Below, one piece after another: positions 1-64,000 of a DNA stretch of 64,000 nucleotides (positions within the stretch are counted from its first letter, which is position 1; every line of letters begins with the position of its first letter). The notes under the pieces were generated by a model. The model was given only the letters and a program-made list of their open reading frames with translations. It was not told the DNA's origin and made no database searches. The position numbers and the translations under genes were made by a program. Origin of the DNA: Myxococcota bacterium (GTDB lineage Bacteria > Myxococcota_A > UBA796 > JAJRTE01); contig JAJRTE010000082.1 in NCBI GenBank assembly GCA_024278455.1, positions 16,026-80,025 of the forward strand, given 5' to 3'.

Positions 1-241
1 CCCGCAACAAAAACCGGCAGCCACCAGCCTGCGCCGTGGCCCCGGTCAGACCGGGCGCACGCGAAACGGGGCCGCTTCGCGGCGCGGGAACCCGTCGCGA
101 CGGCGACGGGATCCAATCGGGCCAGAGCCCGTCGAGGCTGATACCGGCCCCGCCGCCCAGGCAGGCTGCCCAGGTGCCGAAACGACGCCAGGCAAACGGG
201 GGGCGATCCGGCCGGGCCCTGAGGCGCACGGCCCGGGGCAG

Positions 242-889
242 TCAGCGGTCACGCCAGCTCAGGCGGAACGGACATCGCCCTGCCCCTTCCGCGATGGTGG
301 TCTCTCTCTCCAACTTTACGTCGGGCTCATAGATCGGAAAGTAGAGCCGGTCCACCTCACAGAATACGGATGCCAGCGCACCCGCATCCACGCTTGCCAG
401 GGTGGCCGGAATCCGGCAAGCCACCACGTCGAACGCAGCCCGCAGCGGAGACATTTCGATCACCTCCGTGTCAGCGAACGGAAAGTCGGCCGCCAGTCGC
501 CTCGCCGCCTCGTCCGACCCCCCTTCCACCAGCGAAAGGAAGCTCCCGCGCCGAAAATCGGGATAGATGGCACGCAGGTGCAACAGGCTCGAGTTCAAGA
601 TGATACGCCGGGCGATCTCGAACGCGCGCGCGTCTCCCTGCCATTCCCGGAGCACCTGGTAGAGATTGACCGCCGGGGCCAACTCGTCTCGAGTCGCAGC
701 CTCTCGCGCGTCCACGGGCTTGCTCACCTTGCGAAACGGCCGACCGGTCGCGTTGCGCATGCCCACCTCGGCGAGGATGGCGGCCGTTTCGACCCGCCCG
801 AACCCGCGGCGGAGTTCGTCGTAGGCAATCAAAAAGGATCTCGCAATCAGTGACGGTTGGAGCGACATGGCTTCTCCTGATCTCGACAT
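242..889 (-). CDS. hypothetical protein (no recognisable domain)
   Basis: Long ORF on the minus strand with balanced amino-acid composition, unlike the Arg/Pro-rich overlapping frames. The start is ambiguous between ATG at 889 and ATG at 934. No motif identified. Confidence 0.4.
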   Translation of the reverse strand: MSRSGEAMSLQPSLIARSFLIAYDELRRGFGRVETAAILAEVGMRNATGRPFRKVSKPVDAREAATRDELAPAVNLYQVLREWQGDARAFEIARRIILNSSLLHLRAIYPDFRRGSFLSLVEGGSDEAARRLAADFPFADTEVIEMSPLRAAFDVVACRIPATLASVDAGALASVFCEVDRLYFPIYEPDVKLERETTIAEGAGRCPFRLSWRDR

Positions 890-1078
890 GATCGAATGAC
901 CGCCGAACCAGCCCGGCACGAGACCGAGGAGCAAGGGCCGGGCGCGCCCGCGCGGCGGGGCTCCTCCATGGTAGCCCGACAGTCGCGCAGGTTGTCAAGC
1001 GCCGGTTGTGCCGGACGCGAGGGCATGGTATAGACCCTGCTGTCCCGGATCGACGGGCCTTTGTGCGTGGGGGTGTAC

Positions 1079-2071
1079 ATGAATGCGCTGGTTACCGGCG
1101 CCAACGGCTTCATCGGCAGCCACCTGGTCGACCGCCTGCTCGCCCTGGGGCACACGGTTCGGGCGTTCGTCCGGCCCGGGGCGCGCCTCCAGTGGCTCAC
1201 CTCGCCCCGCGTCGAGCTGTTCTACGGCAGCCTGACCGACCCCGCCGACCTTGCGGAGGCGCTCGATGGTATCGACTGGGTCTTCCACGTGGCCGGCACC
1301 GTGGTCGCCCGCGACTGGCGCGGCTTCTACCAGGCCAACGTGCGGCCGGCGCGTGCGCTCCTGAAAGCCATTCGTGAACACGCGCGCCGGATCGAACGGT
1401 TTGTCCTCGTGAGTTCCACGGGCGCGAGCGGTCCCAGCCCCGATGGGCACCTGCTGCGCGAGCACGAATTTCCTGCCCCAGTCGGCGACTACGGGCGATC
1501 GAAGCTCATCGCCGAACGCATCACGGCGTCCTTTGCCGACGCCGTCCCGGTGACCATCGTCCGGCCGTGTGCCGTGTATGGACCCAGGGATCGCAACTTC
1601 CTCATCATGTTTCGCCATGTCCAGAGCGGGCTCATCCCGGTGCTCGGTTCCCGGGAGCAGATCATCAGCTTGATCCATGTCGAAGAGCTTGTAGACGGCA
1701 TCGTGCGCGCGGCAGAGAGCGTAAGGGCTCGAGGCGAGGTCTACTTCCTCGCCGGAGAGCGACCCCACACCCGGAGCGAGATCCTCGAGACTGCCGAGCG
1801 GGTCGCTGCCACGCGGGCACGGAGGCTGGTCATTCCGGACCGGGCACTTTCCGCGTTCCTGGCCATCCAGACCGTGGCCGGCCGGGTCTTTCCCCGGGCC
1901 AGCCTCCTGAGCCCGGAACGACTCGCGACGTTGTCGCACCCATGTTGGGCCTTCGATGGCAGCAAGGCTCGAGAGCACCTCGGGTTCCGCACCAAGATAG
2001 ACCTCGAGGACGGACTGACGAACACCTTTGCCTGGTACTGCGCCCAGGGATGGTTGACCCCGGCCAGATGA
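1079..2071 (+). CDS. NAD(P)-dependent epimerase/dehydratase (extended SDR family)
   Basis: N-terminal Rossmann motif 'ALVTGANGFIGSHLVDRLL' (TGxxGxxG) immediately after Met at 1079. Length of about 330 aa is typical of UDP-sugar epimerase/dehydratase-type SDRs. Confidence 0.8.
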   Translation: MNALVTGANGFIGSHLVDRLLALGHTVRAFVRPGARLQWLTSPRVELFYGSLTDPADLAEALDGIDWVFHVAGTVVARDWRGFYQANVRPARALLKAIREHARRIERFVLVSSTGASGPSPDGHLLREHEFPAPVGDYGRSKLIAERITASFADAVPVTIVRPCAVYGPRDRNFLIMFRHVQSGLIPVLGSREQIISLIHVEELVDGIVRAAESVRARGEVYFLAGERPHTRSEILETAERVAATRARRLVIPDRALSAFLAIQTVAGRVFPRASLLSPERLATLSHPCWAFDGSKAREHLGFRTKIDLEDGLTNTFAWYCAQGWLTPAR

Positions 2072-2443
2072 CATGAGGGCCGCTTCGCGGCAGGCGAGAA
2101 GGTGGTCACACGCGCCACGGGCGAAGCGTTCCGCCCCATCCATGTCCCGCGTGGGACATCGATGCCCCACATCGCCCCGACCTACCGCCGATCGTATGCC
2201 CCACACCCATTCCGGCAACCACGAAACAATCCATCCAGACGGTTCCGAACAGCTTGCCCGGCAGAGGCTGGCAGCAACCGCTCGCTGCGACGGCATCAAG
2301 GAACCACTTGCAATCGCGACGGATGCACGATGACCCTGCCGGCGTGGCCTGCCGCGCGTGCCTGGCGCCGGCGCCCGGACCGAACCGCACGCCGCGAGAA
2401 GAAGTCACGATCTCGCTACCCGACGGTTTCCCTTTGCCTCGCA

Positions 2444-2472
2444 TTGACTTGGCAGGCACCTTGCAATATGGT
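2444..2472 (+). promoter_or_regulatory. candidate sigma70-type promoter (TTGACT-N17-TATGGT) about 95 bp upstream of the 2569 lipoprotein gene
   Basis: Seen directly: TTGACT at 2444-2449, a 17-nt spacer, and TATGGT at 2467-2472. A GGAGG Shine-Dalgarno sequence lies immediately before the ATG at 2569. Confidence 0.25.
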
Positions 2473-2568
2473 GAAGCCAGAAGTGAGACATGCGACACGG
2501 TATCGACGCTGCCACGCATTCTCGATTTCACGGTTTGTTTCGCCTGGAGTCTCTTTCGGAGGTGAACC

Positions 2569-4281
2569 ATGACAAGCTTCCGCGGAAGTACTGCAACCCT
2601 CTTGCTGGCTTCGTTGCTGGTGTCGGCGCCCGGCTGCGGCGACGGAGGAGAAGAAGCCACCCCTGTCCACTACGATCGGATCATCACCGGGTACGTCATC
2701 GACAGTGACGGGGCGCCCGTCGAGGGTGCCACGGTCCAGGACCAGGACAGTTTCTATGTAGCGCAGACCAACTACCTGGGCCAGTTCGTCATCGGCATGG
2801 AAGTCGACGACGGCAGCGACGGTATCCTGTTGACCGCCACGAAGCCGGGATACCTGGCAAACAGCGCGTCGATCCCGTTCGTTGACGCCACCAGCCATTT
2901 CACGACCACGATCACGCTGCTTCCCGGCGAAGTGCAAACGCTCGATGCCACGACCGGGGGCGAGTTGGTCTTTGCGGAAGGCAAGCTGATCCTGAACTTC
3001 GGCCCCAACTGCATGATGGACGAGTTCGGCAACCCGATCGACGGCGAAGTCGATGTAATGGTGCAGTACACGGAGCCGGAAGACCTGGTTCCGGAACGAT
3101 TGCCGGTTCCGAGCATGAACGCATGGGATCCGTCGTCTCCTGACGCGCCGGTGGGTCTGTCCAGCTACGGCATGTTCTCCATGGAGATCTACCAGGGGGA
3201 GGAGCGGGTGTACCCGGCGAGCGGCACGGAGTTCGGCATCGAATTGACCACGATGGGTCGATTCATCGACGCCGAATGCACAGACCGCGCCGCGGGGTGC
3301 AACGGTATCGCGCCAGATTCCACCGTGCCGTTCTGGACGATGGACGAGGGGTCGGATACCTGGGATTTCGCGGGCTGGTTCACGGTCATCGACTACGGTC
3401 CGTCGGACGAACAACAAAAGGCCGGTGCCGCCACCGAGGACGACCTGGTGGACACCGACGAGACGCGGTACTCGGTCTACGTGGACGTTGAAGTCGGCAC
3501 GTCCGGGTCGCCGCCGCCGCAGACCGTTTCCTACAACTGCGACGACCGGTCCATCCTGAGCTGCATGCGGGGCAAGGTGGAGGCCGGCGGGCTGCACGGC
3601 AGCACCGAGTCGACGCTGGATCCTCGAGATAGTCTCAGCTACGAACCGGTCTCTGGCGCCTGGGTGGGATTCCAGGGGCTCGGCATGGCAGACTTCTGCA
3701 CCCAGTGCGAATGTATCCGCCAGGTCGAGAAGGAGGTCTGCAACGACCCCGACGATGCCAACGACGACGGAGATCGCGAATGCTACACCACCTACGTGGA
3801 TGAGTCCCGGCTCGTCGGACCGGTGGGCAGCGGCGCTGGCAACGACCCGTGCCCCCCGTCCCCCGGAGACAAGTCCTGTAGCTGTACGCAGTGGGATCGC
3901 CGCTTCGACGTGCCCTATGCCGGGTCGGCCTACACCGACGCCAACGGCGAATACTGCGCCAACGTCGGACAGCGTATCGACCACGGCACGGTTCTCAAGG
4001 AGTGGATGATCACCGAGAGCAACCCGGACAACGGGTCGCCGTCCACCTACGCGGTCCGGTACGAGTACCACGAAGACCTGAGCAAGAATCGTGAACTCCA
4101 GGGTCTGAAACCGAACAATATGTGCGAAGACGGCTCCTCGGCGTCGTGCGGGACCTGGAACCACCAGATCCCGTGCGAATGGTTCTGGATGAACGACGCT
4201 TGCGTCATCGTGGGCGGGTGCGAGACGTTCCACATGAACGCTTACGACGACGACGAATACTACCAGGGTTGGTACAAGTAG
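2569..4281 (+). CDS. secreted cysteine-rich lipoprotein, function unknown
   Basis: GGAGG RBS, followed by signal peptide and lipobox 'LLLASLLVSAPGC'. 570 aa. The C-terminal third is rich in Cys, Asp and Trp (for example 'CTQCECIRQVEKEVCNDPDDANDDGDRECY'), suggesting a disulfide- or metal-rich extracytoplasmic domain. Confidence 0.7.
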   Translation: MTSFRGSTATLLLASLLVSAPGCGDGGEEATPVHYDRIITGYVIDSDGAPVEGATVQDQDSFYVAQTNYLGQFVIGMEVDDGSDGILLTATKPGYLANSASIPFVDATSHFTTTITLLPGEVQTLDATTGGELVFAEGKLILNFGPNCMMDEFGNPIDGEVDVMVQYTEPEDLVPERLPVPSMNAWDPSSPDAPVGLSSYGMFSMEIYQGEERVYPASGTEFGIELTTMGRFIDAECTDRAAGCNGIAPDSTVPFWTMDEGSDTWDFAGWFTVIDYGPSDEQQKAGAATEDDLVDTDETRYSVYVDVEVGTSGSPPPQTVSYNCDDRSILSCMRGKVEAGGLHGSTESTLDPRDSLSYEPVSGAWVGFQGLGMADFCTQCECIRQVEKEVCNDPDDANDDGDRECYTTYVDESRLVGPVGSGAGNDPCPPSPGDKSCSCTQWDRRFDVPYAGSAYTDANGEYCANVGQRIDHGTVLKEWMITESNPDNGSPSTYAVRYEYHEDLSKNRELQGLKPNNMCEDGSSASCGTWNHQIPCEWFWMNDACVIVGGCETFHMNAYDDDEYYQGWYK

Positions 4282-4387
4282 CCGGTCGTGAGCACAGGGC
4301 CGGCCGCACCGTGGTTCCGGGCACCGGCCGGCAAGGCGTCTACAAGTCGCATCGACTCGAGTCGATGTTATCGAAAAGGAGTTTCAA

Positions 4388-5164
4388 ATGAAGCGGAGCT
4401 TGCTGTTCATTGGCGTACCGTTCCTCCTGGCAGGATGCAGCTCCTCGAGCAGTTCCCCCCAGGAGAGCGAGATGGTCGAGATCCCGGCCGGGCAGGTCAC
4501 CATGGGTGACGCCAGCGGCGTTCGGTACGACGCGCCGGTCCGGGTCGCCGACATTTCCTCCTTCAAGATCGACAAGTACGAGGTGACCAACCTCCAGTAC
4601 CGGCAATGTGTCACCGCGGGAGTCTGCACGCCCCCGTCGATGAACGGTTTCGACGTGATTCCCGACTACTACACCAGCGCGAAGTACAACAACTACCCGG
4701 TGACCTACGTGAACTGGTTCCAGGCCGCACAGTACTGCGACTGGGCCGGCAAGCGGCTGCCCACCGAAGCCGAATGGGAATACGCGGCTCGAGGCGACGA
4801 CGGGAGGACCTATCCCTGGGGCGACGAGGATCCCACGTGCGAGTACGCGCAGTTCGGCGAGTGCAACAATGACGATGGCTTGCTGACGCCTCGAGAGGTC
4901 GGCTCGTTCGCCAAGGGCGCCTCCCCCTTCGGCGTCATGGATATGGGCGGCAACATGTCCGAATGGGTCCAGGATTGGTATGACGTGGACGCCTACCGGG
5001 CCTTCCAGGACGGCGACGCTCCCGTATCCCCAGCAGCGGGCATCAGCAAGATCCTGCGCGGCGGTTCCTGGTGGTGCGAGAGCTTCCGGATGAACGCCTC
5101 CCTGCGGGAGCCCATGACGCCTGTCTACCGCGGGGGCAACGTCGGGTTCCGCTGCGCGCAGTAG
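4388..5164 (+). CDS. formylglycine-generating-enzyme (FGE/SUMF1)-like domain lipoprotein
   Basis: Lipoprotein signal 'FLLAGCSSSSSS'. FGE-sulfatase domain hallmarks are present: 'YPVTYVNWFQAAQYCDWAGKRLPTEAEWEYAARG', 'RGGSWWC' and a C-terminal 'GFRCAQ'. Only one of the two catalytic Cys of canonical FGE appears retained (WWCESFRM). Confidence 0.85.
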   Translation: MKRSLLFIGVPFLLAGCSSSSSSPQESEMVEIPAGQVTMGDASGVRYDAPVRVADISSFKIDKYEVTNLQYRQCVTAGVCTPPSMNGFDVIPDYYTSAKYNNYPVTYVNWFQAAQYCDWAGKRLPTEAEWEYAARGDDGRTYPWGDEDPTCEYAQFGECNNDDGLLTPREVGSFAKGASPFGVMDMGGNMSEWVQDWYDVDAYRAFQDGDAPVSPAAGISKILRGGSWWCESFRMNASLREPMTPVYRGGNVGFRCAQ

Positions 5165-5317
5165 CGACCGGAGTCTGGAGCCCCACCGGATAGCTTCATC
5201 TCACCGGCACGTGCCGCCCCCTCCCCTTTCAAGCTCATCAACGACCAACCAAGGTTCCCCCGCACACGCTATCCGTTTCAGGCAATCCCCCCCCACGGAA
5301 GAAGCTGTCCCGCTGTC

Positions 5318-5704
5318 TCAAGTCACAGCGTCCGCCAGCGCGAACGCGCTGCCCGGAACATCGCCGTAACGATTCTCCTCCGGCTCGCCCTTCAGCGTCA
5401 TCAGGTACAGGAGAATCAGCATGCCGATGAACGGAACGAAGGCCAACAGAATCCAGTATCCGCTACGCCCGGTGTCGTGGAGCCGCCTTACCGTCAGCGC
5501 CAAGGAGGGAAGGGTCACGGCGAGCACATAGACCTGGGCAAGCACAGGAAACCCAAACGTTTCGGGTGTTTTCGAGACGATGTCGAGAACGAGCGCCGCC
5601 GCCTCGATGAGCAAGCTGATCAGGGTGAAGACCCAAAACTCCTTCCTGCCGGAGCGGCCGTGGAATACCGCGAATTTGCTCAAGACTTCCCAGTAGATGC
5701 CCAT
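5318..5704 (-). CDS. DUF805 family inner-membrane protein
   Basis: Start at 'MGIYWEVLSKFAVFHGRSGRKEFWVF', the typical DUF805 N-terminus. The signature 'RRLHDTGRSGYWILL' plus flanking TM helices is present. The upstream in-frame extension in the ORF track (to 6100) lacks DUF805 features and was trimmed. Confidence 0.75.
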   Translation of the reverse strand: MGIYWEVLSKFAVFHGRSGRKEFWVFTLISLLIEAAALVLDIVSKTPETFGFPVLAQVYVLAVTLPSLALTVRRLHDTGRSGYWILLAFVPFIGMLILLYLMTLKGEPEENRYGDVPGSAFALADAVT

Positions 5705-5929
5705 GATATCCTCCTCCAGTGCTTGCGGCTTGGACTCGCCCGTTCCCTCCGGCGTAACACCGGTGGCGCGGGCCTCTGAGCCCGTGTCCTGTCGTGGGCG
5801 GTAGCCCGAAACAGGTTTCCTGCCTGGCATGGCCCGATCATCCTGCGTGCCAGCGCGAACCCAGGGCCGAAAGCGCCGCAACATCCTGTATTTCATGGGA
5901 TAGTCGATTCTCGGACATCTTCGACGGAA

Positions 5930-5977
5930 GTCCGGATTCCGGACTCGAGGCCGAACGGTGTCCGGATTCCGGACACC
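5930..5977. repeat. two copies of the GC-rich palindrome GTCCGGATTCCGGAC, the second extended to GGTGTCCGGATTCCGGACACC
   Basis: Seen directly at 5930-5944 and 5957-5977. Each forms a perfect 7-10 bp stem hairpin. They sit in the 390-bp gap between the 3' end of the YeeE-rhodanese gene (6093) and the DUF805 start (5704). Confidence 0.35.
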
Positions 5978-6092
5978 TCGCGGGCCGCCCGCGACGATGC
6001 CTTCGCCGCCACCAGCTCCTGGTTCGGAGCTTCGATCCGCGCGACCAGAACGGCCCGTGGCGGCGCGGCGGAAACCCAGCGGGCGTCGGCCC

Positions 6093-7430
6093 CTACCCAC
6101 ACCCGCCGGTCACGGCTTTCTTGCGAACCAGCTTGACCTTGTGGACGAAGGGCATCTTCGGCCCTTCCGGGACATGCACGCCGGCCGCGGAGTGGGCTTC
6201 GGACGCATCGTGCACCATCTCGAGGTAACAGTCGGTGGGGATTTCCTTGTAGGCGAGTTCGGGATAGGCGGTATTGCAGCAGTCTCCCACTGCGCGAAAA
6301 TAGGTATAGGCGGGGGTGTCGTCCGCATGAGGTTCCCCGGCCGGTTTCCCCAGGCACGGGGGCGGCGGGAAGACCTCGTGCCAGCGGTTTATCCCCCCCT
6401 CCACGATGTACACGTTGGGAAGGCCTCGAGCCTTGAGCCGCTTCCACGCCTCGGTGGCCGCCTTTTCATCCCAGGACACAGTGAAGAAGACGGTGTTGGC
6501 AGGCATGGCGGCGAGTGTCTTCACGAATGCGGCGTCCGCCAACCGGTCCAGGGAGACGGACCGGGAATTTCGCAGGTGAAAAAGGTTGTAGTCCGCCTCG
6601 GGGCGAACGTCCAGGATGACCGTGTAGACATTGGTGTCCCGGGTGAGTTCGGCGACTTCGAGAGGATGCGCATAGACGGAGCGGTCCTCGAGCAGCTTCC
6701 CGGCTTCCGGAGCGATGCGCGCCCACAAATCGCTGGGGGAGGGGTCGCCCTTCGCGGCGGTCACGACAGCGGCGAGGACCAGGAGGCCGACGGCGGCCCA
6801 GGAGGCCAACCTGCGCGGGAGCAGGCGCAGTTCCTCCTCGTTCTTGCCATCCCCGAACCTGGCTTCTGCAACCTCCGCGAGCATGAAAGAGAACAGGCCC
6901 ATGGCCGCCACGAACAGGAGCATCGTCCCGGTGCTGGTGTGGAACACCTCGGGCAGCGTGAGATGGCCGTAGTTCGATGACAGCCAAAAGCCCTCGAACG
7001 CCGGCAACGTGAGACCGAACAGGAAGATGCCCATGCCGGCGCCAACGAGGAACACGATTCCGTCGATCTTCAGAGTCGCGGCCGACACCACCGAGGTCCC
7101 GGGGCAGAAGCCTCCTATCATGAATCCCACCCCCATCGCAAGCCCGCCGGCGATCCCGGGCCAAAGATACGTGGGGTTGATCCACACCTGGGTCATGTCG
7201 ATCCAGCCGAACGAACTGAACATCCCCAGGATAACGGCAGTCATGACCACCGCGCCGAACATCACCTTGAGAACGGTCATGTCCTTGAGATAGAACTGGC
7301 CGGTCAGCTTCCTCGAATCGCCGAAACCAGCCATCTCGAGGACCCCGCCGAACCCGACGCCGATGAGGAATGAAACGATGTAGACGGTCGTCGTGCTCCA
7401 TTCCATGGTACGAGCGAAAGGACCCATCAT
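6093..7430 (-). CDS. YeeE/YedE-family sulfur-compound (thiosulfate-type) transporter half fused to a C-terminal rhodanese domain
   Basis: GAGGAGG RBS. The N-terminal 200 aa are polytopic with Gly-rich helices and a 'GGFCPGTSVV' motif, the YeeE/YedE-type conserved Cys in a Gly-rich loop. The C-terminal soluble domain carries the rhodanese-like 'VILDVRPEADYNLFHLRNSRSVSLD' signature. Confidence 0.8.
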   Translation of the reverse strand: MMGPFARTMEWSTTTVYIVSFLIGVGFGGVLEMAGFGDSRKLTGQFYLKDMTVLKVMFGAVVMTAVILGMFSSFGWIDMTQVWINPTYLWPGIAGGLAMGVGFMIGGFCPGTSVVSAATLKIDGIVFLVGAGMGIFLFGLTLPAFEGFWLSSNYGHLTLPEVFHTSTGTMLLFVAAMGLFSFMLAEVAEARFGDGKNEEELRLLPRRLASWAAVGLLVLAAVVTAAKGDPSPSDLWARIAPEAGKLLEDRSVYAHPLEVAELTRDTNVYTVILDVRPEADYNLFHLRNSRSVSLDRLADAAFVKTLAAMPANTVFFTVSWDEKAATEAWKRLKARGLPNVYIVEGGINRWHEVFPPPPCLGKPAGEPHADDTPAYTYFRAVGDCCNTAYPELAYKEIPTDCYLEMVHDASEAHSAAGVHVPEGPKMPFVHKVKLVRKKAVTGGCG

Positions 7431-7439
7431 CCCACCTCC

Positions 7440-7964
7440 TCAATTCCAGGCTTTTCTGACGAACCACGCGGTGAGGTAGCCGCCAGCGAAGAATGCCAGG
7501 AGGAAGGCCCAGCTTCCCGCTGCCAGGACGGCGCCACCGCTCAGGCCTTGACCGGACGTGCAGCCTCGAGCCATTCTCGCGCCCCACCCCACGATGATGC
7601 CGCCGACCAAAGCGAGGGCGAGTCGGACGGGCGTGCTGATCCGGGGTCCTTTGCGCACTTCCGGCTTGACTCTCCTGAAGGCCAGGCCGGAAAGCAGGCC
7701 CCCCACCAGCACGCCGGCCAACATGGGGACCAGCGGATTCGCGAGGGGATTCTTGCTCCCCCCGGCCGTGTGCGCAAAGTAGGCGTTGTGATCGACCAGG
7801 CCGGGAGCCAACTTGGAAATGACCGCGAGTTGTATGCGGTCTATCCCACCCGAAGCGCCAAGACCGCCTCCGGTCAGCCAGAACGCCAGGAACAGCACGA
7901 GACCCAGGAGGGCGCCGGACAGGTAGGGATTCACGTAGGATGGCGTACCGTTGTCGTATTTCAT
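7440..7964 (-). CDS. YeeE/YedE-family transporter half (DUF395/Sulf_transp)
   Basis: Start 'MKYDNGTPSYVNPYLSG' preceded by a GGGGGAAAGG RBS. It has the classic YeeE motif 'ARGCTSGQGLSGGA'. 174 aa, four predicted TM helices. Its ATG overlaps the upstream gene's stop (ATGA). Confidence 0.8.
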   Translation of the reverse strand: MKYDNGTPSYVNPYLSGALLGLVLFLAFWLTGGGLGASGGIDRIQLAVISKLAPGLVDHNAYFAHTAGGSKNPLANPLVPMLAGVLVGGLLSGLAFRRVKPEVRKGPRISTPVRLALALVGGIIVGWGARMARGCTSGQGLSGGAVLAAGSWAFLLAFFAGGYLTAWFVRKAWN

Positions 7965-10204
7965 GACCTTTCCCCCTGTGACGTTCTCGCCGCACCGGGT
8001 TCGACGATATCCCACCCGGTCAACATCGCTTCGATATTGGATGTGATCGTGTGCCCGGTCGTCGTCAGGTAGACGTGCGTGACCAGGAAGGTCAGAAACA
8101 GCCACGACCCCAGGTTGTGCAACGGGGCAACGAGCGACAAGCCACCGAACGCCACGGCGTTGTCCGGCATCAGCCCGGCGACCCACAGCAGGAGCCCGGT
8201 AACCACCTGGAACGGGAACAGCACGTTCAGGAGCCCGGCATAGGTGAACTGCTGCAACGGATTGAGCTTGCTTTGCCGCGTCTTGACGAACGGGTGCGAC
8301 GCGCCGACGAAAATGCCGGTCAGGTAGTACTGCGCCTGGATCCAGAGCCGTCGCGCCAGGCCCGCGCCTTCCGGCACGAACTGCCGGATTTCACCAGTGG
8401 CCAGGTGGTAGAACATCCCCAGGAATGCGTTGACCAGCAGCACCACGGCAAAGAAGTTGTGGACGAACACCGCGGTCGGATACCCCATCGGCGCGAATCG
8501 GTCCGGGTAGTGGACCTGGAACCCGGTCAAGAGCAACATCACGATGCTCGAGGCCATGGTCCAGTGCCAGATTCTCTCGTACACCCCATACATGTAGGCC
8601 CGTTCGTGCTCCACCTCCTCCTCGCGGCTGCCGCGTGCCTTCACGGCACGCACGGTGCCGTGGGCGGCCACGCCGAGAATCGCCAGCACGAAAACCCAGA
8701 AACCGATGGTATCGCTCCAGGGGCGGCGACTGTGTCCCAGGACGTAGTGCCCCACAGGCTCGGCGTTCCCGGCAAGAACCAGCCCCCCGTCGGCCTGCTC
8801 CACCGTCCTCCCGGCCATCAGGCGGGCGGTCTTCTCGTCCGGCACCGGAATGACCCCGCCCGGGAAGGGCCCCGACGCCAGGGGGAGGACCTCGTTGAAG
8901 CGCGACCTGTCGTCGTGGCAGCTCTGACAGTCGTTTTCGACCCACTTGCCCTCGACGACCCCGTGCCGAATGGGATAGGCCGTCACCCTGCCGGCGATAC
9001 GCGGGGCTGCCACGCCAAGCGCTTCGAGCCGGGACCGGATGACACCGACCTTCTCTTCCGAGTCGAGGACCAACTCGTCCTTGCTCAGTCGTCCGTCGTG
9101 GTTCGCGTCGCACCGCGCCACGATATCGGCGTGATACGTACCATCCTCGTTCGTCCACGCCCTGGCCACCGTCTCCAGGGGCACGGCAGTGCCCGCCTCC
9201 CCCGATACCCACTCCCATACAGTGACGAGGTTGAACGGAGAGAAGGTGTCCCGCCCATCCAGGGATTCATGAAGCAAGGCCGGTCGATACCCTTTCTCGT
9301 ACCAGGTGTTCGGATTCTGCCGCCCGGGCCCGGGTTCCACCTCCCGGAACCCCATCCGTGGTCCCAGGTCCGAAGTCGTCACCGTCCGGTCCAGGTACTC
9401 GAGGGCGAGTCCGCGCAACGTGGGTACATGGCACGCCTGGCAGGCGAGGCTGTCCGTGTGACGCTTCGGATAGGGGAATCCTTTGTGCGCCTCCTCGACA
9501 TCGTGACAGGATTCGCACGACGCCGTGGCGAACCGGTGATCGGGCCGCCGGAGATAGGCCGCGAGATCCAGGGTCCTGGGATCCCGTACCAGGTGAGACG
9601 GTCCAGGCTTCTCGAGAAGCCCGGCACGGGCCGGATCGTTCGACGGATAGTGACAGGAAATGCAGTGAACGCCCCGGGCCGCATGCACATCCCACGGGTA
9701 GGCCAGGCCGGACTTCCCCTCGAGATTCACGTGAGAGAAGGAGAGAAGCTGCGGAGAGAATATCTCGCCGGTCGCGAGCGTGCGCCAGTACGGGCCTGGT
9801 TCCTCGCCTCGCAGAACACCGGGACGATACTCGAAGAAGGCCTTGTCCTTGTGGACCACCCCGTGACATCGACCGCAAACGGTACAGTCGGGCGGCGTCA
9901 TTTGCCTGTCGAGGCGACCCTGGGCGTCAAAATCCGCGCCCGAAACGCCTTCGAGCCCCCCCTCGAGGTGACACTGGAAACAGGAAACGGTCACACCCGC
10001 GGCGCCGTGGGTGCTGTGCGCAGCGATGAAGCCCGTGTCATGGCACTGGCCGCACGTCTCGATATCGGACACACGCTCGATGGCCTCCCCGGTCACCGGA
10101 GCCCCACCGGCGTCCCTGAGCACGAAGGCCGGGTGCAGGTTCTCCGCGCCAAGCGCGGGCCAGGCGAAGCCCAACACGAACAGCAGGAAGCTCGAGGCTT
10201 TCAT
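7961..10204 (-). CDS. multiheme cytochrome c (7 CxxCH) fused to a dihaem cytochrome b membrane domain; CbcL-like quinol:cytochrome oxidoreductase
   Basis: Signal peptide 'MKASSFLLFVLGFAWPALGA'. Heme motifs: CGQCH, CFQCH, CGRCH, CISCH, CESCH, CQACH, CQSCH. The C-terminal 250 aa has 5-6 TM helices with conserved His pairs, consistent with FdnI/HydC-type (PF01292-like) cytochrome b. Confidence 0.85.
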   Translation of the reverse strand: MKASSFLLFVLGFAWPALGAENLHPAFVLRDAGGAPVTGEAIERVSDIETCGQCHDTGFIAAHSTHGAAGVTVSCFQCHLEGGLEGVSGADFDAQGRLDRQMTPPDCTVCGRCHGVVHKDKAFFEYRPGVLRGEEPGPYWRTLATGEIFSPQLLSFSHVNLEGKSGLAYPWDVHAARGVHCISCHYPSNDPARAGLLEKPGPSHLVRDPRTLDLAAYLRRPDHRFATASCESCHDVEEAHKGFPYPKRHTDSLACQACHVPTLRGLALEYLDRTVTTSDLGPRMGFREVEPGPGRQNPNTWYEKGYRPALLHESLDGRDTFSPFNLVTVWEWVSGEAGTAVPLETVARAWTNEDGTYHADIVARCDANHDGRLSKDELVLDSEEKVGVIRSRLEALGVAAPRIAGRVTAYPIRHGVVEGKWVENDCQSCHDDRSRFNEVLPLASGPFPGGVIPVPDEKTARLMAGRTVEQADGGLVLAGNAEPVGHYVLGHSRRPWSDTIGFWVFVLAILGVAAHGTVRAVKARGSREEEVEHERAYMYGVYERIWHWTMASSIVMLLLTGFQVHYPDRFAPMGYPTAVFVHNFFAVVLLVNAFLGMFYHLATGEIRQFVPEGAGLARRLWIQAQYYLTGIFVGASHPFVKTRQSKLNPLQQFTYAGLLNVLFPFQVVTGLLLWVAGLMPDNAVAFGGLSLVAPLHNLGSWLFLTFLVTHVYLTTTGHTITSNIEAMLTGWDIVEPGAARTSQGERS

Positions 10205-11619
10205 AGCGGCTCCCCCCCTTGCATCGGATCACCGGTGTAGCCGAGCGCGACCCAGTCCAGTCTGCCAGTGTTCCCGTGGCAATCCATGCACCGGAGCGCT
10301 CTCTCCTTGGGTTGAACCATGTGGTTGATGGGCCAGTACATCTCGGTCTCGATGAAGTCGTACTGACCGCTGTAGGGAATCCCGGTGTACCGGGTCGCCA
10401 GCCTCGACGCCTCGTCCCAGTCGAAGTCATGCCAGTATCCGCCCTTGCCATAGGTCAGCGGCGCGAGCAGCACGGCGTTGACCGGATCGTAGATCTGCTT
10501 CCCCCGGTGGACCTTGAACGGCCAGACCTTCGACCCGGGAACACCCGGCCCGCCAATCGGGTGGTTTATCTGCACCGGCCCGTCCCCCACAATCCGATCC
10601 CCGGCCAGGTAGTGCTCCGACTTCCCGTTGAACCAGTAGTACTCCGGTACGACCTTGCGCTCGTACCGGAACTCCCCCTTGATCTTCAAGTAGTGGTGAA
10701 CGTCGTCCTCGCGCGTGTCGTCGCCCGCCTTGGACCAGTCCCACCACATCTTGGTCGGGATCGAGTTGGCGAACGTGGGCACGTGACAGGTATGGCAGGC
10801 CACCTTCTCGACATGCTGATTGAGCCGCACGTCGGCGTGAGGCGCGCTGCCATGGCACCCCGTGCACCCTACGCCGTCATCGTCGTTGGAACTCACCGAC
10901 ATGGACTTGCCCCGAATCGTGTGCCCAGGCCCCTCGTGGCAATCGATGCAGGAAAACCCGAGCCGGCCCATGTGCACATCGTCGTAGGCGTCCGGGTTGT
11001 CCAACGTCGTGTCCAGGTCTCCGTGCTTGACCGCAAGCCCACCGCCCCCGTAGCTGTGACAGGAGTTGCAAGCCCCCCGCGTCGGCCAGCCCACGCTCTT
11101 CGCAGCAGCAAGCAGATCGGCGTCCTTCCGGGGCCAACCCCCCTTGGTCTTGGCATAACCGCCCGAATGGTCGTGACACACCAGGCAGTCCATGCGGCTG
11201 AGATCGTCAAAGTCGAAATCCGCATCCTCCCAGCCGTATCCAGCATGACACTTGGTGCAGGCCGCCCAGTTCCCCTGGATCGAAATGCAGAAATTGTTCA
11301 AAACGTTCTTCTTGCCAAGCCTCCTCGAGCCCTCGTTACCCGGAACATGCTCCTCCTCCCCAAGCCACTCCCAGTGGGGCGTGCGCCGAAACTGCCGAGC
11401 CTCCTCCTCGTGACACGCCAGACAGGCTCGAGTCACATCCTGCCCGCTCGCGAACGGTTCGGTGAAAAAGGCCGAGTGGTCGAGGTGCGGCCGCGGACCG
11501 GGCCGGACCGGCTCTCGCTGGCCGGCACGAGAGTCACCCGACCACCAGGCGATGGCCACGATCGCCGCCAGGATTGGAATGACCGCGAGAACTCCCCGAT
11601 ACGGCCTGAACGACTGCAT
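10201..11619 (-). CDS. octaheme c-type cytochrome (OTR/ONR/HAO-like family)
   Basis: N-terminal anchor/signal 'VLAVIPILAAIVAIAWW'. Eight CxxCH motifs: CLACH, CTKCH, CLVCH, CNSCH, CIDCH, CTGCH, CHTCH, CMDCH. The 472-aa size matches octaheme tetrathionate/nitrite reductase-type enzymes. Its stop overlaps the downstream start (ATGA). Confidence 0.85.
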   Translation of the reverse strand: MQSFRPYRGVLAVIPILAAIVAIAWWSGDSRAGQREPVRPGPRPHLDHSAFFTEPFASGQDVTRACLACHEEEARQFRRTPHWEWLGEEEHVPGNEGSRRLGKKNVLNNFCISIQGNWAACTKCHAGYGWEDADFDFDDLSRMDCLVCHDHSGGYAKTKGGWPRKDADLLAAAKSVGWPTRGACNSCHSYGGGGLAVKHGDLDTTLDNPDAYDDVHMGRLGFSCIDCHEGPGHTIRGKSMSVSSNDDDGVGCTGCHGSAPHADVRLNQHVEKVACHTCHVPTFANSIPTKMWWDWSKAGDDTREDDVHHYLKIKGEFRYERKVVPEYYWFNGKSEHYLAGDRIVGDGPVQINHPIGGPGVPGSKVWPFKVHRGKQIYDPVNAVLLAPLTYGKGGYWHDFDWDEASRLATRYTGIPYSGQYDFIETEMYWPINHMVQPKERALRCMDCHGNTGRLDWVALGYTGDPMQGGEPL

Positions 11620-11748
11620 GGTTGGCTCCCCGTCCCTCGAAACCGGCCGGCATCACCCTGCCCAACGTACTTCCGCAACCGCTCACATCCTTGCAGGGAC
11701 ATGCCCCGGACATGATTTCTCGACCAGTTCCGTCGGCGTTCTAGGTGT

Positions 11749-11774
11749 TATCGCAATATCGCTATATTGCGATA
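11749..11774. promoter_or_regulatory. AT-rich inverted repeat TATCGCAATAT-CGCT-ATATTGCGATA in the divergent intergenic region (candidate operator)
   Basis: Seen directly. 10-bp arms ATCGCAATAT (11750-11759) and ATATTGCGAT (11764-11773). It is markedly AT-rich for this genome. It lies about 130 bp upstream of the cytochrome operon start (11619, minus) and about 200 bp upstream of the 11972 gene (plus). Confidence 0.35.
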
Positions 11775-11971
11775 GTCGAATCTGTTGCCTCTAATACACA
11801 CGGTTCCCCTCCATGTCAACCGCAATTCTTCGCGCGCCATCTGCTTCTTCGGTCCGCGACAGCCAGAATCACTGCTGCGTGTGCATTCCTGGCGACAGCA
11901 CGCAAGCCATGCCGGGGCGAACCGTGCTACACTGCTGGCAGGAGAGGATTGCACCCTGTAGGAGGTACCCC

Positions 11972-14077
11972 ATGACGACCACCGCGCCCTTGCTCGTCCT
12001 ACTACCCTTTTTGTTCCTTCCCGGGTCCGGTACGGCCACGGCGGCTTCGGTGTCCCTTGACGACGCTGTGTCGAGCCGGACGACTCCGGCGGCGCCGGTT
12101 GCTTCGAAGGAGTTGCCCGAAGACTTCGAGCCGCCCTGGTGCCGGAACTGGTACCCGGATTGTGATGGGGACGGCTTCGGCGACATGTCGGCGCCGCTCT
12201 ACACATGCCAGAACCCGAACCTGACGGACGACACGTCGTCGTGTCCTTACCGGCGCAACGATCTGGACTGCAACGACACGGATTCGGTAATCAATCCGAA
12301 GGCGGCCGAAGACATCATGGGATCCCACGACGGTGTGGACAACGACTGCGACGGCGTGGTCGACCTCGACTGCGACGGCACATCCGCGACGGCCGTTCCC
12401 TGGATCTGGATCGAGACGCCGGAGCGGGGCGTGTTCGCGCCGGATGCGCCCATGCGCGTCACCGGCGTGGTCTACCCCGCGAACGACCGTGTGCCGCTCG
12501 CGATGGTGACTGTTGGTGGCCAGGATGCGACGCTGACCTCCTGCAGCCGGGACGGCGGGGTATGGTTCGAGGCCACGGTGCCGCTCGCGACCGGCGTGGA
12601 CACCATCGATGTCCGCGCGACCGATGAGCAGGGTCGGAGCGACCGGGCGCTCACCTCGTGTGCCCATTCGGACGTCTTTCTGCCCCTGCGCGATGGGGTC
12701 CCGATCACCGGCTCGCTGGTCACCCTGCTCAACCAGGGCACGTGGGACATACTCGGCGAGTACCTCGAGTCTCTCCTCACGGCCGAGGAACTCCAGTCGG
12801 AACTCCTGGCGTCCAATCCATTGGTTTCCGAATCGGGGTCCGACGATTGCCTCGAGGAATACTGGATAACGGCCAGCGCAACCGGCTATACCCACGACGA
12901 CGTGGACGTGAGTTTCGTCGTGACCGGCGGCCACATCGCCACCACGGCGCGGTTGGTGCACCCCCAGATGTGGGCCACCGGCACCGGCTACTACGAACTC
13001 GAGTGGTACTGCGGTGGTTGGGACGACACGGTAGGGATGACCGGGTACATGGCCTTCTCCGAGGTCGTTGCCACGGCCAATGCCTGGCTGAGCCTGACCA
13101 GTGATGGCCAGGTCGCGGTCAGCTTCACCGACGTGTACGTGGATGCTCGAGGCGCCACCGTGGACGTGGACGCGGACGACTGGTTCTACGACTGGCTGAT
13201 CGACCTGTTCGAGTCGGAGATGGAGGACGAGTTGGAGGGCTTCATCGAGGACGAACTGGCCGACTACGTGGCGAACGACCTGGGCCCCGACCTGGCCGAG
13301 GAACTCAACAGCCTGGACATGGACTATGACCTGGACGTCGACGGCGTCCCCTACGGCGTGACGCTGGACTACGACGCGCTGGATGTGATCGATGGGTCCG
13401 TCGTGCTCGGTTTCGGCATGGGTCTGAGCTATGAACCCGACCCCTCCGCACCGGTGAATCCGGGCATGGTGACCTTTCCCGCCGGGTACACCGTGGACGT
13501 CGCGCCGACTTTCGGCCTCGAGGTCGGAGTGAACTTCTTCAACGCGGCCTTGCACGCACTGTGGGAGGGAGGCAACCTGTCGATATCGAGCGAGTTGTGG
13601 TCGGATCCGGCGATCGAAGGCCTGGCCACGCCGCTTCTCCCCCCGGTCATCGGCCCGAGCACTTCGGACTACCTGCTCGAGCTGTCCCTGGGCGACGTGC
13701 TCGTGGGGCTGGTGATCTCGGCTCCGGAAGGCGATCCGACCTTGATCGACGTGGCGCTATCAGCCAAGGTGCAACTGGACATCGACCCTGTGCTGGAGGA
13801 TGGCATGATCGGGTTCGACCTGGCGTTCGCCCCTGCGGAGATCTCCTACGATCCGCTGGGCGACATTCCCATTCCCGCCGAACTCCTCGAGGCCACGGAA
13901 GGTGCGCTCGAGGCGTTGGCCGACGAAATACTGGCCGAACTGGAGGTGTACCTCGAGGAGATGCAGATCAGCTACCTGGACCTGCCGCTCGACATCACCG
14001 GCCTGCGGCTCGAAACAGACTCGGGCAATCCGGCCATGCTGTCGCTGTCGGGAGAAGCGGTCTACACGGGCCCCTGA
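11972..14077 (+). CDS. secreted acidic protein with N-terminal MopE-like putative metal-binding motifs
   Basis: GGAGG RBS and signal peptide 'MTTTAPLLVLLPFLFLPGSGTATAAS'. The motifs 'YPDCDGDGFGD', 'CNDTDSVINP' and 'DNDCDGVVDLDCDG' are followed by a long Asp/Glu-rich domain. The ORF-track start (11813) lacks an RBS or signal, so the start was moved to 11972. Confidence 0.65.
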   Translation: MTTTAPLLVLLPFLFLPGSGTATAASVSLDDAVSSRTTPAAPVASKELPEDFEPPWCRNWYPDCDGDGFGDMSAPLYTCQNPNLTDDTSSCPYRRNDLDCNDTDSVINPKAAEDIMGSHDGVDNDCDGVVDLDCDGTSATAVPWIWIETPERGVFAPDAPMRVTGVVYPANDRVPLAMVTVGGQDATLTSCSRDGGVWFEATVPLATGVDTIDVRATDEQGRSDRALTSCAHSDVFLPLRDGVPITGSLVTLLNQGTWDILGEYLESLLTAEELQSELLASNPLVSESGSDDCLEEYWITASATGYTHDDVDVSFVVTGGHIATTARLVHPQMWATGTGYYELEWYCGGWDDTVGMTGYMAFSEVVATANAWLSLTSDGQVAVSFTDVYVDARGATVDVDADDWFYDWLIDLFESEMEDELEGFIEDELADYVANDLGPDLAEELNSLDMDYDLDVDGVPYGVTLDYDALDVIDGSVVLGFGMGLSYEPDPSAPVNPGMVTFPAGYTVDVAPTFGLEVGVNFFNAALHALWEGGNLSISSELWSDPAIEGLATPLLPPVIGPSTSDYLLELSLGDVLVGLVISAPEGDPTLIDVALSAKVQLDIDPVLEDGMIGFDLAFAPAEISYDPLGDIPIPAELLEATEGALEALADEILAELEVYLEEMQISYLDLPLDITGLRLETDSGNPAMLSLSGEAVYTGP

Positions 14078-14346
14078 CCGCTCCGGCACCGCGCGGGCAG
14101 CGGCGCCGCGGGGTAGCCAGACACTGGCTGTTTCCACTCCGGCGGCGCCCCGCTCGACCTTCGACCATCTCGATATCCCGAAGCTGTAGAGGCGGCGAAA
14201 CGGCGGGCAGAACGGGGACATTTCGGGAGATCATCGACGGCACCCGGCCACGCTCATCTACCACCCACGACCAACAGGCGCGCGAACGCACGACAGGGCT
14301 TCCGGACGACCCAGCCCGCCGGCGGACGCGCCATCCGGAGGCAGGC

Positions 14347-14844
14347 ATGAACGAATCGATCCCGCTGACCACCTGCGTCGGCAGACTGATGACATCCCAC
14401 ACCATCGTTGGGTTCACCGATTGCGACATGTACGGACACGTGACCACCGCGAAGTACCTCGAGATGGCCATCGACCACCGGTTTCGCGCGGTCACGCAAC
14501 AGCTCGGGATCGACTTCGAAGCCTTCGCCACCGACGAGCGGGTGATACTCGTCAACCGCACGGTGACCTTGCGGTTCCTGGCGGCGGCCCGGCTGCACGA
14601 CCCCGTCGAGATCCAGCTCTGGATCGACCGGATGCGGGGTTTCCGCTCCGAGATCGAGGTACGGATGCGTCATGCCGCGACCGGGACGCCCCTGTGTGAC
14701 ATCCGCATCGATTCGGTCAGCGTCGACGTGGATGACCGGGTCCCGGTGCCCCTGCCTGCAGAGTACGTCCCCGCGGGGGGTGCGGACCCGCGCAACCTCC
14801 CCTGGGCGCCGGGCCACCCCAAGAAATCCTCCCGGTCCGGGTGA
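14347..14844 (+). CDS. acyl-CoA thioesterase (hotdog fold, 4HBT/YbgC-like)
   Basis: 165 aa. 'IVGFTDCDMYGHVTTAKYLEMAIDHR' matches the hotdog thioesterase N-terminal active-site region (D...HV). Chosen over the overlapping antisense ORF 14254..14817, which has no motif. Confidence 0.65.
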   Translation: MNESIPLTTCVGRLMTSHTIVGFTDCDMYGHVTTAKYLEMAIDHRFRAVTQQLGIDFEAFATDERVILVNRTVTLRFLAAARLHDPVEIQLWIDRMRGFRSEIEVRMRHAATGTPLCDIRIDSVSVDVDDRVPVPLPAEYVPAGGADPRNLPWAPGHPKKSSRSG

Positions 14845-14979
14845 CAGCGGCGCCTGCCACGCGGGTCGAGCGGTTTGGACGGGAAGGAGGAGCCGCCGGC
14901 AACTCCGGGTGCCGGCGAACGGCCCGTTGTGCCGTGTCCGGAAAAGATTGGCGTCCCACGGCAGGAGGAACTCGGAACA

Positions 14980-17900
14980 TCATTTCGGACGCCCCGGCCC
15001 GCGGCTACCCGCGCCAGTCTTGCGGCGGCGACGCCGGTGTATCGCCGCGGCAGCCAGGACCAGCCCGTACAGGGGAGTGAGCGCCGCGTGCCGGGAGCCT
15101 CCCTCCCCCGTCTCTATCGGGCCAGTGCACGCCGGGACATCATCGTTGCAGTCGATGCAGTTGTCGACGTAGCCGGCTGGAGGGGAGCATTGGACCACGT
15201 AGACGTCCGGGTCGCCGAGGCCGTCCCCGTCCGCGTCACGGCAGAACTTCTCCTGGCCCCACACGGGATCGTCCTCATCGTCCACCAGGTCGTCGCAGTC
15301 GTTGTCCTTCCCGTCGCACACCTCGGGCGCGCCAGGATAGACTTCCGGGTCGGCGGCATCGCAGTCGCAGAGATCCGGAACACCGTCACCGTCCGTATCA
15401 GCCGGCGTGAAGTTGACCTGTACCGTCTGCGAGCACTGCATCTCTCCACGAAGATAGCCTTCGACCACGAGGTCATACCACTCGCCGGATGACGGAAGCG
15501 CCATCTCGATGGCGAAAGATCCATCCTGGACCGGAGCCGGATCGGCCTCGCCCAGGACGACGCCTTGGACCTTGATCACGACATGGTCGATCCAGGTGGT
15601 CCGGCCCGCCACCAGGAACGTCTCGTCAGGGAGGCACGCCCCATCGTCAGGCGTGATAATCTCGAGGGTGGAGGGCCTCGCGTCGAGGACCTCGATCGCG
15701 CCGTCGTCCGCGGACACGACGAACTCGACCAGCCCGTCACCATCCATGTCGGCCGGGACGATGTGCCGGATCGGTGTGCCCCGGTCCCGGGTCCAAAGCA
15801 GGGCCGGAGAGCCTCCCCCCGCGATCCTGAGCGCATAGATCTTGCCCTCGTCGGTGCCGATGACCGCTTCGTGGTCGCCATCGCCATCGATGTCCACCGC
15901 CAGCACGACGCTGCAGGACCGCGCCCCGGCCGGGCGGGTGGTGAGGACCTCGCCCCCGTCCAGGAAGACGGGGTAGCCGTCGAGCAGGTTGCCGGTCGCC
16001 CCGTCCCGGATCTCGAACGCGCCCATCGCGCTGATGGTCAGGATGTCCTCGTCCCCGTCGCCGTCCACGTCCAGGGCGGCATAATCGGCATAGGGGTTTT
16101 GCGTGGGGAAGGTGTCGAGCTGCTGGGTCCATACGAGGGTCGGTTCGAAATCCCCGGCGTCATCGAGCAACTTCCAGAGCGATACGGGCGCCGGCGACCG
16201 CCCATCGTTGGCGAGTTGGAGATAGTCGACGCGGCCGTCACCGAGGAAATCGCCGGCCATGTTGGACGCGGACGAGTGGGTGTTGGACCAGCTTGCAATA
16301 CGCTCTCCTCCGCGGAACAGCTCGGTGGAGGAGTGGTACTGGAGCAGGATTTCATCCCCGTTTCCCGGGGTGCCATCCAGGTCGTAGACAATGGCACGGC
16401 TGCGGGCGTACTGGTATCGATAACCGGTGGTCGAGTAGGTGACCCAGTCCAGGTCCCACGGCGCAGGAGGGGGAGTGATACCGTCTTCCTCCCCGGGTGC
16501 CACGGCCAGTGCGCCCAGGAGGATGTCATCGCTTTGCCACTGGGAATAGTCGATACCGCCCCAGACCAATTCGTACCCGGGAGCAGGGCTCGAGTCCGAA
16601 GCGGAGTGCACGTCACCATACCCGAAGAGGAGCCCGTTCAGGGTATGATCGGGATAGTCGGTCCCACCCATTTCGGCCCGCACGGTGCACGTGCCCTGGT
16701 TCGGATCGATGTCCACGAGGCGGACGGGGAAGTTCCGTTCTTCGCTCCGGTAGGTGACCACCTCCTTCACCTGGTCGCCGTCCAGGTCGGCGGCGAAAAC
16801 GAACTGGCCCGGGAGCGAACACATCGCGTCCGGTGCACTATCCCCGGAGGCCGGGAAGTAGACCGGGCTGTTCCACTTGTTGACGATCAACACCGCCGGG
16901 CCGTCCGGACGAAGCTGAACCGCATAGGGCCAGGGGCTGCCCTGGGGCCGGAAGTCCCCAACCGGCTCCCCGACCGGCTCCAGGTCCTGCCCCAGCACCT
17001 GGGCGCAGTTCTCCTCCCCGTCGAGCACGATGAGGATGTCCGGGCCGGACCCCACGACGTCCGCCACCTGCTGGCAGGTCGGCTCATGGTTTGCCGGCGT
17101 GAGGGTCGCGTTGCCCTGTTCGTCGATACGGAGCAACGATATCTGCCCGTCCAGCTTCACCATCAGTCCCGGCCGGCCGTCCCCCTCGAGGTCCACGATT
17201 GCCAGGGTCGTGGCCGAGTCGTCGGGCTGGTAGTACTCGTCATGCCCGCGCCACCCGGCGCCCGGCCTCTGGGGACGAGGGAGATAGTTGAGCGGTACCA
17301 GGGAAGGGGGAGATGTGTCCTCCCCGCTCGAAGCGCCCGCCGCCTCCCAGGCCGTGTTCAAAGTCCAGGCACCGTCCTCCCGGTGCAGCTCGAGACCCTT
17401 CAGGGGCCCGCTGATATCCGACCCATCGGTGGTCTGCGCGACGATCTCGAGCGTCCCGTCGGGCCGAAGGTCGGCCACCCCATGCGCAAACATCCTCTCC
17501 GCCTGGGCCAGGAGCCGTCCCGTGCCATCGAACACCGCCAGGACCCACTCGCCTGCCAGGTCGACGCCGTCGCTCACCGGGTTTCCGTCCGCGTCCAGTT
17601 CCTCCCCGGTGTCGTCGAAAAGGGACACGACGATCTCATCACGGCCATCGCCGTCCAGGTCCACCGGGCCTCCCCGCGCCAGGAGCACCCGGACGGGAAC
17701 GGTGTACCCCAACTCCTGGCCATTCCCGTATGTGTACTTCCAGGCCACCTCGGTGCCCCCATCGACGGACAGCTCGACCAGGGCCAGGGCGATTTCGAGC
17801 TTGGAGTCCAGGCCTGCTTCGACGAGTTCAGGCTCCTGGTCTCCGTCGGTGTCACCCAGGAACGCCATGTTCCTGTGACCGACAACGGGCGCGGGCGAGG

Positions 17901-18747
17901 AGGTCCGGCAGAGGCAGAGGGCGCCGTCGCCCGTGCAATCGCCCCCGCTGCTCGAGTCGCATGCATAAAAAATGTCTGCCGAGTCTGCCGAGAGCGCCAT
18001 GTACTCCCCGGTACCATCGCCGTCGATGTCTCCGCTCACGAGCACCGACGCGTTCCAGCCCGAGTTCCCGAGCGCCGTGGCAATCATGCCGGACTGCGGG
18101 TCTCCTGGCCGCCCGATGTCGAGCCAGAAGGCGTCCCGGACCCCGCCGATGCTCAACCCGCAAAACAGCGAAGGGGAGGCGATGTCGCCGGAGGCCGGAA
18201 AAGACGTACACTCCCCCATGGTGATACCGCCCCCGTCCGGCCAGTCCACGCCGGACCAGACCTGGCCGCCGGTGCGGCCGTTGAAAAAGAAGATACCCCC
18301 GCCCGCCCGGGGCGATGTGACCACCACGAGAGGCACGAACTCGCCGTCCTCCTCATAGACACCGTCGTAGATTCCCAGAAGCTCACCAATCTCCCGGGGA
18401 GCACTCTCCCACTCGAGGCTCCCTTCGGTCGCGTTCCAGGCGCGAATGCGTCCCTGGTTGAGGTAGTAGATGAGCAGGTACGACTCGCCGTCATGCCGAA
18501 TCATCCGGGCCGACGTGTGGCCCCAGGCAAAGCCAGGACCGTAGATCGGCACCCGCCACAGCGGGCCGGGATGGGCGCCCCGGGCGTCCGTGATGGCCCC
18601 GGACGCGCCGTCCAGCCTGTTGGAGCTGAGGCGGTTGCCCCGAAGCTGTGGCCAGTCGAGTTGTGCGCCGGCCGGTCCGTCTGCCACGGCACTGGCTGAG
18701 AATGTACAGAATACCAGGCCTGAGACGAGGATCCTGAAGACAGACAT
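14980..18747 (-). CDS. giant secreted FG-GAP/VCBS-repeat (integrin-alpha-like beta-propeller) protein with C-terminal MopE-like motifs and a hydrophobic, poly-Arg C-terminal anchor
   Basis: Signal peptide 'MSVFRILVSGLVFCTFSASA' at 18747; the longer ORF-track start 18807 is also possible. It has many 'DxDGDGxxE' FG-GAP-type Ca-binding loops (DLDGDGRDEIVV, DVDGDGDEDILT, DIDGDGDHEAVI, DMDGDGLVEFVV). The C-terminus runs '...DTDGDGVPDLCDCDAADPEVYPGAPEVCDGKDNDCDD...' then 'LYGLVLAAAAIHRRRRRK'. Confidence 0.8.
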   Translation of the reverse strand: MSVFRILVSGLVFCTFSASAVADGPAGAQLDWPQLRGNRLSSNRLDGASGAITDARGAHPGPLWRVPIYGPGFAWGHTSARMIRHDGESYLLIYYLNQGRIRAWNATEGSLEWESAPREIGELLGIYDGVYEEDGEFVPLVVVTSPRAGGGIFFFNGRTGGQVWSGVDWPDGGGITMGECTSFPASGDIASPSLFCGLSIGGVRDAFWLDIGRPGDPQSGMIATALGNSGWNASVLVSGDIDGDGTGEYMALSADSADIFYACDSSSGGDCTGDGALCLCRTSSPAPVVGHRNMAFLGDTDGDQEPELVEAGLDSKLEIALALVELSVDGGTEVAWKYTYGNGQELGYTVPVRVLLARGGPVDLDGDGRDEIVVSLFDDTGEELDADGNPVSDGVDLAGEWVLAVFDGTGRLLAQAERMFAHGVADLRPDGTLEIVAQTTDGSDISGPLKGLELHREDGAWTLNTAWEAAGASSGEDTSPPSLVPLNYLPRPQRPGAGWRGHDEYYQPDDSATTLAIVDLEGDGRPGLMVKLDGQISLLRIDEQGNATLTPANHEPTCQQVADVVGSGPDILIVLDGEENCAQVLGQDLEPVGEPVGDFRPQGSPWPYAVQLRPDGPAVLIVNKWNSPVYFPASGDSAPDAMCSLPGQFVFAADLDGDQVKEVVTYRSEERNFPVRLVDIDPNQGTCTVRAEMGGTDYPDHTLNGLLFGYGDVHSASDSSPAPGYELVWGGIDYSQWQSDDILLGALAVAPGEEDGITPPPAPWDLDWVTYSTTGYRYQYARSRAIVYDLDGTPGNGDEILLQYHSSTELFRGGERIASWSNTHSSASNMAGDFLGDGRVDYLQLANDGRSPAPVSLWKLLDDAGDFEPTLVWTQQLDTFPTQNPYADYAALDVDGDGDEDILTISAMGAFEIRDGATGNLLDGYPVFLDGGEVLTTRPAGARSCSVVLAVDIDGDGDHEAVIGTDEGKIYALRIAGGGSPALLWTRDRGTPIRHIVPADMDGDGLVEFVVSADDGAIEVLDARPSTLEIITPDDGACLPDETFLVAGRTTWIDHVVIKVQGVVLGEADPAPVQDGSFAIEMALPSSGEWYDLVVEGYLRGEMQCSQTVQVNFTPADTDGDGVPDLCDCDAADPEVYPGAPEVCDGKDNDCDDLVDDEDDPVWGQEKFCRDADGDGLGDPDVYVVQCSPPAGYVDNCIDCNDDVPACTGPIETGEGGSRHAALTPLYGLVLAAAAIHRRRRRKTGAGSRGPGRPK

Positions 18748-18976
18748 TTCCAGGTAGGCCTGCAGTCGAGATCTTGTACCAGGTTCCATCGGTTCGACCT
18801 CCTGCAAAGGGGGGTTGGCAGAAGCTGGACACCATCCCAGGTGTGAAGACTCCGGGCCTCTGCCGCCACTATGTCCACTGATCAGGATGCCTGAAAATGC
18901 CGATGGTTAGCAAGAAATCGGTCTGGGAAAGCTGCCTGGTTCCTGACAGGCGCTGGTCAACTTCGTCGAGACAGGG

Positions 18977-19540
18977 CTACTGTCCCACGGGCTCGAGGTC
19001 CGAGCGGAGCGCGTCCCGCTGGGTTGCTGTCAGGACGGTTTCGCACCGCAGTGCCGGCAAGTCCGATCCGAGGGCCACGGGGACCTCGCCGTGGGTGTGG
19101 AACTTGAGAAACTGCACGGAGGAGAGGCGGTCGTCGCCCACCTGCCTGGGGTCGTGGCTGGCGCGGACCAGGGTGCCATCCTCGAGACGGGCGTAGATGT
19201 GAGAAACGAGGTCCAACCACTCCCTGAGCCGGACAGCACGCTCGGCCTCGCCGGTGATTTCGATCAACAGCGTACAGCCCAGTTCCCCGGGACCGCCGAG
19301 CAATTCGTTGTAGGTCTCCAGTTCGTGGCGAATGTCGGCCTCCTTGACCATCCGTTCGGCGCGGACCATCTCGAGCACCTGGTAGCGCACCGTCTCGTGG
19401 TTCTCGAAGAGGAAGGTCAAGTATTGCCCCACGTGGATACGACGTGCCGCCTTGGCCCTCATGGCGCTCGTCCGTATCGTATCGCGCTGCTCCTCGTAGG
19501 TCATGTAGTCGAGTATCTCGTCTCGCCGCACTGTATTCAT
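18977..19540 (-). CDS. DUF3501 family protein
   Basis: 187-aa protein starting 'MNTVRRDEILDYMTYEEQRDTIR'. Recalled family signature: DUF3501 proteins are about 190 aa and are conserved partners of rubrerythrin/CCG-FeS genes. The upstream extension in the ORF track is Arg/Pro-rich and was rejected. Confidence 0.65.
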   Translation of the reverse strand: MNTVRRDEILDYMTYEEQRDTIRTSAMRAKAARRIHVGQYLTFLFENHETVRYQVLEMVRAERMVKEADIRHELETYNELLGGPGELGCTLLIEITGEAERAVRLREWLDLVSHIYARLEDGTLVRASHDPRQVGDDRLSSVQFLKFHTHGEVPVALGSDLPALRCETVLTATQRDALRSDLEPVGQ

Positions 19541-19575
19541 GGCATCACCCGTTGAGAACGCGGCACCGGCGGCCC

Positions 19576-20919
19576 TCACCCGGATACGGGCGTGGGGAAC
19601 CCTCCCGTGCGATAGGCCCTGGCCAGAATGGTCATGGGATGGAGCGGCTTGACGCCAGCATGCTGCTGGAACTGGACCGCGGCGAGGGGGCATTCCGTGG
19701 CCCAGATCTTCGCATCGGCCTCGACCATGGCGTCGAAGGCCCGCCGGCCAATCCGCTGCGACGGCGCGAACCCCTCCACGGTCATGGCGTAGGTCCCGTT
19801 GTGCCCACAGCACTCCATGACGGTGGCGACGGAGACGCCGGGGATTTTCTTCAACAGGTCCCGCCCCTTGAACCCGACCGCCTGGACGCGCAGGTGGCAG
19901 GGGGCGTGGTAGGCCACACGGCCAGGTGTACTCTTGAAACCGGTGTCGAACCGATCGTCCCGGCGTATGGACCACAGGTACTCCCCGGGGTCCCGGACAG
20001 CTTCCGCAAGAACCTGTGCCCGCGCGCGGTCCTGCCCGGACAACAGCTCCGGGTACTCCCGCCGCATCATCATGGCGCAGGTGGGGTTGAGCACGAGCAC
20101 CTTGGCGCCGGCGCGCACGTAGGGCATCAGCCGGTCCAGGTTGTTGCGGGCGTTGGCGCGCAGGGTCTCGAGGTCTCCACTCTCCCAGGCGGGCATGCCG
20201 CAGCAGACGAGGCCTCGCACGCAGGTGGCGTCGACACCGTTCTTCTCGAGCACGTAGAGCAGGTCGAGGCCTATCTGGGGATCGTTGTGCTGGACGAAGC
20301 AAGTCTGGAACACGACCACTTCCGCGGGGGGGCCCAACCGCACCCGCCCGGTCCGCTCGGCCAGTCGCTCGAAGGTCACGGAGGCAAAATCGGGGAGCAG
20401 CTTGTCCCGGTGGATCCCGAGCGATTTCTCCATCAACCGGCGCTGGAGCCGGGATCGATTGAGCCGGTTGACCAGGCCGCCGCTCGCCCGTGCCAACTTG
20501 CCTGAAGCGTCCGGATCACCCAGGAACCGCTCCCGCAAGGTCGGCGCTCGCCCCCGGCGGTGCACCGCCTTGTACCGGTGGACCAACTTGGGGAAGTCGA
20601 GTTGGAATTCGTGGCCGTCTCGAGGCGTGTACGGACACTGGACCTCGCACAGCTTGCACTGGAAGCAGGCGTCCATGATGCGTTGCACATCGCGCTGCCC
20701 CAACCGCCGGACATCTCCCTCGCAACGTCCATCGACGAGGTCGAACAGGGCCGGAAAGGCGTCGCAGAACTTGAAACACATCCGGCACCCCTGGCAGATC
20801 TCGAATGCCCGGAAGATCTCCATCTCGAGCATGTCGTCTTCCCAGTAGACGGGGTCTTCCGGGTCGTAGCAGAGTCCTTCGGTGGGATGATAGGATAGGT
20901 GTTTCCCGGAATCGGTCAT
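19576..20919 (-). CDS. Fe-S cluster-binding oxidoreductase with two 4Fe-4S ferredoxin motifs and two CCG domains (HdrD/GlcF/GlpC-like)
   Basis: GGGAGGGAG RBS. Motifs 'CQGCRMCFKFCDAFP' and 'CFQCKLCEVQCP' (2x CxxCxxCxxxCP), plus Cys-rich CCG-type motifs 'CVRGLVCCGMP' and 'APCHL...MECCGHNG'. Confidence 0.8.
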   Translation of the reverse strand: MTDSGKHLSYHPTEGLCYDPEDPVYWEDDMLEMEIFRAFEICQGCRMCFKFCDAFPALFDLVDGRCEGDVRRLGQRDVQRIMDACFQCKLCEVQCPYTPRDGHEFQLDFPKLVHRYKAVHRRGRAPTLRERFLGDPDASGKLARASGGLVNRLNRSRLQRRLMEKSLGIHRDKLLPDFASVTFERLAERTGRVRLGPPAEVVVFQTCFVQHNDPQIGLDLLYVLEKNGVDATCVRGLVCCGMPAWESGDLETLRANARNNLDRLMPYVRAGAKVLVLNPTCAMMMRREYPELLSGQDRARAQVLAEAVRDPGEYLWSIRRDDRFDTGFKSTPGRVAYHAPCHLRVQAVGFKGRDLLKKIPGVSVATVMECCGHNGTYAMTVEGFAPSQRIGRRAFDAMVEADAKIWATECPLAAVQFQQHAGVKPLHPMTILARAYRTGGFPTPVSG

Positions 20920-21106
20920 ATTGGCTCCCTCCCTTTGCAGCCCGGGTGGGTATCGGTGCGCGCCTCCCCGGTGACCACTTCTGGTTGTTGCCTTACCGCA
21001 AAGGAAGTCACTTGTCCAGGTAAATACCCCGCACACGGTGCCGAAAAAAGCACCGGCGCCACACGGCCGCGTGCCGCCCATGCCCTCGAGTCGGCGGGGA
21101 TCGAAA

Positions 21107-21526
21107 TCAGCTTATGCTGTCCAGCATCTTCTGGAAGCGGCCGGCGTGGGACTTCTCGGCCTTGGCAAGCGTCTCGAACCAGTCGGCGATCTCCTCGAAG
21201 CCCTCTTCTCGAGCCGTCCTGGCCATGCCCGGGTACATGTCGGTGTACTCGTGGGTCTCACCCGCGATGGCGGCCTTGAGATTCAGCTCGGTGTCGCCGA
21301 TGGGCAGCCCGGTGGCGGGGTCGCCCACCTTCTTGATGTAGTCCAGGTGGCCGTGCGCATGACCGGTTTCCCCCTCGGCGGTCTCCCGGAAGTTCATCGC
21401 CACCTCCGGGTACCCCTCCACGTCGGCGATCTTGGCAAAGTACATGTACCGGCGATTGGCCTGCGATTCCCCGGAAAACGCGGCTTTCAGATTCTCGAGC
21501 GTCTTGCTGTCCTTCAATGGCGCCAT
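21107..21526 (-). CDS. rubrerythrin-like diiron protein (ferritin-like domain only, no rubredoxin domain)
   Basis: 139 aa with paired E...ExxH diiron ligands: '[12 protein letters not shown]' and 'ETGHAHGH', then '[11 protein letters not shown]' and 'AEKSHAGRF'. Confidence 0.8.
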
Positions 21527-21872
21527 GGTGTGGTCCTCCTCATTGACGTTGCGATTGCTCCAGACGACGTTGGGTGTGCTGCGCCACGCCTCGACGCCTC
21601 ACCGGCGCCCGTCCGGCGCACCACCGGTTCGGGGCGGGCGAGCAAAGCCGCGCCGCCGTCCCGACCGCATCGAGGTTCCTGGCACGAGGAACCCCTGTGT
21701 GGTGCCAACATATAACCACGCACCGCCAGGTCGCCAGCACTATCGTCCCAATCTGTGAACTACTTCTCCAAACGTTCGCCACCGGGACAGCACCCGCATG
21801 GTGCGGGAAGCATGCCGCGGCGTCACCGCCGTTGTGCTTGACCTCGAGCACGACCGGAGTACAATTCCCCTC

Positions 21873-22796
21873 ATGGCACATCCGAGCAACGGCTTCAAGC
21901 ACTGGGCGTGGATCAGCGGGGGGCTGTTCGTTGTCGCTCACCTGGTGCTCGTTCTAGGCCTCCAGCAGGTGTTCGACTCGTTCGTCGCCCTGACAGGTGG
22001 CGTCATCGTCGGACTCGGCGCCTATGCTTCCTATCGCTTCCACCCGGCGTTGTGGCGGAATCCGTGGGCAGCCCTGGTCGTCGGGGGTGTCATCGCCACC
22101 GAGTGGAGCTTGTTCGACGAGGCCATGCGTCCACCCCCGCCACCGGAACCACTGGCCATCATGCGTGCCGGCGACGGCACGTATCGCCTCAACCGCGGCG
22201 GCAGGATGCAGCTTGCGCGTGTCTACTTCGTGCTGCCCGAACCCGCGGAGGAGCGCACCTGTCCCACGGTCCTGGGCGCCGTCAGGGTCACCAGGCCCCT
22301 GGACGACACGACGTCCCGTGTCGATTGGATCGTCGTGCGAAGCAAGTACGCGGGCCGCGCCAAGTACCCGGTACGGCCCTTGCGACCCGGCGAAAGCCCT
22401 CCCTCCCCATCCAAGTTCGCCACGCTGACACCAGGAACGGCACCGGGCAGGGTTGTCCTGGACGTGGGATCCGCCGAAGGCGTCAAGGTGGACCAGGTCT
22501 ACGCCCTGTACCATCCCGGAGGCCGGGGCCGTGCCGGCTACGCGGTGGTGGACGCCCTGTCCGAGCACACGTCGGAAGGCTACCTGGCCATGGCCAACCC
22601 CACCTATCCGCACGACGCGGACCGGATCGGGGTCCTCAAGAACGTGCTCCAATACGCCATGACCCAGGCCGAAGTCGACTATCTCGCCGGAGACCTCGAG
22701 GCCGCCAGACATGGCTTCCAGGAGGTCCTCGAACTCTCGAAAGGCACGAACCAGCGGGCCATCGAACGTCTGAGCACGATCGACGCGCGACTCTGA
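21873..22796 (+). CDS. hypothetical membrane-anchored protein
   Basis: One N-terminal TM helix 'WAWISGGLFVVAHLVLVLGLQQVF' and a second 'GGVIVGLGAYASY'. The rest is soluble. The start could also be ATG at 21798. No domain recognised. Confidence 0.4.
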   Translation: MAHPSNGFKHWAWISGGLFVVAHLVLVLGLQQVFDSFVALTGGVIVGLGAYASYRFHPALWRNPWAALVVGGVIATEWSLFDEAMRPPPPPEPLAIMRAGDGTYRLNRGGRMQLARVYFVLPEPAEERTCPTVLGAVRVTRPLDDTTSRVDWIVVRSKYAGRAKYPVRPLRPGESPPSPSKFATLTPGTAPGRVVLDVGSAEGVKVDQVYALYHPGGRGRAGYAVVDALSEHTSEGYLAMANPTYPHDADRIGVLKNVLQYAMTQAEVDYLAGDLEAARHGFQEVLELSKGTNQRAIERLSTIDARL

Positions 22797-22805
22797 AAGG
22801 TGTAC

Positions 22806-25800
22806 ATGGACTGGAAGGTCGGATACAAGGTCATCCATCCGTTCAACCCCGACTGGGGTGTCGGCAACGTCATCGCGGTGGGTCCCCAGGGACGCCACAT
22901 CACCGTGCACTTCCCCGCAACCGACGAGACCGTCACGCTCTCGACCCACGAGGCCGCGTTCCATCGGTGGACGTTCCCCCCGGGTTCTCGAGCAACCGTG
23001 GTGGAAGGCCCATCGGCGGGACAGGATGTCCTCCTCGTGGCCCGCGAGCGCGGCTCGAGCGGCCACGACACCTACCGCACCGACAGCGGCGCCGACATTC
23101 CGGAGCAGCACCTCGAGCCGCTGGGGCGCGTGGACGGACCGCTGCAGAGGCTCGAGCGGCTCGATATCGACTTGGTCGACCACTACGAAAACCGCTACGC
23201 CGGCATCCAGCTCGACCTCGAGCGGCAGACGCTCGGCATTCCGGGCATTCTCGGCGCTCGAGTCATGCTGTTCCCCCACCAGTTGCACGTGGCCCACGAG
23301 GTTGCGCGGAAACAACCGGTGCGGGCCCTGCTGGCCGACGAGGTGGGGCTTGGCAAGACGATCGAAGCGTGCATGATCTACAGTGCCCTTCGCCAGGCCG
23401 GGCGTGCCGATCGTGTCCTGGTCGTGGTCCCGGATGCGCTGGCCGTTCAGTGGCTCGGCGAGTTGTACCGGAAGTTTCACGACGTGTTCGTACTGATGGA
23501 CGCCGATCGGGTGGACGACGCGGAGCAGGACCACCCGAACCTTAGTCCGTGGCAGGTCTATCCTCGCACCGTCTGTTCCCTCGACTTCCTCACGAGCCAC
23601 CGGCTCCTCGCCGTCGACGCCGCCCAGCTCGAGGAAGGCTGGGACCTGTTGATCGTCGACGAGGCGCACCATCTCCGGTACGACACGCAGGGGGCCAACG
23701 AGGCCTACCAGGTCGTGGCGGAACTGGCGTCCAACACCCGCAACATCCTTTTCCTGACAGCCACGCCGATGGAACTCGATCGCCGGGAATACTTCGGCCT
23801 GCTCAAGCTCCTGCGTCCCGGCCTGTTCCATGATTTCGACCTTTTCGAAATCCAGCTCGAGGAGATCGCCGCCGCGAGCGAGTTGGCCAAGGAACTGGGC
23901 AGGGCGCTCGGTGAACCCTCGCCGGCGGGCAACGGTGCCCCGGCAGCGGAGTCCGGGTTCCACCTCCCGGACGACCTTCCGGAGCGGGTGGCCGACGCCT
24001 TCACCGATGACGCCCGTCTCGAGGTCCTGGCGGAACTCGCGGTGGGGGGGAACCAGGACGCGGCGGTGCGCTTGCTCGACGCGCTGACTCGGCTGCACCC
24101 GCTCGGAGACACCGTGTTTTCCAACACGCGGGCTCGAGTCGGTGGGTTTCCTGATCGGCGAAGCGAGATAAGGGTTTTCGACCAGAGCGAAGCGCGCCGA
24201 GCCATTCATGAACGCATGCACGACTGGGTGGTCGAACAGGCCCGGAGCGAACGGCTGGGCCCGCAGTCGCGGCGAGCGCTGCAGCTCTTCAAGCTCCTCC
24301 GGCTCTCCTCCGGACCGCTGGCTGGGCTGCTCGAAGAACTCGAGCAGGTCCGAAGAGGAACCCCTCCCGGGCAGAAGCGACGATTCCTGGAGGAGATGGT
24401 AGGCCTTTGCGAAGCCACGATCACGGAAGACAGTGCCCGGCTGGATGCGTTGCTCGACGAAGTCAGGAACACGATCGCCCATGGAGAGAAGCTCCTGGTG
24501 TTCGTCGGACACGTCGCTGACCTCGAGCACCTGAAGAACCGCATCGAGGCCCGGGTCGGGGTGCGGGTGGCGACGTTCCACGAGCGCCTGCCCGCGGCGG
24601 ACCGTGACATCCAGGTCGCCATGTTCCGCGCGCCCGACGGCTACCCGGTGTTGCTCTCCACGGAAGCCGGTGGAGAGGGACGAAACTTCCAGTTCTGCCA
24701 CCGCCTGGTCCACTACGACCTGCCGGCCAGTCCCAACCGCGTGGAGCAGCGCATCGGCAGGCTCGATCGTATCGGACAGCGCCACGCCGTGGAGAACATC
24801 GTCATCGTGTCCCGCGACACCGTGGAGCACCACCTCGCGACGCTGCTGCAGGAGCACATCGGCGTGTTCGAACAGACCATCGGCGGTCTCGACCCGGTCA
24901 TGGAGACCATTGGGGCTCGAGTCGTGGCGTTGTCCCTGAGTCCAGGCGGCCGGTCCGCATCCGCGTGGAGCGCCCTTGCCGACGAAGCCCGTTCGTTGCT
25001 CCACGGCGCGCGGGACGCCATTGCTCGAGGTCTCGATCACCTGCTCCACCGGGGGGCGTTCGACCCTGCCCAGGCTGCGCGGATCCAGGCTGCCATTCCC
25101 GGAGACATCGAGGAACGATTCGAGGAATTCATCATCGACTTTTGCGAGTTGACCGGCATCACGGTGCAGGACAAGGATGGACGGAGCACCTATTTCCTTG
25201 GCCTGGACCGGTACTGTATCTTCGACGCATTGCCCGGCGTTCCGCTGGGCAGCAGGTTCCTGGGGACGTTCAGGCGCGAAACCGCGTTGGAACGCGAGGA
25301 CTTCGACTTTTTCGCGTCTGGCCACGCGCTCGTAGAGGGCATTTTCGGGTTCATCCGTGACACGCCTTACGGGACCACGACGATCCGGCGGTACAAGGGG
25401 ACCGGGTTCAGGCCATCCACGGGCGTCCAGTTCAACTTCCGGTTGATCCCGGAGGCACAGGAAGACGTGGACGCCGGCGCGTTCTTCCCTCCCAGGCTCG
25501 TCCCCATCGCGGTCGACCTCGACGGGACGCTTCGTCCCGAGCTTGTCGACCTGCTCACCGCACGCTTCTCCAAGGCCTACCCGGTGGACGTGGAGGAGAT
25601 CCGGCACGGTTCCATACAGCCCGGCTGGCTGGATCGCGCCGCCCGCGCCGCCCGGGAGGAGGCTGGGAGGATATGGACCGACGCCGTGGCGGAGGCGCAA
25701 CGGCGATTCGATACCTTCGCCGAGGAAGAACGCGCCAGGCTCGAAGCCTTCTTCGAGCACCGGCTGGACACCGCGGAAGCGGTCATCGCCTTCAGCTCCA

Positions 25801-25949
25801 ACGCCCGCCACGTGGCAGCAGCCAGGAAAGAATTGGTCTCCATACAGGAGGAATGGAAACGGCGGATCGAGCACCTGCGCCGTCGCCGCAAGCGGCTGTC
25901 TCGAGGCGAACCGGTGGTGGATTCGGTGAGCCTCTACATCATCGAGTAG
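22806..25949 (+). CDS. rapA: RNA polymerase-associated SNF2-family ATPase RapA (HepA)
   Basis: Strong colinear resemblance to E. coli RapA: '[38 protein letters not shown]' versus '[37 protein letters not shown]'. It has the '[11 protein letters not shown]' DEAH box and the helicase C motifs '[14 protein letters not shown]'. The start is 22800 or 22806. Confidence 0.85.
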   Translation: [1047 protein letters not shown]

Positions 25950-26205
25950 GTCACGGGCGCACCGCGCGTCCCTGCTGCTCCGGCGCGCGCACGACGATGA
26001 GCGAAACCTCGGCGCGTCCGGGCGTGGGCCACGCCCACGAGCGGCGGGAATCCCGCTTTCCGCGCAACGACAGAAGCTGGCAGCCGGCGCTCGTTGTGCT
26101 ATCATGGCAAGCTGCGTTGTTGGCCGTGAGGCTTGCAGGCGCACTCGCATGCACCCCGCGTCTCACGTGTGGAAGAAGAACCCCTTGTGCCGATCGGAAC
26201 ATACC

Positions 26206-27756
26206 ATGCGGAAAACGATTGCGACCCTCTGCTCGGGTCTGTTGCTCTGTGCCCTGCTCGTGGCGGGCGGCTGCGGCGGCGATGACGACGACGACACGTC
26301 CCCGTCCGCCACGGTTCCCGGGGACGATGATATCACCCTGACCGGGGACGACGACGCCTCCCTCGGAGACGACGACGCGACCACACCCGGCGACGACACC
26401 GCGACGCCGGTCCCGCCGAGTCCGACTCCCAACGCGCTTCCCGAAGGGGAATACCTGATCCTGGTTCCCGACAATCAGGCCAATCTGTTCAGGGTGATCG
26501 ACCCCTACACCGATACCCAGGTCTACCTCCTGGACCTCGCGGACGTGAATCCGGAACTCTGCACGCAGATCCCCATGGGCTGCCTCATCGCCGGAGGCTA
26601 TCACCAACTCGTGGATGGTCACGACCATCTCGATGTGGCCTATGGACTGGCCGGGGCCAACGGACTCCGGGTCGGGTTCGTCGGACAACTCCAACGCATC
26701 CTGATGACGGACCCCCCCGAGACCCGGTGGACCCTGAGCGAGCTGGACTTCTCCGGCCTTCCCGACGGCCCGGACGCCTATTGCGCCGCGGACCCCGAGG
26801 ACCCCTGCAAACCCGACCCCGACGCTCCCGAGGAACTCAGCGGCCTGTGTCACGTCGGCGACGCTCACGACTTCATCGTCCTCTCGGACGACTCCCAGGC
26901 ACAAACCGCGGAACTGCTCGTGACCGGTACGGATACCTACCGCATGTACAAGGTGCGCCTCGACTACTCCGGCGGCAACACCTGTGGGAAGGTCACCGCC
27001 TACATCGATCATCAACGCAACCCCGAATGGCCCGAATACACACAGGCAAACAACCTGATCGCCGTCCCCGACGACGAGCGGGAGCTGTACATCATCAATT
27101 TCCGCTCGATCGAGTCCAATCACAATCGCAGCGGCATCGTCCAGTTGTGGGAAATCACGTCCGATGGGCAGTGGGTAAGCCACTGGACCTTCCCGGAACA
27201 GCCCGATGACGGATCGATGCACTTCTTCCGCATGCCCCACGGGGGAGACCTCGAGGTGGATGGAAGCCCTGACGGCCACATCTACCGGCTGTGCAACTCG
27301 GCCGCCTTCGCCGAATCCGACGACTACACAGGGACCAACCCGCCCGGAGGAAGCTGCCCGGCGCTCCTTTTGCGGGATTTCATGTCCACCCCGGACTACT
27401 TGCACGACCTGTACCAGCCGGAAGACGTCATGGGGTGGGCCTTTCCGCGCCAGGTGACCCACGTGGGAGACGGAACGCTGATCGTGACCGACTCGGGCTG
27501 CCAGGCCGCCTCCATGTGCCCCTACACGCCCCGCCTCATCTGGCTCGACGACGTCGAAACCCTGAATTCGAGCAAGGGCGGCTACTGGACCGAGACGTTC
27601 GACCAGTACGAGCTGCTCGACCAGACCCCCAACGTGCTCAAGGTGCTCGAATGCGGGCTGGTCAACCCCTACTGGGTCGACGTGATCCACAGCGACGACT
27701 ACGGCCCCGAAATCCTCTCCGCTCTCGCCTCCGGCGGTATCCCCTGCCCGCGCTGA
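26206..27756 (+). CDS. lipoprotein with Asp-rich linker, function unknown
   Basis: Signal peptide and lipobox 'MRKTIATLCSGLLLCALLVAGGC'. An acidic low-complexity linker 'GGDDDDDTSP...GDDDITLTGDDDASLGDDDATTPGDD' is followed by a 400-aa globular region rich in aromatics. Confidence 0.6.
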   Translation: MRKTIATLCSGLLLCALLVAGGCGGDDDDDTSPSATVPGDDDITLTGDDDASLGDDDATTPGDDTATPVPPSPTPNALPEGEYLILVPDNQANLFRVIDPYTDTQVYLLDLADVNPELCTQIPMGCLIAGGYHQLVDGHDHLDVAYGLAGANGLRVGFVGQLQRILMTDPPETRWTLSELDFSGLPDGPDAYCAADPEDPCKPDPDAPEELSGLCHVGDAHDFIVLSDDSQAQTAELLVTGTDTYRMYKVRLDYSGGNTCGKVTAYIDHQRNPEWPEYTQANNLIAVPDDERELYIINFRSIESNHNRSGIVQLWEITSDGQWVSHWTFPEQPDDGSMHFFRMPHGGDLEVDGSPDGHIYRLCNSAAFAESDDYTGTNPPGGSCPALLLRDFMSTPDYLHDLYQPEDVMGWAFPRQVTHVGDGTLIVTDSGCQAASMCPYTPRLIWLDDVETLNSSKGGYWTETFDQYELLDQTPNVLKVLECGLVNPYWVDVIHSDDYGPEILSALASGGIPCPR

Positions 27757-28012
27757 CGCACGATGGCGCGGGCGCTGAGGAGCGTCGCGCCGACTCCCTG
27801 GCGCAGGGCGAACACCGGCGCCCAGGCCAACACCGCCTCCTCGAGCAGGCCAATCTCGCTCCAGGGCTAGACGCACCGGTCTGAATTTGGTAGTACTATC
27901 AGCAGCGTCGTTCCGGCAGCGGAATCCGGCAGCCGGGCACGGGTCTGCCGGCGCTTCGGGGGCATCGTGCTACCGGTTGAACAAAAAATGTTCTTGCAGA
28001 AGCAGTGGTGAA

Positions 28013-29554
28013 ATGTCTTCCAAGCCCGTCCACATCGCCCTCGTGTCCCTCTACGTCATAGAGAACAGCGGCATCCGGACCCTGGCCGCCGTCCTGCGGC
28101 GCAACGGACACCGTGTGACCGAGGTCTATTTCAAGGACTGGATCAACAATCGTATCGCATGGCCCACCGAACGGGAACTGCGCAACCTCACCCGGCTTCT
28201 CCTGGACCGAGGGGTCGCCCTGGTCGGGCTCAGCGTGCGAGCCTCCGCATTCATCGATATCGCGGTCCACATCACGAAGCGCATAAGGGCCGACGTGGCG
28301 GTCCCGGTCATCTGGGGAGGCATCCACGCTACATCCGTGCCCGACGAATGCGTCGCCGCCGCGGACGCCATCTGTATCGGCGAGGGAGAACAGGCCTTGG
28401 CCGAATTCGTCGACGCCTTCGCCGAAGGAGACGGCCGGCTCCCCACCCAGATCCCCAACTTCTGGGTCCGGGACGGTGACGCGATCATCCGCAACGACGT
28501 GGCCCCCCTCTGCACGGACCTCGACACCATACCGTTCAAGGACTACCACAGCCACGACGACAAGTTCTACCTCGACGGCCGGCGCGTCGTGCCGGGCGAC
28601 CCGGGCAGGAACGACCGAATGTACCTGGTGATGGCGTCTCGAGGCTGTATCTACAGCAAATGCAGCTTCTGCATCAACACCATGTTGAACAAAGTCTATC
28701 CTGGCGGATACCGGTACCGGCGACGCAGTGTCGAGAACGTGATCGACGAATTGGTCTATGCCAGGAAGCACCTCCCGAAACTCAAGCGGATTCGGTTCGA
28801 CGACGAGATCTTCCCGTTGGACCGGGACTGGGTCGACGCTTTCTGCAAGGCCTATGGCGCAAAGGTGGCGCTCCCGTTCGAGTGTCACCTGCACCCGGTT
28901 TTCTACAGCGAGCGCAACCTGCGCAAGCTCAAGGCGGTAGGACTCGATTCGGTCGCCATCGGCGTACAGACCAGCGAACGGGTGGCGCGCACGTGGTACA
29001 ACCGGAGCGAGACCACGGAGGACATCCTGAAGGCGGCGCACGTGCTGCACCGGCTCAAGCTCAAGGCGTGCTACCAGGTTATCATGGACGACCCGGTGAC
29101 CACCGAGGAGGACAGGCGGCGCCTTTTCGACCTCCTGCTGAAGATTCCCAGGCCCTACGAACTCTACCTGTTTTCCCTGACCCTGTACCCGGGCACGGAC
29201 CTCACCACGCGGCTCCTCAAGGAGGGGTTGGCCACCATCGACGACGTGGAAGGCAAGGCGAGAAAGGTATTCTCCCAGTTCAGGGTCGACCTCTCCTACC
29301 CCCGGTCTCGAGACGAGACGTTCTGGATCGCGCTCCTGGTTCTCGTGTCCAAGGACTTCGTGCCCAGACCGTTGCTCCGCAGGATCGCCCGAAGCAAACG
29401 CGCGCGCCGGCACCTCGGCCTCCTCGTGGCGGCCGCCCAGGCGGCGAACGTCGCAAAGATGTCGGCCATCGCCATGGAGATGCTGCTGAAAGGAGAACTG
29501 AGCGCCAGCCTGTTGCGGCGATGGCTGAACCCGCGCTCATTGATCACGCAGTAG
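28013..29554 (+). CDS. B12-binding domain-containing radical SAM protein (class B rSAM)
   Basis: The N-terminal cobalamin-binding-like region is 'VHIALVSLYVIENSGIRTLAAVLRRNGHRV...VGLSV'. The radical-SAM cysteine motif is 'ASRGCIYSKCSFC' (Cx4Cx2C spacing). 513 aa. Confidence 0.75.
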   Translation: MSSKPVHIALVSLYVIENSGIRTLAAVLRRNGHRVTEVYFKDWINNRIAWPTERELRNLTRLLLDRGVALVGLSVRASAFIDIAVHITKRIRADVAVPVIWGGIHATSVPDECVAAADAICIGEGEQALAEFVDAFAEGDGRLPTQIPNFWVRDGDAIIRNDVAPLCTDLDTIPFKDYHSHDDKFYLDGRRVVPGDPGRNDRMYLVMASRGCIYSKCSFCINTMLNKVYPGGYRYRRRSVENVIDELVYARKHLPKLKRIRFDDEIFPLDRDWVDAFCKAYGAKVALPFECHLHPVFYSERNLRKLKAVGLDSVAIGVQTSERVARTWYNRSETTEDILKAAHVLHRLKLKACYQVIMDDPVTTEEDRRRLFDLLLKIPRPYELYLFSLTLYPGTDLTTRLLKEGLATIDDVEGKARKVFSQFRVDLSYPRSRDETFWIALLVLVSKDFVPRPLLRRIARSKRARRHLGLLVAAAQAANVAKMSAIAMEMLLKGELSASLLRRWLNPRSLITQ

Positions 29555-29578
29555 GGGCGCCGCGCGCTGCGCCCCTAC
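29551..29578 (+). terminator. GC-rich perfect hairpin overlapping the rSAM stop codon (candidate intrinsic terminator, no U-tract)
   Basis: Seen directly: GTAGGGGCGC-cgcgcgct-GCGCCCCTAC, a 10-bp stem with an 8-nt loop. The stop TAG is at 29552-29554. It lies between convergent genes. Confidence 0.35.
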
Positions 29579-29701
29579 CCGCGCCTCTATCCGCGCCCCT
29601 TCCTGTGGGGGGGGCCGATTCACGTCACATTCCCAACCGCAACGCGGGCGGCCAATTCTCACCTCACATGTCCAACCGCACCGCGGGGCGGCTACCTGGA
29701 T

Positions 29702-30697
29702 CTACGGCGACACCTCGTGCAGAAAGGCCCGCATGGCTCGAGCCGTATCGCGGGGGTTGGAGTGGTTGCACGAGTGGTCGCCGGCGATGGTCACCTCACG
29801 CGGGAACAGGTGGCGCCTGGTCCACACGAACTCTCCTGGCAGGAAAGATATGGTTCGGCTCGCCTTGATCAGCAGGACCGGGCAACGGATGCGAGCCGCC
29901 ACGTCCCGGATGTCGGACATGAGCGTCTGGTAGAGTATTTCCTCGAGGCCTTCGTCGGGAAGGTGATGATGGTAGGAGCCATCCGGGTGCCGCAGGAAGT
30001 TCGCGGTCCAGAAGCGGCGGTCCATCTCGTCGTCGTGGCACAGGAACGGGATCTGCCGGTAGGCGTTCCACCAGGCGTCATCGTCTGGGAACGGCCCGCG
30101 TTCCGCGGCGAACATGGCGTCCATGACCCTGTCGAGCGTTCTGTAGGCGACGTTGAGGCCCTGGGGCAAGACCGGGTCGCCCAGGATGAGCGACCGGACC
30201 CGTTCGGGACATGACCCGGCGAAGTGGGTGACCACCACGCCGCCCCACGAGTGTCCCGCGATGTCTACCTGTCCGATGCCCCACGCATCGAGGAACGCCT
30301 CGAGGTCCCTGGTGGTGTTCTCGAGGGCGTAGCCGTCTGGGGGGAGGTCGCTTTGGCCGTGGCCTCTCAGTTCCACCGCAACGACGTCCCGCGCCGGGCT
30401 CAACAGGCAAGCGACTCGAGCCCAGATCCAGGCGTTGGCGTTCAGGCCGTGCACGAGCAGGAGCGGCGGCCCACTGCCTTCCCAGTGGAGTGCATTCAAC
30501 GTCAGAGCCCCGGCCCGGACCTTCTGGTCGGGCGGAAAGCGATAGGTATCCGGATCCACCGGGGGGAGGGACGGGCCCAACCTGGCCCCGACCTTCAGCA
30601 AGCGCACAGCGCCGCGCACCCACCAGGTGGGACGGCGCCCCTGGTCCACGGTGATGCCTCTTTCCTGTCGCCGCCGGTGGTGGTTGTGCACGATCAC
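29702..30697 (-). CDS. alpha/beta-fold hydrolase
   Basis: Nucleophile elbow 'IAGHSWGGVV' (GxSxG). 'LLLVHGLNANAWIW' is typical of the alpha/beta hydrolase N-terminal strand-loop. Confidence 0.8.
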   Translation of the reverse strand: MIVHNHHRRRQERGITVDQGRRPTWWVRGAVRLLKVGARLGPSLPPVDPDTYRFPPDQKVRAGALTLNALHWEGSGPPLLLVHGLNANAWIWARVACLLSPARDVVAVELRGHGQSDLPPDGYALENTTRDLEAFLDAWGIGQVDIAGHSWGGVVVTHFAGSCPERVRSLILGDPVLPQGLNVAYRTLDRVMDAMFAAERGPFPDDDAWWNAYRQIPFLCHDDEMDRRFWTANFLRHPDGSYHHHLPDEGLEEILYQTLMSDIRDVAARIRCPVLLIKASRTISFLPGEFVWTRRHLFPREVTIAGDHSCNHSNPRDTARAMRAFLHEVSP

Positions 30698-30825
30698 CTC
30701 TCCCCGAAACGTTTTTCTGTCAAGTCCGACACAACGTCGTTGAAGTCTTCCAGTGCGAGTGCTAACATGAATCCGCCTGCCATTTGTGGCTTTTCAGCAC
30801 GTTCGAATGTATCAGGAGGTTTGCA

Positions 30826-33800
30826 ATGCACGAAACCCGACGCTCGCGAAGCCTGTCGTGGCCGGCTGTAGCCGTGCCCCTGGTTCTCGCCGCCTGGATG
30901 ACACCGGCACGGGCCGAGGACCTGGTCCTGGACGGCGAGGAGATCATTCTATCCGGGGAGGTATCGCTTGACCAGGTGATCCTCCGCAACGGCGCGGCCA
31001 TCCATGTCCTGCCCTACGATGGCGACCCTGCTACCGGCATGTTGACGATCCATGCCAAGAACATCGTCATCGACGAAACGTCGGCCATCATTGCAGACGG
31101 CGCCGGCTACCGTGGCGTGGCGGGCCGTCCGGGCGAGGGTCCTGCCGGCGGTGACGGCGGGGGTCGAGGCGGCGCCTGCTGCTGGGATGCCGGGGGAGGC
31201 GGTGCCTATGGCGGCGACGGTGGCAACGGTGCGAACGACAACTGCGTCCGGAGCGAAGGGGACGGCGGCAACGCCTATGGGACGACGAAGCGAGAAGACA
31301 TCGATCGCGGAGCAGCCGGCGGGTCATCCGGGGCTCGAGACGGGGGCGACGAGGGGCCTGGCGGCAACGGTGGTGGCGCGATCGCGCTCTACGCGGACAA
31401 TGCCGACATTGCGGGCACATTGAGTGCCAACGGTGCCCCAGGCATTCCGGCTGACGGAGACGCGCCAGGCGGTGGCGCTGGGGGCGGAATCCTCATCAAG
31501 GCAGGCACGCTCATGTTCACCGGGACAGCGGCGGCTCGAGGAGGTGACGGAGCGGTTGCGGACGACTTCGGCGGCGCAGGAGGCGGCGGTCGTATCAAGA
31601 TCTTCCACGACGCCGGCCAGGTCGGCGGGCGGTTCGAGGTCCAGGGCGGTTCGGTCGGCCCGGGTTGCGACCTGGCATCCGCCGGCTCCCCCGGCACGGC
31701 GGTCATCGTGCCCATCGACTACGACGGCGACGGCTACCAGGTATCGCAGGGAGATTGCAACGTCGCCGACCCGGACATCTACCCGGACGCCACGGAAATC
31801 GCCAACGGCATCGACGAAAACTGCAACGGACTCGTGGACGACGGCACCGAGGTCTACGACGACGACGGCGACGGCTTCGCCGAAGTCCACGGCGACTGCG
31901 ATGACGCCAACCCCTACACCTATCCAGACGCCGACGAACTGCCCGACCATTTCGACAACGACTGCGACGGCACCATCGACGAGGGCACCGTCCTCTACGA
32001 CGACGATGGCGACGGATACGCCGAAGACGAGGGCGACTGCGACGACACGACGCCATCGATCCACCCCGGGGCCGAGGAACTCCCGGACCTGGTCGACAAC
32101 GACTGCGACGGCACCGTCGACGAAGGCACAACCCTCTACGACGACGACGGTGATGGATTCTCCGAAGCCGACGGCGACTGCGACGACGACGCCCCCGAAT
32201 ACTACCCCGGCGCCCCGGAACTCGAGAACGGCATCGACGACGATTGCGACGGCACCATCGACGAGGGCACCGCGGCCTACGGCGACGACGGAGACGGGTT
32301 CTCAGAGAACGACGGCGACTGCGACGATACCGACCCAGGCGTCTTCCCCGGTGCGACAGAAACAGAGAACGGCATCGACGACAACTGCGACGGCACCATC
32401 GACGAGGGCACCCCCGCCTACGACGACGACGGAGACGGGTTCTCCGAAAACGACGGCGACTGCGACGACACCGCACCCGAGTACTACCCTGGTGCACAGG
32501 AACTCGAAAACGGCATCGACGACGATTGCGACGGCACCATCGACGAGGGCACCGCGGCCTACGACGACGACGGAGACGGGTTCTCCGAAAACGACGGCGA
32601 CTGCGACGACACCTCCGACACCATCTATCCCGGCGCACTCGAGACCGCCAACACGCTCGACGACGACTGCGATGGCACCATCGACGAAGGGACGGAGTTC
32701 TACGACGACGACGGAGACGGGTACACCGAGGCCAAGGGAGACTGCGACGACGCCGACCCGGCCATCCACCCAGCGGCGACCGAGACCGCCAACGGTATCG
32801 ACGACGACTGCAACGGTATCGTCGACGACGGCACGGCGGTCTATGACGACGACGGCGATGGATACTCCGAAAACGACGGGGACTGCGACGACACCGACCC
32901 GGCCGTCAGCCCGGCCGGCACGGAGATCGAAAACGGCGCCGATGACAACTGCGACGGCACGATCGACGAGGGAACTCGAGCCTTCGATGACGACGGCGAC
33001 GGGGTCACGGAACTCGAGGGAGACTGCGACGACGCCAACAGCGCCATCTTCCCGGGCGCAACCGAGACGCAGAACGGCATCGACGACGATTGCGACGGGC
33101 TCATCGACGACAGCACCCCCATCTACGACGACGACGGCGACGGCCTTTCCGAAGAACAAGGGGACTGCAACGACGGAAACCCGAACGTCTACCCCGGTGC
33201 TCCCGAAATCGTCAACGGCCTGGACGACGACTGCAACGGCATCGCCGACGACGGCACCGACTTCTACGACGACGACGGCGACGGCATCACAGAGAACGAT
33301 GGAGACTGCGACGACGCCGACCCCAACGCCTATCCGGGCGCGGACGAGACCGCCGACGGGACCGACAACGACTGCGACGGCGACACCGACGAAGGCACTT
33401 CCGTCTTCGACGACGATGGCGACGGATATGCCGAGGACGACGGGGACTGCGACGACACCAACATCAACGTCTACCCCGGCGCTCTGGAACTCGGCGACGG
33501 CCTCGACAACGATTGCGACGGCGAAATCGACGAGGATCCGGACCCGATCGACGACGACGGCGACGGGTTCGCCGAACTGGACGGCGACTGCGACGATACC
33601 AACCCGGACATCTATCCCGGCGCGCCGGAGATCGAGGATGGGCTCGACAACGACTGCGACGGCACCGCCGACGAGGGCACCGCCGCGTTCGACGACGACG
33701 GCGACGGATATTCGGAAAACGAAGGGGACTGCGACGACGAAGACCCGCTCCGCAATCCCGCCGCCGAAGAACTCGAGGACGGCACCGACAACGACTGCGA

Positions 33801-34500
33801 CGGCCGGATCGACAACGGAACACCAGGATTCGACGACGACGGCGACGGGTACTCGGAAAACGAAGGGGACTGCGACGACGCCAACCCTTACGCCTCCCCG
33901 GGGCTCGAGGAACTACCGGACGGCATCGACAACGACTGCGATACCATCATCGACGAAGGCACCGAAGCCTACGACGATGACGGAGACGGATACTCGGAAC
34001 TCGAGGGAGACTGCGACGACGCTAACGCCCTCGTCAACCCTGCCGCGCAAGAGGTCGCCGACGGCATCGACAACGACTGCGACGGCCAGGCAGACGAACC
34101 CGCCGGCCTCGACCAGGACGGCGACGGGTACACCCCGGACCAGGGCGACTGCGACGACACCGACCCGGCAGTCAACCCCGCCCAAACCGAGATCCCCGAC
34201 AACGGCATCGACGATGACTGCGACGGCACCGTCGACGGCGGTCAACCAACCCCCGGCGTCACCCCTGAACCAACGCTCGCCCCAACATCCACGCCACTGC
34301 CAGGCGACGACGACGGCACCACCGGCGGCGACGATGACGACACCGTTCCCGCCGGCGACGATGACACGGATACCGCATTCACGGGAGATGCCGGCGGCTG
34401 CTCCTGCACGAGTTCAGGACACGAGACCACCGGCCTCGGCGCGCTGCTCCTCCTCGTGGCCGTGCCCGCACCGTTCTTCCGGAGGCGCCGCACGCGCTGA
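30826..34500 (+). CDS. giant secreted protein: Gly-rich beta-helix-like region, 18 tandem MopE-like putative metal-binding repeats, C-terminal MYXO-CTERM sorting signal
   Basis: AGGAGG RBS. Signal peptide 'MHETRRSRSLSWPAVAVPLVLAAWMTPARA'. The repeats have the form 'YDDDGDGFSENDGDCDDTDPxxxPGAxExxNGIDDDCDGTIDEGT'. The C-terminus 'GGCSCTSSGHETTGLGALLLLVAVPAPFFRRRRTR' matches the MYXO-CTERM pattern (Cys motif, TM helix, Arg cluster). Confidence 0.8.
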   Translation: MHETRRSRSLSWPAVAVPLVLAAWMTPARAEDLVLDGEEIILSGEVSLDQVILRNGAAIHVLPYDGDPATGMLTIHAKNIVIDETSAIIADGAGYRGVAGRPGEGPAGGDGGGRGGACCWDAGGGGAYGGDGGNGANDNCVRSEGDGGNAYGTTKREDIDRGAAGGSSGARDGGDEGPGGNGGGAIALYADNADIAGTLSANGAPGIPADGDAPGGGAGGGILIKAGTLMFTGTAAARGGDGAVADDFGGAGGGGRIKIFHDAGQVGGRFEVQGGSVGPGCDLASAGSPGTAVIVPIDYDGDGYQVSQGDCNVADPDIYPDATEIANGIDENCNGLVDDGTEVYDDDGDGFAEVHGDCDDANPYTYPDADELPDHFDNDCDGTIDEGTVLYDDDGDGYAEDEGDCDDTTPSIHPGAEELPDLVDNDCDGTVDEGTTLYDDDGDGFSEADGDCDDDAPEYYPGAPELENGIDDDCDGTIDEGTAAYGDDGDGFSENDGDCDDTDPGVFPGATETENGIDDNCDGTIDEGTPAYDDDGDGFSENDGDCDDTAPEYYPGAQELENGIDDDCDGTIDEGTAAYDDDGDGFSENDGDCDDTSDTIYPGALETANTLDDDCDGTIDEGTEFYDDDGDGYTEAKGDCDDADPAIHPAATETANGIDDDCNGIVDDGTAVYDDDGDGYSENDGDCDDTDPAVSPAGTEIENGADDNCDGTIDEGTRAFDDDGDGVTELEGDCDDANSAIFPGATETQNGIDDDCDGLIDDSTPIYDDDGDGLSEEQGDCNDGNPNVYPGAPEIVNGLDDDCNGIADDGTDFYDDDGDGITENDGDCDDADPNAYPGADETADGTDNDCDGDTDEGTSVFDDDGDGYAEDDGDCDDTNINVYPGALELGDGLDNDCDGEIDEDPDPIDDDGDGFAELDGDCDDTNPDIYPGAPEIEDGLDNDCDGTADEGTAAFDDDGDGYSENEGDCDDEDPLRNPAAEELEDGTDNDCDGRIDNGTPGFDDDGDGYSENEGDCDDANPYASPGLEELPDGIDNDCDTIIDEGTEAYDDDGDGYSELEGDCDDANALVNPAAQEVADGIDNDCDGQADEPAGLDQDGDGYTPDQGDCDDTDPAVNPAQTEIPDNGIDDDCDGTVDGGQPTPGVTPEPTLAPTSTPLPGDDDGTTGGDDDDTVPAGDDDTDTAFTGDAGGCSCTSSGHETTGLGALLLLVAVPAPFFRRRRTR
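31714..34255 (+). repeat. coding tandem repeat array, 18 x 141 bp (47 aa)
   Basis: Counted directly in the translation: 18 consecutive units beginning (Y/F)DDDGDG and ending ...DCDG(T)(I)DEGTxx. The nucleotide period is 141 bp with high inter-unit identity. Confidence 0.85.
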
Positions 34501-34664
34501 GACCGGGCCTCGCACCCCGGAACGCCCCCCGAATCTCCACCGGCCGTGATGTCCACGGCACGCACCGGCACGGGCACTGCTCGGACCGGCCCCCGCGGGA
34601 ACCTCCTTAGCACGAAGGCATCGAGGGGCAAACCTCGAACGGTGCGGCTTCGCGCTTCCCCACC

Positions 34665-37600
34665 TCACGCGGCACCGCGCCGGCGGCCCTCCCCCGGCAG
34701 TGCGTCTTCGTCGCCCGCGGCAGGCGAACCACCCGCGGCAACTGCCATGGACGAGGCGCGCGAGCCGGGGTCGATGGTACCGCCGGCACGCACGCGGCCC
34801 AAGAACACCTTCACGAGAGAGGGATCCATCTCCGGACAACCCAGGTCACCGAGCGCCTCGCGCGTGTTGTCCGCCACTATCCGTGCCGGCATCGACGCTC
34901 GGTCGAATAGCGCCAGCACCGCGGCCCCGCGGTCACCGCCACCACTCGAGTTCGCCGGGAAGAACTGCTGCAACGGATTGCCCGGCGCACCCCTGACACG
35001 CTCCCGCCAGGCCGCGTAGGGCACCATGTCCAGCCGGGCGCCGGCCGCGTTCAACAGCTCCACCAACTCGGCCCACACCGTCCCCCTTTCATCACCGATG
35101 ATGTGGTAGGCCTTGCCGGGCGAGTGGGGATCGGCGGCAAGCGCGGCAATGGCCCGGGCCACCACGTCCACGGGCGCGATGTGGAACAACGGGGACACAT
35201 CGGGCGCGACGCCCAATTCCAGGCATCCCAGCAGGAATTGCACCAGGAAGTCCCGCGTGTTGTATACACCGGTCCGGGTGTCCCACCCGATGAACGGTGG
35301 CCGATGTATCGCCACCGGCAGGCCTCGAGCACCGGCCTCGAGCACCATGGCCTCGCAGACCCGTTTCGTCTCGCGGTATCCTCCCGGCCCCGCGCATGGC
35401 ATGTCGTCCTCTCGCACCGTCTTGCCAGCGTACTCCGAGGTCAGGAACACCGAGAAGCTCGAGACGAAGTGCATGGGCTTCACCCGCCCGGTACAGGCTA
35501 GCCGGAGGAGTTCCCGCGTGCCGAGCACATTGGTCGGCCGTAGGTCCTGGTATGAAAAGAGGAAGTTCACCAGGAACCCCGCGTGGACGATGAGGTCCGT
35601 CTCCTCGGCAAGATCCTCCCACCTCTCCGGCGCTACTCCCAGGCCAGGCACGGACAGGTCGCCCGGAATCGCGCGCACCCGGGTCTCGAACGACGGATCC
35701 CAGCGCCCGCTCGCCTCCAGGTTCGCACGCACCCGCGCGAACGCCTCCGCCTCGCTCGAGGCGCGCACCAGGCAGGTCACGCGAACACCCGGACCACGGC
35801 AAAGTTCGGCCAGGAGCGGCCCGCCAAGGAACCCCGCCGCGCCGGTGAGAAGGACGCTCTTCGGCGCCGCGCCGTCCCAGGAAGCCCCTCGAGACGGATC
35901 CACCGTTTCGTCGACCAACTCCCGCACCTCCCTCGCCGCATCCACAAGGGAAGCCGGTTCGCCCACGCCTGACAGGCCCGATCGCCCAGCGTTGCAACGA
36001 CCCACCAGGGCGACGGCAGTCCTCTCCTGGTCCCGTCCGGCCTGCCCGCGTTCCGAAACGATGCCTCGAGACGGATCTCGAGCGGGGGCCTCCGCTCCTC
36101 GCGCCGTTCCAGCTCCGTCGCCTTCCCCGCCGGAAGGCGCCGCTTCCGGCCGCACCCCCGGCAACCCTGCCACCACCTCGGCGGCGAGCGCATCCACGGA
36201 ATCTCCCCGCAGAAGGTGCACCACGTTGATCCGAACGCCGGTCTCGGCCTGGATACGATTGCGCAGTTCCGACGCGGTCAGCGAGTCCATCCCCTGCGTC
36301 GTCAGGGGCGCGCCACGATCGAGGTCCTCGAGGGACAGGCCCAAGGCATTGGCGGCGAACCCGGCGAGCAGAGCCTTCGCCTCCTCGAGACGTTGCGCGG
36401 GATCGGAAACAGCGGAAAGCCGGACGGCGGCGGAAACCGCGGCGCCCGAATCGGCCGCCCGCTCCTGTTCGGCCTCCGGCGCGTCCACCACGAGGTCCTC
36501 GAGGAGACGGCGGCGCGGCTGCTGCTCATACATGGGCTTGAACACCTGCCAGTCCACGGCCGCCACGGTGGCCTGGATCGCGTTGACCGCCATGAGCTGC
36601 TCGAGCAACCGCAAGGCCTCCTCGGGAGCCATGGGGTCGAGGCCCATGTTCCTCAGCATCCGGGCGTTGTCGGATTGCGAGGCCATTCCCGAGTCTCCCC
36701 ACATCGCCCAGTCGACGCTGAGTGCCGGGAGACCGAGACCGCGCCGGTAGTGGGCCAGGGCATCCAGGAACTGGTTGGCAGCCGCGTAGTGGGCGAGCAA
36801 CCTGGACCCCCAGGTCGCCGCCGCGGAGGAGAAGAGGACGAAGAAGTCCAGGTTCCGCTCCTGCGTCGCCCGGTGCAACACCCAGGCCCCCTGGACCTTG
36901 GGCGCCAGCACCTTCTCCAGATCCTCCCTCCCCAACTCCGCGCACGCCACCGTCGAAACCACGCCCGCGGCATGAATGACACCACGCAACGACGGCCCTT
37001 CCCGCTCCACCCGCTCCAGAAGCGCTGACATGGCCTCACCGTCGGATACGTCGACCCGTGCCACCGTGACGCGCGTCCCTTGCGCCTCGATCCGGGCCAG
37101 GGTGGCCGCCGGCTCGAGTCCCAGGGCGGCGGAAACCTCCCACTCGGTGCGGGTCTCGGGACCGCTGCGGCTGGTCAACACAAGGTGACCGGCACCTCGT
37201 TCGGCCAGCCAGCGAGCCAGCTTGAGCCCCAGGGAGCCGAGCCCCCCGGTCACCAGGTAGGTACCGTCCTGGCGCATGGACGGGGCCAGGCAGACGCCCG
37301 CGTCCTCCCGCCGAACCAGGCGGCGCACCATCCGCCGCCCGCCCCGGTAGGCCACCTCATCGTCTCGAGGCATGCCGGCAAGTTCCGCCATCAAGGCGGC
37401 AGAGGCGGTCACAGCGTCCCAGTCCGGGTCGAGATCGATCAGCCCCCCCCAGGTCTCGGGAACTTCCTGGGCGATGCCACGCCCGAGACCCCAAAGGCAG
37501 GCACCGCGCGGATCGACGGCGCTTCCTCCAACTGGTTGCGCGCCTCGAGTCACCACCCACACCACCGCCTTCTCCGCCCCACGTTCGCCGACGCGCGAAC

Positions 37601-40600
37601 CCGCCCGGCCGGCCCCGGCCACCGCCTCGTCCCGCGCGCCACCCACGGCCCGCACCAGCTCGACCAGGCGGCCGCACTGGTCCACCTGCAAGACCTGGAT
37701 ATCCCGCGGAGAACCGCTGTCCACGGCAGGTGCATCCAGGGGCCATAGGTCCACGATCCGGTCGAAAGGCCTGCCAGCAGCCGCCTCGAGACGCTCGACG
37801 AGCCGACCCAGGTCGCCCGCCTCGTCCGCGCCGACCACCCAGCCATCGTCGCCCGCACGCCCGGCCCCTTCGCCGGCCCGAACCTCCCAGCAGACCGCGC
37901 CCGCACGCCGTACCTGTTCGCAAAGCAGGCGTCCCACGCCCGTCGCGCCGGCAAGCACGAGCCATGCCTGGCCGGCAAGCGATCGATCCCCATCCGCAGC
38001 GACGGACAAGGGCGCGAGGTGTGGCCGGGGGACCCAGACACTGTCGTAGAGCCAGTCGGCCCGCACCGGGGCCGCGATGCCTTCGTGAGACAGGCGCCGA
38101 ATACGGAACCCATCGAACGCGACCAACACCCGTCCGTCCTCGTCGATAAGCCGCACATCGGCCTCGAGATGGTCCGGGACGGCCGGCACCCCACCGGGCT
38201 CGCTCTCGTGCGACACGGCCACCGCGTGGCTCCAGATGGCTCGAGGCGGCTGGCGCAAGACACGCATCTCCTTGAGCCGCACCGGCAGGAAGCTGTCCCG
38301 GTCGGTCTCCGCGTCCGGCAACATGGCGGCGATCACCTGCAAGCAGGCGTCGAGCAGCGCAGGATGGAGATGGAAGGCCCCGGCCTGCTCCGCCACGCTC
38401 TCCGGCAGGACGATGCGACCCAGCGCCTCTCCCGGACGGGACCAGAGGACGGTCACCCCCTGGAACGCCGGTCCATACTGGATGCCTCTCGCCTCGCAGT
38501 GGCGGTAGTGGCTTTCTGAGGTACGCGACTGCTCGAACGCCTGCTGCAACGCCGCGATAGAGACAGTCTGGTGGTGGATGTCTCCGCTACCAGGGGACCG
38601 TGCCGGCCGCGCCCCTGAACGCGCCCGGCCGATCGCCACCTTCCCCTCGACGTGGCGGACCCATGGGGCCTCGTCCGCCGACTCCGGCCGGCTGAAGATC
38701 TCGAACGCGAACCGGTGCCGATCCTGCGCCGCACCCATTTCGAGCTGCACCTTGCGTGGCGCGCCAGAAGTGAGGAACATCGCCTTGTCGAACCGCACGT
38801 CGGACAGGACGGCGTGACGGTCACCGAACGCTTCAGCCACCGCGGCGTGGATCATTTCCAGGTAGGCCGTAGCGGGAAACACCACCACCCCCTGGACCTT
38901 GTGGTCGGCGATGAAGGGAACCTCCTCGAGGCTCAGTGTGGAAACCCAGCAGTGTCGTCCCGGCCGGGACGCCAACTCGACGTGCGTCGCGAGGAACGGA
39001 TGGCCTTCCCGCCGCCGCTGGACCCTCGTCTCCTGCTCTTGGGCTACCGGGGCGTCGATCCAGTATCGCTTCCGCTGCCACGGGTAGGGAGGAAGCGAGA
39101 CGCAGCGCGCGGAATCCGGGAACAGCGGCCGGAACTCGACGGGGAGACCCAGGCAATGGAGTGCGCCGAGGGACTGGAGGATGGTCTTGTGCTCGGGACC
39201 CTCGCGCTTGATCGACGGGAGCACGTGGCAGGCGCCGCCCGCGCCCGTCACGGCCTCCTGGACCGCGTTCAGCAGCGTCGGATGGGGACTCAACTCCAGG
39301 AAAACCAGGTGCCCGCGGCTCCCAAGCCGCTCGAGCACCGTGTGGAACAGCACCGGTTCCCGGAGGTTGCGGGACCAGTAGGCCGCCTGGAACGTGTCAC
39401 GGCCGGCCTCCTCCCCGGTCACCGTGGACACGATGGGCACCTCCGGCTCATGCGTGCGCACGTCGCCGATGGCCGCCTCGAGCCGACCCATCAACGGGTC
39501 CATCTGGGGGCTGTGCCCTGCCAGGTCCACCTTGAGACGGCGGTGGAAGACACCTCGAGCCTCCAACCGGCCGAGCAGCGTGGCCAGCGCGTCGGGGTCG
39601 CCGGAAATCGTGCACGAGGATGGACCATTGTTCGCGGCGACCGAGAGCCGGTCTTCGAATCCGCGCAAGGCATCGAGCGCATCCTCGAGGGGCAGGGCCA
39701 CGGCGGCCATGGCGCCCTTGCCGGTCACGAGCTGCATGACCTGCCCGCGATGATAGATGATGCGAACGGCGGTCTCGAGGTCGATGCAGCCGGCGATGTG
39801 CGCGGCCGCCACCTCGCCCATGCTGTGTCCGATCACCACGTCCGGGTGGATACCCCACGAGCGCCAGAGGGCGGCGAGCGACACCTGGATGGCGAACAGG
39901 GCCGGCTGGGTGACTTCGGTCTCATGGATCCTCGAGGCGTCCCGCCCGGCGCGCAAGGCGTCCCGCACGGACCACCCGGCCAGGCGCAGCAGGTGGACGT
40001 CGACCGCCTCCATGCTCGCCCGGAACACGGGCTCGGCGGCCATCAACTCCCTGCCCATGCCCCACCACTGGGGTCCCTGGCCGGGACACAGGAACACGAC
40101 ACGCCGTCCTTGCGCGGGCAACGACGCGGCCTGGAACACGTCCGGTCCACCGTCCCCGGCGACGAAACGCCGCAGCTTGTCGGCCGCCTCCTTGTGAGAT
40201 TCGGCCACCAGGCTCAGGCGGTGGGGCCTGGCGTCCCGCCGGAGCGCCGCCGTGTAGCAGATGTCGCCCAGATCGTAGGCCGCTCCGCTCGCGGCGACGA
40301 AACGGCTGAAACGGGCAGCAGCATCCCGGAGAGCCGCCGGGGTGACCGCGGACAGGGTGAGCAGGTGGGCCCGGCGGCGTGGCCGATCGGGCGTCCTTTC
40401 CGCGCGCGCCGGCGGCGCCTCCTTGACGACCACGTGGACGTTCGTCCCGCCGAACCCGAAGGAACTGACCCCCGCAAGCGCTTCTCCCGGAGGTGCCGGC
40501 CACGCTTCCAGGGCCTGCTGCACCTTGACAGGCAACGTGTCGAACGGGATCCGCGGATTGGGCTTGCCCAGCTTTCGGGAGGGGGGTATCCGGCGGTGCT

Positions 40601-43600
40601 TGAGCGCGAGCACGACCTTGATGAGTCCCGCGATGCCGGCAGCGGCCTCGAGGTGGCCGACCAGGCTCTTGACCGCCCCGATGGCGCACGGCCGATCACT
40701 GGGCCGGCCCTCGGCCACCACCGATCCAAGGGCCTGCACCTCGATAGGATCGCCGAGCGCGGTGCCGGTGCCGTGCGTCTCGATGTAGTGCACTTGCCCC
40801 GGCGAGACGCCCGCGCGGCGGTAGGCCTCCCTCAGAACCTCGGCCTGGGCCAGCCCGTTCGGGGCCATGAGACCGTTGGTCTTGCCATCGTTGTTGGTGG
40901 CGCTGGCCAGCAGTACCGCATACACGGGATCACCATCCTCGAGGGCTCGAGACAGCGGCTTGAGCACCACCACGCCCGCCCCTTCGGCCCTCCCGTACCC
41001 GTCGGCCGCCGCGTCGAACGTCTTGCACCGCCCGTCCGGAGCCATCACCCCCGCCTTGGAGAAGTTGATCGTGATGTCAGGGGTCAGGATCACGTTCACA
41101 CCGCCGGCAATGGCCAGGGTGGACTCCCCGGAGCGAAGGCTCTTGACGGCCTCGTGCACCGCCACCAGGGAGGAGGAGCACGCCGTGTCCACCGCCATGC
41201 TCGGCCCGCGCAGATCGAACGTGTAGGACAACCGGTTGGCGGCGATGGAGAACGCGCTTCCTGTACCGAAATAGGCGTCGATGCGTGACCTGTCCGAGAA
41301 CAGGATCCGGCTGTAGTCCGAGTTCGTGATACCTACGAACACGCCAGTGCGACTCCCCATCAGCTCCATGGGGCGCAATCCAGCGTCCTCCAGGGCCTCG
41401 TAAGCCACCTCGAGCAGCAACCGCTGCTGCGGATCCATGCGCTCCGCTTCTCTCGGGGAGATGGAGAAGAGCAACGGGTCGAATTCGTCGACACGGTCGA
41501 GGAAGCCCCCTCGTGCGGTCACGGCCTTCCCAGGCGCCGACGGGTCGGGGTCGTAGTAGTCCTCGAGTTTCCATCGATCTCGAGGCACCTCACGGGTGGC
41601 GTCCCGTCCTTCTTCGAGGAGTCGCCAGAACGCTTCCGGGCCGTCGGCCCCGGGGAAGCGGCAGCCGATTCCGATGACCGCGATGGGCTCCTTGTCCGCG
41701 CCAAGCTCTCTCCCGGAAGGGCTGGTCGCTGCTCGAACGCCTGTCGCGCCGGGCGCGTGTTCTGCCAGGAAGCCGGCCAGGCGGGAGACAGTGGGATAGT
41801 CGTACATGACGGTGGCCGGCAAGTCCACGTTCAGCCAGGCCTCGAGGTCGCCGGTCAAGAGGACGGCCTCCTTCGAGTCCAGGCCGTAGTTCGCGAACGG
41901 TTCTTCGGGATCGACGGTGCCCGCGGGCAGACGGAGCCGTTCCTCGAGACGCCGGATGAGCCAGGTCGAGATCTCTCCGGTCGCCTTTCCGGGGCGGAGC
42001 CTGGGAACGGTCGCCCCGGCGTCCTCCACCTTTTTCTCCGTGCGGTGCGTTTCGGGGACACGCCAGGCATGGAGTGGCTCGAGGCGCCCGCCGAGGAAGG
42101 CGGCCCGGCAGGCTTTCCGGCGGATCTTGCCACTCGAGGTCTTGGGCACGGTGCCTGCCCGGATCAGCGCCACGGCGTGGAGCTGGAGATCGTGGTGTTC
42201 GGCGACGGCCCGGCGGATCTTCTTGACGATCTCCTCCGGCGAGGGCGGTGCGTTTTGCCGGGACGTGAAGGCGTCCACTTCCGGGTCCTCCCGGCGCCTG
42301 TCTTTTCCTTCGAACACGGCGTCGGCATAGCGGCGTTCGAGTTCGTGGACGAGGACGAGCCGTTCCTCGCCGTCGATATCGACGGAGAAGGCCGCCCCGC
42401 AGCCCTGGCGAATCGCCCCTGGCGCCGCGGTCTCCACGGTCCTCTCGATGTCCTGCGGGTAGTGGTTGCGACCCCGTATCACGATCAGGTCCTTGAGCCT
42501 GCCGGTGATGAACAGCTCGCCGTCCTCGCGGAGGAATCCCAGGTCCCCGGACCGCATGAACGGCCCGTCGCCGTTCGCCAGTCGGGCGCGGAAGGTCTCC
42601 TCGGTGGCGCCGGGTCGCTTCCAATAGCCGACGGCGATGGACGGTCCCGACATCCACACCTCCCCAACCCGGCCGGGCGGACAGGGCTCGAGAGTCTCGG
42701 GGTCGGCGATGACCAGCCGCTCGACCTCCGGCGTGCCGCACCCGACGAGTGTGATCCCCCCCGGGGAGCCCTGTGGCACCGGCACCGCTTCGTTGCGGCT
42801 CAACGCATCCTTGCTGACCGTGAAGAGCTTCGGGGGCTCTCCCTTTTCGCCGCCGCTGACGAACAACGTGGCCTCGGCCAGACCGTAGCAAGGCCAGGCG
42901 GCGCCGGCACGAAATCCCGCGGGGCCGAAGACTCGAGCAAAACGTTCCAGGGTCTCGGCGCGGACCGGTTCGGCGCCGTTGTAGGCGATCGCCCACGACG
43001 ACAGGTCCAGCCTGGCGAGTTGGTCGCCGGTGACCTGCTTGACGCACAGGTCGTAGGCGAAGTTCGGACCGCCGCTGACGATTGGGCGCCAGGTCGTGAT
43101 GGCCTCGAGCCACCTGGACGGCTGCTTGAGGAACGCGATGGGGGACATGAACACACAGGTCTGGCCCGCGTAGAGGGGGCGCAGGAGGCCGTCGATGAGG
43201 CCCATGTCGTGGTAGTTGGGCAGCCAGGTCAAGGCGACGCTGCCTTCCGGGGTCCCGAACTTCCTGGTCAGCACTTCGAAGTTGAGCACCAGGTTCCGGT
43301 GGGTGACCATCACGCCCTTCGGTGTGCCGGTGGAGCCCGACGTGTACTGGAGCAGCGCCAGGGAATCCCCCCCCACGCCCGGATCGCGCCAGTCGTTCTC
43401 GATACCGCCGGGAAGCCCGTCCGCCGCCGCCCAGTCGAGCCGCTCCAGTTCCGGTGCGGCCTGGAAGAGGGCCGGTGCCATCCCCTTCAGCGCCCGCGTG
43501 GTCAGCACCATGGCGGCGCCGGAATCGGACACGATGGCCTGAAATCGAGGCAAGGTGCGCGCAATGCGCTTCGGATCCGGCGGATAGGTGGGAGTGGCGA

Positions 43601-43898
43601 CCGCTCCAGCGTAGAGGCAGCCGAGGAAGCCGACGAGGAAATCCGTCCCGGGAGGGTAGACCAGAAGGATGGGCCGGCCGATGGCTCCGTGCTGCTGGAG
43701 GAACGCGCCCACACGCCGGGCTCGAGCGTCCAGTTCGGCGTAGGTGATGCGTATCTCGTGGTTCCGGCCTCCGGCAAGGTGCACGCATGCCAGGTCGTTC
43801 GCCTGGTGTACCGCACGCCGGCGCAACACCTCGGCAAGGGTTTTTTCTTCAGCAAGCTTCCCGGTCCCTCTCTCCCTCTTCTCTTCAGGCATGGTCAC
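34665..43898 (-). CDS. hybrid fatty-acyl-AMP ligase / type I polyketide synthase with terminal thioester reductase: FAAL-ACP-KS-AT-DH-KR-ACP-R
   Basis: 3077 aa. Domain markers in order: FAAL 'LQYTSGSTGTPKGVMVTHRNL'; ACP 'ANYGLDSKEAV'; KS 'DTACSSSLVAVH...HGTGTALGDPIE'; AT 'GQGPQWWGMG...GHSMGEVAAAHIAG'; DH 'HPFLATHVELASRPG'; KR 'GTYLVTGGLGSLGLKLARWLAERGAGHLVL'; ACP 'QGMDSLTASELR'; R 'SVLLTGAAGFLGGPLLAELC...DLIVHAGFLVNF'. No ER or TE domain is present. Confidence 0.9.
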   Translation of the reverse strand: MTMPEEKRERGTGKLAEEKTLAEVLRRRAVHQANDLACVHLAGGRNHEIRITYAELDARARRVGAFLQQHGAIGRPILLVYPPGTDFLVGFLGCLYAGAVATPTYPPDPKRIARTLPRFQAIVSDSGAAMVLTTRALKGMAPALFQAAPELERLDWAAADGLPGGIENDWRDPGVGGDSLALLQYTSGSTGTPKGVMVTHRNLVLNFEVLTRKFGTPEGSVALTWLPNYHDMGLIDGLLRPLYAGQTCVFMSPIAFLKQPSRWLEAITTWRPIVSGGPNFAYDLCVKQVTGDQLARLDLSSWAIAYNGAEPVRAETLERFARVFGPAGFRAGAAWPCYGLAEATLFVSGGEKGEPPKLFTVSKDALSRNEAVPVPQGSPGGITLVGCGTPEVERLVIADPETLEPCPPGRVGEVWMSGPSIAVGYWKRPGATEETFRARLANGDGPFMRSGDLGFLREDGELFITGRLKDLIVIRGRNHYPQDIERTVETAAPGAIRQGCGAAFSVDIDGEERLVLVHELERRYADAVFEGKDRRREDPEVDAFTSRQNAPPSPEEIVKKIRRAVAEHHDLQLHAVALIRAGTVPKTSSGKIRRKACRAAFLGGRLEPLHAWRVPETHRTEKKVEDAGATVPRLRPGKATGEISTWLIRRLEERLRLPAGTVDPEEPFANYGLDSKEAVLLTGDLEAWLNVDLPATVMYDYPTVSRLAGFLAEHAPGATGVRAATSPSGRELGADKEPIAVIGIGCRFPGADGPEAFWRLLEEGRDATREVPRDRWKLEDYYDPDPSAPGKAVTARGGFLDRVDEFDPLLFSISPREAERMDPQQRLLLEVAYEALEDAGLRPMELMGSRTGVFVGITNSDYSRILFSDRSRIDAYFGTGSAFSIAANRLSYTFDLRGPSMAVDTACSSSLVAVHEAVKSLRSGESTLAIAGGVNVILTPDITINFSKAGVMAPDGRCKTFDAAADGYGRAEGAGVVVLKPLSRALEDGDPVYAVLLASATNNDGKTNGLMAPNGLAQAEVLREAYRRAGVSPGQVHYIETHGTGTALGDPIEVQALGSVVAEGRPSDRPCAIGAVKSLVGHLEAAAGIAGLIKVVLALKHRRIPPSRKLGKPNPRIPFDTLPVKVQQALEAWPAPPGEALAGVSSFGFGGTNVHVVVKEAPPARAERTPDRPRRRAHLLTLSAVTPAALRDAAARFSRFVAASGAAYDLGDICYTAALRRDARPHRLSLVAESHKEAADKLRRFVAGDGGPDVFQAASLPAQGRRVVFLCPGQGPQWWGMGRELMAAEPVFRASMEAVDVHLLRLAGWSVRDALRAGRDASRIHETEVTQPALFAIQVSLAALWRSWGIHPDVVIGHSMGEVAAAHIAGCIDLETAVRIIYHRGQVMQLVTGKGAMAAVALPLEDALDALRGFEDRLSVAANNGPSSCTISGDPDALATLLGRLEARGVFHRRLKVDLAGHSPQMDPLMGRLEAAIGDVRTHEPEVPIVSTVTGEEAGRDTFQAAYWSRNLREPVLFHTVLERLGSRGHLVFLELSPHPTLLNAVQEAVTGAGGACHVLPSIKREGPEHKTILQSLGALHCLGLPVEFRPLFPDSARCVSLPPYPWQRKRYWIDAPVAQEQETRVQRRREGHPFLATHVELASRPGRHCWVSTLSLEEVPFIADHKVQGVVVFPATAYLEMIHAAVAEAFGDRHAVLSDVRFDKAMFLTSGAPRKVQLEMGAAQDRHRFAFEIFSRPESADEAPWVRHVEGKVAIGRARSGARPARSPGSGDIHHQTVSIAALQQAFEQSRTSESHYRHCEARGIQYGPAFQGVTVLWSRPGEALGRIVLPESVAEQAGAFHLHPALLDACLQVIAAMLPDAETDRDSFLPVRLKEMRVLRQPPRAIWSHAVAVSHESEPGGVPAVPDHLEADVRLIDEDGRVLVAFDGFRIRRLSHEGIAAPVRADWLYDSVWVPRPHLAPLSVAADGDRSLAGQAWLVLAGATGVGRLLCEQVRRAGAVCWEVRAGEGAGRAGDDGWVVGADEAGDLGRLVERLEAAAGRPFDRIVDLWPLDAPAVDSGSPRDIQVLQVDQCGRLVELVRAVGGARDEAVAGAGRAGSRVGERGAEKAVVWVVTRGAQPVGGSAVDPRGACLWGLGRGIAQEVPETWGGLIDLDPDWDAVTASAALMAELAGMPRDDEVAYRGGRRMVRRLVRREDAGVCLAPSMRQDGTYLVTGGLGSLGLKLARWLAERGAGHLVLTSRSGPETRTEWEVSAALGLEPAATLARIEAQGTRVTVARVDVSDGEAMSALLERVEREGPSLRGVIHAAGVVSTVACAELGREDLEKVLAPKVQGAWVLHRATQERNLDFFVLFSSAAATWGSRLLAHYAAANQFLDALAHYRRGLGLPALSVDWAMWGDSGMASQSDNARMLRNMGLDPMAPEEALRLLEQLMAVNAIQATVAAVDWQVFKPMYEQQPRRRLLEDLVVDAPEAEQERAADSGAAVSAAVRLSAVSDPAQRLEEAKALLAGFAANALGLSLEDLDRGAPLTTQGMDSLTASELRNRIQAETGVRINVVHLLRGDSVDALAAEVVAGLPGVRPEAAPSGGEGDGAGTARGAEAPARDPSRGIVSERGQAGRDQERTAVALVGRCNAGRSGLSGVGEPASLVDAAREVRELVDETVDPSRGASWDGAAPKSVLLTGAAGFLGGPLLAELCRGPGVRVTCLVRASSEAEAFARVRANLEASGRWDPSFETRVRAIPGDLSVPGLGVAPERWEDLAEETDLIVHAGFLVNFLFSYQDLRPTNVLGTRELLRLACTGRVKPMHFVSSFSVFLTSEYAGKTVREDDMPCAGPGGYRETKRVCEAMVLEAGARGLPVAIHRPPFIGWDTRTGVYNTRDFLVQFLLGCLELGVAPDVSPLFHIAPVDVVARAIAALAADPHSPGKAYHIIGDERGTVWAELVELLNAAGARLDMVPYAAWRERVRGAPGNPLQQFFPANSSGGGDRGAAVLALFDRASMPARIVADNTREALGDLGCPEMDPSLVKVFLGRVRAGGTIDPGSRASSMAVAAGGSPAAGDEDALPGEGRRRGAA

Positions 43899-43906
43899 CC
43901 CCTGCT

Positions 43907-46900
43907 CTATCGTCCAACGGGATGCGGCGGCGAACCGGCCGGCGCTTCTCCAGTCATGTCCACAAGAACGAACGTGAGATCATCATCGAGGGGCACATCC
44001 CCCCTCGCGTCGTCGAGCGCGTCCGCAATGGCGGCCACCGCGTCGCGTGTGGCGAGGTCCCTGGTCGCGGCGAGCTGCTTGGACAGCTTCCGGATACCCA
44101 ACTGTCTGCCGTTCGGCAGCGTCAACTCCGGGAGCCCGTCCGTGTACATGAACAGTCGATCGCCGGGCTCGAGCTGCCGTTCGCGTACCCCGAGAGAGAA
44201 CGGGTCGTTGCCCAGGGCGGTTCCGGCGCAGGAGAGAGACAACACCTTGCCACTTCCGGTGAGAATGAGGAGTGCGGGTCCGCCGGCGTTGAACCAGCGC
44301 ATCTGGCCAGTCTTCGCATCGATTTCCACCGCGGACATCGTCATGTTGTACTTGCCCTGGCAGATGTCCTCGAGTTCCGCGTTGAGTTCCTCGAGAAGCG
44401 TTTCGATGGCGATGCCGGGCTCCCTTCGCCTGAGCGCCCGGTAGTGTGTGGCGGCCGAAGCGGTCAGCATGGCCGACGCCGCGCCGTGTCCGGTGACATC
44501 ACCGACCAGGACCACGATACGGTCGCCCGTCATGTCGTACCACCACCAGTCGCCGCTGCACTGCGCCGCGGGCCGGTAGAAGCCGTGGACCACGAACCTG
44601 GCGGTCCGGGCCGAGGCTTCTCGAGGCAGGAAGAAGGACTGGACCGCCGAGGTGAGGGCAAGGTCCTTTTCCATGGCCTTGCGCTCGAGTTCCACCTGCA
44701 CGAGCCGTCCTGTCTCCAGGGCGATGGCGATATGGTTGGCCAACGCGGTGAGGATCTCCAGGTCCTCTTCGGTGAACAGGCCTCGAGCCAGGCTGCTGTC
44801 CAGGTAGACGATCCCGATGAAACGTTCATCCATCGTGAGAGGTGCGGCGATGATGCTCTTCAGGCCATGAGCCACCACGCTTTCGGCCATGGAGAGTTCC
44901 CGTTCCGCGTCGCCGACCATGACAAGGGGTGAACCGGAGTCCCGCACCTTGTCCACGACCGTCGTGCTGTACGCGCCTTCGCCGATGATGTCCTGGCCTC
45001 GAGCGTCCCGGGCGCAGGCCACGGCCAGCTCCCCCTTGTCCTCGAGGAACAAGAAGCCCCGTTCGGCGCCGAGCACCTTCACGAGTTCATCCAGTGCGGC
45101 TCGCGCTCGCTCCTTGGGGTCCAGGCTCGACGACGACGCCACGCTGACCTGGAGTAGAGCATCGAGATACCGGGAAGTGGTGACCGCGCCTCCGGAGCTT
45201 CCCCCGATTTCGGTCCGGCCCGAGTGCACGGTACGGGTGGCGGCCAGGGTCGTGCCACCTCCAACCGGCTTCCTCGAGACGGCGTCGAATTCCGCCTCGA
45301 GACGTCCCAGCCGGGCCCGCCAGCCATGTTTCTCCGCAATGGCCAGTGCCGCCGCGGCGTGGCGCTGCTCAGCGCCGGCGTCCTCCCCTTGCCGGGCCAG
45401 CCTGGCACGCTCCAGGGCCACTTCGAACCGCCCCCACTCGCTGTCCGCATCCTCGGAAAGGGTCGCAGCCTGTTCCAACAGCTCCGCCGCAATCTTGACC
45501 TTCCCGGCGTCTCGAGCCAGTGCTGCCTGGATAATGAACCAGTGGCAATCGTTGTAGGACAGCTTCTCCACCATCTTCAGAAGCCGCAGCGCACGGTTCA
45601 CCCTCTCGAGAGCCTCGCCGTGGCTCTCCGCGGGAGCACGGAGGTATTGCCTGAGCCGGGCGTAGGCGATGAAAACGAACATCGGCCTGGGGTGCGCCGG
45701 CACGTGCCCGGGAGGAATCGCGTAGGACTCCCAGGTCTCGATCAGCTCCTCAAGCCCGGCCCCGAGGTCGCCCCGCTCCACCATGCCGAACGCCAGGTAG
45801 GTCAGCATGATCGTCCGGGCCCACCGCTCCGCCTCTGGAAGCGCAGAAGCCATCTCGAGCGCTTCGTAGTGGAAGTGGGTCGCCTCGCGGGTCCGACCGA
45901 GAACCGACAGAATCGCCGCACGATAGGCGCGGGTCATGACCGACGAAGCCGTCAGGTGAGCCTGGTCGGCCTTTTGCATGCCCCGCCGGGCAACGGCTAG
46001 CGCCTCCCGCATGTACCCGCGCATCATCAAGTTGATGCAATAGTCGCTCACCGCCTTGTTGTAGTCTCGAGGATGCAGCCAGTTGTCGATGTCGGGCAAC
46101 GTCTGCAGCCATTGCTCCTCGGCCCGCTTGAAATCACCAAGGAAGTGCGCCGAAAAATTCGCCCACATCCGGCTGGCATGCAGCGTGGCCGGATCGCCCA
46201 TCTCTTCGGCCTGCTCGATGGCGCGACGCCCGTAGAACTCGGCGATGGAACGCTTCTTCAGGTTGGCCATGACCGCCCCGAACCAGCTCGACGTGGCGAC
46301 CGACTCGAGACTCGGCCCGAGCAAGTGGGCATACAGAAGCTGCCGGAGCGTCAGGAGCAGCATGGCCACCGGCTCGAAGGCATAGTACCGGATCTCTCCC
46401 GCTAGTTTGTAGATATGACAGAGGAGCTTGTGCTTCTCGCGCCGTTCGCCGCGCGAACTGCCGTAGCCGATGCGCAAGCGACGCAAGACCGCGGCTGCGA
46501 ACCAGGAGAGGAGCGCGCCGAAAACCTGCCTCGCCTTCGATGACGGATAGGGCTTCCCCAACGCGCCCAGGGCAAGCATGCATTCGTGCCACGCCGCGTC
46601 CAGATCCACCTCGTCCACGAACACCGAACCCGTGCTGGCATGAAGCCGCGCCGCCAGCATGGGGTCTCGCGTGTCCTGGAGCGCATTCCGGAAGTGATGG
46701 ATGGCGTCCCGGTTGCGCCCGACGCCTCGAGCCGCCTGCCCGAGCGCCTGCTCGAGCGCGGCCCTGTCGGCGCGGATGCTCTGTCCCTCCGGCGAGTCCA
46801 GCACGTTGCGAGCCGTGGAGAGGAAGGTGCACGCATCCCGGTAGGCATACCGAGCGAGCGTGAGGCGTCCTGCCTCGAGGTTCGTCTCGAAAACACGGTT

Positions 46901-49060
46901 CGGGTTCTTGCCCCAATCACCGAGAGCATAGTGCCGGGCGATGGCCAGAACCCGTTCCGGCGCATCCGAGTCCTCGGCATCGAGCGCTTCGCCGATCTTT
47001 TGATGTATCTCAGCCGACGTGGGTTCATCGAGCGCCGCGGCCAACGTCTCGCACAGACGGTCCTGCAGGAACATGTAGGTCTCGGCACCGGTTCGGGCGA
47101 CGAGGTTCGCGCCCGTCGCCTCCGCGATGGCACGATTCACAGGCTCCTCACCCATTCCGGCGACATCCACGAGCAGGTGGAGAGCGAAAGTCCTGCCGGC
47201 GAGAGCGGCGCGTTCGAGCACGCGTCGTGTCTCGGAACTCAGCGCCTCGAGCCGCCTGAGCGAGAGGTCGAACACGTCGGCGGGAAGGTGCAGGGACGCG
47301 AACCCGTCCATGTCGACGCGCCACTGGCCCTGGGCAGGGAGTATCAGCCCGGCGTCGACGGCGGTTCGGACGTACTCCTCCACGGCGAGGGGGTTTCCGT
47401 TCGTCGCCACGGCGAGCCGTTCCACGAACCGGCGTTCGACGATGTGGCCCCCGAGATGGCCTGCGATGAGTTCCGCCACGCCTTCCACGTCCACGGGTCC
47501 GAGCGCGAGGTGTCGTGCTGCCGGAAACGCGCCCAGGGACCCGGCGTGCCTCCCGCCGTCTGCCTCGGTCTCCGACCGAGCTGCGAGGACGAGGAGGATG
47601 GGCACCCGTTCCGCCGCGCTCGCTACCCTCGACAGCACTTCCCGGGACCCTTCGTCCAACCACTGGGCGTCATCCACGACGAAGAGCATCCGGCCGCTCT
47701 CCGCGGCCAGGTTGGCGACGAAGCGGGCCAGGGCGTCGTTGAACAGTTCACCTTCGAGCTGGGCCACGGCACCGGTGTCTCCAGCGGCACGGGCCATGGC
47801 GGGGGACAACGATTTCACGAGAGGGCCGAGTTCGCCCATCGATCGCTCGAGCAGGCGTCTTGTCGCCGTGTCGCCCTGTTCGATGCGTTGGAACAGGTCC
47901 TCGAGGCAGGTATCGAGAGCCTGCCGGAGGGCTCCGTAGGGCACGGCGTTCCCCCGGCTGCCTCTTGTCCGCAACACGAGCGCTCCGGACTCCGCGCAGG
48001 ACGCGATGCTCGAGAACTCCTGGCACAACCGGGTCTTGCCGCTGCCGACCTCGCCTTCGATCGCCAGGACCCGGCCGCGGCCAGAACCCGCCTCCTTCCA
48101 CAGGGTTCCGAAGGTCTCGAGTTCCTGCTCCCGTCCGGCCAGGGGCAGTATCCGACTCGGCGGCTCCGGACGGTCGTTCCGTCCGAGCACCGCGTCCCCC
48201 GCATCGGCGAACAGGGTCTCGAGTTCTTCCAGGCGTTCGAGGTCGGATATCAGCCCTTCCACCGACTGGTAGCGGTCGTCCGGGTCCTTGGCGAGCAGCC
48301 GGGCAACGATGGCAGACAGCGCGGGCCCGATGTCGTCGTTCAACGTGTGCAGCCTGGGAGGCACGACGGCAGCATGCTGGCGCAGGAGTTCTCCGAGGTC
48401 GTCGGCCAGGAAGGGGGGGGTTCCGGCGAGGCATTCGAACAGGATGACGCCGAGGGAGTAGAGGTCGGCGCGTCCATCGACGGGCCGCTTGAGCAGCCCT
48501 GCCTGCTCCGGAGCAGTGTAGAGGAACGTGCCCACGACCTCCTCTTCCCGGTGCCCCCCCTCCTCCCCCACTGCCCGGGTGGCGAGCCCGAAGTCGATGA
48601 GCCTTGGTGTTCCCTGAAGGTCGATGATGATGTTGGCGGGCTTGATATCCCGGTGGACGAGCCCGTGACGGTGAACCTCCCCCAACGCGCCTGCGATGGT
48701 CGATGCCAGGCCGACGACTCGAGAAGGGGGCACCGGACCGCGTGCCAGGACAGCCGAGAGTTCTTCTCCCTCCACGAGTTCCATCAGGAGATAGGGACTC
48801 CCGCGAAGGTCTCCCGCTTCGATCACCTTGACGAGACCGGGGTGGTCGAGCCGTGCCAGGACGACAGCCTCGCGGTAGAAGCGTCGCCTGATCGCGTCTC
48901 CATGGTCGTCGCCCGCTGCGCGCATTACCTTGAGCGCATAGGTGTGTCCGTCTCGAGAGGCCTGGTAGACCGTACTCATCGCGCCCCTGCCAAGCTCACA
49001 GCCCACCTGCAGACCCCGCACCGCTGGATCCACCTCACGCAACCTGGCTGCAGCAATCAT
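43907..49060 (-). CDS. giant signalling protein: Ser/Thr protein kinase, AAA/STAND ATPase, TPR-like region, GAF, PP2C (SpoIIE-type) phosphatase
   Basis: 1717 aa. Kinase: 'YALKVMR', catalytic loop 'HRDIKPANIII', 'IDFGLA', 'TAPEQ'. Walker A 'EGEVGSGKT'. The C-terminal region is GAF-like. PP2C motifs are 'LVGDVTGHGAASAM' and 'LFMYTDGLPE'. Its stop lies 8 bp from the PKS start codon on the same strand. Confidence 0.85.
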   Translation of the reverse strand: MIAAARLREVDPAVRGLQVGCELGRGAMSTVYQASRDGHTYALKVMRAAGDDHGDAIRRRFYREAVVLARLDHPGLVKVIEAGDLRGSPYLLMELVEGEELSAVLARGPVPPSRVVGLASTIAGALGEVHRHGLVHRDIKPANIIIDLQGTPRLIDFGLATRAVGEEGGHREEEVVGTFLYTAPEQAGLLKRPVDGRADLYSLGVILFECLAGTPPFLADDLGELLRQHAAVVPPRLHTLNDDIGPALSAIVARLLAKDPDDRYQSVEGLISDLERLEELETLFADAGDAVLGRNDRPEPPSRILPLAGREQELETFGTLWKEAGSGRGRVLAIEGEVGSGKTRLCQEFSSIASCAESGALVLRTRGSRGNAVPYGALRQALDTCLEDLFQRIEQGDTATRRLLERSMGELGPLVKSLSPAMARAAGDTGAVAQLEGELFNDALARFVANLAAESGRMLFVVDDAQWLDEGSREVLSRVASAAERVPILLVLAARSETEADGGRHAGSLGAFPAARHLALGPVDVEGVAELIAGHLGGHIVERRFVERLAVATNGNPLAVEEYVRTAVDAGLILPAQGQWRVDMDGFASLHLPADVFDLSLRRLEALSSETRRVLERAALAGRTFALHLLVDVAGMGEEPVNRAIAEATGANLVARTGAETYMFLQDRLCETLAAALDEPTSAEIHQKIGEALDAEDSDAPERVLAIARHYALGDWGKNPNRVFETNLEAGRLTLARYAYRDACTFLSTARNVLDSPEGQSIRADRAALEQALGQAARGVGRNRDAIHHFRNALQDTRDPMLAARLHASTGSVFVDEVDLDAAWHECMLALGALGKPYPSSKARQVFGALLSWFAAAVLRRLRIGYGSSRGERREKHKLLCHIYKLAGEIRYYAFEPVAMLLLTLRQLLYAHLLGPSLESVATSSWFGAVMANLKKRSIAEFYGRRAIEQAEEMGDPATLHASRMWANFSAHFLGDFKRAEEQWLQTLPDIDNWLHPRDYNKAVSDYCINLMMRGYMREALAVARRGMQKADQAHLTASSVMTRAYRAAILSVLGRTREATHFHYEALEMASALPEAERWARTIMLTYLAFGMVERGDLGAGLEELIETWESYAIPPGHVPAHPRPMFVFIAYARLRQYLRAPAESHGEALERVNRALRLLKMVEKLSYNDCHWFIIQAALARDAGKVKIAAELLEQAATLSEDADSEWGRFEVALERARLARQGEDAGAEQRHAAAALAIAEKHGWRARLGRLEAEFDAVSRKPVGGGTTLAATRTVHSGRTEIGGSSGGAVTTSRYLDALLQVSVASSSSLDPKERARAALDELVKVLGAERGFLFLEDKGELAVACARDARGQDIIGEGAYSTTVVDKVRDSGSPLVMVGDAERELSMAESVVAHGLKSIIAAPLTMDERFIGIVYLDSSLARGLFTEEDLEILTALANHIAIALETGRLVQVELERKAMEKDLALTSAVQSFFLPREASARTARFVVHGFYRPAAQCSGDWWWYDMTGDRIVVLVGDVTGHGAASAMLTASAATHYRALRRREPGIAIETLLEELNAELEDICQGKYNMTMSAVEIDAKTGQMRWFNAGGPALLILTGSGKVLSLSCAGTALGNDPFSLGVRERQLEPGDRLFMYTDGLPELTLPNGRQLGIRKLSKQLAATRDLATRDAVAAIADALDDARGDVPLDDDLTFVLVDMTGEAPAGSPPHPVGR

Positions 49061-49459
49061 GGTTCGCCCTTCCTGTTCCCGATTGGAATCGGCCCGGTAC
49101 GAGTGCGCACCGGCTCACGTCGATAGCACTTGCCCAAGAATCGGAGAGACAGGCGAAAAACTTGAATACTGGTCTGGCGCTGGGCACCGTGGCCGGCTCG
49201 AAAGACTAACAGGGCGGCGATACGCGGCAACCTTTCCGCTCAAGAGGACCACCAGGGTCGCCGAAGTGATAGGTGACGGAGCGGAAGCGACAGGCTTTCC
49301 CGCCTTCGCGACCCGTCACGTCGATGCCCAGGTACAAAGAAGCTGAACAGCTCTCGATTGTGCCGTCTCGGCCAAAAACATCGGCCCGACACGTGCCTGG
49401 CTCGTGCCGCGCCGATGTGACCATACTGCTCGCACCTCATCGCAGGGGAAGGAACCACC

Positions 49460-50461
49460 ATGAATGTTGACATGGACACCATCGTCAAGAAACCAGAAGC
49501 GGCGCCGGTTCTTGGCGCAAGCGGCATCGTGTTTGTGAACGGCAGCGCGAATCAACTACCGAATCTTCCTCGAGTTCTGAGACGTGTCGTTGGGAAAGTG
49601 GAGTTGCGGGGATCGATGGCAGAAGTCCGTGATTCCAATAGCAGTGAACTCGTGGCGGTGAACTTCGATAGCCTGACGGCAAAGGAGCGGGACGGCCTGA
49701 TCCGCGATTTCGCCTTCGGACCGGGAAGACCGACGCTGCTCCTCCTCTCCGAAGGACACGCGCGCGACTACCTGTCGCGACTGTTCGCCAACCACACCCT
49801 GACGAACATGCTGGTCGTCAACAACAGGAACGTCGATATCTGCGACTTCCTGGTGACCATCCGCAAGATTCTGAAGCAGGACATCTTCGGACTGGAGAAG
49901 TACTTCGTCTGGGGAACGAAGACCCACCGCCTGCTCCTCACCAGTTCCACGCAACGCGGGGACGTGCTGGACACCATCGAGGCCTACTGCCACGACCTCA
50001 ACATACCGCGCAGGCTCAGGAACCTGGTCGTCTCCGTCGCGGACGAGTTCGTCACCAACGCGCTCTACAACGCACCGGTCGACGAACAGGGAGGCCCCAG
50101 GCATGCGAGCCTGCCGCGGACCGAGGAGGTGACGCTCGCCGAGGGCGAAGTGATCGAGGTCAAGCTCTGCTGTGACGGTTGGAGATTCGGCATCGCCACG
50201 TCGGACCCCTTCGGAACCTTGACACCGGAACTCCTGCTCGACTACCTGGCGAAGTGCTTCACCAAGGAAGACTATCAACCCGACGAGAGCAAGGGAGGCG
50301 CCGGTCTCGGCTTCTATCACATCTTCGAAAGCTTGTCCCACTTCATCGTCAACATCGCCCCTGGCAAGCGCACGGAACTCATCGGGCTCCTGGACGTGAG
50401 CGGAAGCTACCGCACCTTCGCCCAGGCGGGCAAATCCTTCAACCTCTTCACGGGAGAATGA
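49460..50461 (+). CDS. pseudo-receiver domain plus GHKL (RsbW/SpoIIAB-like) serine-kinase/anti-sigma-factor-type domain protein
   Basis: GGAAGGA RBS. The N-terminal 170 aa has a receiver-like alternating pattern without an obvious phospho-Asp pocket. The C-terminus has an N-box-like 'ADEFVTNALYNA', a G1-like 'DGWRFGIATSDPFG' and a G2-like 'GGAGLGFYHIFE'. Confidence 0.55.
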   Translation: MNVDMDTIVKKPEAAPVLGASGIVFVNGSANQLPNLPRVLRRVVGKVELRGSMAEVRDSNSSELVAVNFDSLTAKERDGLIRDFAFGPGRPTLLLLSEGHARDYLSRLFANHTLTNMLVVNNRNVDICDFLVTIRKILKQDIFGLEKYFVWGTKTHRLLLTSSTQRGDVLDTIEAYCHDLNIPRRLRNLVVSVADEFVTNALYNAPVDEQGGPRHASLPRTEEVTLAEGEVIEVKLCCDGWRFGIATSDPFGTLTPELLLDYLAKCFTKEDYQPDESKGGAGLGFYHIFESLSHFIVNIAPGKRTELIGLLDVSGSYRTFAQAGKSFNLFTGE

Positions 50462-50937
50462 CGATGGGCCACCAGATGTCCTGGAAACGGATTCTCGTGG
50501 ACGGGCAGGAGCGAATCCAGTTGGAGGGCAGCATCTCCGAGCACACCGACTTCAGGTCACTCATCGAAGTCGCTTCCGATTCTCTCGCTCTCGACCTGGC
50601 CCACGTCGACCAGATCAACTCCTGCGGCGTGCGCGAGTGGATCAATTTCGTCAACGCACTAAGGGAGTTGGGAAAAAACCTCGAAATGCACCGCTGCTCG
50701 CCGGCCATCGTCCGGCAGCTCAACATGATCTCCAACTTCAGGGGTGACGGCAAGGTCCAGTCGGTTCTGGCCCCCTACTTCTGCGACGCCTGTGACAACG
50801 AGATGACACAGATCGTGGATCTGGCCGGTATCGAGTCGCCCCCCGAAATCGCCGAGACGCTCCCATGTCCGAACTGCGGCGAGGACATGGAATTCGACGA
50901 TCTCGTCGATAGCTACCTGGGCTTCCTGGGCCGATGA
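50458..50937 (+). CDS. STAS-domain (anti-sigma-factor-antagonist-like) protein with C-terminal Cys4 zinc ribbon
   Basis: ATGA overlap with the upstream gene. The STAS core is 'LALDLAHVDQINSCGVREWINFVNALRELGKNLEMHRCSPAIVRQL', with Ser at the position of the SpoIIAA phospho-Ser. The zinc ribbon is 'CDACDNE...CPNCGE'. Confidence 0.7.
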   Translation: MTMGHQMSWKRILVDGQERIQLEGSISEHTDFRSLIEVASDSLALDLAHVDQINSCGVREWINFVNALRELGKNLEMHRCSPAIVRQLNMISNFRGDGKVQSVLAPYFCDACDNEMTQIVDLAGIESPPEIAETLPCPNCGEDMEFDDLVDSYLGFLGR

Positions 50938-51959
50938 AACAGAAAGACCCACCCAGGTTGTCAAAGGAGATCAAGGCCATGGTCGATGCGTCCATGGACG
51001 CCGTGATGGTCTCGGACCTGGACCTCCGAGTCATCTACTACAACACGAATATGCTCGAACTGGCCGGTCTCCGCCCGCGCGAACTGCGCAGGGCACGCGC
51101 GCAGGGCATGTGCCACAACCACTTCGGCCTCGAGACGTGCGACGAGCCTGATGGATGCGTCGCCAGGCGTGCCATCGACAACAGGCGACACCTGCGCGTC
51201 GACGAGGTGCGGTGCGCGTCTCCCGCAGGGGACGAATCCAGGCGCCTGATCATCGTCGCCGTGCCCTTGCTCGACACCGAAGGGCACCCCTACGCCGTCC
51301 TGGAGCAGTACAGGGATGTCACCGCAGAAAGCCGGATGCAGGAGCACTACAAGAACCTGCTCAAAAAGGAGCGGGAGCGGCTGGAGCGGCTCGCGGCCGA
51401 GGTCGAGCAGCAGGCCACGCTGGCGAGAACCGACCCCCTGACCGGCGTCGCGAACCGTCGCTGGTTCGATGAAACGCTCGCCGCCGCCATCGACAAGGCC
51501 GTCCACACCAACGAACCGCTCGTCCTGCTCATGTTCGACCTCGACCACTTCAAGAAGGTCAACGATACTTACGGGCACCAGACCGGGGACGAGGTGCTCC
51601 GGCAGTTCGCCAACGTGCTCCGCCGCTGCACCCGTGCCGACGCGGACGTGGTGGCTCGAGTCGGTGGCGAGGAGTTCGCCGTGCTCATGCCGGGCTGCAC
51701 CCTGGACATGGCTGTCAAGGCCTACTGCCGGGTGAGGGAGCAGAACGCACGCACAGGACTACTGACCACCTGTAGCTGTGGCATCGCCTGCTTGCATATC
51801 GATGCCGACAATGCCTCCGGCCTGTTCAAGGCAGCCGACAGCGCGCTCTACGCATCCAAGGAGAACGGCCGCAACCGGGTGACCGTGGCTGCTGATCTCG
51901 ATGCATGTCCCCTTGCAGCGCCCGGCAAGGGCGAAGCGCTGTCCGCCGGCCCATTCTGA
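50934..51959 (+). CDS. PAS-GGDEF diguanylate cyclase
   Basis: ATGA overlap with the STAS gene. The N-terminal region is PAS-like. 'DPLTGVANRRWFDE' and 'RVGGEEFAVLMPG' form an intact GGEEF active site. 'DLDHFKKVNDTYGH' is the metal-binding region. Confidence 0.85.
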   Translation: MKQKDPPRLSKEIKAMVDASMDAVMVSDLDLRVIYYNTNMLELAGLRPRELRRARAQGMCHNHFGLETCDEPDGCVARRAIDNRRHLRVDEVRCASPAGDESRRLIIVAVPLLDTEGHPYAVLEQYRDVTAESRMQEHYKNLLKKERERLERLAAEVEQQATLARTDPLTGVANRRWFDETLAAAIDKAVHTNEPLVLLMFDLDHFKKVNDTYGHQTGDEVLRQFANVLRRCTRADADVVARVGGEEFAVLMPGCTLDMAVKAYCRVREQNARTGLLTTCSCGIACLHIDADNASGLFKAADSALYASKENGRNRVTVAADLDACPLAAPGKGEALSAGPF

Positions 51960-52039
51960 GCAACCTGCATTTTTTCACTTGATTATATGCCCATGGGGGT
52001 ATATGTTTCCTCTCACACACAAAGTCGATGGAGGTTTGC

Positions 52040-52339
52040 ATGCCAACGATAGAAGTGACGGACAAGGCCAGGGAAAAACTTCTGGAAGCCGTGAAGGACA
52101 AGGAGGGGCAGTACGTGCGGGTCCTGCTCGAGGGGATTGGGTGAGGCGGTCCCCGCCTGGGGATGGCTCTGGATGAGCTGCGTGACAACGACACCCGCAT
52201 CAAGGTCAACGGGATTGAACTCATCGTGAGAAAGGATCACGAGAGGTACGTGGACAACACGATCATCGACTACCAGGACTCCTACTGGGGCCGGGGACTC
52301 ACCATCCGCCCCAACTACTACGCGCGCTCCTGCTGCTGA
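52040..52339 (+). CDS. HesB/IscA-like Fe-S assembly-family selenoprotein; in-frame TGA at 52142-52144 read as selenocysteine
   Basis: GGAGG RBS 6 nt before the ATG. The translation 'MPTIEVTDKAREKLLEAVKDKEGQYVRVLLEGIG-U-GGPRLGMALDE...IKVNGIELIV...RSCC' aligns to IscA 'MSITLSDSAAARV...GLRLGVRTSGCSGMAY...'. The TGA sits at the conserved first Cys of the xGCSG motif, and the C-terminal 'SCC' corresponds to IscA's CGC. Both halves lack independent starts. Confidence 0.7.
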
Positions 52340-52438
52340 ACCGGTGAGAATCGAGTCCCCGCACCGGACCTGCCAGCGATCGAAACCCCGGCCCGCGACT
52401 GCGACGGCATCCCGTCTCCTGGTATCCTCCGCGCGGCG

Positions 52439-54031
52439 CTACCATCTCCCGCGCCGAGGACGCTGCACCTTGAAGACCAGGGCGTAGCAATCGCGGTCCG
52501 GTTCCACGATCCGTCCGATCAGTTCGAGTTCGAAGAACCGGGCCACCTTGACGGCTCGAGCGTGAATCGATCGTGAAGATGCCTGGTAGTTCTCCCGATC
52601 GTAGGCGAACAGGACGCACCCCCCTGAGCGGGCCTCGAGTTCCTTGCGTCTCGAGTCGTCGAACAGTTCGAAATGCGACGCGCGAATGGCCGTGTCGATG
52701 CAACCGCTTTCCGCTATCCACACGCAAGCGGAGTAGGCGTGCATGTCCAGGTCGTCCGTCTCCCGGAACCTGTGGTCGGCCAGGAAGAAGGTTTCTGCGG
52801 AGGCGTAGTAACGCTGCGCCACGTCCGACGTGTCCCTGAGCGCGGGCAGGAGAATCGCGAGGAACAGGCAGAGCACGGTCGACGGGGCGGCCCCTGCGCG
52901 CGCCCAGACCGGCCACCGGGTCCGGTTCGCCCTTTCGTCGGCGAATGCGTGGGCGGCGACCAGGCCGGCGCCTGCCAGCGACGCCAGGCAAAGGCGAACG
53001 ACGAGGGTGTGCCGGTAGCCGTAGTCGTCGAACAGGGCGAAGGCCAGGTGTTGGGAAGCAGCGGTCCCCAGGAAGAACAGGACCAGGCCGCGACGCCTGG
53101 GCCACACGGTCCAGATCGCCACGACCGCGACCCCGATGGCCACCAGGCCGGACGGCCGCGCGTAAGGAGAAAGAAAATCCAACATCAGCACCTGCCGGCG
53201 AAACATCGAGAGCAGGTAGGCGCTTCCCCCTCCGAGATGGGTCTGCTGTCCGAGGACGAGGTAGGCGGCCACCAGGATCGAGGGCAATGCCAGGGAAGCC
53301 CACCAACCGGTGTGGGAAAGCACGATCCGCCGGACAGCCGACAGGCGCCAGGCGAGCGGCACGGCGAGCAGCACGGCCTCCGGTCGAAGCGCCACGGCCG
53401 CGGCCCACCATCCCATCGCGCCCGCCATCGCGACCGGGCTCACCCTCCGAATCGCCCGCTCCAGCACGGCCAGCGCAGCGACGCTGCAAACGAAGGGTAG
53501 CAGGATATTGTAGGCCGAGCTGGACCAGAAACCGAGTACGGGGTCGGCGGCCAGCAAGGCACCGGCCCACAGACCCGCCTCCTCGTTCTCGGTCAGGTCG
53601 CACAGCCAGGACCAGACCAGAACGGAGATGAGCAGCGAGGCCAGAATGTGGAGCACGACCAGCCACCACCCACTTCCCCCGAAGACCGGGCCTATCCACC
53701 GATAAAGCTGCCGGAGCACGCCCGACGCCCGATAGGCGAAATCGGGTTCGGGCGACGCATGTCGCCACACGTCGAAATAGTCGGCCTCGTGCCCGTCGAA
53801 CACGTGGCTGGACAGGGCTGGAATGACCCCGGCCCGCACGCCCGCCGCGGCGACCACGATCAGCGCCAGGGCGACGAGGTGCCGGCGCGAAGTGCGCCGA
53901 AACGGCTCGAGCAGTATCCCCGCGGACAGCACGGTCAGCACGCCCAGGGCCAGCAGGTGCGCGGTCACGAGCGGCTCGAGGTGCGTCTCGATCAGGATCC
54001 TCACGGGTTGCAAGCGCTGGAACAGGTCCAT
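52439..54031 (-). CDS. polytopic membrane protein, GT-C-fold glycosyltransferase-like (ArnT/PMT-like, weak)
   Basis: 530 aa with more than 10 predicted TM helices across the N-terminal 400 aa and a soluble C-terminal domain. No diagnostic motif could be confirmed by eye. Confidence 0.55.
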   Translation of the reverse strand: MDLFQRLQPVRILIETHLEPLVTAHLLALGVLTVLSAGILLEPFRRTSRRHLVALALIVVAAAGVRAGVIPALSSHVFDGHEADYFDVWRHASPEPDFAYRASGVLRQLYRWIGPVFGGSGWWLVVLHILASLLISVLVWSWLCDLTENEEAGLWAGALLAADPVLGFWSSSAYNILLPFVCSVAALAVLERAIRRVSPVAMAGAMGWWAAAVALRPEAVLLAVPLAWRLSAVRRIVLSHTGWWASLALPSILVAAYLVLGQQTHLGGGSAYLLSMFRRQVLMLDFLSPYARPSGLVAIGVAVVAIWTVWPRRRGLVLFFLGTAASQHLAFALFDDYGYRHTLVVRLCLASLAGAGLVAAHAFADERANRTRWPVWARAGAAPSTVLCLFLAILLPALRDTSDVAQRYYASAETFFLADHRFRETDDLDMHAYSACVWIAESGCIDTAIRASHFELFDDSRRKELEARSGGCVLFAYDRENYQASSRSIHARAVKVARFFELELIGRIVEPDRDCYALVFKVQRPRRGRW

Positions 54032-54051
54032 TCGCGGCCTACCTGAAGTGG

Positions 54052-55725
54052 CTATGGAGGAGCGTGGCCGGCGCCACCTTCGCCCCGGCCGCCCGCACGG
54101 ACCCCGCCCGCACGGGAATCGAGGCCCAGTTCGTACAGGTGGGTACCTCCGACCACCTGGTGCACGGGATGAAACGGCTTCAGCACCGCCTCGAGGCGCG
54201 GGACATAGGCCGGGCTCGTCACGACATCATACATGACAATGGACACGCGGTCTCCCCGCCGCCGGTAGTGGTCGAGGAGAAACGACATTTCGGCGGGATA
54301 GATGTCCGTGAAGGTGTGCATCACCATGGTGCCGCAGGAAAACGGCTGGCCGAAGGCGTAGTTCACGTACTCGAAACCGAGGTCGAGGCCGTAGTATCGG
54401 CAGCGGCGCCATTTCGGGAGCGCGAGGTAGACCGGGTCCACGGCACGTTTGTCGTCGTCTCCGAAGAGGGGCGGTGCGATGAGCCACAGGACGTCTGGGG
54501 GAGGTTTCCGGGCAAGCGCTGCGCGAATGGCATGGGGCCGTCGTTCCGCTTGCGCGATCGTGGTCCGGGCCTCCCCGACTTCGCCCAGGGCGAAAGCGAC
54601 TTCCGTGGCACATACGAAGCCCAGCGCAAGCCATCCGAAAGAGGGCGACCGACCGGCCGGCGAGTCGCCACGGCCGAGGAACCCTCTTGCGGCCAGCACC
54701 AGGAACGGGCCAAGGCACGAGAGGTAGTAGGGATACTGTTCGGCCGAGGCCACCTGGACCACGATGAGGGCCGCGACGGCCGGCACGACGCCCAGGGCGG
54801 CGAACAAAGCGGTGGTCGCGCGAACCCGCCGTGGATCTTTCAATCCGTACCACGCCCCGGCCGCCGACGCCGCGACCAGCAGCAGAACGATCGCTGGCGG
54901 CCCGAACCTCTGTGTCATCACCTCGATCACCGACGACCACAACGCCAGGGGATGGATGGTCTCGTTCTGGTATGTCCCCGTCGAGGTCACCAGCGCCAGG
55001 ACGGGCGGTATCATGGGCGAACAGGCGACCGCCACCGCCAGGGCCGCGAGCGCGACCTGCCGGAGGTACCGCCGGCGGTGGATGCCCAGGAACACCAGGA
55101 ACTGCCCGCACACCAGGACGGCTACCAGGGCATGGGTGTACAGCCCGGCCACCATCGTGGCAATCCATCCGGCCAGGCGGCGCGTGTCCGGCCGGTGCAG
55201 CGCGCGGAGGAACGTCCACTGGCCCAGCGTGGCCACGAAGGTCAGGAGGGGGTAGTTGTTCACCTCGAGCGCATAGTGCGATTGGTAGACGGAAACGGCC
55301 ATGAGAGCGGCGGCGCCGAGACCGGTGCGATCTCCGTAGGCCTCGCGTCCGAGAAGGAAGGCCGCCACGACGGCGGCGGTAGAAAACACTCCGGACATGA
55401 GCAGGTAGCCCGCCGGCGCCCCCCAGGCATGGTAGAGAAACGCGAAGAGGATACTGTAGAGCGGCGGGTGCAGGCCGACGAAGGTCGTCAGCACGGCGTA
55501 CCAGTCGCCGGCCTCGAACGCGGACACGACAGGCTGATAGTAGGCGGCGTAGGCGAAGGTGATCTGGTTGAACCGCAGGTCGAACCGTATCCAGCGCAGG
55601 CAGGCACCGAGGAAGACCAGGAGCGCGAGGCCCAGCCACGTGAGCCGGGGGCCCGCCTGGTCCAGTGCGCGGCTCGGGACAGCCGCCGGCCGGCGCCCTG
55701 CCCCTGATGGTGTCTCGAGCGGCAT
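54052..55725 (-). CDS. GT-C family glycosyltransferase (GT39/GT83, ArnT/PMT-like)
   Basis: Polytopic protein. The first periplasmic loop 'FEAGDWYAVLTTFVGLHPPLYSILFAFLYHAWG' resembles the ArnT/PMT '...KPPLlYW' signature. It has about 11 TM helices and a C-terminal soluble domain. Confidence 0.65.
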   Translation of the reverse strand: MPLETPSGAGRRPAAVPSRALDQAGPRLTWLGLALLVFLGACLRWIRFDLRFNQITFAYAAYYQPVVSAFEAGDWYAVLTTFVGLHPPLYSILFAFLYHAWGAPAGYLLMSGVFSTAAVVAAFLLGREAYGDRTGLGAAALMAVSVYQSHYALEVNNYPLLTFVATLGQWTFLRALHRPDTRRLAGWIATMVAGLYTHALVAVLVCGQFLVFLGIHRRRYLRQVALAALAVAVACSPMIPPVLALVTSTGTYQNETIHPLALWSSVIEVMTQRFGPPAIVLLLVAASAAGAWYGLKDPRRVRATTALFAALGVVPAVAALIVVQVASAEQYPYYLSCLGPFLVLAARGFLGRGDSPAGRSPSFGWLALGFVCATEVAFALGEVGEARTTIAQAERRPHAIRAALARKPPPDVLWLIAPPLFGDDDKRAVDPVYLALPKWRRCRYYGLDLGFEYVNYAFGQPFSCGTMVMHTFTDIYPAEMSFLLDHYRRRGDRVSIVMYDVVTSPAYVPRLEAVLKPFHPVHQVVGGTHLYELGLDSRAGGVRAGGRGEGGAGHAPP

Positions 55726-55791
55726 CGCGGTCCAACGACCTCCCTGGTCCCCGGGCTTCGCCGTCCCGCCGGCAGGTGGGAGGGACGGCGT

Positions 55792-58700
55792 CTATTTCAT
55801 GTAGCCGAGCGCCCTGAGACGCTCCACCGTGTCATCGGACAGGACCTTGTTCTGCCCGGCGCCCAGCGACCGTTCCGAGGTCCTCGCCAGGAACACGGCG
55901 ACGCCGTCATCCCCCGGGTCCGGCAGGGCCTCCGGAGCGGCCACGAGAACGCTGTCGTCGCACGTGATGGTGAGTTCCCCATTGCCGGCGACACCTCCCC
56001 GAGGCGTCCTCACGCCCCCCCGCCAGGGTTCGCCATCCACGTCGAGTTCGAGCGTCACGGCCCCTTCGCCCGCGCGGAGCGTTCCATCCGTCCTGAACGC
56101 CAACACGGCTCGAGGGGTGGTGACGTCGAATTCGAGCTTGTCCCGGCGATTGGCGACCTTGAAGGCGCCCTGGGAACCGTCAGGCAACGGCGCGATGATG
56201 TCCTCGTAGTAGACGAACCAGCGGCGCTGGCCGGGCAGTGCCAGAGACCCCTTGAAGCGCCTCGTTTGCCCCCCGCCATCGAGGACGAGCACGTAACGCC
56301 CGGCGAGCATGGTCCTGAGATGGCTGTCCATGAGCCGATGGAGTTCGCGCAATTCCTGGGGGCGGGTCTGCGCGATGGAGTGGGTTTCCCCCGGGTCGGC
56401 CGACAGGTCGTAGAGTTCGTGCCTGGCCTTGGACCTGGGCCGTCTCTCCTGCGGGCTCGAGTTGGCCATGTTGTACAGATACTTGAGGTTTCCCTTGACG
56501 AGAGCTGCCTGGGCGGAGCCGTACAGTTCGTTTTCCGCGTGGATTTCGCGGTCCATGGGCCACCCGGCAGGCTTGTTCTCGAGGAGCGGCCGCAGGGAGA
56601 TGCCCTGGATGCCGGTGAGCGGTTCGACGCCAGCGAGATCGAGAATGGTCGGGACCAGGTCGTTGAGACGGACGGGGGCGGCGATGCGACGGCCTCCATC
56701 GAAGGCGGCGGGATTGATCATCACCAGCGGGACCCGGATGAGTTCCTGGTAGGCCTGGTGTCCGTGCTCGTATCCTCCATGCTCCCACAGTTCCTCCCCG
56801 TGGTCCGAGGTGACGATGAAGGTAACGTCGGCGGTTCCGGCGTTCGCCTCGACGTAGTCGTAGAGTCTTCCCATCATGGTGTCGGCGTAGAGGAGTGCTC
56901 CGTCGTAGAGGTCCCGGACCTGCTGTTTCTCGAGTTCATCCCTGGCGGGCGCGTCGCCCTGGGCCAGGTCGAGGTAGTCCTTTCCGTTCATTCCCTTTTC
57001 GAACCGTCCCTCGTAGTCCCCGGAGACGAACCGGGTCGCGTAGGACCTGGGCGGGCGGTAGGGTCCATGGCAATCCATGAGGTGCACGACGAGGAACCGA
57101 TCGTATCCCCGGTGGGTCTCGAGCCAGTCGATGGCCCTGTCCACGCCGACCTTTCCGGAGCCGGTCCGCGTGCCGACGCCGTAGTCGCGATAGGTCGTGA
57201 ACCCCTGTCCCAGCCCGAATGCGCTGGTCAAGTAGGGATTATTCATGAGGGCCATGGTCTGGAACCCGGCCGCCCTGAGCGCTTCGGCAAGCGTCACGAA
57301 ACGTTCCGGAAGGGGTCGCCGCCAGATGAGTTCCCGCCAGGCCCTCTCCCCGGCCCCGTGATGGACCGGGTCGATTCCGGTGAAGAACGACGCGAAGGAG
57401 GGCAAGGTCCAGGGGGCGGCGGTGTAAGCCTGCTCGAAAACCACGCCCTGCGCACCGATACGCTCCAGGTGGGGCGTGGTTCGCCGTTCGTAGCCGTAGG
57501 CGGACAGGTGCGACAGGCTGACGGCATCGATGACAACCATCACGACCAGCCGGCCCTGCCCGTCCCTCGAGAACAGCACCGGATCGCCCCAGACGGCCGC
57601 TGCGCCGGGATAGTCGTCCTGGAAGGCCGGATCCGCCGAGGTCTCGAGTTCGATCGTGACCTTCTGGCCGGCGAAGTCGCCCAGGTCCACCAGGTGCGCA
57701 TGCCAATACCTGTCCTCGAGCGTCCCCCCCGGATCGTGCGTCGCCTCGAGCACCCGGTGGCGTTCGCCACCTGCATCGACCACGGTGACAGTGAAGCGCA
57801 CATCCCCCCGCTCTCGAACCCAGCCTTCGCGAACGACGCCTGTCGCCAGGCTCAAGAAGGCCGACGGCGGAATCGTCCGGGTGAATCGCAACACCGATGG
57901 GGCCGGCGCATAGAGCGCGTAGCGGGTCTCCGCACCGTGGTCTTCCGCCGGGAGTTCCACGCGAAGCTGCAATGGACTCGAGGAGGCGTCGAGGTCATCC
58001 GGATTGGCATACTTCGTACCAACGGAAGGGCCTCGAGCCACCAGCCTGATGTCGTCGAACCACACCTCCCCCGATGTCGTGAATCCGACGCCGCGGTCGG
58101 ACATGCCGCGCGAATGATCGATGGACAGCACCACGCGATTGGCCTTGTCCGGCGCCGTGAAGTGGAAGCTGTGCGTCACCCAGTCCACGGTACCTGTCTC
58201 GTTCGGTCCGGCGGCGGGCTGCTTCGATCGTTTGCGGCACCGCTTGCGATTGGCCGCGGAACGCAGGTGGCGCGTGGCGTCGTGGTAGTGGTCCGGCACG
58301 CCGTAGAATAGTGCCTCCACGGTCCCGAACCGGTATCTCGAGCCGTTGCGTCCCTTGAGGTCCCTTGTCCGAACGCGGTAGGACACGGTGTAGCTCGTGC
58401 CGGGATCGATGGGGATGGCCTCGCTGCGGAAGCTGGCTGGACCGCTGACGCCGCCGCCGATGTGCAGGACATGAGCCGCATTGCCCAGTCCGACGACTCG
58501 AGACACCGATTTCAGTTTCTTGCCGGGGTTCTTCGGGGGCCGGTCCTTGTTGGTTCCCCGCTTCGAGCGCCCGTCCTCTTGCAGGGGAGAGAGTCCCTGG
58601 AGCGTGCCGTCCTCGAAGTCGAGCGACAGGAGGGTCGTGACCCTCTCCGCTTCCGGGTTCGCGACCACGCGGGCGGCGGCCCCATCGATCGCGGCGCCGG

Positions 58701-58977
58701 CGACGGTGGCGTAGAAGCTGTCCACCGGCTGCGGGCGAGCGGGGGGGCGGCGAGGCGGAACGGTCACGGGCGTCTCGCCGCACCCCGTCCAGGCCACGAC
58801 CGCCACGACCATCGCCAGGGCCGGCAACGCGCGGCACGTTGCGCCAAGGCCGGCAGGACGCCACCGGCGGGATGCCCGGAGCGGACCGGGCACCGGGTCC
58901 CGGCAGGGCTGGGCAACAAGATCAATCGTCGAACCCGGTGAGGCGGTTGTACACGTCACGGATCTCCCTAGTTTCAT
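55792..58977 (-). CDS. large lipoprotein with sulfatase-family (alkaline-phosphatase superfamily) hydrolase/transferase domain, Thr nucleophile type
   Basis: Start placed at 'MKLGRS...RRWRPAG...AMVVAVVAWTGC' (lipobox). The ORF-track start 59448 adds an Arg-rich extension. The central domain has 'VVMVVIDAVSLSHLSAYGY', 'AAPWTLPSFASFFTG' (no Cys/Ser-x-P-x-R, so probably not FGE-dependent) and 'IVTSDHGEELWEHGGYEHGH'. Confidence 0.65.
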   Translation of the reverse strand: MKLGRSVTCTTASPGSTIDLVAQPCRDPVPGPLRASRRWRPAGLGATCRALPALAMVVAVVAWTGCGETPVTVPPRRPPARPQPVDSFYATVAGAAIDGAAARVVANPEAERVTTLLSLDFEDGTLQGLSPLQEDGRSKRGTNKDRPPKNPGKKLKSVSRVVGLGNAAHVLHIGGGVSGPASFRSEAIPIDPGTSYTVSYRVRTRDLKGRNGSRYRFGTVEALFYGVPDHYHDATRHLRSAANRKRCRKRSKQPAAGPNETGTVDWVTHSFHFTAPDKANRVVLSIDHSRGMSDRGVGFTTSGEVWFDDIRLVARGPSVGTKYANPDDLDASSSPLQLRVELPAEDHGAETRYALYAPAPSVLRFTRTIPPSAFLSLATGVVREGWVRERGDVRFTVTVVDAGGERHRVLEATHDPGGTLEDRYWHAHLVDLGDFAGQKVTIELETSADPAFQDDYPGAAAVWGDPVLFSRDGQGRLVVMVVIDAVSLSHLSAYGYERRTTPHLERIGAQGVVFEQAYTAAPWTLPSFASFFTGIDPVHHGAGERAWRELIWRRPLPERFVTLAEALRAAGFQTMALMNNPYLTSAFGLGQGFTTYRDYGVGTRTGSGKVGVDRAIDWLETHRGYDRFLVVHLMDCHGPYRPPRSYATRFVSGDYEGRFEKGMNGKDYLDLAQGDAPARDELEKQQVRDLYDGALLYADTMMGRLYDYVEANAGTADVTFIVTSDHGEELWEHGGYEHGHQAYQELIRVPLVMINPAAFDGGRRIAAPVRLNDLVPTILDLAGVEPLTGIQGISLRPLLENKPAGWPMDREIHAENELYGSAQAALVKGNLKYLYNMANSSPQERRPRSKARHELYDLSADPGETHSIAQTRPQELRELHRLMDSHLRTMLAGRYVLVLDGGGQTRRFKGSLALPGQRRWFVYYEDIIAPLPDGSQGAFKVANRRDKLEFDVTTPRAVLAFRTDGTLRAGEGAVTLELDVDGEPWRGGVRTPRGGVAGNGELTITCDDSVLVAAPEALPDPGDDGVAVFLARTSERSLGAGQNKVLSDDTVERLRALGYMK

Positions 58978-59365
58978 GGCTCGCTCTTTCGGAATCGGCG
59001 CAGCGGCCTGCCCGGCGAGCGTCTCCTGGTCGCAGCCGGCAGGTCCCCGATGTCGCTTTCGTCTTGCCCTCCGGGCGCCCGCGAACCGCCGGCAACGTCG
59101 CACGGACTGGTCTCTGGACCGGGCCCCGGCGATGGAGCGCCCGCCAACTGTTGTTTCCCAGGCGTTGAAGTGTAGCAGAGCCGCCACGCTTTCCAAAGCG
59201 CATTCGAATGGAGGGAAAACGGGCCAACAGCACCGCGGGCGACCTTTTCTGTTGCCAAGGTGCGGGAAAGCGGGTATAGACCGCCACCATTCGATAATCC
59301 CTCCGGCACGGGACCCCGACAGGCACCGCCCTTGGGTACGTATCCCACCGGCTCGAGACGACGAT

Positions 59366-61453
59366 ATGAACGATATGCTGCGCAACACGCGGAACATCGG
59401 GATTTCCGCGCACATAGACTCTGGCAAGACCACGCTCACCGAGCGCATCCTGTACTACGCGGGGCGCATCCACCGCATGGGTGAAGTCCGTGGGGGAGGC
59501 CGCGGGGCCAAGATGGACTTCATGGACCTGGAGCGCGAGAAAGGCATCACGATCACGTCGGCGGCGACCACGCTGACCTGGGACGGCCATCGTATCAACC
59601 TGATCGACACCCCGGGGCACGTGGACTTCACGATCGAGGTGGAGCGGTCGCTCCGAGCCCTCGACGGCGCGGTCATGGTCCTCTGCGGCGTGGGAGGCGT
59701 CCAGTCCCAGACCATCACCGTCGATCGGCAGATGAAGCGGTACGACGTGCCGCGGCTCACGTTCATCAACAAGCTCGACCGGCAAGGCGCCGACCCGGAC
59801 CGCGTAGTCGAAGCGATACGCGACAAACTACGGCTCGTCCCAGTGCTGATACAGATTCCCATCGGACTCGAGGACCGGTTCGAGGGCGTTGTCGATCTGA
59901 TCAACATGGTGGCGGACTACTTCGAAGGGGAGCACGGCGAGCAGTGCGTCACGCGGCCCATTCCCGCCGCACTCGAACCCCGGGCGTGCCAGGCCCGAGA
60001 AGCCATGTTGGACACGCTTTGCATGTACTCGGACGACATGATGGCCCTGATGCTCGACGACGAACCGGTTCCGGCGGACATGATCGTCGAGACGCTGCGA
60101 CGCGCCACGCTGGAGCGGGCCATCACGCCGGTTCTGCTGGGCTCCGCCTACAAGAACCGAGGGGTCCAGAACCTGCTCGACGCGGTCGTTCGATACCTTC
60201 CTTCACCGCTGGACCGGCAGGCCGCTGGTGCCACGGACATCGAGACGGGCCTCCCCGTGGCGCTCACGCCGGACCCGGAAGCACCCCTGGTCGCCCTGGC
60301 GTTCAAGCTCACCGAGGAACCGTTTGGACAGCTCACCTACCTTCGGGTCTACTCCGGGTCGATTCGCAAGGGGGATATCGTCCAGAACAGCCGCACGAGA
60401 CGCCGCCTTCGTGTCGGAAGGGTCGTTCGCATGCACGCCGACGAACGCAGCGACGTCGACGTGGCCCACGGTGGGGACATCATCGCAGTCATCGGGCTCG
60501 ACTGTGCGTCGGGCGACACGCTCTGCTCTCCAGATATCGCTGTGTCCCTCGAGGGACTCCACGTGCCCGAACCCGTCATGACGCTGGCCATCTCCCCGAG
60601 AAAACAGGACGACGCCAGGCGGCTGTCCAAGGCGCTCAACCGTTTCATGCGGGAAGACCCCACGTTTCGCGTCTCCGTGGACCCCGAAACCCGCCAGACG
60701 CTCATCGCCGGCATGGGTGAACTCCACCTGGAGATCTACACCGAACGCATGCGGCGAGAATACCACGCCGACGTGGAGATAGGCCGGCCTCGAGTCGCCT
60801 ACCGGGAGGCCATCACGGCGGTTTCGGGGTTCGACTACCGGCACCGGAAGCAGACCGGCGGCGCGGGGCAATACGCTCACGTGGTGGGACGCCTGGAACC
60901 GTCGGAGAGTCCCTTCGAGTTCGCCAACGAGATCTCGGGCGGAACGATCCCCAAAGAGTTCATCCCGGCGTGCGAGAAGGGGTTCCGCGACGCCTGCATC
61001 AAGGGACCCCTGGCAGGATTCCCGGTCACCGGCGTCCGCGTCGTTCTCGCCGACGGGTCGGCCCATGACGTCGATTCGTCGGACCTGGCCTTCCGGACCG
61101 CGGCTCGAATGGCGTTCCAGTACGCCTTCGCCCGGGCCCGCCCGGTCATCCTCGAGCCGATCATGCGCGTGGACGTCGAAACGCCTGTCCCATTCATGGG
61201 CACCGTGCAGGGGGACCTGGCATCTCGCCGCGGCATCCTGATGAATGCCGAGTCCGGCTCGGATTCCGCCGTGATTCTGGCAGAGGTGCCCCTGGCTGAA
61301 ATGTTCGGATATGCCACCGACCTGCGCTCCCGCACCCAGGGCCGGGCCACGTTCACCATGGAATTCTCCCGGTACAAGCAGGTACCGGCCGGGCTACAGG
61401 AAGCCCTCATGGACAAGGCCCTGCGCGAAAAAGGGCGAAAACGGGCCGCCTGA
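59366..61453 (+). CDS. fusA: translation elongation factor G paralog (EF-G2-like)
   Basis: 'NIGISAHIDSGKTTLTERILYYAGRIHRMGEV...MDFMDLEREKGITITSAATT' is near-identical in pattern to the EF-G G-domain. 'DTPGHVDF' and 'NKLDR' are present. 695 aa. It is not in an rpsL-rpsG-fusA-tuf context. Confidence 0.9.
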   Translation: MNDMLRNTRNIGISAHIDSGKTTLTERILYYAGRIHRMGEVRGGGRGAKMDFMDLEREKGITITSAATTLTWDGHRINLIDTPGHVDFTIEVERSLRALDGAVMVLCGVGGVQSQTITVDRQMKRYDVPRLTFINKLDRQGADPDRVVEAIRDKLRLVPVLIQIPIGLEDRFEGVVDLINMVADYFEGEHGEQCVTRPIPAALEPRACQAREAMLDTLCMYSDDMMALMLDDEPVPADMIVETLRRATLERAITPVLLGSAYKNRGVQNLLDAVVRYLPSPLDRQAAGATDIETGLPVALTPDPEAPLVALAFKLTEEPFGQLTYLRVYSGSIRKGDIVQNSRTRRRLRVGRVVRMHADERSDVDVAHGGDIIAVIGLDCASGDTLCSPDIAVSLEGLHVPEPVMTLAISPRKQDDARRLSKALNRFMREDPTFRVSVDPETRQTLIAGMGELHLEIYTERMRREYHADVEIGRPRVAYREAITAVSGFDYRHRKQTGGAGQYAHVVGRLEPSESPFEFANEISGGTIPKEFIPACEKGFRDACIKGPLAGFPVTGVRVVLADGSAHDVDSSDLAFRTAARMAFQYAFARARPVILEPIMRVDVETPVPFMGTVQGDLASRRGILMNAESGSDSAVILAEVPLAEMFGYATDLRSRTQGRATFTMEFSRYKQVPAGLQEALMDKALREKGRKRAA

Positions 61454-61720
61454 AAACCGCTCCCCGCTCCTGGCGGAACATATCATCCCGCTTCATCTGG
61501 CATGTGGATTGCATACCTCGAAGCAAGACCATCTCGCGCAGGCAGCACCCGGGCCGGTACCGCCGGTCGCGGACCGAAGGCGAACAAGCAAGGCGAATGA
61601 AATCGTCTCGAGCACGTCCAACCAACGCACGTATTCGCCCTCGAGCACCGATCCGGCGTCGACCCGCGGATGTGGATCCCATACAACGATCGTGGTACGC
61701 AGTGTAGGAGGAAGTCGCCC

Positions 61721-63655
61721 ATGTCGCCCAACCACCGTTCTGGAATCGCAAGCGTCTCTCCTTTCCCGTTTCTCCTGCTTCTCCTCGTCACTCAAGGCTG
61801 TGGCTCCGGCACCGACGCCGACGGCGACGGTTGGACGGTGGAAGATGGGGACTGCGTCGACATGAACGCCGAGATCAACCCCGACGCGACCGAGGTATGC
61901 GATGACATCGACAACGATTGCGACGGGCTCATCGACGAGGGCGTGCCCACCACGCTGTGGTATTTCGACGAGGACGGCGACGGCCATGGCACCCCGGAAT
62001 CCACCGTGGACACGTGCCAACAGCCGAAGCGCTACGTGGCCATCGGCGACGACTGCGACGACCAGGAACCGGCGGCGTTTCCAGGCAACCTCGAGGTCTG
62101 CGACGGGGTGGACAACGACTGCGACGGTGCGCGGGACGACGGTCTGGTGGTCGTTGCCTGGTACACCGACGCGGACGGAGACGGGTTCGGAGTGGACGGG
62201 GACAGTTCCTACAGTTGCTTCCAGCCAGAAGGGTCCGCCCCTGCTCGAGGTGACTGCGACGATACCGACCCGGCCGTTTTCCCCGGCGCCCCTGATGCCT
62301 CCGGTGACGGACTCGACACCGATTGTGGTGGCAGCGACACGCAAGACCCTCATGTCGGCCTGTCATCCGATTCCTATGCTTCGATTCAAGACGCGATCCT
62401 GGCAGCACGGGACGGAACCACCGTGTGGGTCGGACCAGGCACGTATCACGCATACGAAATCTCCTTTGCGGGGCGGCCGGTCTCTCTCCGTGCCACCGAG
62501 GGGCCAGGGACCACCATCATCGATGCACAGTCACAGGGCCGCGTGTTCATGCTCAACAGCGGCGAAACCAGCGGCACGATGATCGACGGCTTCACACTGA
62601 CGGGGGGAGAAGCCACCCGTGGCGCCGGCATCCGCACCTACAGGACATCTCCCGTCCTGGTGAACCTCGTCGTCACCGGCAACCACGCGACGATCGACGG
62701 CGGCGGCATCAGCTCGTCGTTCGGCTCGCCTGTCTATCGCAACGTGCTGGTGGAGTCCAACAGCGCCGACAACGTCGGCGGCGGAGGACTGACCGACAGC
62801 TCGGCCAACGTGGTCCTCGAGGACGTCCGGTTTCGGGGCAACGAGGCCCTGGAAGCTGGAGGTCTCTATGCGAAGAATGTCACGCTCACCATGATTCGAG
62901 CGGGCTTCGAGGACAACGTGGCGACGCAAGGCGCCGGGAGGGGCGGCGGGCTGCTCGCCATCGATGCCTTGTCGATCGCCGGGACCCACTGGTGGTTCAA
63001 GGGAAACAGCGCCGCCTATGGGGGTGGCGCCTTCCTCTCGAACTCGGATCTCGTCGTTCAGAACAGCATGTTCCTCGACAACAACGCGGTCCAGGGAGGC
63101 GGCATCTACGTGGAGAGTTCCAGCCCGACGTGGCAAAACAGTGCGATCGTCGCCAACGTCGCGGACAACGGTGGTGGCATCTACGTGGCCGGCGACAGTG
63201 GATCGCCGCTCTTCGTCAATGTCATCATTGCCTACAACGGCTACGGCAACTTTTTTGACAACACCAGCGGCACGAGCACTCCCACCCTGTCCTGCTCGAG
63301 CCTCTACGCACCGGCAGGAGACTTAAACCACAACCTGCAAGACACGTCCGGGTTCAGTGTGGACGAGGAGCCTGTTTTCCTCCTGTATGACAGCGCCGGT
63401 AACCCAGCCGATCTTCACCTGGCCAGTTCATCGCCGCTTGTGGACGCCGGTTGTGCGGACATGGCCGACCCGGACGGGTCGCGTTCCGACATCGGGGCCT
63501 ACGGCGGCCCTGCGGGCGACGGATGGGACCGCGACGCCGACTGGTATCCTGACTACTTCTGGCCCGGGAATCCCACCGACGCCCCCGATGGGTTCGATCC
63601 CGCCGATTTCGACTGCGACGACTTGTCACCGGCCATCCAACAATGCACCGACTGA
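61721..63655 (+). CDS. lipoprotein with four MopE-like motifs and a right-handed parallel beta-helix domain
   Basis: TAGGAGGAAG RBS and lipobox 'FLLLLLVTQGC'. The motifs 'DADGDGWTVEDGDCVDMNAEINPDATEVCDDIDNDCDGLIDEG' occur four times. Beta-helix repeats follow (NxxxxxGGGI, 'GNHATIDGGGISS', 'ADNGGGIYVAG'). Confidence 0.75.
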   Translation: MSPNHRSGIASVSPFPFLLLLLVTQGCGSGTDADGDGWTVEDGDCVDMNAEINPDATEVCDDIDNDCDGLIDEGVPTTLWYFDEDGDGHGTPESTVDTCQQPKRYVAIGDDCDDQEPAAFPGNLEVCDGVDNDCDGARDDGLVVVAWYTDADGDGFGVDGDSSYSCFQPEGSAPARGDCDDTDPAVFPGAPDASGDGLDTDCGGSDTQDPHVGLSSDSYASIQDAILAARDGTTVWVGPGTYHAYEISFAGRPVSLRATEGPGTTIIDAQSQGRVFMLNSGETSGTMIDGFTLTGGEATRGAGIRTYRTSPVLVNLVVTGNHATIDGGGISSSFGSPVYRNVLVESNSADNVGGGGLTDSSANVVLEDVRFRGNEALEAGGLYAKNVTLTMIRAGFEDNVATQGAGRGGGLLAIDALSIAGTHWWFKGNSAAYGGGAFLSNSDLVVQNSMFLDNNAVQGGGIYVESSSPTWQNSAIVANVADNGGGIYVAGDSGSPLFVNVIIAYNGYGNFFDNTSGTSTPTLSCSSLYAPAGDLNHNLQDTSGFSVDEEPVFLLYDSAGNPADLHLASSSPLVDAGCADMADPDGSRSDIGAYGGPAGDGWDRDADWYPDYFWPGNPTDAPDGFDPADFDCDDLSPAIQQCTD

Positions 63656-63817
63656 GTTCCGGGCTGCCGGAGCGGCGCAGTTTTTTGCAACACACGGGGC
63701 GCTGTCGTGGTAGAGTCTTTATAAGACAGCCTCCCCGCGAGCGCCAGCAGCGGCTTCACTGCCGGTCATGGCCCGGGGAGGTTCGGCGTACGAAACAGCG
63801 GAGCGACCCCGACGACC

Positions 63818-64000
63818 ATGACCGCACCTTCCAGGTATCGAAACCCGTTGCCTACCGTCGACATCGTCATCGAGCAGGACGGCGGCGTCATCTTGGTGGA
63901 ACGCAGGAATCCACCCCGTGGCTGGGCGATTCCGGGCGGATTCGTCGACGAGGGGGAAACGGTGGAGCAGGCGGCGATACGGGAGGCGCGGGAAGAGACC
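63818..64000 (+). CDS. NUDIX hydrolase (5' partial, continues beyond window)
   Basis: Nudix box '[22 protein letters not shown]' (GX5EX7REUXEE). Truncated by the window end. Confidence 0.7.

What the first reader, a model, noticed from the sequence alone, without database searches (positions are those of the whole stretch)
6093..11619. Translationally coupled operon: octaheme cytochrome c, CbcL-like c/b fusion, split YeeE/YedE transporter, rhodanese
Four minus-strand genes are packed with ATGA start/stop overlaps at 10201-10204 and 7961-7964 and a 10-bp gap at 7430-7440. Gene order is an 8-heme OTR/ONR-type periplasmic cytochrome, then a 7-heme cytochrome c fused to a dihaem cytochrome b (the architecture of Geobacter CbcL quinol oxidoreductases), then two YeeE/YedE (thiosulfate-uptake family) halves, the second fused to a rhodanese sulfurtransferase. 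A coherent reading is a quinol-driven periplasmic reduction of tetrathionate, thiosulfate or polysulfide by the octaheme enzyme, with import of the product through a heterodimeric YeeE-type channel and cytoplasmic sulfane-sulfur handling by the fused rhodanese. The canonical partner of YeeE is a TusA-like protein, not rhodanese. I am not aware of a described system linking an OTR-type reductase, a CbcL-type quinol dehydrogenase and a YeeE importer.
Basis: partly seen in the sequence, partly recalled or inferred. Interest (0 to 1): 0.75.

Follow-up and report, generated by a model that had tools for sequence, protein, structure and literature searches.

The report
Octaheme reductase, split YeeE, cysteine-arm carrier
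This is a real four-gene operon, conserved across many bacterial phyla and apparently undescribed, that joins a quinone-linked octaheme "tetrathionate reductase"-type enzyme to a two-piece sulfur channel carrying a periplasmic domain with a SoxY-like terminal cysteine arm, which may point to what this enzyme family acts on in cells.

Summary
Four minus-strand genes, at 10201-11619, 7961-10204, 7440-7964 and 6093-7430, are packed with two ATGA overlaps and a 9-nt gap containing GGAGG. They encode an 8-haem OTR-family cytochrome, a 7-haem c/dihaem b fusion, and two YeeE/YedE halves, the second fused to a rhodanese fold.

The set is not a chance neighbourhood. Among 65 related loci with enough flank, 63 carry the same colinear A-B-C-D genes. 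These loci come from Myxococcota, Chloroflexota, Eisenbacteria, Spirochaetota, Acidobacteriota and others. One genome has all six modules as separate, overlapping genes.

- The rhodanese domain lacks the catalytic cysteine.
- An extra transmembrane helix places this domain in the periplasm, not the cytoplasm.

My best reading is that quinol reaches the octaheme enzyme through the bc protein. The enzyme then acts on sulfur held on, or captured by, the tethered cysteine arm. That sulfur is relayed through the two channel cysteines into the cell. The direction of electron flow and the substrate are inferred, not shown.

Eight literature searches (a ninth concerned CbcL, a tenth TsoR) found no description of this system. 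Novelty: new variant of a known kind. Interest about 0.7.

The parts
10201..11619 (-). Gene A: periplasmic OTR-family octaheme cytochrome c (472 aa) with an N-terminal signal/anchor helix. It has 8 CxxCH motifs. K103, C111 and K198 correspond to Lys56, Cys64 and Lys153 of Shewanella OTR.
   Evidence: TIGR04315 540.7 bits against a cutoff of 375; 1SP3, E=3e-140; these residues are invariant in 63 sequences; 50.4% identity to 1SP3.
8705..10204 (-). Gene B, N-terminal part (about aa 1-500): signal peptide plus a periplasmic 7-haem cytochrome c domain.
   Evidence: 7 CxxCH. (all 7 motifs invariant in 65 orthologues). It is a separate 674-aa gene in L081.
7961..8704 (-). Gene B, C-terminal part (about aa 501-747): membrane dihaem cytochrome b (PF01292) with conserved H547, H582, H696 and H710. 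This is the presumed quinol/quinone site.
   Evidence: 85.3 bits. (best NCBIfam hit is PhsC at 119 bits, below the 204 cutoff).. It is a separate 218-aa gene in L081.
7440..7964 (-). Gene C: YeeE/YedE C-terminal half, equivalent to helices H8-H13 of StYeeE. It has invariant Cys135 flanked by R130 and R133, and this Cys is equivalent to the periplasm-facing Cys293 of StYeeE.
   Evidence: PF04143 positions 177-309. (aligned to 6LEO residues 267-327, GGC with RGC).. Topology from PMC7449682.
6852..7430 (-). Gene D, aa 1-193: YeeE/YedE N-terminal half (H1-H6) plus the H7-like helix. It has invariant GGFC109PGTS, equivalent to Cys91 of StYeeE on the cytoplasmic side. The Cys22 equivalent is Gly.
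   Evidence: PF04143 positions 11-192. (invariant columns). (AF2 helices).
6750..6809 (-). Gene D, aa 208-227: an extra transmembrane helix after a K/R-rich cytoplasmic loop (aa 189-207). It carries the chain back to the periplasm.
   Evidence: the loop averages 4.1 K+R over 85 sequences. (helix 208-227). (the same helix is the N-terminal signal anchor of the stand-alone 210-aa protein).
6372..6668 (-). Gene D, aa 255-353: rhodanese-fold domain without the catalytic cysteine (F-x-V-S-N/W-D-E in place of the CxxGxR loop). It is predicted to be periplasmic.
   Evidence: PF00581 46.2 bits. (nearest is the Cys-less Alr3790 domain). (pLDDT above 90). (Foldseek returns rhodanese folds only). (no conserved Cys in this stretch).
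6096..6140 (-). Gene D, aa 431-445: conserved C-terminal tail KVKLVRKKAVTGGCG. The Cys444 codon is at 6099-6101 and the stop at 6093-6095. It is a disordered, SoxY-like cysteine arm.
   Evidence: G442 and C444 invariant. (73 of 82 D-family ORFs end in GGCG). (residues 441-445 have pLDDT below 50). The SoxY GGCGG motif is cited from PMC6067878.
7435..7439 (-). GGAGG Shine-Dalgarno sequence in the 9-nt C/D spacer. Together with the ATGA overlaps at 10201-10204 and 7961-7964 it indicates translational coupling.
   Evidence: junction sequences.

Best explanation
The operon encodes one membrane-bound machine for a periplasmic sulfur-compound redox step, coupled to passage of sulfur across the membrane. 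B is anchored by its dihaem cytochrome b domain. It exchanges electrons with the quinone pool and passes them along its seven c-haems to A, an OTR-type octaheme enzyme with a lysine-ligated catalytic haem. C and the first half of D assemble into one YeeE/YedE-type channel with a single cysteine per half: C-Cys135 faces the periplasm and D-Cys109 faces the cytoplasm. An extra helix in D puts a catalytically dead rhodanese-fold domain in the periplasm. The flexible C-terminal ...GGCG tail of that domain (Cys444) acts as a swinging-arm sulfur carrier. Most likely sequence (inferred): an oxidised sulfur species such as tetrathionate, thiosulfate or polysulfide becomes bound to Cys444 as a thiosulfonate or polysulfide adduct. 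A then cleaves the S-S bond with electrons from quinol. The resulting sulfane sulfur or thiosulfate is handed from the arm to C-Cys135, then to D-Cys109, then to a cytoplasmic acceptor. Shown here: family assignments, conservation of the gene set, loss of the rhodanese Cys, the invariant Cys tail, and fusion/fission of the modules. Strongly inferred: the periplasmic location of the carrier. Inferred only: that the arm visits A's active site and the channel mouth, the identity of the substrate, and the reductive direction.
For: Conserved module. 63 of 65 informative loci from at least 10 phylum-level groups are colinear A-B-C-D. The D family has at least 2,939 clusters and occurs in at least 588 species genomes. 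Rosetta-stone evidence. L081 carries OTR, the 7-haem c protein, cytochrome b, the YeeE C-half, the YeeE N-half and the anchor+rhodanese+GGCG protein as six genes with overlapping starts and stops. Its N-half ends in the cytoplasmic loop (…SRKEVR), and the carrier starts with a positively charged signal anchor. A has an intact OTR active site, with the equivalents of K56, C64 and K153 invariant. B keeps all 7 CxxCH motifs and 4 b-haem His residues. Carrier. The rhodanese catalytic Cys is absent and the GGCG tail is near-universal and disordered. In many stand-alone versions the tail Cys is the only Cys. Topology. It follows from the StYeeE structure, which is N-out with H7 reversing the topology (PMC7449682), and from K+R counts. 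Channel. The C-Cys135 region aligns with StYeeE Cys293. Cys91 and Cys293 are essential in StYeeE and Cys22 is dispensable. Half-size YedE1E2 pairs with one essential Cys each import zero-valent sulfur (PMC10812762). Independent link between OTR and Cys-arm carriers. In lucinid symbionts otr lies next to a divergent soxY and soxZ (PMC11237559). Reductive direction. OTR is a reductase in vitro, and otr is induced 36-fold by tetrathionate in Acidobacteriota microcosms (PMC8528874). B's b domain is closest to PhsC, and the bc-fusion type matches the quinol oxidase CbcL. ArsR/SmtB regulators, weakly BigR-like, lie upstream of A in 34 of the 80 loci.
Against: There is no experimental datum for any member of this cassette. 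The physiological role of OTR is unresolved. The otr deletion in Shewanella has no tetrathionate phenotype, in vitro tetrathionate activity is low, and nitrite and hydroxylamine activities are higher (PMC12949373). OTRs of Shewanella, Marinobacter and Malonomonas have no such partners, so a Cys-arm partner is not a general requirement of the family. FdnI/HydC-type cytochromes b can also reduce quinone, so the direction is open. One genome has ArsR+C+D without A and B (L050), so the channel and carrier can function without the cytochromes. The SoxY resemblance covers a five-residue motif only.
Confidence: 0.5

Rival explanations
1. Oxidative version of the same machine. A oxidatively couples sulfide or thiosulfate to Cys444 of the arm, as SoxXA does with SoxY, or acts as a haem-based equivalent of sulfide:quinone oxidoreductase. 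Electrons flow from A to B to quinone. With an FdnI/HydC-type b domain this would form a proton-motive redox loop. The carrier-bound sulfane sulfur is then imported through C/D for cytoplasmic oxidation or detoxification.
For: The GGCG arm is the signature of SoxY, which is loaded oxidatively by a haem enzyme (PMC6067878). ArsR/BigR-like regulators and half-size YedE pairs are typical of sulfide or persulfide detoxification operons. YeeE-like SoxT proteins import sulfur for cytoplasmic oxidation and signalling to ArsR-type repressors (PMC11582611, abstract). PF01292 cytochromes b in Fdn and Hyd reduce quinone (one search shows secondary hits to both).
Against: All measured OTR activities are reductive, and thiosulfate oxidase activity is very low (PMC12949373). 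The host lineages (Myxococcota, Anaerolineae, Eisenbacteria) are not known sulfur lithotrophs. Thiosulfate/tetrathionate at +198 mV cannot reduce menaquinone, so only sulfide or polysulfide oxidation would be feasible. No PDO, sHdr or Dsr genes recur next to the cassette.
Confidence: 0.22
2. A reduces free tetrathionate, thiosulfate or polysulfide in the periplasm. The soluble product enters through a heterodimeric YeeE channel. A cytoplasmic rhodanese fused to the channel processes the sulfane sulfur.
For: The family assignments are correct. Full-length YeeE imports thiosulfate (PMC7449682). OTR reduces tetrathionate in vitro.
Against: The rhodanese domain has no catalytic Cys in any of 85 homologues. 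There are two hydrophobic helices after H6, so the domain is periplasmic. The stand-alone form has a signal anchor. The model leaves the invariant GGCG tail unexplained.
Confidence: 0.07
3. A is physiologically a nitrite/hydroxylamine reductase or a sulfite reductase fed by B. C and D are an accessory anion channel or sensor, for example for sulfite or for signalling to the ArsR regulator, and do not handle A's substrate.
For: OTR's best in vitro activities are on nitrite and hydroxylamine, and a sulfite reductase role was proposed for Shewanella OTR (PMC12949373). OTR is structurally related to NrfA, HAO and MccA according to the same paper.
Against: The coupling to a sulfur-family channel and a Cys arm is obligatory: 63 of 65 loci, gene fusions and translational coupling. 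No nitrogen-cycle genes recur nearby. The sulfite variant is compatible with a carrier-bound mechanism and therefore overlaps the best explanation.
Confidence: 0.1
4. A selenium or tellurium oxyanion system. A reduces selenite, the arm cysteine captures the selenide or selenotrisulfide, and the YedE-type channel imports it.
For: YedE family proteins are linked to selenium metabolism by comparative genomics (PMC5322559, listed). C gives a weak hit to the YedE/FdhT selenium model (33.9 bits). D gives a weak hit to a rhodanese-related (seleno)protein model.
Against: Those scores are far below the cutoffs (350 and 115). No selD, selA or yedF genes appear among the recurrent neighbours. There is no precedent for OTR acting on selenite.
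Confidence: 0.05

Closest known systems
Shewanella oneidensis octaheme tetrathionate reductase OTR (PDB 1SP3; TIGR04315)
   Same: A aligns over its full length (E=3e-140, 50.4% identity). It has the same 8 CxxCH motifs and the same Lys56, Cys64 and Lys153 equivalents.
   Different: In Shewanella and Marinobacter, otr sits in a monohaem-c / DUF3373 / otr cluster with no cytochrome b fusion, YeeE or Cys-arm protein. In Malonomonas it stands alone. Shewanella OTR is proposed in the literature to be fed via CymA (PMC12949373); that was not tested here.
Geobacter sulfurreducens CbcL (inner-membrane bc-cytochrome quinol oxidase)
   Same: The architecture is the same: a periplasmic multihaem c domain fused to a dihaem cytochrome b membrane domain (CbcL is described in bioRxiv 10.1101/2022.08.31.506072).
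   Different: B has 7 c-haems against nine. Sequence relatedness could not be tested because no CbcL sequence was available. B's partner is a dedicated enzyme encoded in the same operon, not the extracellular electron-transfer chain. In some genomes B is split into two genes.
PhsC, cytochrome b subunit of thiosulfate reductase (NF011582)
   Same: It is the best-scoring curated model for B's b domain (119 bits over positions 26-245 of 248).
   Different: The score is below the equivalog cutoff of 204. PhsC partners with the Mo/FeS subunits PhsAB, not with c-type cytochromes.
YeeE/TsuA with YeeD/TsuB (thiosulfate uptake; PDB 6LEO, 8J4C)
   Same: Same PF04143 family. Equivalents of the essential Cys91 and Cys293 are present. 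A cysteine-bearing partner protein is physically attached to the channel.
   Different: The channel is split into two genes in C-half, N-half order. The Cys22 equivalent is absent. The partner is not TusA-like and sits on the opposite, periplasmic side. Scores against the TsuA equivalog models are far below cutoff.
YedE1E2 of Cupriavidus pinatubonensis (half-size pair, zero-valent sulfur importer)
   Same: Two half-size genes with one essential Cys per half, and association with an ArsR/SmtB regulator (PMC10812762).
   Different: YedE1E2 has no fused periplasmic domain and no cytochromes. Sequence-level relatedness was not tested here.
SoxYZ carrier of the Sox thiosulfate-oxidising system
   Same: A periplasmic carrier with a glycine-flanked cysteine at the very C-terminus (GGCGG in SoxY, GGCG here), presented to haem enzymes (PMC6067878). 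An otr-soxY-soxZ cluster exists in lucinid symbionts (PMC11237559).
   Different: The scaffold is a Cys-less rhodanese fold tethered to a membrane channel, not the SoxY/SoxZ fold. No SoxY Pfam match was found. The resemblance is at motif level only.
Sud/Psr of Wolinella (periplasmic rhodanese-like polysulfide carrier feeding a quinol-linked reductase). This comparison rests on my own knowledge, not on a tool result.
   Same: The logic is the same: a periplasmic rhodanese-fold sulfur carrier serving a quinol-dependent periplasmic sulfur reductase.
   Different: Sud uses the rhodanese active-site Cys and is soluble. Psr is a molybdoenzyme. No transporter is involved.

Membership tests
OTR family (TIGR04315, tetrathionate reductase family octaheme cytochrome c) | Whole-protein score above the curated NCBIfam cutoff, plus the PF11783 domain | tested here: met
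   540.7 bits against a cutoff of 375. PF11783 scores 205 bits.
OTR family (TIGR04315, tetrathionate reductase family octaheme cytochrome c) | Eight CxxCH motifs and the non-motif lysine (Lys56 of 1SP3) that ligates the catalytic haem | tested here: met
   8 CxxCH motifs. K103 aligns with Lys56 and is invariant in 63 sequences. The ligand role of Lys56 is from my recollection of Mowat et al. 2004.
OTR family (TIGR04315, tetrathionate reductase family octaheme cytochrome c) | Tetrathionate (or nitrite/hydroxylamine) reductase activity | not testable with these tools
   This needs enzyme assays.
ONR / TvNiR-type octaheme nitrite reductase | CxxCK motif for the catalytic haem | tested here: not met
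   A has no CxxCK motif. No ONR-type model appears among the Pfam/NCBIfam hits.
CbcL-type bc-cytochrome quinol oxidase | Multihaem c domain fused to a dihaem cytochrome b domain | tested here: met
   7 CxxCH motifs plus PF01292 with 4 conserved His residues.
CbcL-type bc-cytochrome quinol oxidase | Nine c-type haems and sequence orthology to GSU0274 | tested here: not met
   There are 7 haems, conserved in 65 orthologues, against nine in CbcL. Orthology was not tested because no CbcL sequence was available.
PhsC (thiosulfate reductase cytochrome b, NF011582 equivalog) | Score above the equivalog cutoff | tested here: not met
   119.3 bits against a cutoff of 204. It is the closest curated model only.
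YeeE/YedE (PF04143 Sulf_transp) | Both halves match the family above the gathering score and together cover the whole profile | tested here: met
   C scores 70.8 bits (positions 177-309). D scores 43.6 bits (positions 11-192). The cutoff is 27.
YeeE/YedE (PF04143 Sulf_transp) | Conserved loop cysteines equivalent to StYeeE Cys91 and Cys293 (both essential) and Cys22 (dispensable) | tested here: met
   D-Cys109 and C-Cys135 are invariant. The C-Cys135 region aligns directly to StYeeE residues 267-327, which contain Cys293. D-Cys109 is assigned to Cys91 by motif (GGFCPG against GGCASG) and by Pfam register only, because phmmer found no YeeE hit for D's N-half. The Cys22 position is Gly in all D sequences. 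The functional roles come from PMC7449682.
TsuA/YeeE thiosulfate transporter equivalogs (NF041049, NF052577) | Score above the equivalog cutoff | tested here: not met
   17.6 and 31.8 bits against cutoffs of 645 and 400.
Rhodanese sulfurtransferase | Rhodanese fold | tested here: met
   PF00581 scores 46.2 bits. The AF2 domain has pLDDT above 90 and Foldseek returns rhodanese structures.
Rhodanese sulfurtransferase | Catalytic cysteine in the active-site loop after the central beta-strand | tested here: not met
   The loop reads F-x-V-S-N/W-D-E. No Cys is conserved between residues 228 and 358 in 85 sequences. The nearest solved relative is the Cys-less Alr3790 domain.
SoxY sulfur carrier | C-terminal glycine-flanked cysteine (GGCGG) on a flexible arm in the periplasm | tested here: inconclusive
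   73 of 82 ORFs end in GGCG. The tail is disordered in AF2. The periplasmic location is inferred. The agreement is at motif level only.
SoxY sulfur carrier | SoxY fold and family match, and a SoxZ partner | tested here: not met
   D has no SoxY or SoxZ Pfam/NCBIfam hit. No SoxZ-like recurrent neighbour was found.
YeeE-TusA/YeeD pairing | A TusA-like (CPxP) partner gene next to the transporter | tested here: not met
   The only recurrent neighbours in 80 loci are A, B, C, D, an ArsR regulator and a sigma-54 activator.

The most novel reading that the evidence does not exclude
In this cassette the true substrate of the OTR-type octaheme enzyme is not a free ion. It is a sulfur adduct carried on the C-terminal cysteine arm of a membrane-tethered protein. 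The same arm hands sulfur to a two-cysteine relay inside a split YeeE channel. That would make a haem-based, quinone-coupled counterpart of the SoxY and DsrC carrier-arm principle, physically fused to a transmembrane sulfur conduit. It would be a previously unrecognised way of coupling periplasmic sulfur redox chemistry to import, and a lead on the 20-year-old question of what OTR enzymes do in vivo.
Probability: 0.35. Interest if true: 0.85.

Novelty: new variant of a known kind. Interest (0 to 1): 0.72.

Why it matters
OTR was crystallised in 2004, yet its physiological role has never been established, and deletion mutants show no tetrathionate phenotype (PMC12949373). This cassette gives a subset of OTR enzymes an obligatory, genetically fused context: a dedicated quinone-linked electron input, a cysteine-arm carrier and a sulfur channel. 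That context makes a concrete hypothesis directly testable. The hypothesis is carrier-bound sulfur as substrate, tested by mass spectrometry of Cys444 adducts, a C444S mutant, and a soluble D(228-445) domain assayed with purified A. The cassette also shows a YeeE/YedE channel with a periplasmic rather than cytoplasmic cysteine partner. This bears on how sulfane sulfur or thiosulfate is fed into these channels. The system occurs in at least 588 species genomes across soil, sediment and wastewater lineages that are usually not counted as sulfur cyclers (Myxococcota, Anaerolineae, Eisenbacteria). Metagenome surveys currently record only 'otr' there (for example).

Tried and rejected
The closest relatives are Polyangiaceae and Myxococcales MAGs (L001, L023).
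2. phmmer of D's N-terminal half against the PDB gave no YeeE hit. The assignment rests on the Pfam match and the conserved motif.
3. B against the PDB gave no relative by sequence.
4. The promoter and terminator scan of 5200-12400 found nothing beyond the shuffled expectation, so it says nothing about a single transcript.
5. A literature search for 'TsoR', the closest curated model for the Chloroflexota-type ArsR regulator, returned only irrelevant hits.
6. The ONR reading was rejected because there is no CxxCK motif.
7. The cytoplasmic active-rhodanese reading was rejected.
8. I considered the generalisation that all OTRs use a Cys-arm partner. I rejected it because the Shewanella, Marinobacter and Malonomonas contexts lack one.
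9. I wanted to test whether the conserved C359 and C401 form a disulfide in the AF2 model, but coordinates are not exposed. Both cysteines are also absent from many stand-alone carriers, so they are not essential to the module.
10. The ArsR regulator found upstream of the cassette elsewhere is absent from the whole 64-kb window.
11. The 8 kb on either side of the operon (2.5-6 kb and 11.8-18.8 kb) holds no sulfur-related gene. The neighbours there are an FGE-sulfatase, a DUF805 protein and MopE-motif or FG-GAP secreted proteins.

Full report
**1. Observation**

The minus strand between 6093 and 11619 carries four consecutive ORFs.

| Gene | Coordinates | Length | Features |
|---|---|---|---|
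| A | 10201-11619 | 472 aa | 8 CxxCH |
| B | 7961-10204 | 747 aa | 7 CxxCH, then a hydrophobic C-terminal third |
| C | 7440-7964 | 174 aa | starts at the ATG overlapping B's stop; the mechanical ORF list extends it to an upstream GTG |
| D | 6093-7430 | 445 aa | |

The A/B and B/C junctions are ATGA overlaps. The C/D spacer is 9 nt and contains GGAGG.

- A scores 540.7 bits against the curated 'tetrathionate reductase family octaheme c-type cytochrome' model, whose cutoff is 375.
- B carries PF01292.
- C matches the C-terminal half of PF04143.
- D matches the N-terminal half of PF04143 followed by PF00581.

Small corrections are needed. The gap is 9 nt, not 10. 'ONR-type' is wrong, because A has no CxxCK motif.

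**2. A conserved system, not a chance neighbourhood**

An alignment of D homologues (A1) retrieved relatives in at least 588 species genomes. I analysed the best 80 loci. They come from Myxococcota including Anaeromyxobacteraceae, many Chloroflexota, Eisenbacteria, Leptospiraceae and other Spirochaetota, Acidobacteriota, Actinomycetota, Planctomycetota and a Lysobacterales MAG.

tblastn with the window's proteins shows A, B, C and D colinear on one strand in 63 of the 65 loci that have at least 5 kb upstream of D. The two exceptions are L050, which has ArsR+C+D only, and L030, which looks like an odd duplicated assembly.

All-against-all clustering of ORFs in these loci found only two further recurrent neighbours:
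- an ArsR/SmtB regulator just upstream of A in 34 loci, which is weakly BigR-like in Myxococcota with a two-Cys pattern and closest to 'TsoR' in Chloroflexota;
- a divergent sigma-54 activator in about 10 Anaeromyxobacter-like loci.

Neither is present near the window's operon.

**3. The cytochromes**

A aligns end to end with Shewanella OTR (1SP3, E=3e-140, 50.4% identity). In an alignment of 61 cassette orthologues, the window protein and 1SP3, three sets of residues are invariant:
- all eight haem motifs;
- K103, which aligns with Lys56, the unusual haem ligand as I recall it from Mowat et al. 2004;
- C111 (Cys64) and K198 (Lys153).

A is therefore a bona fide OTR-family member with an intact active site.

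B keeps all seven CxxCH motifs and four membrane His residues (H547, H582, H696, H710) in 65 orthologues. Its b domain scores best against PhsC, but below that model's cutoff. It has no solved relative by sequence.

[quoted passage not shown] The haem number differs, however, and orthology could not be tested.

**4. The channel**

The StYeeE structure paper (PMC7449682) gives the following topology:
- The N-terminus is outside.
- H1-H6 have their two re-entrant loops (Cys22, Cys91) entering from the cytoplasmic side.
- H7 is a linker helix that reverses the topology.
- H8-H13 have loops (Arg215, Cys293) entering from the periplasmic side.
- The C-terminus is inside.
- Cys91 and Cys293 are essential and Cys22 is dispensable.

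C aligns to StYeeE 267-327, with its RGC135TSG on the GGC293 motif. It has the charge pattern of an N-in, C-in half.

D residues 1-193 carry GGFC109PGTS, the Cys91-type motif. The Cys22 position is Gly.

Each half therefore has exactly one invariant cysteine. This is the pattern of the half-size YedE1E2 pair, which was reported to import zero-valent sulfur through two essential cysteines and which also sits next to an ArsR regulator (PMC10812762).

**5.

- The rhodanese domain has no catalytic cysteine. The loop reads F-x-V-S-N/W-D-E, and no Cys is conserved between residues 228 and 358 in 85 homologues. The nearest solved relative by sequence is the Cys-less Alr3790 domain.
- After the YeeE half there are two hydrophobic helices, not one. 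These are H7 (about 167-193) and an extra helix (208-227), separated by a loop averaging 4.1 Lys+Arg. The N-terminus and the 146-168 loop are acidic. AlphaFold2 on the 85-sequence alignment gives mean pLDDT 83.3 and pTM 0.82. It shows exactly these helices followed by a confident rhodanese fold. With the StYeeE topology as reference, the domain is periplasmic.
- The protein ends in ...KVKLxxKxAVKGGCG. G442 and C444 are invariant. Of 82 D-family ORFs in the diverse loci, 73 end exactly in GGCG, and most of the rest end in GGCS or GGCGG or run off a contig. The last five residues are disordered in the model. This is the signature of SoxY, whose C-terminal GGCGG cysteine carries sulfur intermediates on a swinging arm (PMC6067878).

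**6. Fusion and fission evidence**

A search of 1.84 billion representatives with D residues 229-445 found only 397 relatives. They include about 210-aa stand-alone proteins built from a positively charged N-terminus, one transmembrane helix, the Cys-less rhodanese domain and the ...GGCG tail. In many of them the tail Cys is the only cysteine.

One of these, P0292, lies in L081 (GCA_016932385.1). There the whole system is unfused:

| Module in L081 | Length |
|---|---|
| OTR (8 haems) | 500 aa |
| 7-haem cytochrome c with a C-terminal anchor | 674 aa |
| cytochrome b | 218 aa |
| YeeE C-half | 178 aa |
| YeeE N-half, ending after H7 in ...SRKEVR | 202 aa |
| anchored carrier | 210 aa |

All six genes have overlapping stops and starts. 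This shows two things. The six modules are one functional unit whatever the fusion state. The D fusion junction lies in a cytoplasmic loop, so the carrier is exported by a signal-anchor helix.

**7. Context from the literature**

- The physiological role of OTR has never been established. The otr deletion in Shewanella has no tetrathionate phenotype. In vitro tetrathionate activity is low and nitrite and hydroxylamine activities are higher. A sulfite reductase role has been suggested (PMC12949373).
- otr transcripts rose 36-fold after tetrathionate addition in sediment Acidobacteriota (PMC8528874).
- In lucinid symbionts a divergent soxY plus soxZ lie directly next to otr (PMC11237559). This is an independent association of OTR with a Cys-arm carrier.
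- OTRs close to the Shewanella enzyme have other contexts. In Shewanella and Marinobacter the gene sits in a monohaem c / DUF3373 / otr cluster, and in Malonomonas it is an orphan. The partner is therefore specific to this cassette subtype.
- Eight full-text searches directed at this system and the papers read gave no description of an OTR-bc-YeeE-carrier system. Genome papers simply list 'otr'.

**8. Mechanism**

*Shown.* The family identities, the conserved gene set, the dead rhodanese active site, the invariant terminal Cys arm, the one-Cys-per-half channel, and module fusion and fission.

*Strongly inferred.* The periplasmic location of the carrier.

*Inferred.* Electrons pass between quinone and A through B. 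Cys444 presents or captures a sulfur species at A's active site. The arm then delivers sulfur to C-Cys135 at the periplasmic funnel, which is flanked by invariant R130 and R133. From there it passes to D-Cys109 and a cytoplasmic acceptor.

I favour the reductive direction, in which quinol reduces an S-S bond. The substrate could be, for example, the Cys-S-S-SO3- adduct that thiols form with tetrathionate, or a carrier polysulfide. My reasons are that OTR activities are reductive, that tetrathionate induces otr, and that B resembles PhsC and CbcL. This is not demonstrated. An oxidative, Sox-like or SQR-like version is the main rival. Nitrogen-oxide and selenium readings are less likely.

**9. 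Verdict**

| Question | Verdict |
|---|---|
| Observation | confirmed |
| Novelty | a new variant built from known module kinds |
| Interest | about 0.7 |

Noticed in passing
L081:2701-8633 (GCA_016932385.1, JAFGCY010000088.1): An unfused six-gene version of the cassette: OTR, a 7-haem cytochrome c, cytochrome b, the YeeE C-half, the YeeE N-half, and a signal-anchored Cys-less rhodanese with a GGCG tail. All the genes have overlapping stops and starts.
   Followed up: yes
L002:4441-4770, L023:4474-4776, L031:3520-3843 and 31 further loci: An ArsR/SmtB-family regulator lies directly upstream of the OTR gene in 34 of 80 loci. The Myxococcota versions have a two-Cys pattern and weak BigR similarity. 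The Chloroflexota versions are closest to the 'TsoR' model. No such regulator is present anywhere in the 64-kb window.
   Followed up: partly
L050:7990-10119: An Anaerolineae MAG has ArsR plus the two YeeE halves and the rhodanese/GGCG module but no OTR or bc-cytochrome within 9 kb upstream. The channel and carrier can therefore occur without the cytochromes.
   Followed up: partly
L030:503-1591 and 6974-8317: Two near-identical copies of the D gene lie about 6.5 kb apart, without C, B or A. This could be a duplication, a mobile element or an assembly artefact.
   Followed up: no
L083:3694-7404 and L085:3900-7383: In Shewanella and Marinobacter the OTR gene is preceded by a roughly 109-aa monohaem cytochrome c and a roughly 570-aa DUF3373 protein. 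This is a different conserved context for the same enzyme family. In Malonomonas rubra (L084) otr is an orphan.
   Followed up: partly
L008, L010, L014, L020, L024, L059 (about 3100-4650, minus strand): A sigma-54-dependent activator lies divergently upstream of the cassette in Anaeromyxobacter-like MAGs.
   Followed up: no
Chloroflexota loci, e.g. L031:5287-6170, L042, L057: There is 700-900 bp of extra sequence between the end of A and the region of B that aligns with the window protein. B is about 870-930 aa there, against 747 aa in the window. The N-terminal extension has unknown content.
   Followed up: no
window:31756-34237 (within ORF 30784-34500, + strand): About 16 tandem copies of a 141-bp (47-aa) unit rich in D, G and C, of the MopE-like 'putative metal-binding motif' type. 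This array explains the AT-skew spike of 0.447 at 32-34 kb in the composition profile.
   Followed up: partly
window:4388-5164 (+), 5318-5737 (-), 11813-14077 (+), 14980-18807 (-): The operon's immediate neighbours are an FGE-sulfatase (SUMF1-like) protein, a DUF805 membrane protein, and two large secreted proteins with MopE motifs and FG-GAP repeats. None recurs next to the cassette elsewhere.
   Followed up: partly
window:34665-43898 (-): A 3,077-aa ORF lies in the most GC-rich part of the window (GC about 0.70). It was not examined.
   Followed up: no

What the first reader, a model, noticed from the sequence alone, without database searches (positions are those of the whole stretch)
43907..49060. 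1717-aa kinase-plus-phosphatase signalling giant (STK, AAA/STAND, TPR, GAF, PP2C) directly upstream of a megasynthase
A single polypeptide carries an N-terminal eukaryotic-like Ser/Thr kinase with a complete catalytic apparatus, a STAND-type NTPase with Walker A 'GEVGSGKT', an extended helical/TPR-like scaffold, a GAF domain and a C-terminal PP2C/SpoIIE phosphatase. It therefore carries opposing kinase and phosphatase catalytic activities. Its stop codon at 43907 is only 8 bp from the start at 43898 of the FAAL-PKS-R gene on the same strand. This suggests co-transcription and dedicated control of a lipid-like metabolite by a self-contained phospho-switch.
Basis: partly seen in the sequence, partly recalled or inferred. 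Interest (0 to 1): 0.6.

Follow-up and report, generated by a model that had tools for sequence, protein, structure and literature searches.

The report
Kinase-phosphatase giant of a lipid-linked partner switch
The 1717-residue kinase-plus-phosphatase protein is real and intact, but its phosphatase end most likely works with two small neighbouring proteins as a "partner switch", and this whole signalling set travels through evolution with fatty-acid-derived lipid and polyketide genes.

Summary
ORF 43907-49060(-) encodes 1717 aa with Pkinase, AAA_16 (STAND), GAF and SpoIIE/PP2C domains. All catalytic motifs are conserved across 41 homologues. A FAAL-ACP-KS-AT-DH-KR-ACP-R gene starts 8 bp downstream, and no terminator was found between them.

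The lipid/PKS link holds: FAAL or KS genes lie beside 10 of 17 homologous loci. They lie beside 0 of 41 sister proteins with a GGDEF output and 0 of 80 generic kinase loci. All 4 loci reached by starting from a partner gene also have them.

"Self-contained opposing switch" is not supported. The same kinase-STAND-GAF body carries GGDEF or histidine-kinase outputs in sister families. They are transcribed divergently at 49460-51959:
- a receiver-like + SpoIIAB/RsbW-like kinase (no Pfam match; fold search);
- a STAS + zinc-ribbon protein with an invariant Ser at the SpoIIAA-Ser58 position;
- a PAS-GGDEF cyclase.

In three distant contigs these genes, the giant, FAAL, ACP and a PilZ-fused aminotransferase form one colinear operon.

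Best reading: an uncharacterised SiaABCD-like partner switch, elaborated with a Hanks kinase and a STAND module, tied to lipid biosynthesis. This is a new variant of a known kind.

The parts
43907..49060 (-). Giant signalling protein, 1717 aa: Hanks Ser/Thr kinase - AAA_16 STAND NTPase - helical/TPR-like region - GAF - SpoIIE-type PP2C
   Evidence: ORF list and translation. Pfam. A 100% identical protein is in the public collection, P0001. The start codon and ribosome-binding site are conserved with L001.
48263..49006 (-). Pkinase domain (aa 19-266), RD-type, with all catalytic motifs present
   Evidence: Pfam E 4.9e-43. K44, E64, HRD136-138, N143 and DFG156-158 are conserved in 41 homologues. 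Coordinates.
47588..48142 (-). AAA_16 STAND-type NTPase (aa 307-491), Walker A GEVGSGKT 336-343, Walker B DD 463-464
   Evidence: Pfam 81.3 bits against a cut-off of 32.6. Conservation. NCBIfam TOMM kinase/cyclase fusion model aligns to aa 303-776.
45191..47587 (-). Helical scaffold (aa 492-1290), TPR-like only at sub-threshold level
   Evidence: TPR_MalT E 0.0028, TPR_16 E 0.14. No PDB sequence match. Homologues carry TPR_12.
44717..45121 (-). GAF domain (aa 1314-1448), directly before the output domain
   Evidence: Pfam GAF, GAF_2 and GAF_3, E 1e-16 to 8e-14.
43958..44527 (-). SpoIIE/PP2C phosphatase domain (aa 1512-1701) with four Asp-containing metal-binding motifs
   Evidence: Pfam E 6.5e-32. 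D1504, D1521, GHG1524-1526, DG1641-1642 and DD1693-1694 are invariant. A profile of the C-terminal region hits Rv1364c at 2.4e-15 and SiaA-PP2C 6k4e at 2.6e-12.
43899..43906 (-). 8-bp spacer between the giant's stop codon and the GTG start of the PKS (14 bp if the ATG at 43892 is used)
   Evidence: Sequence. No terminator-like site in 43000-50000 lies at this junction.
34665..43898 (-). FAAL-ACP-KS-AT-DH-KR-ACP-R megasynthase, 3077 aa, last gene of the two-gene unit (the next gene is convergent)
   Evidence: Pfam. NCBIfam fatty-acid--AMP ligase 1.2e-126, and thioester reductase TIGR01746 at 268 bits against a cut-off of 213.
49061..49459 (.). Divergent intergenic region shared by the giant-PKS unit and the partner-switch operon
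   Evidence: Sequence. Conserved blocks against L001, such as TTCAAGTT and TCTCCGATT. No sigma-70-like or sigma-54-like match above chance.
49460..50461 (+). 333-aa receiver-like + SpoIIAB/RsbW-like GHKL Ser-kinase protein (no Pfam or NCBIfam model)
   Evidence: No Pfam or NCBIfam hit. 175 homologues, all unannotated. AF2 model pLDDT 85.2. Foldseek: SpoIIAB E 2.5e-6 with TM 0.74-0.79, RsbW TM up to 0.86, SiaB, and REC domains at about 0.75. Invariant residues E196, N200, D249-x-F-G and G280-A-G-x-G284; G279 is invariant in A4 and at least 90% conserved in A5.
50458..50937 (+). STAS + C-terminal Cys4 zinc-ribbon protein (157-159 aa; start at 50464, or at 50458 in an ATGA overlap)
   Evidence: Pfam STAS E 0.0034. 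AF2 pLDDT 95.8. Foldseek top hits are SpoIIAA, an RsbV-like protein and the Haliangium antagonist. S53, C107, C110, C135 and C138 are invariant in 43 homologues. The Ser is kept in 24 of 26 copies found in related loci. Overlap read.
50934..51959 (+). PAS-GGDEF diguanylate cyclase (GGEEF motif); its start overlaps the STAS stop codon (ATGA)
   Evidence: Pfam GGDEF 8.4e-45 and PAS_4. NCBIfam SiaD-like 2.9e-41, below the cut-off. Overlap read. Sequence.

Best explanation
The giant is the sensory input phosphatase of a partner-switching module that is genetically tied to a FAAL-initiated lipid/polyketide pathway.

Shown here:
- It has an intact Hanks kinase, STAND NTPase, GAF and SpoIIE-type PP2C.
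- Beside it lie a receiver-like + SpoIIAB/RsbW-like kinase, a STAS-zinc-ribbon protein with an invariant Ser at the SpoIIAA-Ser58 position, and a PAS-GGDEF cyclase.
- This gene set recurs with FAAL, ACP and PKS genes in distant relatives.

Inferred mechanism:
1. The small GHKL kinase phosphorylates Ser53 of the STAS protein.
2. The giant's PP2C removes that phosphate when its GAF domain (small ligand) and STAND/TPR module (nucleotide-dependent switch) permit it. The state of its own RD-type kinase may also gate this.
3. Unphosphorylated STAS then changes partner. In this window the likely partner is the adjacent PAS-GGDEF cyclase, as SiaC does with SiaD, which would change c-di-GMP levels.
4. 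The lipid pathway is controlled downstream. This could work through c-di-GMP (relatives carry a PilZ domain fused to the pathway's aminotransferase). It could work by direct STAS binding to an enzyme. It could work by Ser/Thr phosphorylation of the FAAL-PKS by the giant's kinase domain.

On this reading the kinase and the phosphatase of the giant are sequential or parallel parts of one circuit. They are not antagonists on one substrate.
For: Domains and conserved catalytic residues.

PP2C affinity: the nearest solved relatives are partner-switch phosphatases.

Partner proteins:
- The 333-aa protein models as REC-like + SpoIIAB/RsbW fold.
- The STAS model has pLDDT 95.8, with SpoIIAA and RsbV as top hits.
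- Ser53 is invariant.
- The three genes are translationally coupled by ATGA overlaps.

Co-occurrence:
- GHKL-like and/or STAS-Zn genes occur in 8 of 17 giant loci.
- They occur in 12 of 25 related PP2C loci that lack the giant's mid region; those with long upstream flanks (L108, L159, L160, L162) also show no adjoining Hanks kinase.
- They occur in 0 of 41 GGDEF-output sisters and 0 of 80 generic kinase loci.
- FAAL or KS genes occur in 10 of 17 giant loci, against 0 of 41 and 0 of 80 (Fisher p 3.7e-7 and 1.5e-9).

Four look-ups started from the GHKL-like protein all returned the giant plus FAAL/PKS.

L096, L171 and L172 share a colinear operon: GHKL-like, STAS-Zn, PAS-GGDEF, giant, FAAL, ACP. 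In L096 and L171 a PilZ + aminotransferase follows; in L172 the gene at that position is cut by the contig end. Gene ends overlap in L171 and L172. The PilZ has RxxxR and NxSxxG motifs.

Precedents in the literature:
- SiaABCD (PMC7647112, PMC8457831).
- A partner switch that directly regulates a biosynthetic enzyme in Anabaena (bioRxiv 10.64898/2026.04.08.717354).
- SpoIIE-like phosphatases generally act in partner-switch modules, and STAS is found fused to Hanks kinases in Sorangium (PMC2887360).
Against: - No biochemistry exists. Nothing shows that the PP2C acts on this STAS protein, that the GHKL-like protein is an active kinase, or that STAS binds the cyclase.
- The GHKL/STAS pair is absent within the available flanks of 9 of 17 giant loci, some of them with long flanks (L087, L091, L092).
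- FAAL/PKS genes are absent from 7 of 17.
- The GGDEF gene is adjacent only in the window-like subclade (window, L001, L096, L171, L172).
- The window's PKS has no PilZ domain, and no PilZ was found among the large ORFs of the window. The c-di-GMP step to the PKS is therefore not evidenced here.
- The role of the Hanks kinase domain is unresolved.
- The control sets differ in taxonomy and flank length from the test set.
Confidence: 0.55

Rival explanations
1. The Hanks kinase and the PP2C of the same polypeptide act antagonistically on the same substrate or substrates, possibly on the giant itself or on the FAAL-PKS. They form a self-contained phospho-switch dedicated to the downstream megasynthase.
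For: Both catalytic sites are intact and co-conserved in 41 homologues. The two genes form a tight unit. FAAL/PKS synteny is conserved. Single polypeptides with opposed kinase and phosphatase activities exist: the nearest solved relative of the PP2C is Rv1364c, and SypE (PMC10120452) and HsbR (PMC5085249) are further examples.
Against: In those precedents the kinase is a GHKL RsbW-type kinase, not a Hanks kinase, and the substrate is a STAS domain. Here a separate RsbW-like kinase and a STAS protein are encoded alongside. That pair also follows related PP2Cs lacking any Hanks kinase. The same kinase-STAND-GAF body is joined to GGDEF or HisKA outputs in sister families, so the phosphatase is not specifically paired with the kinase. 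SpoIIE-like phosphatases are generally not the antagonists of Hanks kinases (PMC2887360).
Confidence: 0.15
2. A classical partner switch that controls transcription. The REC-GHKL protein is an anti-sigma factor, the STAS protein is its antagonist, and the giant is an RsbU-like input. The PKS operon is regulated through a released sigma factor. The adjacent cyclase is incidental.
For: The best structural matches are SpoIIAB/sigma-F and RsbW/RsbV complexes. The triad composition is the canonical one (PMC2887360).
Against: No sigma-factor gene was seen among the annotated ORFs of the window or in the called genes of 12 related loci. The PAS-GGDEF gene is translationally coupled to the STAS gene and is kept in colinear operons at about 36-50% identity.
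Confidence: 0.15
3. Chance neighbourhood. The giant is one of many general-purpose signalling kinases of a large GC-rich genome that is rich in PKS genes, and the adjacency has no functional meaning.
For: Genomes of this kind carry many kinases and many PKS clusters. 7 of 17 homologous loci show no FAAL/KS gene.
Against: The counts are 10 of 17 against 0 of 41 sister loci with similar total flank, and 0 of 80 generic kinase loci. Adjacency persists through rearrangements: downstream on the same strand, convergent, upstream with a 4-bp overlap, and embedded.
Confidence: 0.08
4. An anti-phage or conflict system built on a STAND NTPase with kinase and phosphatase effectors.
For: STAND NTPases and Ser/Thr kinases occur in defence systems. 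PADLOC models PD-T4-6 and mad6 hit the protein, as does NCBIfam MADS6.
Against: Those hits cover only the generic kinase domain (residues 10-286). There are no hits for the rest of the protein or for the partner proteins. The neighbours are biosynthetic and second-messenger genes, not defence or mobile elements.
Confidence: 0.03

Closest known systems
SiaABCD partner switch of Pseudomonas aeruginosa (PMC7647112, PMC8457831)
   Same: It has a PP2C phosphatase with an N-terminal sensory region, a small kinase of the anti-sigma-factor type, a phosphorylatable protein with an antagonist fold, and a diguanylate cyclase encoded together. The unphosphorylated antagonist activates the cyclase. The giant's C-terminal region matches SiaA-PP2C (6k4e, 2.6e-12). 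The kinase model matches SiaB.
   Different: NCBIfam SiaA and SiaD scores are far below the equivalog cut-offs (26.6 against 700, and 141.5 against 290). The phosphatase here carries a Hanks kinase, a STAND NTPase and a GAF domain. The kinase has an N-terminal receiver-like domain and is structurally closer to SpoIIAB/RsbW. The substrate is a canonical STAS domain with a zinc ribbon and a Ser site, not SiaC with Thr68. The module is tied to FAAL/PKS genes.
SpoIIE-SpoIIAA-SpoIIAB and RsbU-RsbV-RsbW partner switches of Bacillus
   Same: The same three protein folds and the same position of the phosphorylatable Ser at the N-terminus of helix 2 of the STAS domain.
   Different: No sigma factor is encoded nearby. 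There are extra domains on all three proteins. The output is probably enzymatic or a second messenger.
HstK / cbSTKIII 'dual protein kinases' of cyanobacteria (PMC2176072). Pkn44 and Pkn30 affect heterocyst glycolipid synthesis (Shi et al. 2007, cited in PMC4365693).
   Same: An N-terminal Hanks kinase, followed by a long region, GAF and a C-terminal output domain. Homologues with a HisKA/HATPase output align to about 85% of the giant at 34-40% identity. Two members affect a PKS-derived lipid.
   Different: The output here is a SpoIIE PP2C, not a histidine kinase. HisKA and HATPase domains are absent. Whether the Anabaena proteins share the AAA_16 module was not checked here.
Single polypeptides with a PP2C plus a kinase acting on STAS: M. 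tuberculosis Rv1364c (3ke6), Vibrio fischeri SypE/SypA (PMC10120452, PMC4517449), P. aeruginosa HsbR/HsbA/HsbD (PMC5085249)
   Same: Kinase and PP2C activities sit in one protein and control a STAS protein. HsbA also talks to a diguanylate cyclase. Rv1364c is the best PDB sequence match of the giant's PP2C.
   Different: Their kinase is a GHKL RsbW-type kinase. In the giant the fused kinase is a Hanks-type kinase, and the RsbW-type kinase is a separate gene.
HenR/All4160/Alr3423 module of Anabaena (bioRxiv 10.64898/2026.04.08.717354)
   Same: A PP2C, a STAS protein and a kinase regulate a biosynthetic enzyme directly, not a sigma factor.
   Different: The pathway is polysaccharide, not lipid. 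The domain make-up differs. No homology test was done here.
STAND-containing kinase regulators encoded beside biosynthetic clusters: TOMM kinase/cyclase fusion protein (TIGR03903); M. tuberculosis PknK and Streptomyces AfsK/AfsR (both from memory)
   Same: A Hanks kinase joined to, or paired with, an AAA_16/TPR STAND module and linked to secondary-metabolite or lipid genes. The TIGR03903 model aligns to aa 303-776 at 8.6e-65.
   Different: The score is far below the equivalog cut-off (219 against 706). None of these carries GAF plus PP2C or has partner-switch companions.

Membership tests
Hanks-type (eukaryotic-like) Ser/Thr protein kinase | Pkinase domain above the Pfam gathering score | tested here: met
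   147.9 bits against a cut-off of 31.7, aa 19-266.
Hanks-type (eukaryotic-like) Ser/Thr protein kinase | Catalytic residues: Gly-rich loop, VAIK Lys, alpha-C Glu, HRD, Asn, DFG, APE | tested here: met
   GRGAMS, K44, E64, HRD136-138, N143, DFG156-158 and TAPE, conserved in 41 homologues.
Hanks-type (eukaryotic-like) Ser/Thr protein kinase | Phosphotransfer activity and identified substrates | not testable with these tools
   Needs in vitro kinase assays or phosphoproteomics.
STAND NTPase (AAA_16 class) | AAA_16 domain with Walker A and Walker B motifs | tested here: met
   81.3 bits against a cut-off of 32.6. GEVGSGKT 336-343 and DD 463-464 are conserved.
STAND NTPase (AAA_16 class) | C-terminal repeat (TPR) sensor arm | tested here: inconclusive
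   Only sub-threshold TPR_MalT and TPR_16 hits in this protein. TPR_12 is on record for homologues.
SpoIIE/RsbU-type PPM phosphatase of partner-switching systems | SpoIIE (PF07228) domain with the metal-binding Asp motifs | tested here: met
   111.5 bits against a cut-off of 25. D1504, D1521, D1641 and D1693/1694 are invariant.
SpoIIE/RsbU-type PPM phosphatase of partner-switching systems | A STAS-domain substrate with a phosphorylatable Ser/Thr encoded nearby | tested here: met
   Window 50458/50464-50937. The model is a STAS fold. S53 is invariant. It co-occurs in related loci.
SpoIIE/RsbU-type PPM phosphatase of partner-switching systems | A GHKL anti-sigma-type Ser kinase encoded nearby | tested here: met
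   Window 49460-50461. Fold matches SpoIIAB and RsbW. The N-box and G-box are invariant.
SpoIIE/RsbU-type PPM phosphatase of partner-switching systems | Dephosphorylation of the phospho-STAS protein | not testable with these tools
   Needs biochemistry.
SiaABCD system (equivalogs) | SiaA and SiaD NCBIfam equivalog scores | tested here: not met
   SiaA 26.6 bits against a cut-off of 700. SiaD 141.5 bits against a cut-off of 290. It works like SiaABCD but is not a member.
HstK / cbSTKIII dual protein kinases | C-terminal HisKA + HATPase_c histidine-kinase module | tested here: not met
   No HisKA or HATPase_c hit in the giant. This is a sister architecture only.
FAAL-primed type I PKS with reductive release (the neighbouring gene) | FAAL, ACP, KS, AT and a terminal thioester reductase | tested here: met
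   Pfam. NCBIfam PRK05850 at 1.2e-126, and TIGR01746 at 268 bits against a cut-off of 213.
Known anti-phage defence systems (PADLOC) | Match beyond a generic domain, and partner genes of a defined system | tested here: not met
   Hits cover only the kinase domain. There are none for the partner proteins.

The most novel reading that the evidence does not exclude
A previously undescribed signalling cassette, mainly of Myxococcota. A Hanks-kinase/STAND/GAF-fused PP2C, a receiver-fused RsbW-like kinase and a STAS-zinc-ribbon protein form a partner switch that drives a diguanylate cyclase. The resulting c-di-GMP, or the STAS protein or the Hanks kinase directly, gates enzymes of FAAL-initiated lipid biosynthesis post-translationally. 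Those enzymes are a PilZ-fused alpha-oxoamine-synthase-like aminotransferase in some genomes and a FAAL-PKS-reductase in this one. This would be the first partner-switch and c-di-GMP control of a membrane-lipid or polyketide-lipid pathway.
Probability: 0.3. Interest if true: 0.75.

Novelty: new variant of a known kind. Interest (0 to 1): 0.6.

Why it matters
Very little is known about how bacteria regulate specialised lipid and polyketide-lipid synthesis after transcription. Here a conserved gene set links four things: a multi-sensor kinase/phosphatase, a partner switch, a c-di-GMP cyclase and, in relatives, a PilZ domain fused to the pathway's condensing aminotransferase. That gives a concrete circuit that can be tested in vitro. 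It also defines two uncurated protein families with no Pfam or NCBIfam model: the REC+RsbW-like kinase and the STAS+zinc-ribbon protein. It shows that the widespread kinase-STAND-GAF body is a swappable input module with phosphatase, cyclase or histidine-kinase outputs. For genome mining, the cassette could serve as a marker for regulated FAAL-primed lipid clusters.

Tried and rejected
- **Genome scan with the full-length alignment.** It was useless for synteny, so I reused it as a control set.
- **Exact look-up of P0001.** The protein is not on record, and the cluster look-up gave no names. The source organism remains unknown. Myxococcota is inferred only from the named homologues.
- **Promoter and terminator scans.** Nothing above chance, and no sigma-54 site in the divergent intergenic region.
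- **PADLOC.** Only generic kinase-domain hits, so the defence reading was rejected.
- **Sequence searches for the 333-aa protein.** Pfam and NCBIfam found nothing. A PDB profile search gave only sub-threshold GHKL hits. Only structure prediction plus fold search resolved it.
- **PDB sequence search with the helical middle region.** Nothing found.
- **Literature searches.** They found no paper describing the Pkinase-AAA_16-GAF-SpoIIE architecture, STAS-zinc-ribbon proteins, or PilZ-fused oxoamine synthases. The library holds only open-access papers.
- **PilZ in the window.** I looked for a PilZ or c-di-GMP-binding domain in the window's PKS and other large ORFs and found none.


Full report

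Yes. The ORF list gives 43907..49060 on the minus strand, 1717 aa with an ATG start, and a 3077-aa ORF at 34665..43898 directly downstream on the same strand. Pfam places four domains, all far above the curated cut-offs:
- Pkinase, residues 19-266, E 4.9e-43
- AAA_16, residues 307-491, E 1.5e-22
- GAF, residues 1314-1448, E 1e-16
- SpoIIE, residues 1512-1701, E 6.5e-32

- Kinase: GRGAMS, K44, E64, HRDIKPAN, DFG, TAPE.
- NTPase: Walker A GEVGSGKT 336-343 and Walker B DD 463-464.
- PP2C: SGDWWWYD, GDVTGHG, YTDG, DDDLT.

In an alignment of 41 full-length homologues (28-70% identity) these residues are invariant or at least 90% conserved. All three catalytic modules are therefore under selection.

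The stop codon TAG lies at 43909-43907 and the GTG start at 43898, a gap of 8 bp. An ATG at 43892 sits at a better distance from a G-rich ribosome-binding site. No terminator-like hairpin lies at the junction. The downstream protein is FAAL-ACP-KS-AT-DH-KR-ACP-thioester reductase.

The one weak element is the 'TPR' label. Residues 492-1290 give only sub-threshold TPR_MalT and TPR_16 hits, although homologues have TPR_12 on record.

**2. The protein belongs to a large, uncharacterised family with swappable outputs.**

A search of the 5.8-billion-protein collection returned 5553 hits. There is an identical protein, a 70% orthologue, and then dozens of full-length proteins at 29-43% identity with the same Pkinase-AAA_16-GAF-SpoIIE order. 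Many come from Myxococcota and Myxococcales MAGs, and their only names are generic.

Interleaved with them are proteins that align over about 85% of the query but end in GGDEF or in HisKA/HATPase_c instead of SpoIIE. The second type is the 'dual protein kinase' or HstK (cbSTKIII) architecture described in cyanobacteria (PMC2176072). So the kinase-STAND-helical-GAF body is a common input module, and the PP2C is one of at least three alternative outputs. This already argues against the kinase and the phosphatase being a dedicated antagonistic pair.

**3.

A 399-bp intergenic region lies upstream of the giant. Beyond it, three genes run the other way and are translationally coupled by ATGA overlaps.

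(a) 49460-50461 encodes 333 aa with no Pfam or NCBIfam hit, even at E 10.
- It has 175 homologues, all unannotated.
- An AlphaFold model built from 40 of them (pLDDT 85.2, pTM 0.85) shows an N-terminal (beta-alpha)5 receiver-like domain and a C-terminal domain.
- The best PDB matches of the C-terminal domain are the anti-sigma-factor kinases SpoIIAB (E 2.5e-6, TM 0.74-0.79) and RsbW (TM up to 0.86), followed by SiaB. The N-terminal half matches receiver domains at TM about 0.75.
- The GHKL N-box (E196, N200) and G-boxes (D249-x-F-G; G280-A-G-x-G284, with G279 at least 90% conserved) are invariant.

(b) 50458/50464-50937 encodes a 157-aa protein with a sub-threshold Pfam STAS hit (E 0.0034).
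- Its model (pLDDT 95.8) matches SpoIIAA, an RsbV-like protein, a Haliangium anti-sigma antagonist and RsbV.
- Ser53 sits at the N-terminus of helix 2, the position of SpoIIAA Ser58. It is invariant in 43 homologues and kept in 24 of 26 copies recovered from related loci.
- The C-terminus is a conserved Cys4 zinc ribbon.

(c) 50934-51959 encodes a PAS-GGDEF cyclase with a GGEEF motif.

A SpoIIE-type PP2C, an RsbW-type kinase and a STAS protein together make the canonical partner-switching triad. The nearest solved relatives of the giant's C-terminal region are partner-switch phosphatases: Rv1364c at 2.4e-15, SiaA-PP2C 6k4e at 2.6e-12, RssB and SpoIIE.

**4. Comparative genomics.**

I fetched contexts of homologues chosen only for long contigs. 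I also ran a metagenome scan with the C-terminal 480 residues. I then scored every locus by tblastn with one fixed panel of queries.

| Locus set | n | FAAL or KS gene in the flank | GHKL-like and/or STAS-Zn gene |
|---|---|---|---|
| Giant, SpoIIE type (including the window) | 17 | 10 | 8 |
| GGDEF-output sisters from the same scan (414 kb) | 41 | 0 | 0 |
| Generic kinase loci from the failed genome scan (1.33 Mb) | 80 | 0 | 0 |
| Related PP2C proteins lacking the giant's mid region | 25 | 1 | 12 |

In the last set the pair often sits as a GHKL-then-STAS tandem right beside the phosphatase. The loci with long upstream flanks (L108, L159, L160, L162) also show no adjoining Hanks kinase. Fisher tests for the FAAL/KS counts give p = 3.7e-7 and 1.5e-9. 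These p-values ignore relatedness.

The FAAL/PKS adjacency survives rearrangement:
- downstream on the same strand (window, L001, L089, L097);
- convergent (L002);
- upstream with a 4-bp overlap, inside a FAAL-PKS-giant-cupin-NRPS-like operon (L088);
- among MMPL, desaturase and acyl-CoA dehydrogenase genes (L005).

As a reciprocal test I started from four homologues of the 333-aa protein. All four loci contain the giant and FAAL/PKS genes.

In L096, L171 and L172 the giant is about 36% identical (L096) and the partner about 50% identical to the window proteins. There the genes run colinearly: GHKL-like, STAS-Zn, PAS-GGDEF, giant, FAAL, ACP. In L096 and L171 a protein with an N-terminal PilZ domain fused to a class I/II aminotransferase follows; in L172 the gene at that position is cut by the contig end. 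Gene ends overlap in L171 and L172. That PilZ has the RxxxR and NxSxxG c-di-GMP-binding motifs.

An AMP-ligase, ACP and aminotransferase trio is the pattern described for bacterial sphingoid-base synthesis (PMC9386255). In L088, L169 and L170 the STAS-Zn domain is fused to the N-terminus of a second Hanks kinase. This echoes the STAS-kinase fusions noted in Sorangium (PMC2887360).

**5. How it most likely works.**

Shown: the domain make-up, the conserved catalytic residues, the predicted folds of the partners, and the conserved gene neighbourhoods.

Inferred:
1. The 333-aa kinase phosphorylates Ser53 of the STAS-Zn protein.
2. The giant's PP2C removes the phosphate under control of its GAF domain (ligand unknown) and its STAND/TPR module.
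3. Unphosphorylated STAS switches partner. Here the most likely partner is the adjacent PAS-GGDEF cyclase, as SiaC activates SiaD (PMC7647112, PMC8457831).
4. The lipid pathway responds. This could be through c-di-GMP, as in relatives with PilZ-fused enzymes. It could be through direct STAS-enzyme contact, with the Anabaena HenR/All4160 module as precedent (bioRxiv 10.64898/2026.04.08.717354). It could be through phosphorylation by the giant's Hanks kinase.

The STAS-kinase fusions suggest that a Hanks kinase domain may itself be a STAS-controlled output. For this window the last step is the weakest. The PKS has no PilZ, and I found none among the window's large ORFs. I put about 0.55 on the overall model. 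I put more on the partner-switch assignment of the PP2C and on a real functional tie to FAAL-lipid genes, and less on the c-di-GMP route to this particular PKS.

**6. Comparison with known systems.**

It works like SiaABCD, HsbR/HsbA/HsbD (PMC5085249) and SypE/SypA (PMC10120452). It is not a member of the Sia family, because the NCBIfam SiaA and SiaD scores are far below the cut-offs. It is a sister of the HstK dual kinases, not a member, because it has no HisKA/HATPase module. Two HstK proteins, Pkn44 and Pkn30, affect the PKS-made heterocyst glycolipid (Shi et al. 2007, cited in PMC4365693). That is a suggestive parallel for a lipid role of this protein body. Defence-system models hit only the generic kinase domain.

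**7. Novelty and verdict.**

The protein is a member of a widespread but unstudied family. I found no paper describing this architecture or its partners, within an open-access library only. The 'self-contained opposing switch' should be replaced by a multi-protein partner switch with a probable cyclase output. I rate it a new variant of a known kind, with interest 0.6.

**8. Limits.**

- There is no experimental evidence.
- The source organism is unknown.
- The test and control sets differ in taxonomy and flank length.
- tblastn with single queries may miss divergent neighbours.
- 7 of 17 loci lack FAAL/KS genes and 9 of 17 lack the partner genes within the sequence available.

Noticed in passing
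L096 13457-15037; L171 19668-20996 (the gene at L172 19658-20536 is cut by the contig end): A PilZ (c-di-GMP-binding) domain is fused to the N-terminus of a class I/II aminotransferase of the alpha-oxoamine-synthase type, directly after FAAL and ACP genes. The RxxxR and NxSxxG motifs are present. I found no description of such a fusion in the literature searched.
   Followed up: partly
L088 2652-4718(-); L169 7851-10004; L170 7887-10004: The STAS + zinc-ribbon domain is fused to the N-terminus of a second Hanks Ser/Thr kinase of about 690-720 aa, placed directly upstream of the REC-GHKL gene with a 4-bp overlap. This is Rosetta-stone-type evidence that this STAS family talks to Hanks kinases.
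   Followed up: partly
L098 6443-19235: Two full-length giants lie in tandem, with STAS-Zn and GHKL-like genes between them on the opposite strand and a third kinase gene starting at 20898. P0032 and P0061 also both list a longest contig of 86,691 bp, so they may share one contig.
   Followed up: no
window 27887-29554(+) and 29702-30697(-): A B12-binding radical SAM enzyme and an alpha/beta hydrolase lie 4-7 kb beyond the PKS. In L170 a B12-radical SAM gene is in the same operon as the giant, FAAL and ACP. In L088 a hydrolase closes the operon. They may belong to the same lipid pathway.
   Followed up: no
window 30784-34500(+); also 11813-14077, 14980-18807, 61670-63655: A 1238-aa protein has 18 MopE-type putative copper-binding repeats (E 1.2e-166) and is convergent with the PKS. 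Three more large proteins carry the same motif.
   Followed up: no
window 52439-59448(-), syntenic with L001 144-6516: Two PMT_2-type glycosyltransferases and a 1218-aa sulfatase-domain protein are conserved next to the signalling genes in the 70% orthologous contig. An FGE-sulfatase-family protein (PF03781) lies at 4388-5164.
   Followed up: no
window 49061-49459 against L001 9614-10000: The divergent intergenic region keeps several conserved blocks, such as CATCACNTCGGCGACCC, CTTGAGC..AAAGG, TTCAAGTT and TCTCCGATT. These are candidate shared promoter or operator elements. No sigma-70 or sigma-54 consensus was found.
   Followed up: partly
window 49460-50461: The receiver-like domain of the 333-aa kinase keeps an Asp after strand 3 (D70, at least 90% conserved). 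In the window protein Asn27 stands where most homologues have an acidic residue after strand 1. It may be an atypical receiver or a pseudo-receiver.
   Followed up: partly
L169 296-4207 and 11415-16440(-): An AAA_16-TPR-sigma-54-activator fusion protein (1303 aa) lies near the cassette. The giant there is detected full-length by tblastn, but the gene caller split it into a 904-aa GAF-SpoIIE gene plus a gap. This suggests a frameshift or a miscall.
   Followed up: no
window 7961-11619(-) and 21954-26150(-): There are two multi-haem cytochrome c proteins, one fused to a cytochrome b561 domain, and a 1398-aa ORF with no Pfam match. Both appear unrelated to the finding.
   Followed up: no

What the first reader, a model, noticed from the sequence alone, without database searches (positions are those of the whole stretch)
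49460..51959. Partner-switch-like three-gene operon feeding a diguanylate cyclase
Three plus-strand genes overlap by ATGA at 50458-50461 and 50934-50937. The first encodes a protein with a degenerate receiver-like N-domain and a C-terminal RsbW/SpoIIAB-type GHKL serine-kinase domain. The second is a STAS (SpoIIAA-like) protein with a conserved Ser at the phospho-site and an added Cys4 zinc ribbon. The third is a PAS-GGDEF cyclase with an intact GGEEF site. This is the logic of partner-switching modules, here apparently wired to c-di-GMP synthesis. It is analogous in principle to SiaABCD but uses a STAS target rather than DUF1987, and the zinc-ribbon STAS is unusual.
Basis: partly seen in the sequence, partly recalled or inferred. 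Interest (0 to 1): 0.55.

Follow-up and report, generated by a model that had tools for sequence, protein, structure and literature searches.

The report
Kinase–STAS switch wired to c-di-GMP synthesis
Three tightly packed genes, plus a phosphatase inside the giant gene next door, look like a phosphorylation-driven protein switch that controls an enzyme making the bacterial signal c-di-GMP; the logic is already known from other bacteria, but the parts belong to large uncharacterised myxobacterial families.

Summary
Three co-directional, tightly abutting genes sit at 49460-51959. ORF1 gets no Pfam hit, but its confident predicted structure is a degenerate receiver domain fused to a SpoIIAB/RsbW-type GHKL domain, and all ATP-binding motifs are invariant. 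ORF2 has a STAS fold; its invariant Ser55 aligns with the phospho-serine of RsbV and TM1442, and it carries an invariant Cys4 zinc ribbon. ORF3 is a PAS-GGDEF protein with an intact GGEEF motif.

The divergent 1717-aa neighbour (43907-49060) is Ser/Thr kinase–AAA_16–GAF–SpoIIE(PP2C). It stays next to the module in relatives, in several different orientations.

In 57 related Myxococcota loci with adequate flanks, 37 have the STAS-zinc-ribbon gene directly downstream. Of those, 22 also have an adjacent GGDEF gene (PAS-GGDEF, PAS-GGDEF-EAL or REC-GGDEF-EAL). None of the 20 loci without the STAS does. Background is 0.02 GGDEF hits per 4 kb. Other relatives fuse the STAS-zinc-ribbon to Ser/Thr kinase, PDZ or PilZ domains.

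STAS partner switches that control diguanylate cyclases are already known (HsbA–HsbD, BgrV–BgrR; SiaABCD is analogous). This is therefore a new variant of a known kind, built from uncurated families. Every biochemical step is inferred.

The parts
43907..49060 (-). Divergent 1717-aa signalling protein: Ser/Thr kinase (residues 19-266; nt 48263-49006), AAA_16 NTPase domain, GAF (nt 44717-45121) and C-terminal SpoIIE/PP2C phosphatase (residues 1512-1701; nt 43958-44527). It is the candidate phosphatase of the switch.
   Evidence: Pfam: Pkinase 4.9e-43, AAA_16 1.5e-22, GAF 9.9e-17, SpoIIE 6.5e-32. PPM-type motifs SGDWW, GDVTGHG, YTDG and DDDLT can be read in the translation. Orthologous giant genes lie beside the module in L001/L080, L002, L003, L007, L018, L010, L016, L017, L036, L054 and L086, in different orientations.
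49061..49459 (.). A 399-bp divergent intergenic region between the giant gene and ORF1. It is presumed to be a shared regulatory region.
   Evidence: Its position follows from the ORF coordinates. No sigma-70-like promoter and no Rfam family were found. Its function is inferred only.
49460..50461 (+). ORF1, 333 aa: a degenerate receiver-like domain (about residues 20-125), a conserved linker (T133, K136, F143, G144, Y148) and a RsbW/SpoIIAB-type GHKL domain (about residues 155-333). It is the predicted serine kinase of ORF2.
   Evidence: Model pLDDT 85.9, pTM 0.87. Foldseek hits: LvrC 3e-7, SpoIIAB 6e-6, RsbW TM-score (target-normalised) 0.71-0.83, SiaB 0.016, and receiver domains at about 0.7. 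E196, N200, D249, F251, G252, G280-A-G-x-G284 and T305 are invariant in 41 of 41 sequences. D70 is kept in 39 of 41, but there is no beta-5 lysine and the window protein has N27/S29 in place of the acidic pair. There is no Pfam hit for the window protein; HATPase_c_2 is sub-threshold in 18 of 41 relatives.
50464..50937 (+). ORF2, 157 aa (159 aa if started at 50458): STAS domain with the predicted phospho-acceptor Ser55 (nt 50620-50622), plus a C-terminal Cys4 zinc ribbon (C109/C112/C137/C140; nt 50782-50877).
   Evidence: Model pLDDT 95.3. All top fold hits are STAS antagonists: 4hyl, SpoIIAA 1tid_B, TM1442 and RsbV. The profile alignment places N-S55-C-G on the D-S-x-G of TM1442 and RsbV. Ser55 is kept in 57 of 57 copies and the Cys4 set in 55 of 57. 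The two CxxC knuckles sit at the turns of two predicted beta-hairpins.
50934..51959 (+). ORF3, 341 aa: PAS domain (residues 12-133) with an invariant Cys/His cluster (C60, H61, C69, C75; nt 51111-51158), a short coiled linker, and a GGDEF diguanylate cyclase domain (residues 164-315) with GGEEF at nt 51663-51677.
   Evidence: Pfam GGDEF 8.4e-45, PAS_4 7.8e-09. NCBIfam diguanylate cyclase models also match. An eight-ortholog alignment shows invariant GGEEF and an invariant PAS Cys/His cluster. The I-site reads RADAD in the window rather than the canonical RxxD.
51984..52005 (+). A weak terminator-like hairpin followed by a T-rich tail, 25 nt after the ORF3 stop. It may mark the end of the operon.
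   Evidence: Consensus scan. One site was found against 2.7 expected in shuffles, so this is not significant on its own.

Best explanation
This is a four-component phospho-switch of the partner-switching type, and its output is c-di-GMP synthesis.

- ORF1 (degenerate receiver plus RsbW/SpoIIAB-like GHKL domain) binds ATP and phosphorylates ORF2 on Ser55, the canonical STAS site at the N-terminus of helix alpha-2.
- The PP2C/SpoIIE domain at the C-terminus of the divergent giant Ser/Thr-kinase–AAA_16–GAF protein removes that phosphate, in response to whatever the giant protein's sensory domains integrate.
- The phosphorylation state of the STAS-zinc-ribbon protein decides its binding partner: either the kinase, or the PAS-GGDEF enzyme ORF3, whose cyclase activity it thereby switches. 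This mirrors HsbA-P/HsbD, BgrV/BgrR and SiaC/SiaD. The zinc ribbon is proposed to be the added surface that contacts the output.

Shown here: gene order, folds, catalytic and phospho-site motifs, and co-conservation of the four components. Inferred: phosphorylation, dephosphorylation, which phospho-form binds ORF3, and whether binding activates or inhibits the cyclase.
For: - ORF1 fold matches SpoIIAB, RsbW, UsfX and SiaB, and its ATP-binding motifs are invariant.
- ORF2 fold is STAS, with Ser55 aligned to the RsbV/TM1442 phospho-site and kept in 57 of 57 standalone and 18 of 18 fused first copies.
- ORF1 and ORF2 homologs are adjacent in 43 of 72 loci with enough downstream sequence.
- A GGDEF gene is adjacent in 22 of 37 STAS-containing loci and in 0 of 20 loci without STAS; background is 3 hits in 604 kb. 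Three different GGDEF architectures and two orientations occur, which argues for functional rather than historical linkage.
- A SpoIIE/PP2C gene neighbours the module in rearranged positions.
- STAS-zinc-ribbon domains are fused in cis to output domains (Pkinase, PDZ, PilZ), while ORF1 homologs stay separate and sit directly after those fusion genes. This points to the STAS-zinc-ribbon as the element that talks to outputs.
- Experimental precedent: phospho-HsbA binds the cyclase HsbD (PMC5085249); BgrV/BgrR and SiaABCD behave analogously (PMC8457831).
Against: - No biochemical data exist for any component.
- The window ORF1 gets no Pfam or NCBIfam hit, and ORF2 is below the STAS gathering score.
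- 15 of the 37 STAS-containing loci have no adjacent GGDEF gene. Some keep only ORF1, STAS and the giant kinase/phosphatase (L010, L016, L017), so the cyclase is one of several outputs and not a core part.
- A sub-branch of the ORF1 superfamily has no STAS partner at all; it sits between a binding-protein-like gene and an Omp85-like gene.
- The giant protein also carries an active-looking Ser/Thr kinase that could act on the same targets.
- Which protein contacts ORF3 cannot be determined with these tools.
Confidence: 0.6

Rival explanations
1. Classical polarity. ORF1 itself binds and inhibits the PAS-GGDEF enzyme, as an anti-sigma factor holds its sigma factor. Unphosphorylated STAS-zinc-ribbon releases the enzyme by capturing ORF1, so the STAS protein never touches the cyclase.
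For: ORF1's closest folds are anti-sigma factors that sequester a partner (SpoIIAB, RsbW, LvrC). This is the textbook partner-switch logic. ORF1 has an extra receiver-like domain and a highly conserved linker (T133, K136, F143, G144, Y148 invariant) that could be a docking surface.
Against: In the described cyclase-controlling switches, the STAS or STAS-like protein contacts the cyclase. STAS-zinc-ribbon, not ORF1, is the domain found fused to output domains.
Confidence: 0.17
2. The real partner of the ORF1/STAS pair is the giant Ser/Thr-kinase/PP2C protein, or Ser/Thr kinases in general. The module tunes Hanks-type kinase signalling, and the GGDEF gene is a co-transcribed downstream effector or an unrelated passenger with no direct protein contact.
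For: Loci L010, L016, L017 and L086 keep ORF1 and/or STAS next to the giant kinase/phosphatase without any GGDEF gene. Eleven or twelve loci carry STAS-zinc-ribbon x2::Pkinase fusions directly upstream of an ORF1 homolog.
Against: GGDEF adjacency is about 30-fold above background and is seen only when the STAS gene is present. It holds across three architectures and both orientations. In the closest clade the cyclase gene lies between the STAS gene and the giant gene in one operon.
Confidence: 0.13
3. ORF1 is a true anti-sigma factor, like LvrC, for a sigma factor encoded elsewhere, and ORF2 is its antagonist. The cyclase gene is only a neighbour.
For: The top full-length structural match is LvrC, a Rec-Bergerat protein proposed to be an anti-sigma factor.
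Against: No sigma-factor gene appears in the Pfam-annotated neighbourhoods L080, L082 or L084. L086 has two ECF-type sigma genes 3-7 kb away, separated from the module by ATP-synthase genes. This reading does not explain the GGDEF enrichment.
Confidence: 0.05
4. There is no phosphorylation cycle. ORF1 is an ATP-binding pseudokinase or scaffold, and the STAS-zinc-ribbon is a ligand-, metal- or redox-sensing adaptor that acts through its cysteines.
For: The module has many conserved cysteines: the Cys4 ribbon plus C56 and C80 in ORF2, and the C60/H61/C69/C75 cluster in the ORF3 PAS domain. Many STAS proteins are never phosphorylated; for example MlaB and SLC26 STAS domains appear among the fold hits.
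Against: Ser55 is invariant at the exact phospho-site and all ATP-binding and catalytic GHKL residues are invariant. A PP2C gene is recurrently present, which has no role without a phospho-substrate.
Confidence: 0.05

Closest known systems
HptB–HsbR–HsbA–HsbD pathway of Pseudomonas aeruginosa (PMC5085249)
   Same: A STAS anti-sigma-antagonist-type protein with a phosphorylatable serine (Ser56) is cycled by an RsbW-type kinase and a PP2C phosphatase. Its phospho-form binds a GGDEF diguanylate cyclase. A receiver domain is attached to the kinase-bearing protein.
   Different: From my own knowledge, in HsbR the receiver, PP2C and kinase domains sit on one polypeptide and the receiver is a genuine phospho-acceptor fed by HptB. 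Here the kinase carries a degenerate receiver, and the PP2C sits on a separate 1717-aa Ser/Thr-kinase–AAA_16–GAF protein. HsbA has no zinc ribbon. The paper studied only HsbD's 'cytoplasmic DGC domain', whereas ORF3 is a PAS-GGDEF protein. No detectable sequence relationship beyond the shared folds was seen.
BgrU/BgrW/BgrV–BgrR system of Sinorhizobium meliloti (cited in PMC8457831)
   Same: A partner-switching system in which a STAS protein, depending on its phosphorylation state, controls the activity of a diguanylate cyclase.
   Different: Known to me only through the citation, and not compared at sequence level here. No zinc-ribbon STAS or giant kinase/PP2C protein is reported in that citation.
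SiaABCD of Pseudomonas aeruginosa (PMC8457831; SiaB–SiaC structure 6kko)
   Same: The logic is the same: PP2C (SiaA), GHKL-type kinase (SiaB), small phospho-target (SiaC) and diguanylate cyclase (SiaD). Unphosphorylated SiaC binds and activates SiaD. ORF1's C-terminal half matches SiaB structurally (E 0.016, TM-score normalised to target 0.55).
   Different: The target there is a DUF1987 protein phosphorylated on Thr68, not a STAS-zinc-ribbon with serine. SiaB lacks the receiver-like domain. SpoIIAB and RsbW match ORF1 much better than SiaB does.
LvrC of Leptospira (Rec–Bergerat response regulator, PDB 9qih; PMC13269768)
   Same: It is the best full-length structural match to ORF1 (E 3e-7): an N-terminal receiver domain joined to a RsbW-like Bergerat domain.
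   Different: LvrC has a canonical receiver phosphorylated on D53 by LvrB and is proposed to sequester a sigma factor. The ORF1 receiver lacks the beta-5 lysine and, in the window protein, the acidic pair. ORF1 is paired with a STAS substrate gene. The superposition is poor overall (RMSD 20 Å), so the two domains are oriented differently.
SpoIIAB–SpoIIAA–SpoIIE and RsbW–RsbV–RsbU partner switches of Bacillus
   Same: The three enzyme and substrate folds are the same (GHKL serine kinase, STAS with phospho-serine at the N-terminus of alpha-2, PPM phosphatase), and the genes are clustered.
   Different: The output here is not a sigma factor. The kinase has an added pseudo-receiver, the STAS has an added zinc ribbon, and the phosphatase is embedded in a giant Ser/Thr-kinase–AAA_16–GAF protein.
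Moorella thermoacetica stressosome (PDB 3ztb; summarised in PMC4976288)
   Same: A STAS/RsbT-kinase module whose downstream target is a diguanylate cyclase. Its STAS protein is among ORF2's fold hits.
   Different: As summarised, the RsbT-type kinase phosphorylates the cyclase directly and the STAS proteins form a large stressosome. Nothing here indicates a stressosome, since there is no RsbR/RsbS pair.

Membership tests
RsbW/SpoIIAB-type GHKL serine kinase (Pfam HATPase_c_2) | Bergerat ATP-binding fold resembling SpoIIAB/RsbW | tested here: met
   Foldseek hits: SpoIIAB 1l0o E 5.8e-6 (TM-score normalised to target 0.77) and RsbW 6m36/6m37 (0.71-0.83), using a model with pLDDT 85.9.
RsbW/SpoIIAB-type GHKL serine kinase (Pfam HATPase_c_2) | N-box Glu/Asn, G1 Asp and G2 glycine-rich ATP lid | tested here: met
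   E196, N200, D249-x-F-G252 and G280-A-G-x-G284 are invariant in 41 of 41 relatives. The correspondence to SpoIIAB residues rests on my own knowledge of the motifs.
RsbW/SpoIIAB-type GHKL serine kinase (Pfam HATPase_c_2) | Score above the curated threshold of the family HMM | tested here: not met
   There is no Pfam or NCBIfam hit at E<0.1 for the window protein. Eighteen of 41 relatives hit HATPase_c_2 only weakly (best E 0.0029). A family profile against PDB gives a histidine-kinase CA domain at E 0.011.
RsbW/SpoIIAB-type GHKL serine kinase (Pfam HATPase_c_2) | Phosphorylates a cognate STAS protein on serine | not testable with these tools
   Only adjacency of the ORF1 and STAS genes was shown (43 of 72 loci).
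STAS anti-sigma-factor antagonist (SpoIIAA/RsbV type) | STAS fold | tested here: met
   Model pLDDT 95.3. The top fold hits are 4hyl, SpoIIAA 1tid_B, TM1442 1vc1 and RsbV 6m36_B.
STAS anti-sigma-factor antagonist (SpoIIAA/RsbV type) | Score above the Pfam STAS gathering threshold | tested here: not met
   17.6 bits against a cut-off of 22.6. The STAS-only family profile against PDB gives TM1442 at E 9e-4.
STAS anti-sigma-factor antagonist (SpoIIAA/RsbV type) | Conserved phosphorylatable Ser/Thr at the start of helix alpha-2 (D-S-x-G motif) | tested here: met
   N54-S55-C-G57 aligns with the D-S-A-G of TM1442 and the D-S-T-G of RsbV. Ser55 lies at the beta-3/alpha-2 junction of the model. It is kept in 57 of 57 standalone and 18 of 18 fused first copies.
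STAS anti-sigma-factor antagonist (SpoIIAA/RsbV type) | Antagonises an anti-sigma factor to release a sigma factor | tested here: inconclusive
   No sigma-factor gene was found in neighbourhoods L080, L082 or L084. The recurrent neighbours are GGDEF, Pkinase and SpoIIE genes. An unlinked sigma factor cannot be excluded.
GGDEF diguanylate cyclase | GGDEF domain with an intact GG[DE]EF active site | tested here: met
   Pfam GGDEF 8.4e-45 and TIGR00254 9e-45. GGEEF lies at nt 51663-51677 and is invariant in 8 orthologs.
GGDEF diguanylate cyclase | RxxD inhibitory (I) site five residues upstream of GGDEF | tested here: not met
   The window and its closest ortholog read R-A-D-A/V-D, a one-residue insertion relative to the other orthologs. 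Three orthologs have canonical RxxD and three have RxxH. This site is not required for catalysis.
Partner-switching system (kinase + STAS + PP2C) | All three components are encoded together and co-conserved | tested here: met
   A SpoIIE domain is in the divergent neighbour (6.5e-32). The same giant gene, or a GAF-SpoIIE gene, lies beside the pair in at least 14 relatives in varied orientations. SpoIIE occurs within 10 kb in 21 of 57 loci.
Partner-switching system (kinase + STAS + PP2C) | The phosphatase retains its catalytic metal-binding aspartates | tested here: met
   The motifs SGDWW, GDVTGHG, YTDG and DDDLT are read directly from the translation. Assignment to PPM metal ligands rests on my own knowledge.
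STAS-controlled diguanylate cyclase switches (HsbA–HsbD, BgrV–BgrR) | Phospho-state-dependent physical interaction of the STAS protein with the cyclase | not testable with these tools
   Only genomic association was shown: 22 of 37 against 0 of 20 loci. The precedent is read from PMC5085249.
SiaABCD | The phospho-target is a DUF1987 protein (SiaC, Thr68) | tested here: not met
   The ORF2 fold matches are all STAS proteins, and the phospho-site is a serine in the STAS motif.
Rec–Bergerat response regulators (LvrC type) | Canonical receiver with an acidic pocket, phospho-acceptor Asp, Thr/Ser and beta-5 Lys | tested here: not met
   D70 (39 of 41) and S97 (30 of 41) are kept. No conserved lysine follows beta-5, and the window protein has N27/S29 at the acidic-pair positions. 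The two-domain architecture itself matches.

The most novel reading that the evidence does not exclude
The STAS-zinc-ribbon is a previously undescribed, very abundant regulatory domain: about 4,500 clusters at 50% identity, and no curated model covers the STAS-plus-ribbon unit. Together with its dedicated pseudo-receiver–GHKL kinase and a PP2C embedded in giant kinase–AAA_16–GAF proteins, it would form a general plug-in phospho-switch of Myxococcota and Bdellovibrionota. That switch would gate several output classes: c-di-GMP synthases and phosphodiesterases in trans, and Hanks-type Ser/Thr kinases, PDZ and PilZ domains in cis. The Cys4 ribbon and the conserved Cys/His cluster in the partner PAS domain could add metal or redox sensing to the phosphorylation switch. 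If so, the module would couple eukaryotic-like kinase networks directly to c-di-GMP signalling.
Probability: 0.25. Interest if true: 0.7.

Novelty: new variant of a known kind. Interest (0 to 1): 0.5.

Why it matters
Myxobacteria have some of the largest Ser/Thr-kinase and c-di-GMP repertoires known, but how these networks connect is poorly understood. This locus suggests a concrete and testable link. A giant Ser/Thr-kinase/PP2C sensor and a dedicated GHKL kinase would set the phosphorylation state of a small STAS-zinc-ribbon protein, which in turn controls c-di-GMP enzymes. The two protein families involved are widespread (489 ORF1 relatives among GTDB species representatives, about 4,500 STAS-zinc-ribbon clusters). 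Neither is covered by a curated family model above threshold, so defining them would improve annotation of many genomes. The principle of a STAS partner switch controlling a diguanylate cyclase is already established in Pseudomonas and Sinorhizobium, so the conceptual advance is moderate.

Tried and rejected
- Pfam and NCBIfam scans of ORF1 found nothing.
- A single-sequence search of ORF1 against PDB gave only noise.
- The ORF2 profile against PDB was dominated by spurious C2H2 zinc-finger hits caused by CxxC spacing. I rebuilt a STAS-only profile (A3) to see the real alignment.
The source organism is therefore only inferred to be Myxococcota, from its relatives.
- My GC3-based gene caller mis-called ORF2 because of the tight packing. 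I abandoned it and mapped HMM hits on stop-to-stop ORFs instead.
- The sigma-70 promoter scan found nothing and the single terminator-like hairpin is not above shuffles. Rfam found no riboswitch or other RNA in 48900-52500.
- The idea that PilZ fusions strongly tie the STAS-zinc-ribbon to c-di-GMP was downgraded: only 1 of the top 150 representatives has PilZ.
- The idea that every ORF1-family member pairs with a STAS was rejected: a sub-branch has binding-protein-like and Omp85-like neighbours instead.
- A SECIS-like hairpin after the in-frame TGA of the downstream HesB-like ORF is not significant (z = -0.94).

Full report
**1. Observation**

The window holds three + strand ORFs at 49460-50461 (333 aa), 50458-50937 and 50934-51959 (341 aa). 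ATGA tetranucleotides are present at 50458-50461 and 50934-50937.

The first overlap is probably not the real junction. A GGGAG Shine-Dalgarno-like sequence at 50452-50456 lies 1 nt from the ATG at 50458 but 7 nt from the ATG at 50464. The database copy of the protein is 157 aa. The 77%-identical ortholog starts its STAS gene 3 nt after the ORF1 stop. The genes are tightly coupled under either start.

**2. Domain identities**

ORF3 is clear: PAS_4 (7.8e-9) plus GGDEF (8.4e-45), with GGEEF at 51663-51677.

ORF2 reaches only 17.6 bits on Pfam STAS, below the cut-off of 22.6.
- With a 33-sequence alignment its AlphaFold model is very confident (pLDDT 95.3).
- Every top Foldseek hit is a STAS protein: Haliangium 4hyl, SpoIIAA, TM1442, RsbV.
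- A STAS-only family profile aligns the invariant N54-S55-C-G57 column for column with the D-S-x-G phospho-site motif of TM1442 and RsbV.
- Residues 100-157 form two predicted beta-hairpins, each with a CxxC knuckle (C109/C112 and C137/C140). This is a zinc-ribbon topology.

ORF1 has no Pfam or NCBIfam hit and no single-sequence PDB hit.
- Its model is confident (pLDDT 85.9, pTM 0.87).
- The C-terminal half superposes on SpoIIAB (E 6e-6), RsbW (TM-score normalised to target up to 0.83), UsfX and SiaB. The N-terminal half superposes on receiver domains.
- The best full-length match is LvrC, a recently solved Rec–Bergerat protein.
- In 41 relatives the N-box (E196, N200), G1 (D249-x-F-G252), G2 (G280-A-G-x-G284) and T305 are invariant.
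- The receiver-like domain keeps D70 and S97. It lacks the beta-5 lysine, and in the window protein N27/S29 replace the acidic pair, so it is degenerate.
- Across the family the only recurrent Pfam signals are sub-threshold HATPase_c_2 (18 of 41) and HATPase_c (12 of 41).

**3. The missing component**

The divergent neighbour at 43907-49060 encodes a 1717-aa protein: Pkinase–AAA_16–GAF–SpoIIE (SpoIIE 6.5e-32). PPM-type motifs SGDWW, GDVTGHG, YTDG and DDDLT can be read in its sequence. This supplies the PP2C phosphatase that a partner switch needs.

**4. Comparative evidence**

A degenerate-pattern scan of one genome per GTDB species found 489 relatives of ORF1, almost all in Myxococcota with a few in Bdellovibrionota. 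Seventy-nine loci were fetched. I mapped HMMs for ORF1, ORF2, GGDEF, SpoIIE and Pkinase onto them.

| Measure | Result |
|---|---|
| STAS-zinc-ribbon gene directly downstream of the ORF1 homolog | 43 of 72 loci with enough downstream sequence |
| Loci with at least 2.5 kb on both sides | 57 |
| Of those, with the downstream STAS gene | 37 |
| Of those 37, with an adjacent GGDEF gene | 22 |
| Adjacent GGDEF gene among the 20 without the STAS gene | 0 |
| Background GGDEF frequency in distal flanks | 3 hits in 604 kb (0.02 per 4 kb) |

The adjacent c-di-GMP enzymes are not all orthologs.
- Seven are co-directional PAS-GGDEF proteins orthologous to ORF3.
- Fifteen are divergent upstream genes. 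Those scanned with Pfam encode REC-GGDEF-EAL (about 920-950 aa; L038, L041, L044) or PAS-GGDEF-EAL (L054).
- Association across architectures and orientations argues for functional coupling.

The giant kinase/PP2C gene also moves but stays close.
- It is divergent upstream in the window and in L001/L080.
- It is the fourth co-directional gene in L002, L003, L007 and L018.
- It directly follows ORF1/STAS, with no GGDEF gene, in L010, L016, L017 and L086.
- It lies upstream in L036 and L054.
- Other loci have a shorter GAF-SpoIIE gene, for example convergent in L082.

A third group of 11-12 loci has a protein with two N-terminal STAS-zinc-ribbon domains fused to a Ser/Thr kinase. An ORF1 homolog follows it directly, and a further standalone STAS-zinc-ribbon gene follows that in roughly half of these loci.

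Ser55 is kept in 57 of 57 standalone domains and 18 of 18 first fused domains. The Cys4 ribbon is kept in at least 55 of 57.

An exhaustive profile search finds 4,526 STAS-zinc-ribbon representatives at 50% clustering. Among the top 150, six carry Pkinase, six PDZ and one PilZ.

A more distant ORF1 sub-branch has no STAS partner. It lies between a periplasmic-binding-like gene and an Omp85-like gene. The pairing therefore defines the window's clade, not the whole superfamily.

**5. Mechanism**

The best-supported reading is a four-part phospho-switch.
- ORF1 phosphorylates ORF2 on Ser55.
- The SpoIIE domain of the giant sensor protein reverses this.
- The phospho-state of the STAS-zinc-ribbon determines whether it engages ORF1 or the PAS-GGDEF enzyme, thereby setting c-di-GMP synthesis.

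The STAS-zinc-ribbon is the domain found covalently attached to output domains in paralogs, whereas ORF1 stays separate. I therefore favour the STAS protein, not the kinase, as the element that contacts the output. This matches the experimentally studied cases: phospho-HsbA binds HsbD, and BgrV controls BgrR and SiaC controls SiaD.

The folds, motifs and co-conservation are shown. Every biochemical step, and the sign of regulation, is inferred.

Rival readings cannot be excluded.
- ORF1 may sequester the cyclase, as an anti-sigma factor sequesters its sigma factor.
- The true target may be the giant kinase.
- ORF1 may hold an unlinked sigma factor.
- The STAS-zinc-ribbon may act as a non-phosphorylated redox or metal adaptor.

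**6. Comparison with known systems**

The logic is that of SpoIIAB/SpoIIAA/SpoIIE and RsbW/RsbV/RsbU. Its wiring to a diguanylate cyclase has precedent in HsbR-HsbA-HsbD, BgrUWV-R, SiaABCD and the Moorella stressosome.

The differences lie in the parts:
- a pseudo-receiver fused to the kinase (an LvrC-like architecture, but degenerate);
- a zinc ribbon fused to the STAS domain — no paper in the held library contained all three search terms ("STAS domain", "zinc ribbon", "anti-sigma factor antagonist"), and the top-ranked papers listed do not mention a zinc ribbon;
- a phosphatase embedded in a giant Ser/Thr-kinase–AAA_16–GAF protein;
- families that fall below curated HMM thresholds.

**7. Verdict**

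The finding is a new variant of a known kind of system. Interest is moderate at 0.5. The principle is established, but the module is widespread and uncharacterised, and it plausibly links Hanks-type kinase networks to c-di-GMP signalling in myxobacteria.

Noticed in passing
window 52040-52339 (+): A 98-codon ORF with a strong Shine-Dalgarno sequence (GGAGG at 52030-52034) has an in-frame TGA at 52142-52144 inside a G-x-GG motif. With Cys substituted at that position, the read-through product matches the IscA/HesB selenoprotein-type models NF038090 (8.8e-18, below its cut-off) and TIGR01911. It is a candidate HesB-like selenoprotein gene directly downstream of the PAS-GGDEF gene. The ortholog locus L080 has two small called genes (39 and 57 aa) at the same place, probably the same gene split at the TGA. 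A SECIS-like hairpin was not significant, and Rfam found nothing.
   Followed up: partly
window 51111-51158 (ORF3 residues 60-75): The PAS domain of the cyclase carries an invariant M-C60-H61-x-H-x5-C69-x(3-5)-C75 cluster in all 8 orthologs. This could be a metal, Fe-S or redox site; from memory, it is reminiscent of the Cys cluster in the NreB PAS domain. Together with the Cys4 ribbon, C56 and C80 of ORF2, and the neighbouring HesB-like gene, it hints at a metal or redox theme.
   Followed up: partly
L082:7851-10004; also L006, L008, L011, L014, L015, L017, L021, L024, L025, L028, L029, L035, L067: These are proteins of about 700 aa with two tandem STAS-zinc-ribbon domains fused to a Hanks-type Ser/Thr kinase, encoded directly upstream of (often overlapping) an ORF1 homolog. 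L021 carries three such fusion genes and two ORF1 homologs within 10 kb.
   Followed up: partly
P0293 (379 aa), P0295 (814 aa) and other representatives: STAS-zinc-ribbon domains are also fused to two PilZ domains (one case) and to PDZ domains (six cases) among the top 150 representatives. Most proteins of about 700-750 aa carry a C-terminal region of about 450 aa with no Pfam match.
   Followed up: partly
L061-L075 and L084 (e.g. L064:8794-12521): A distant sub-branch of the ORF1 family lacks any STAS partner. It is flanked by a conserved protein of about 315 aa with weak similarity to phosphonate-binding periplasmic proteins and by an Omp85/POTRA-like protein of about 550-610 aa. Several of these loci come from rumen or gut MAGs.
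   Followed up: partly
window 40001-43898 (-) and 52439-59448 (-): By synteny with the annotated ortholog locus L080, the region upstream of the giant kinase gene is a large hybrid NRPS/PKS gene. Downstream lie two large genes (530 and 557 aa here; one ortholog has a weak PMT_2 match) and a sulfatase-family gene of about 1,000-1,200 aa.
   Followed up: no
L001 / L004 / L063 record titles: Several MAG contigs that carry this Myxococcota-type module are labelled 'Gammaproteobacteria', 'Bifidobacterium breve' or 'Bacteroidaceae' in their records. These are probably binning or taxonomy errors.
   Followed up: no
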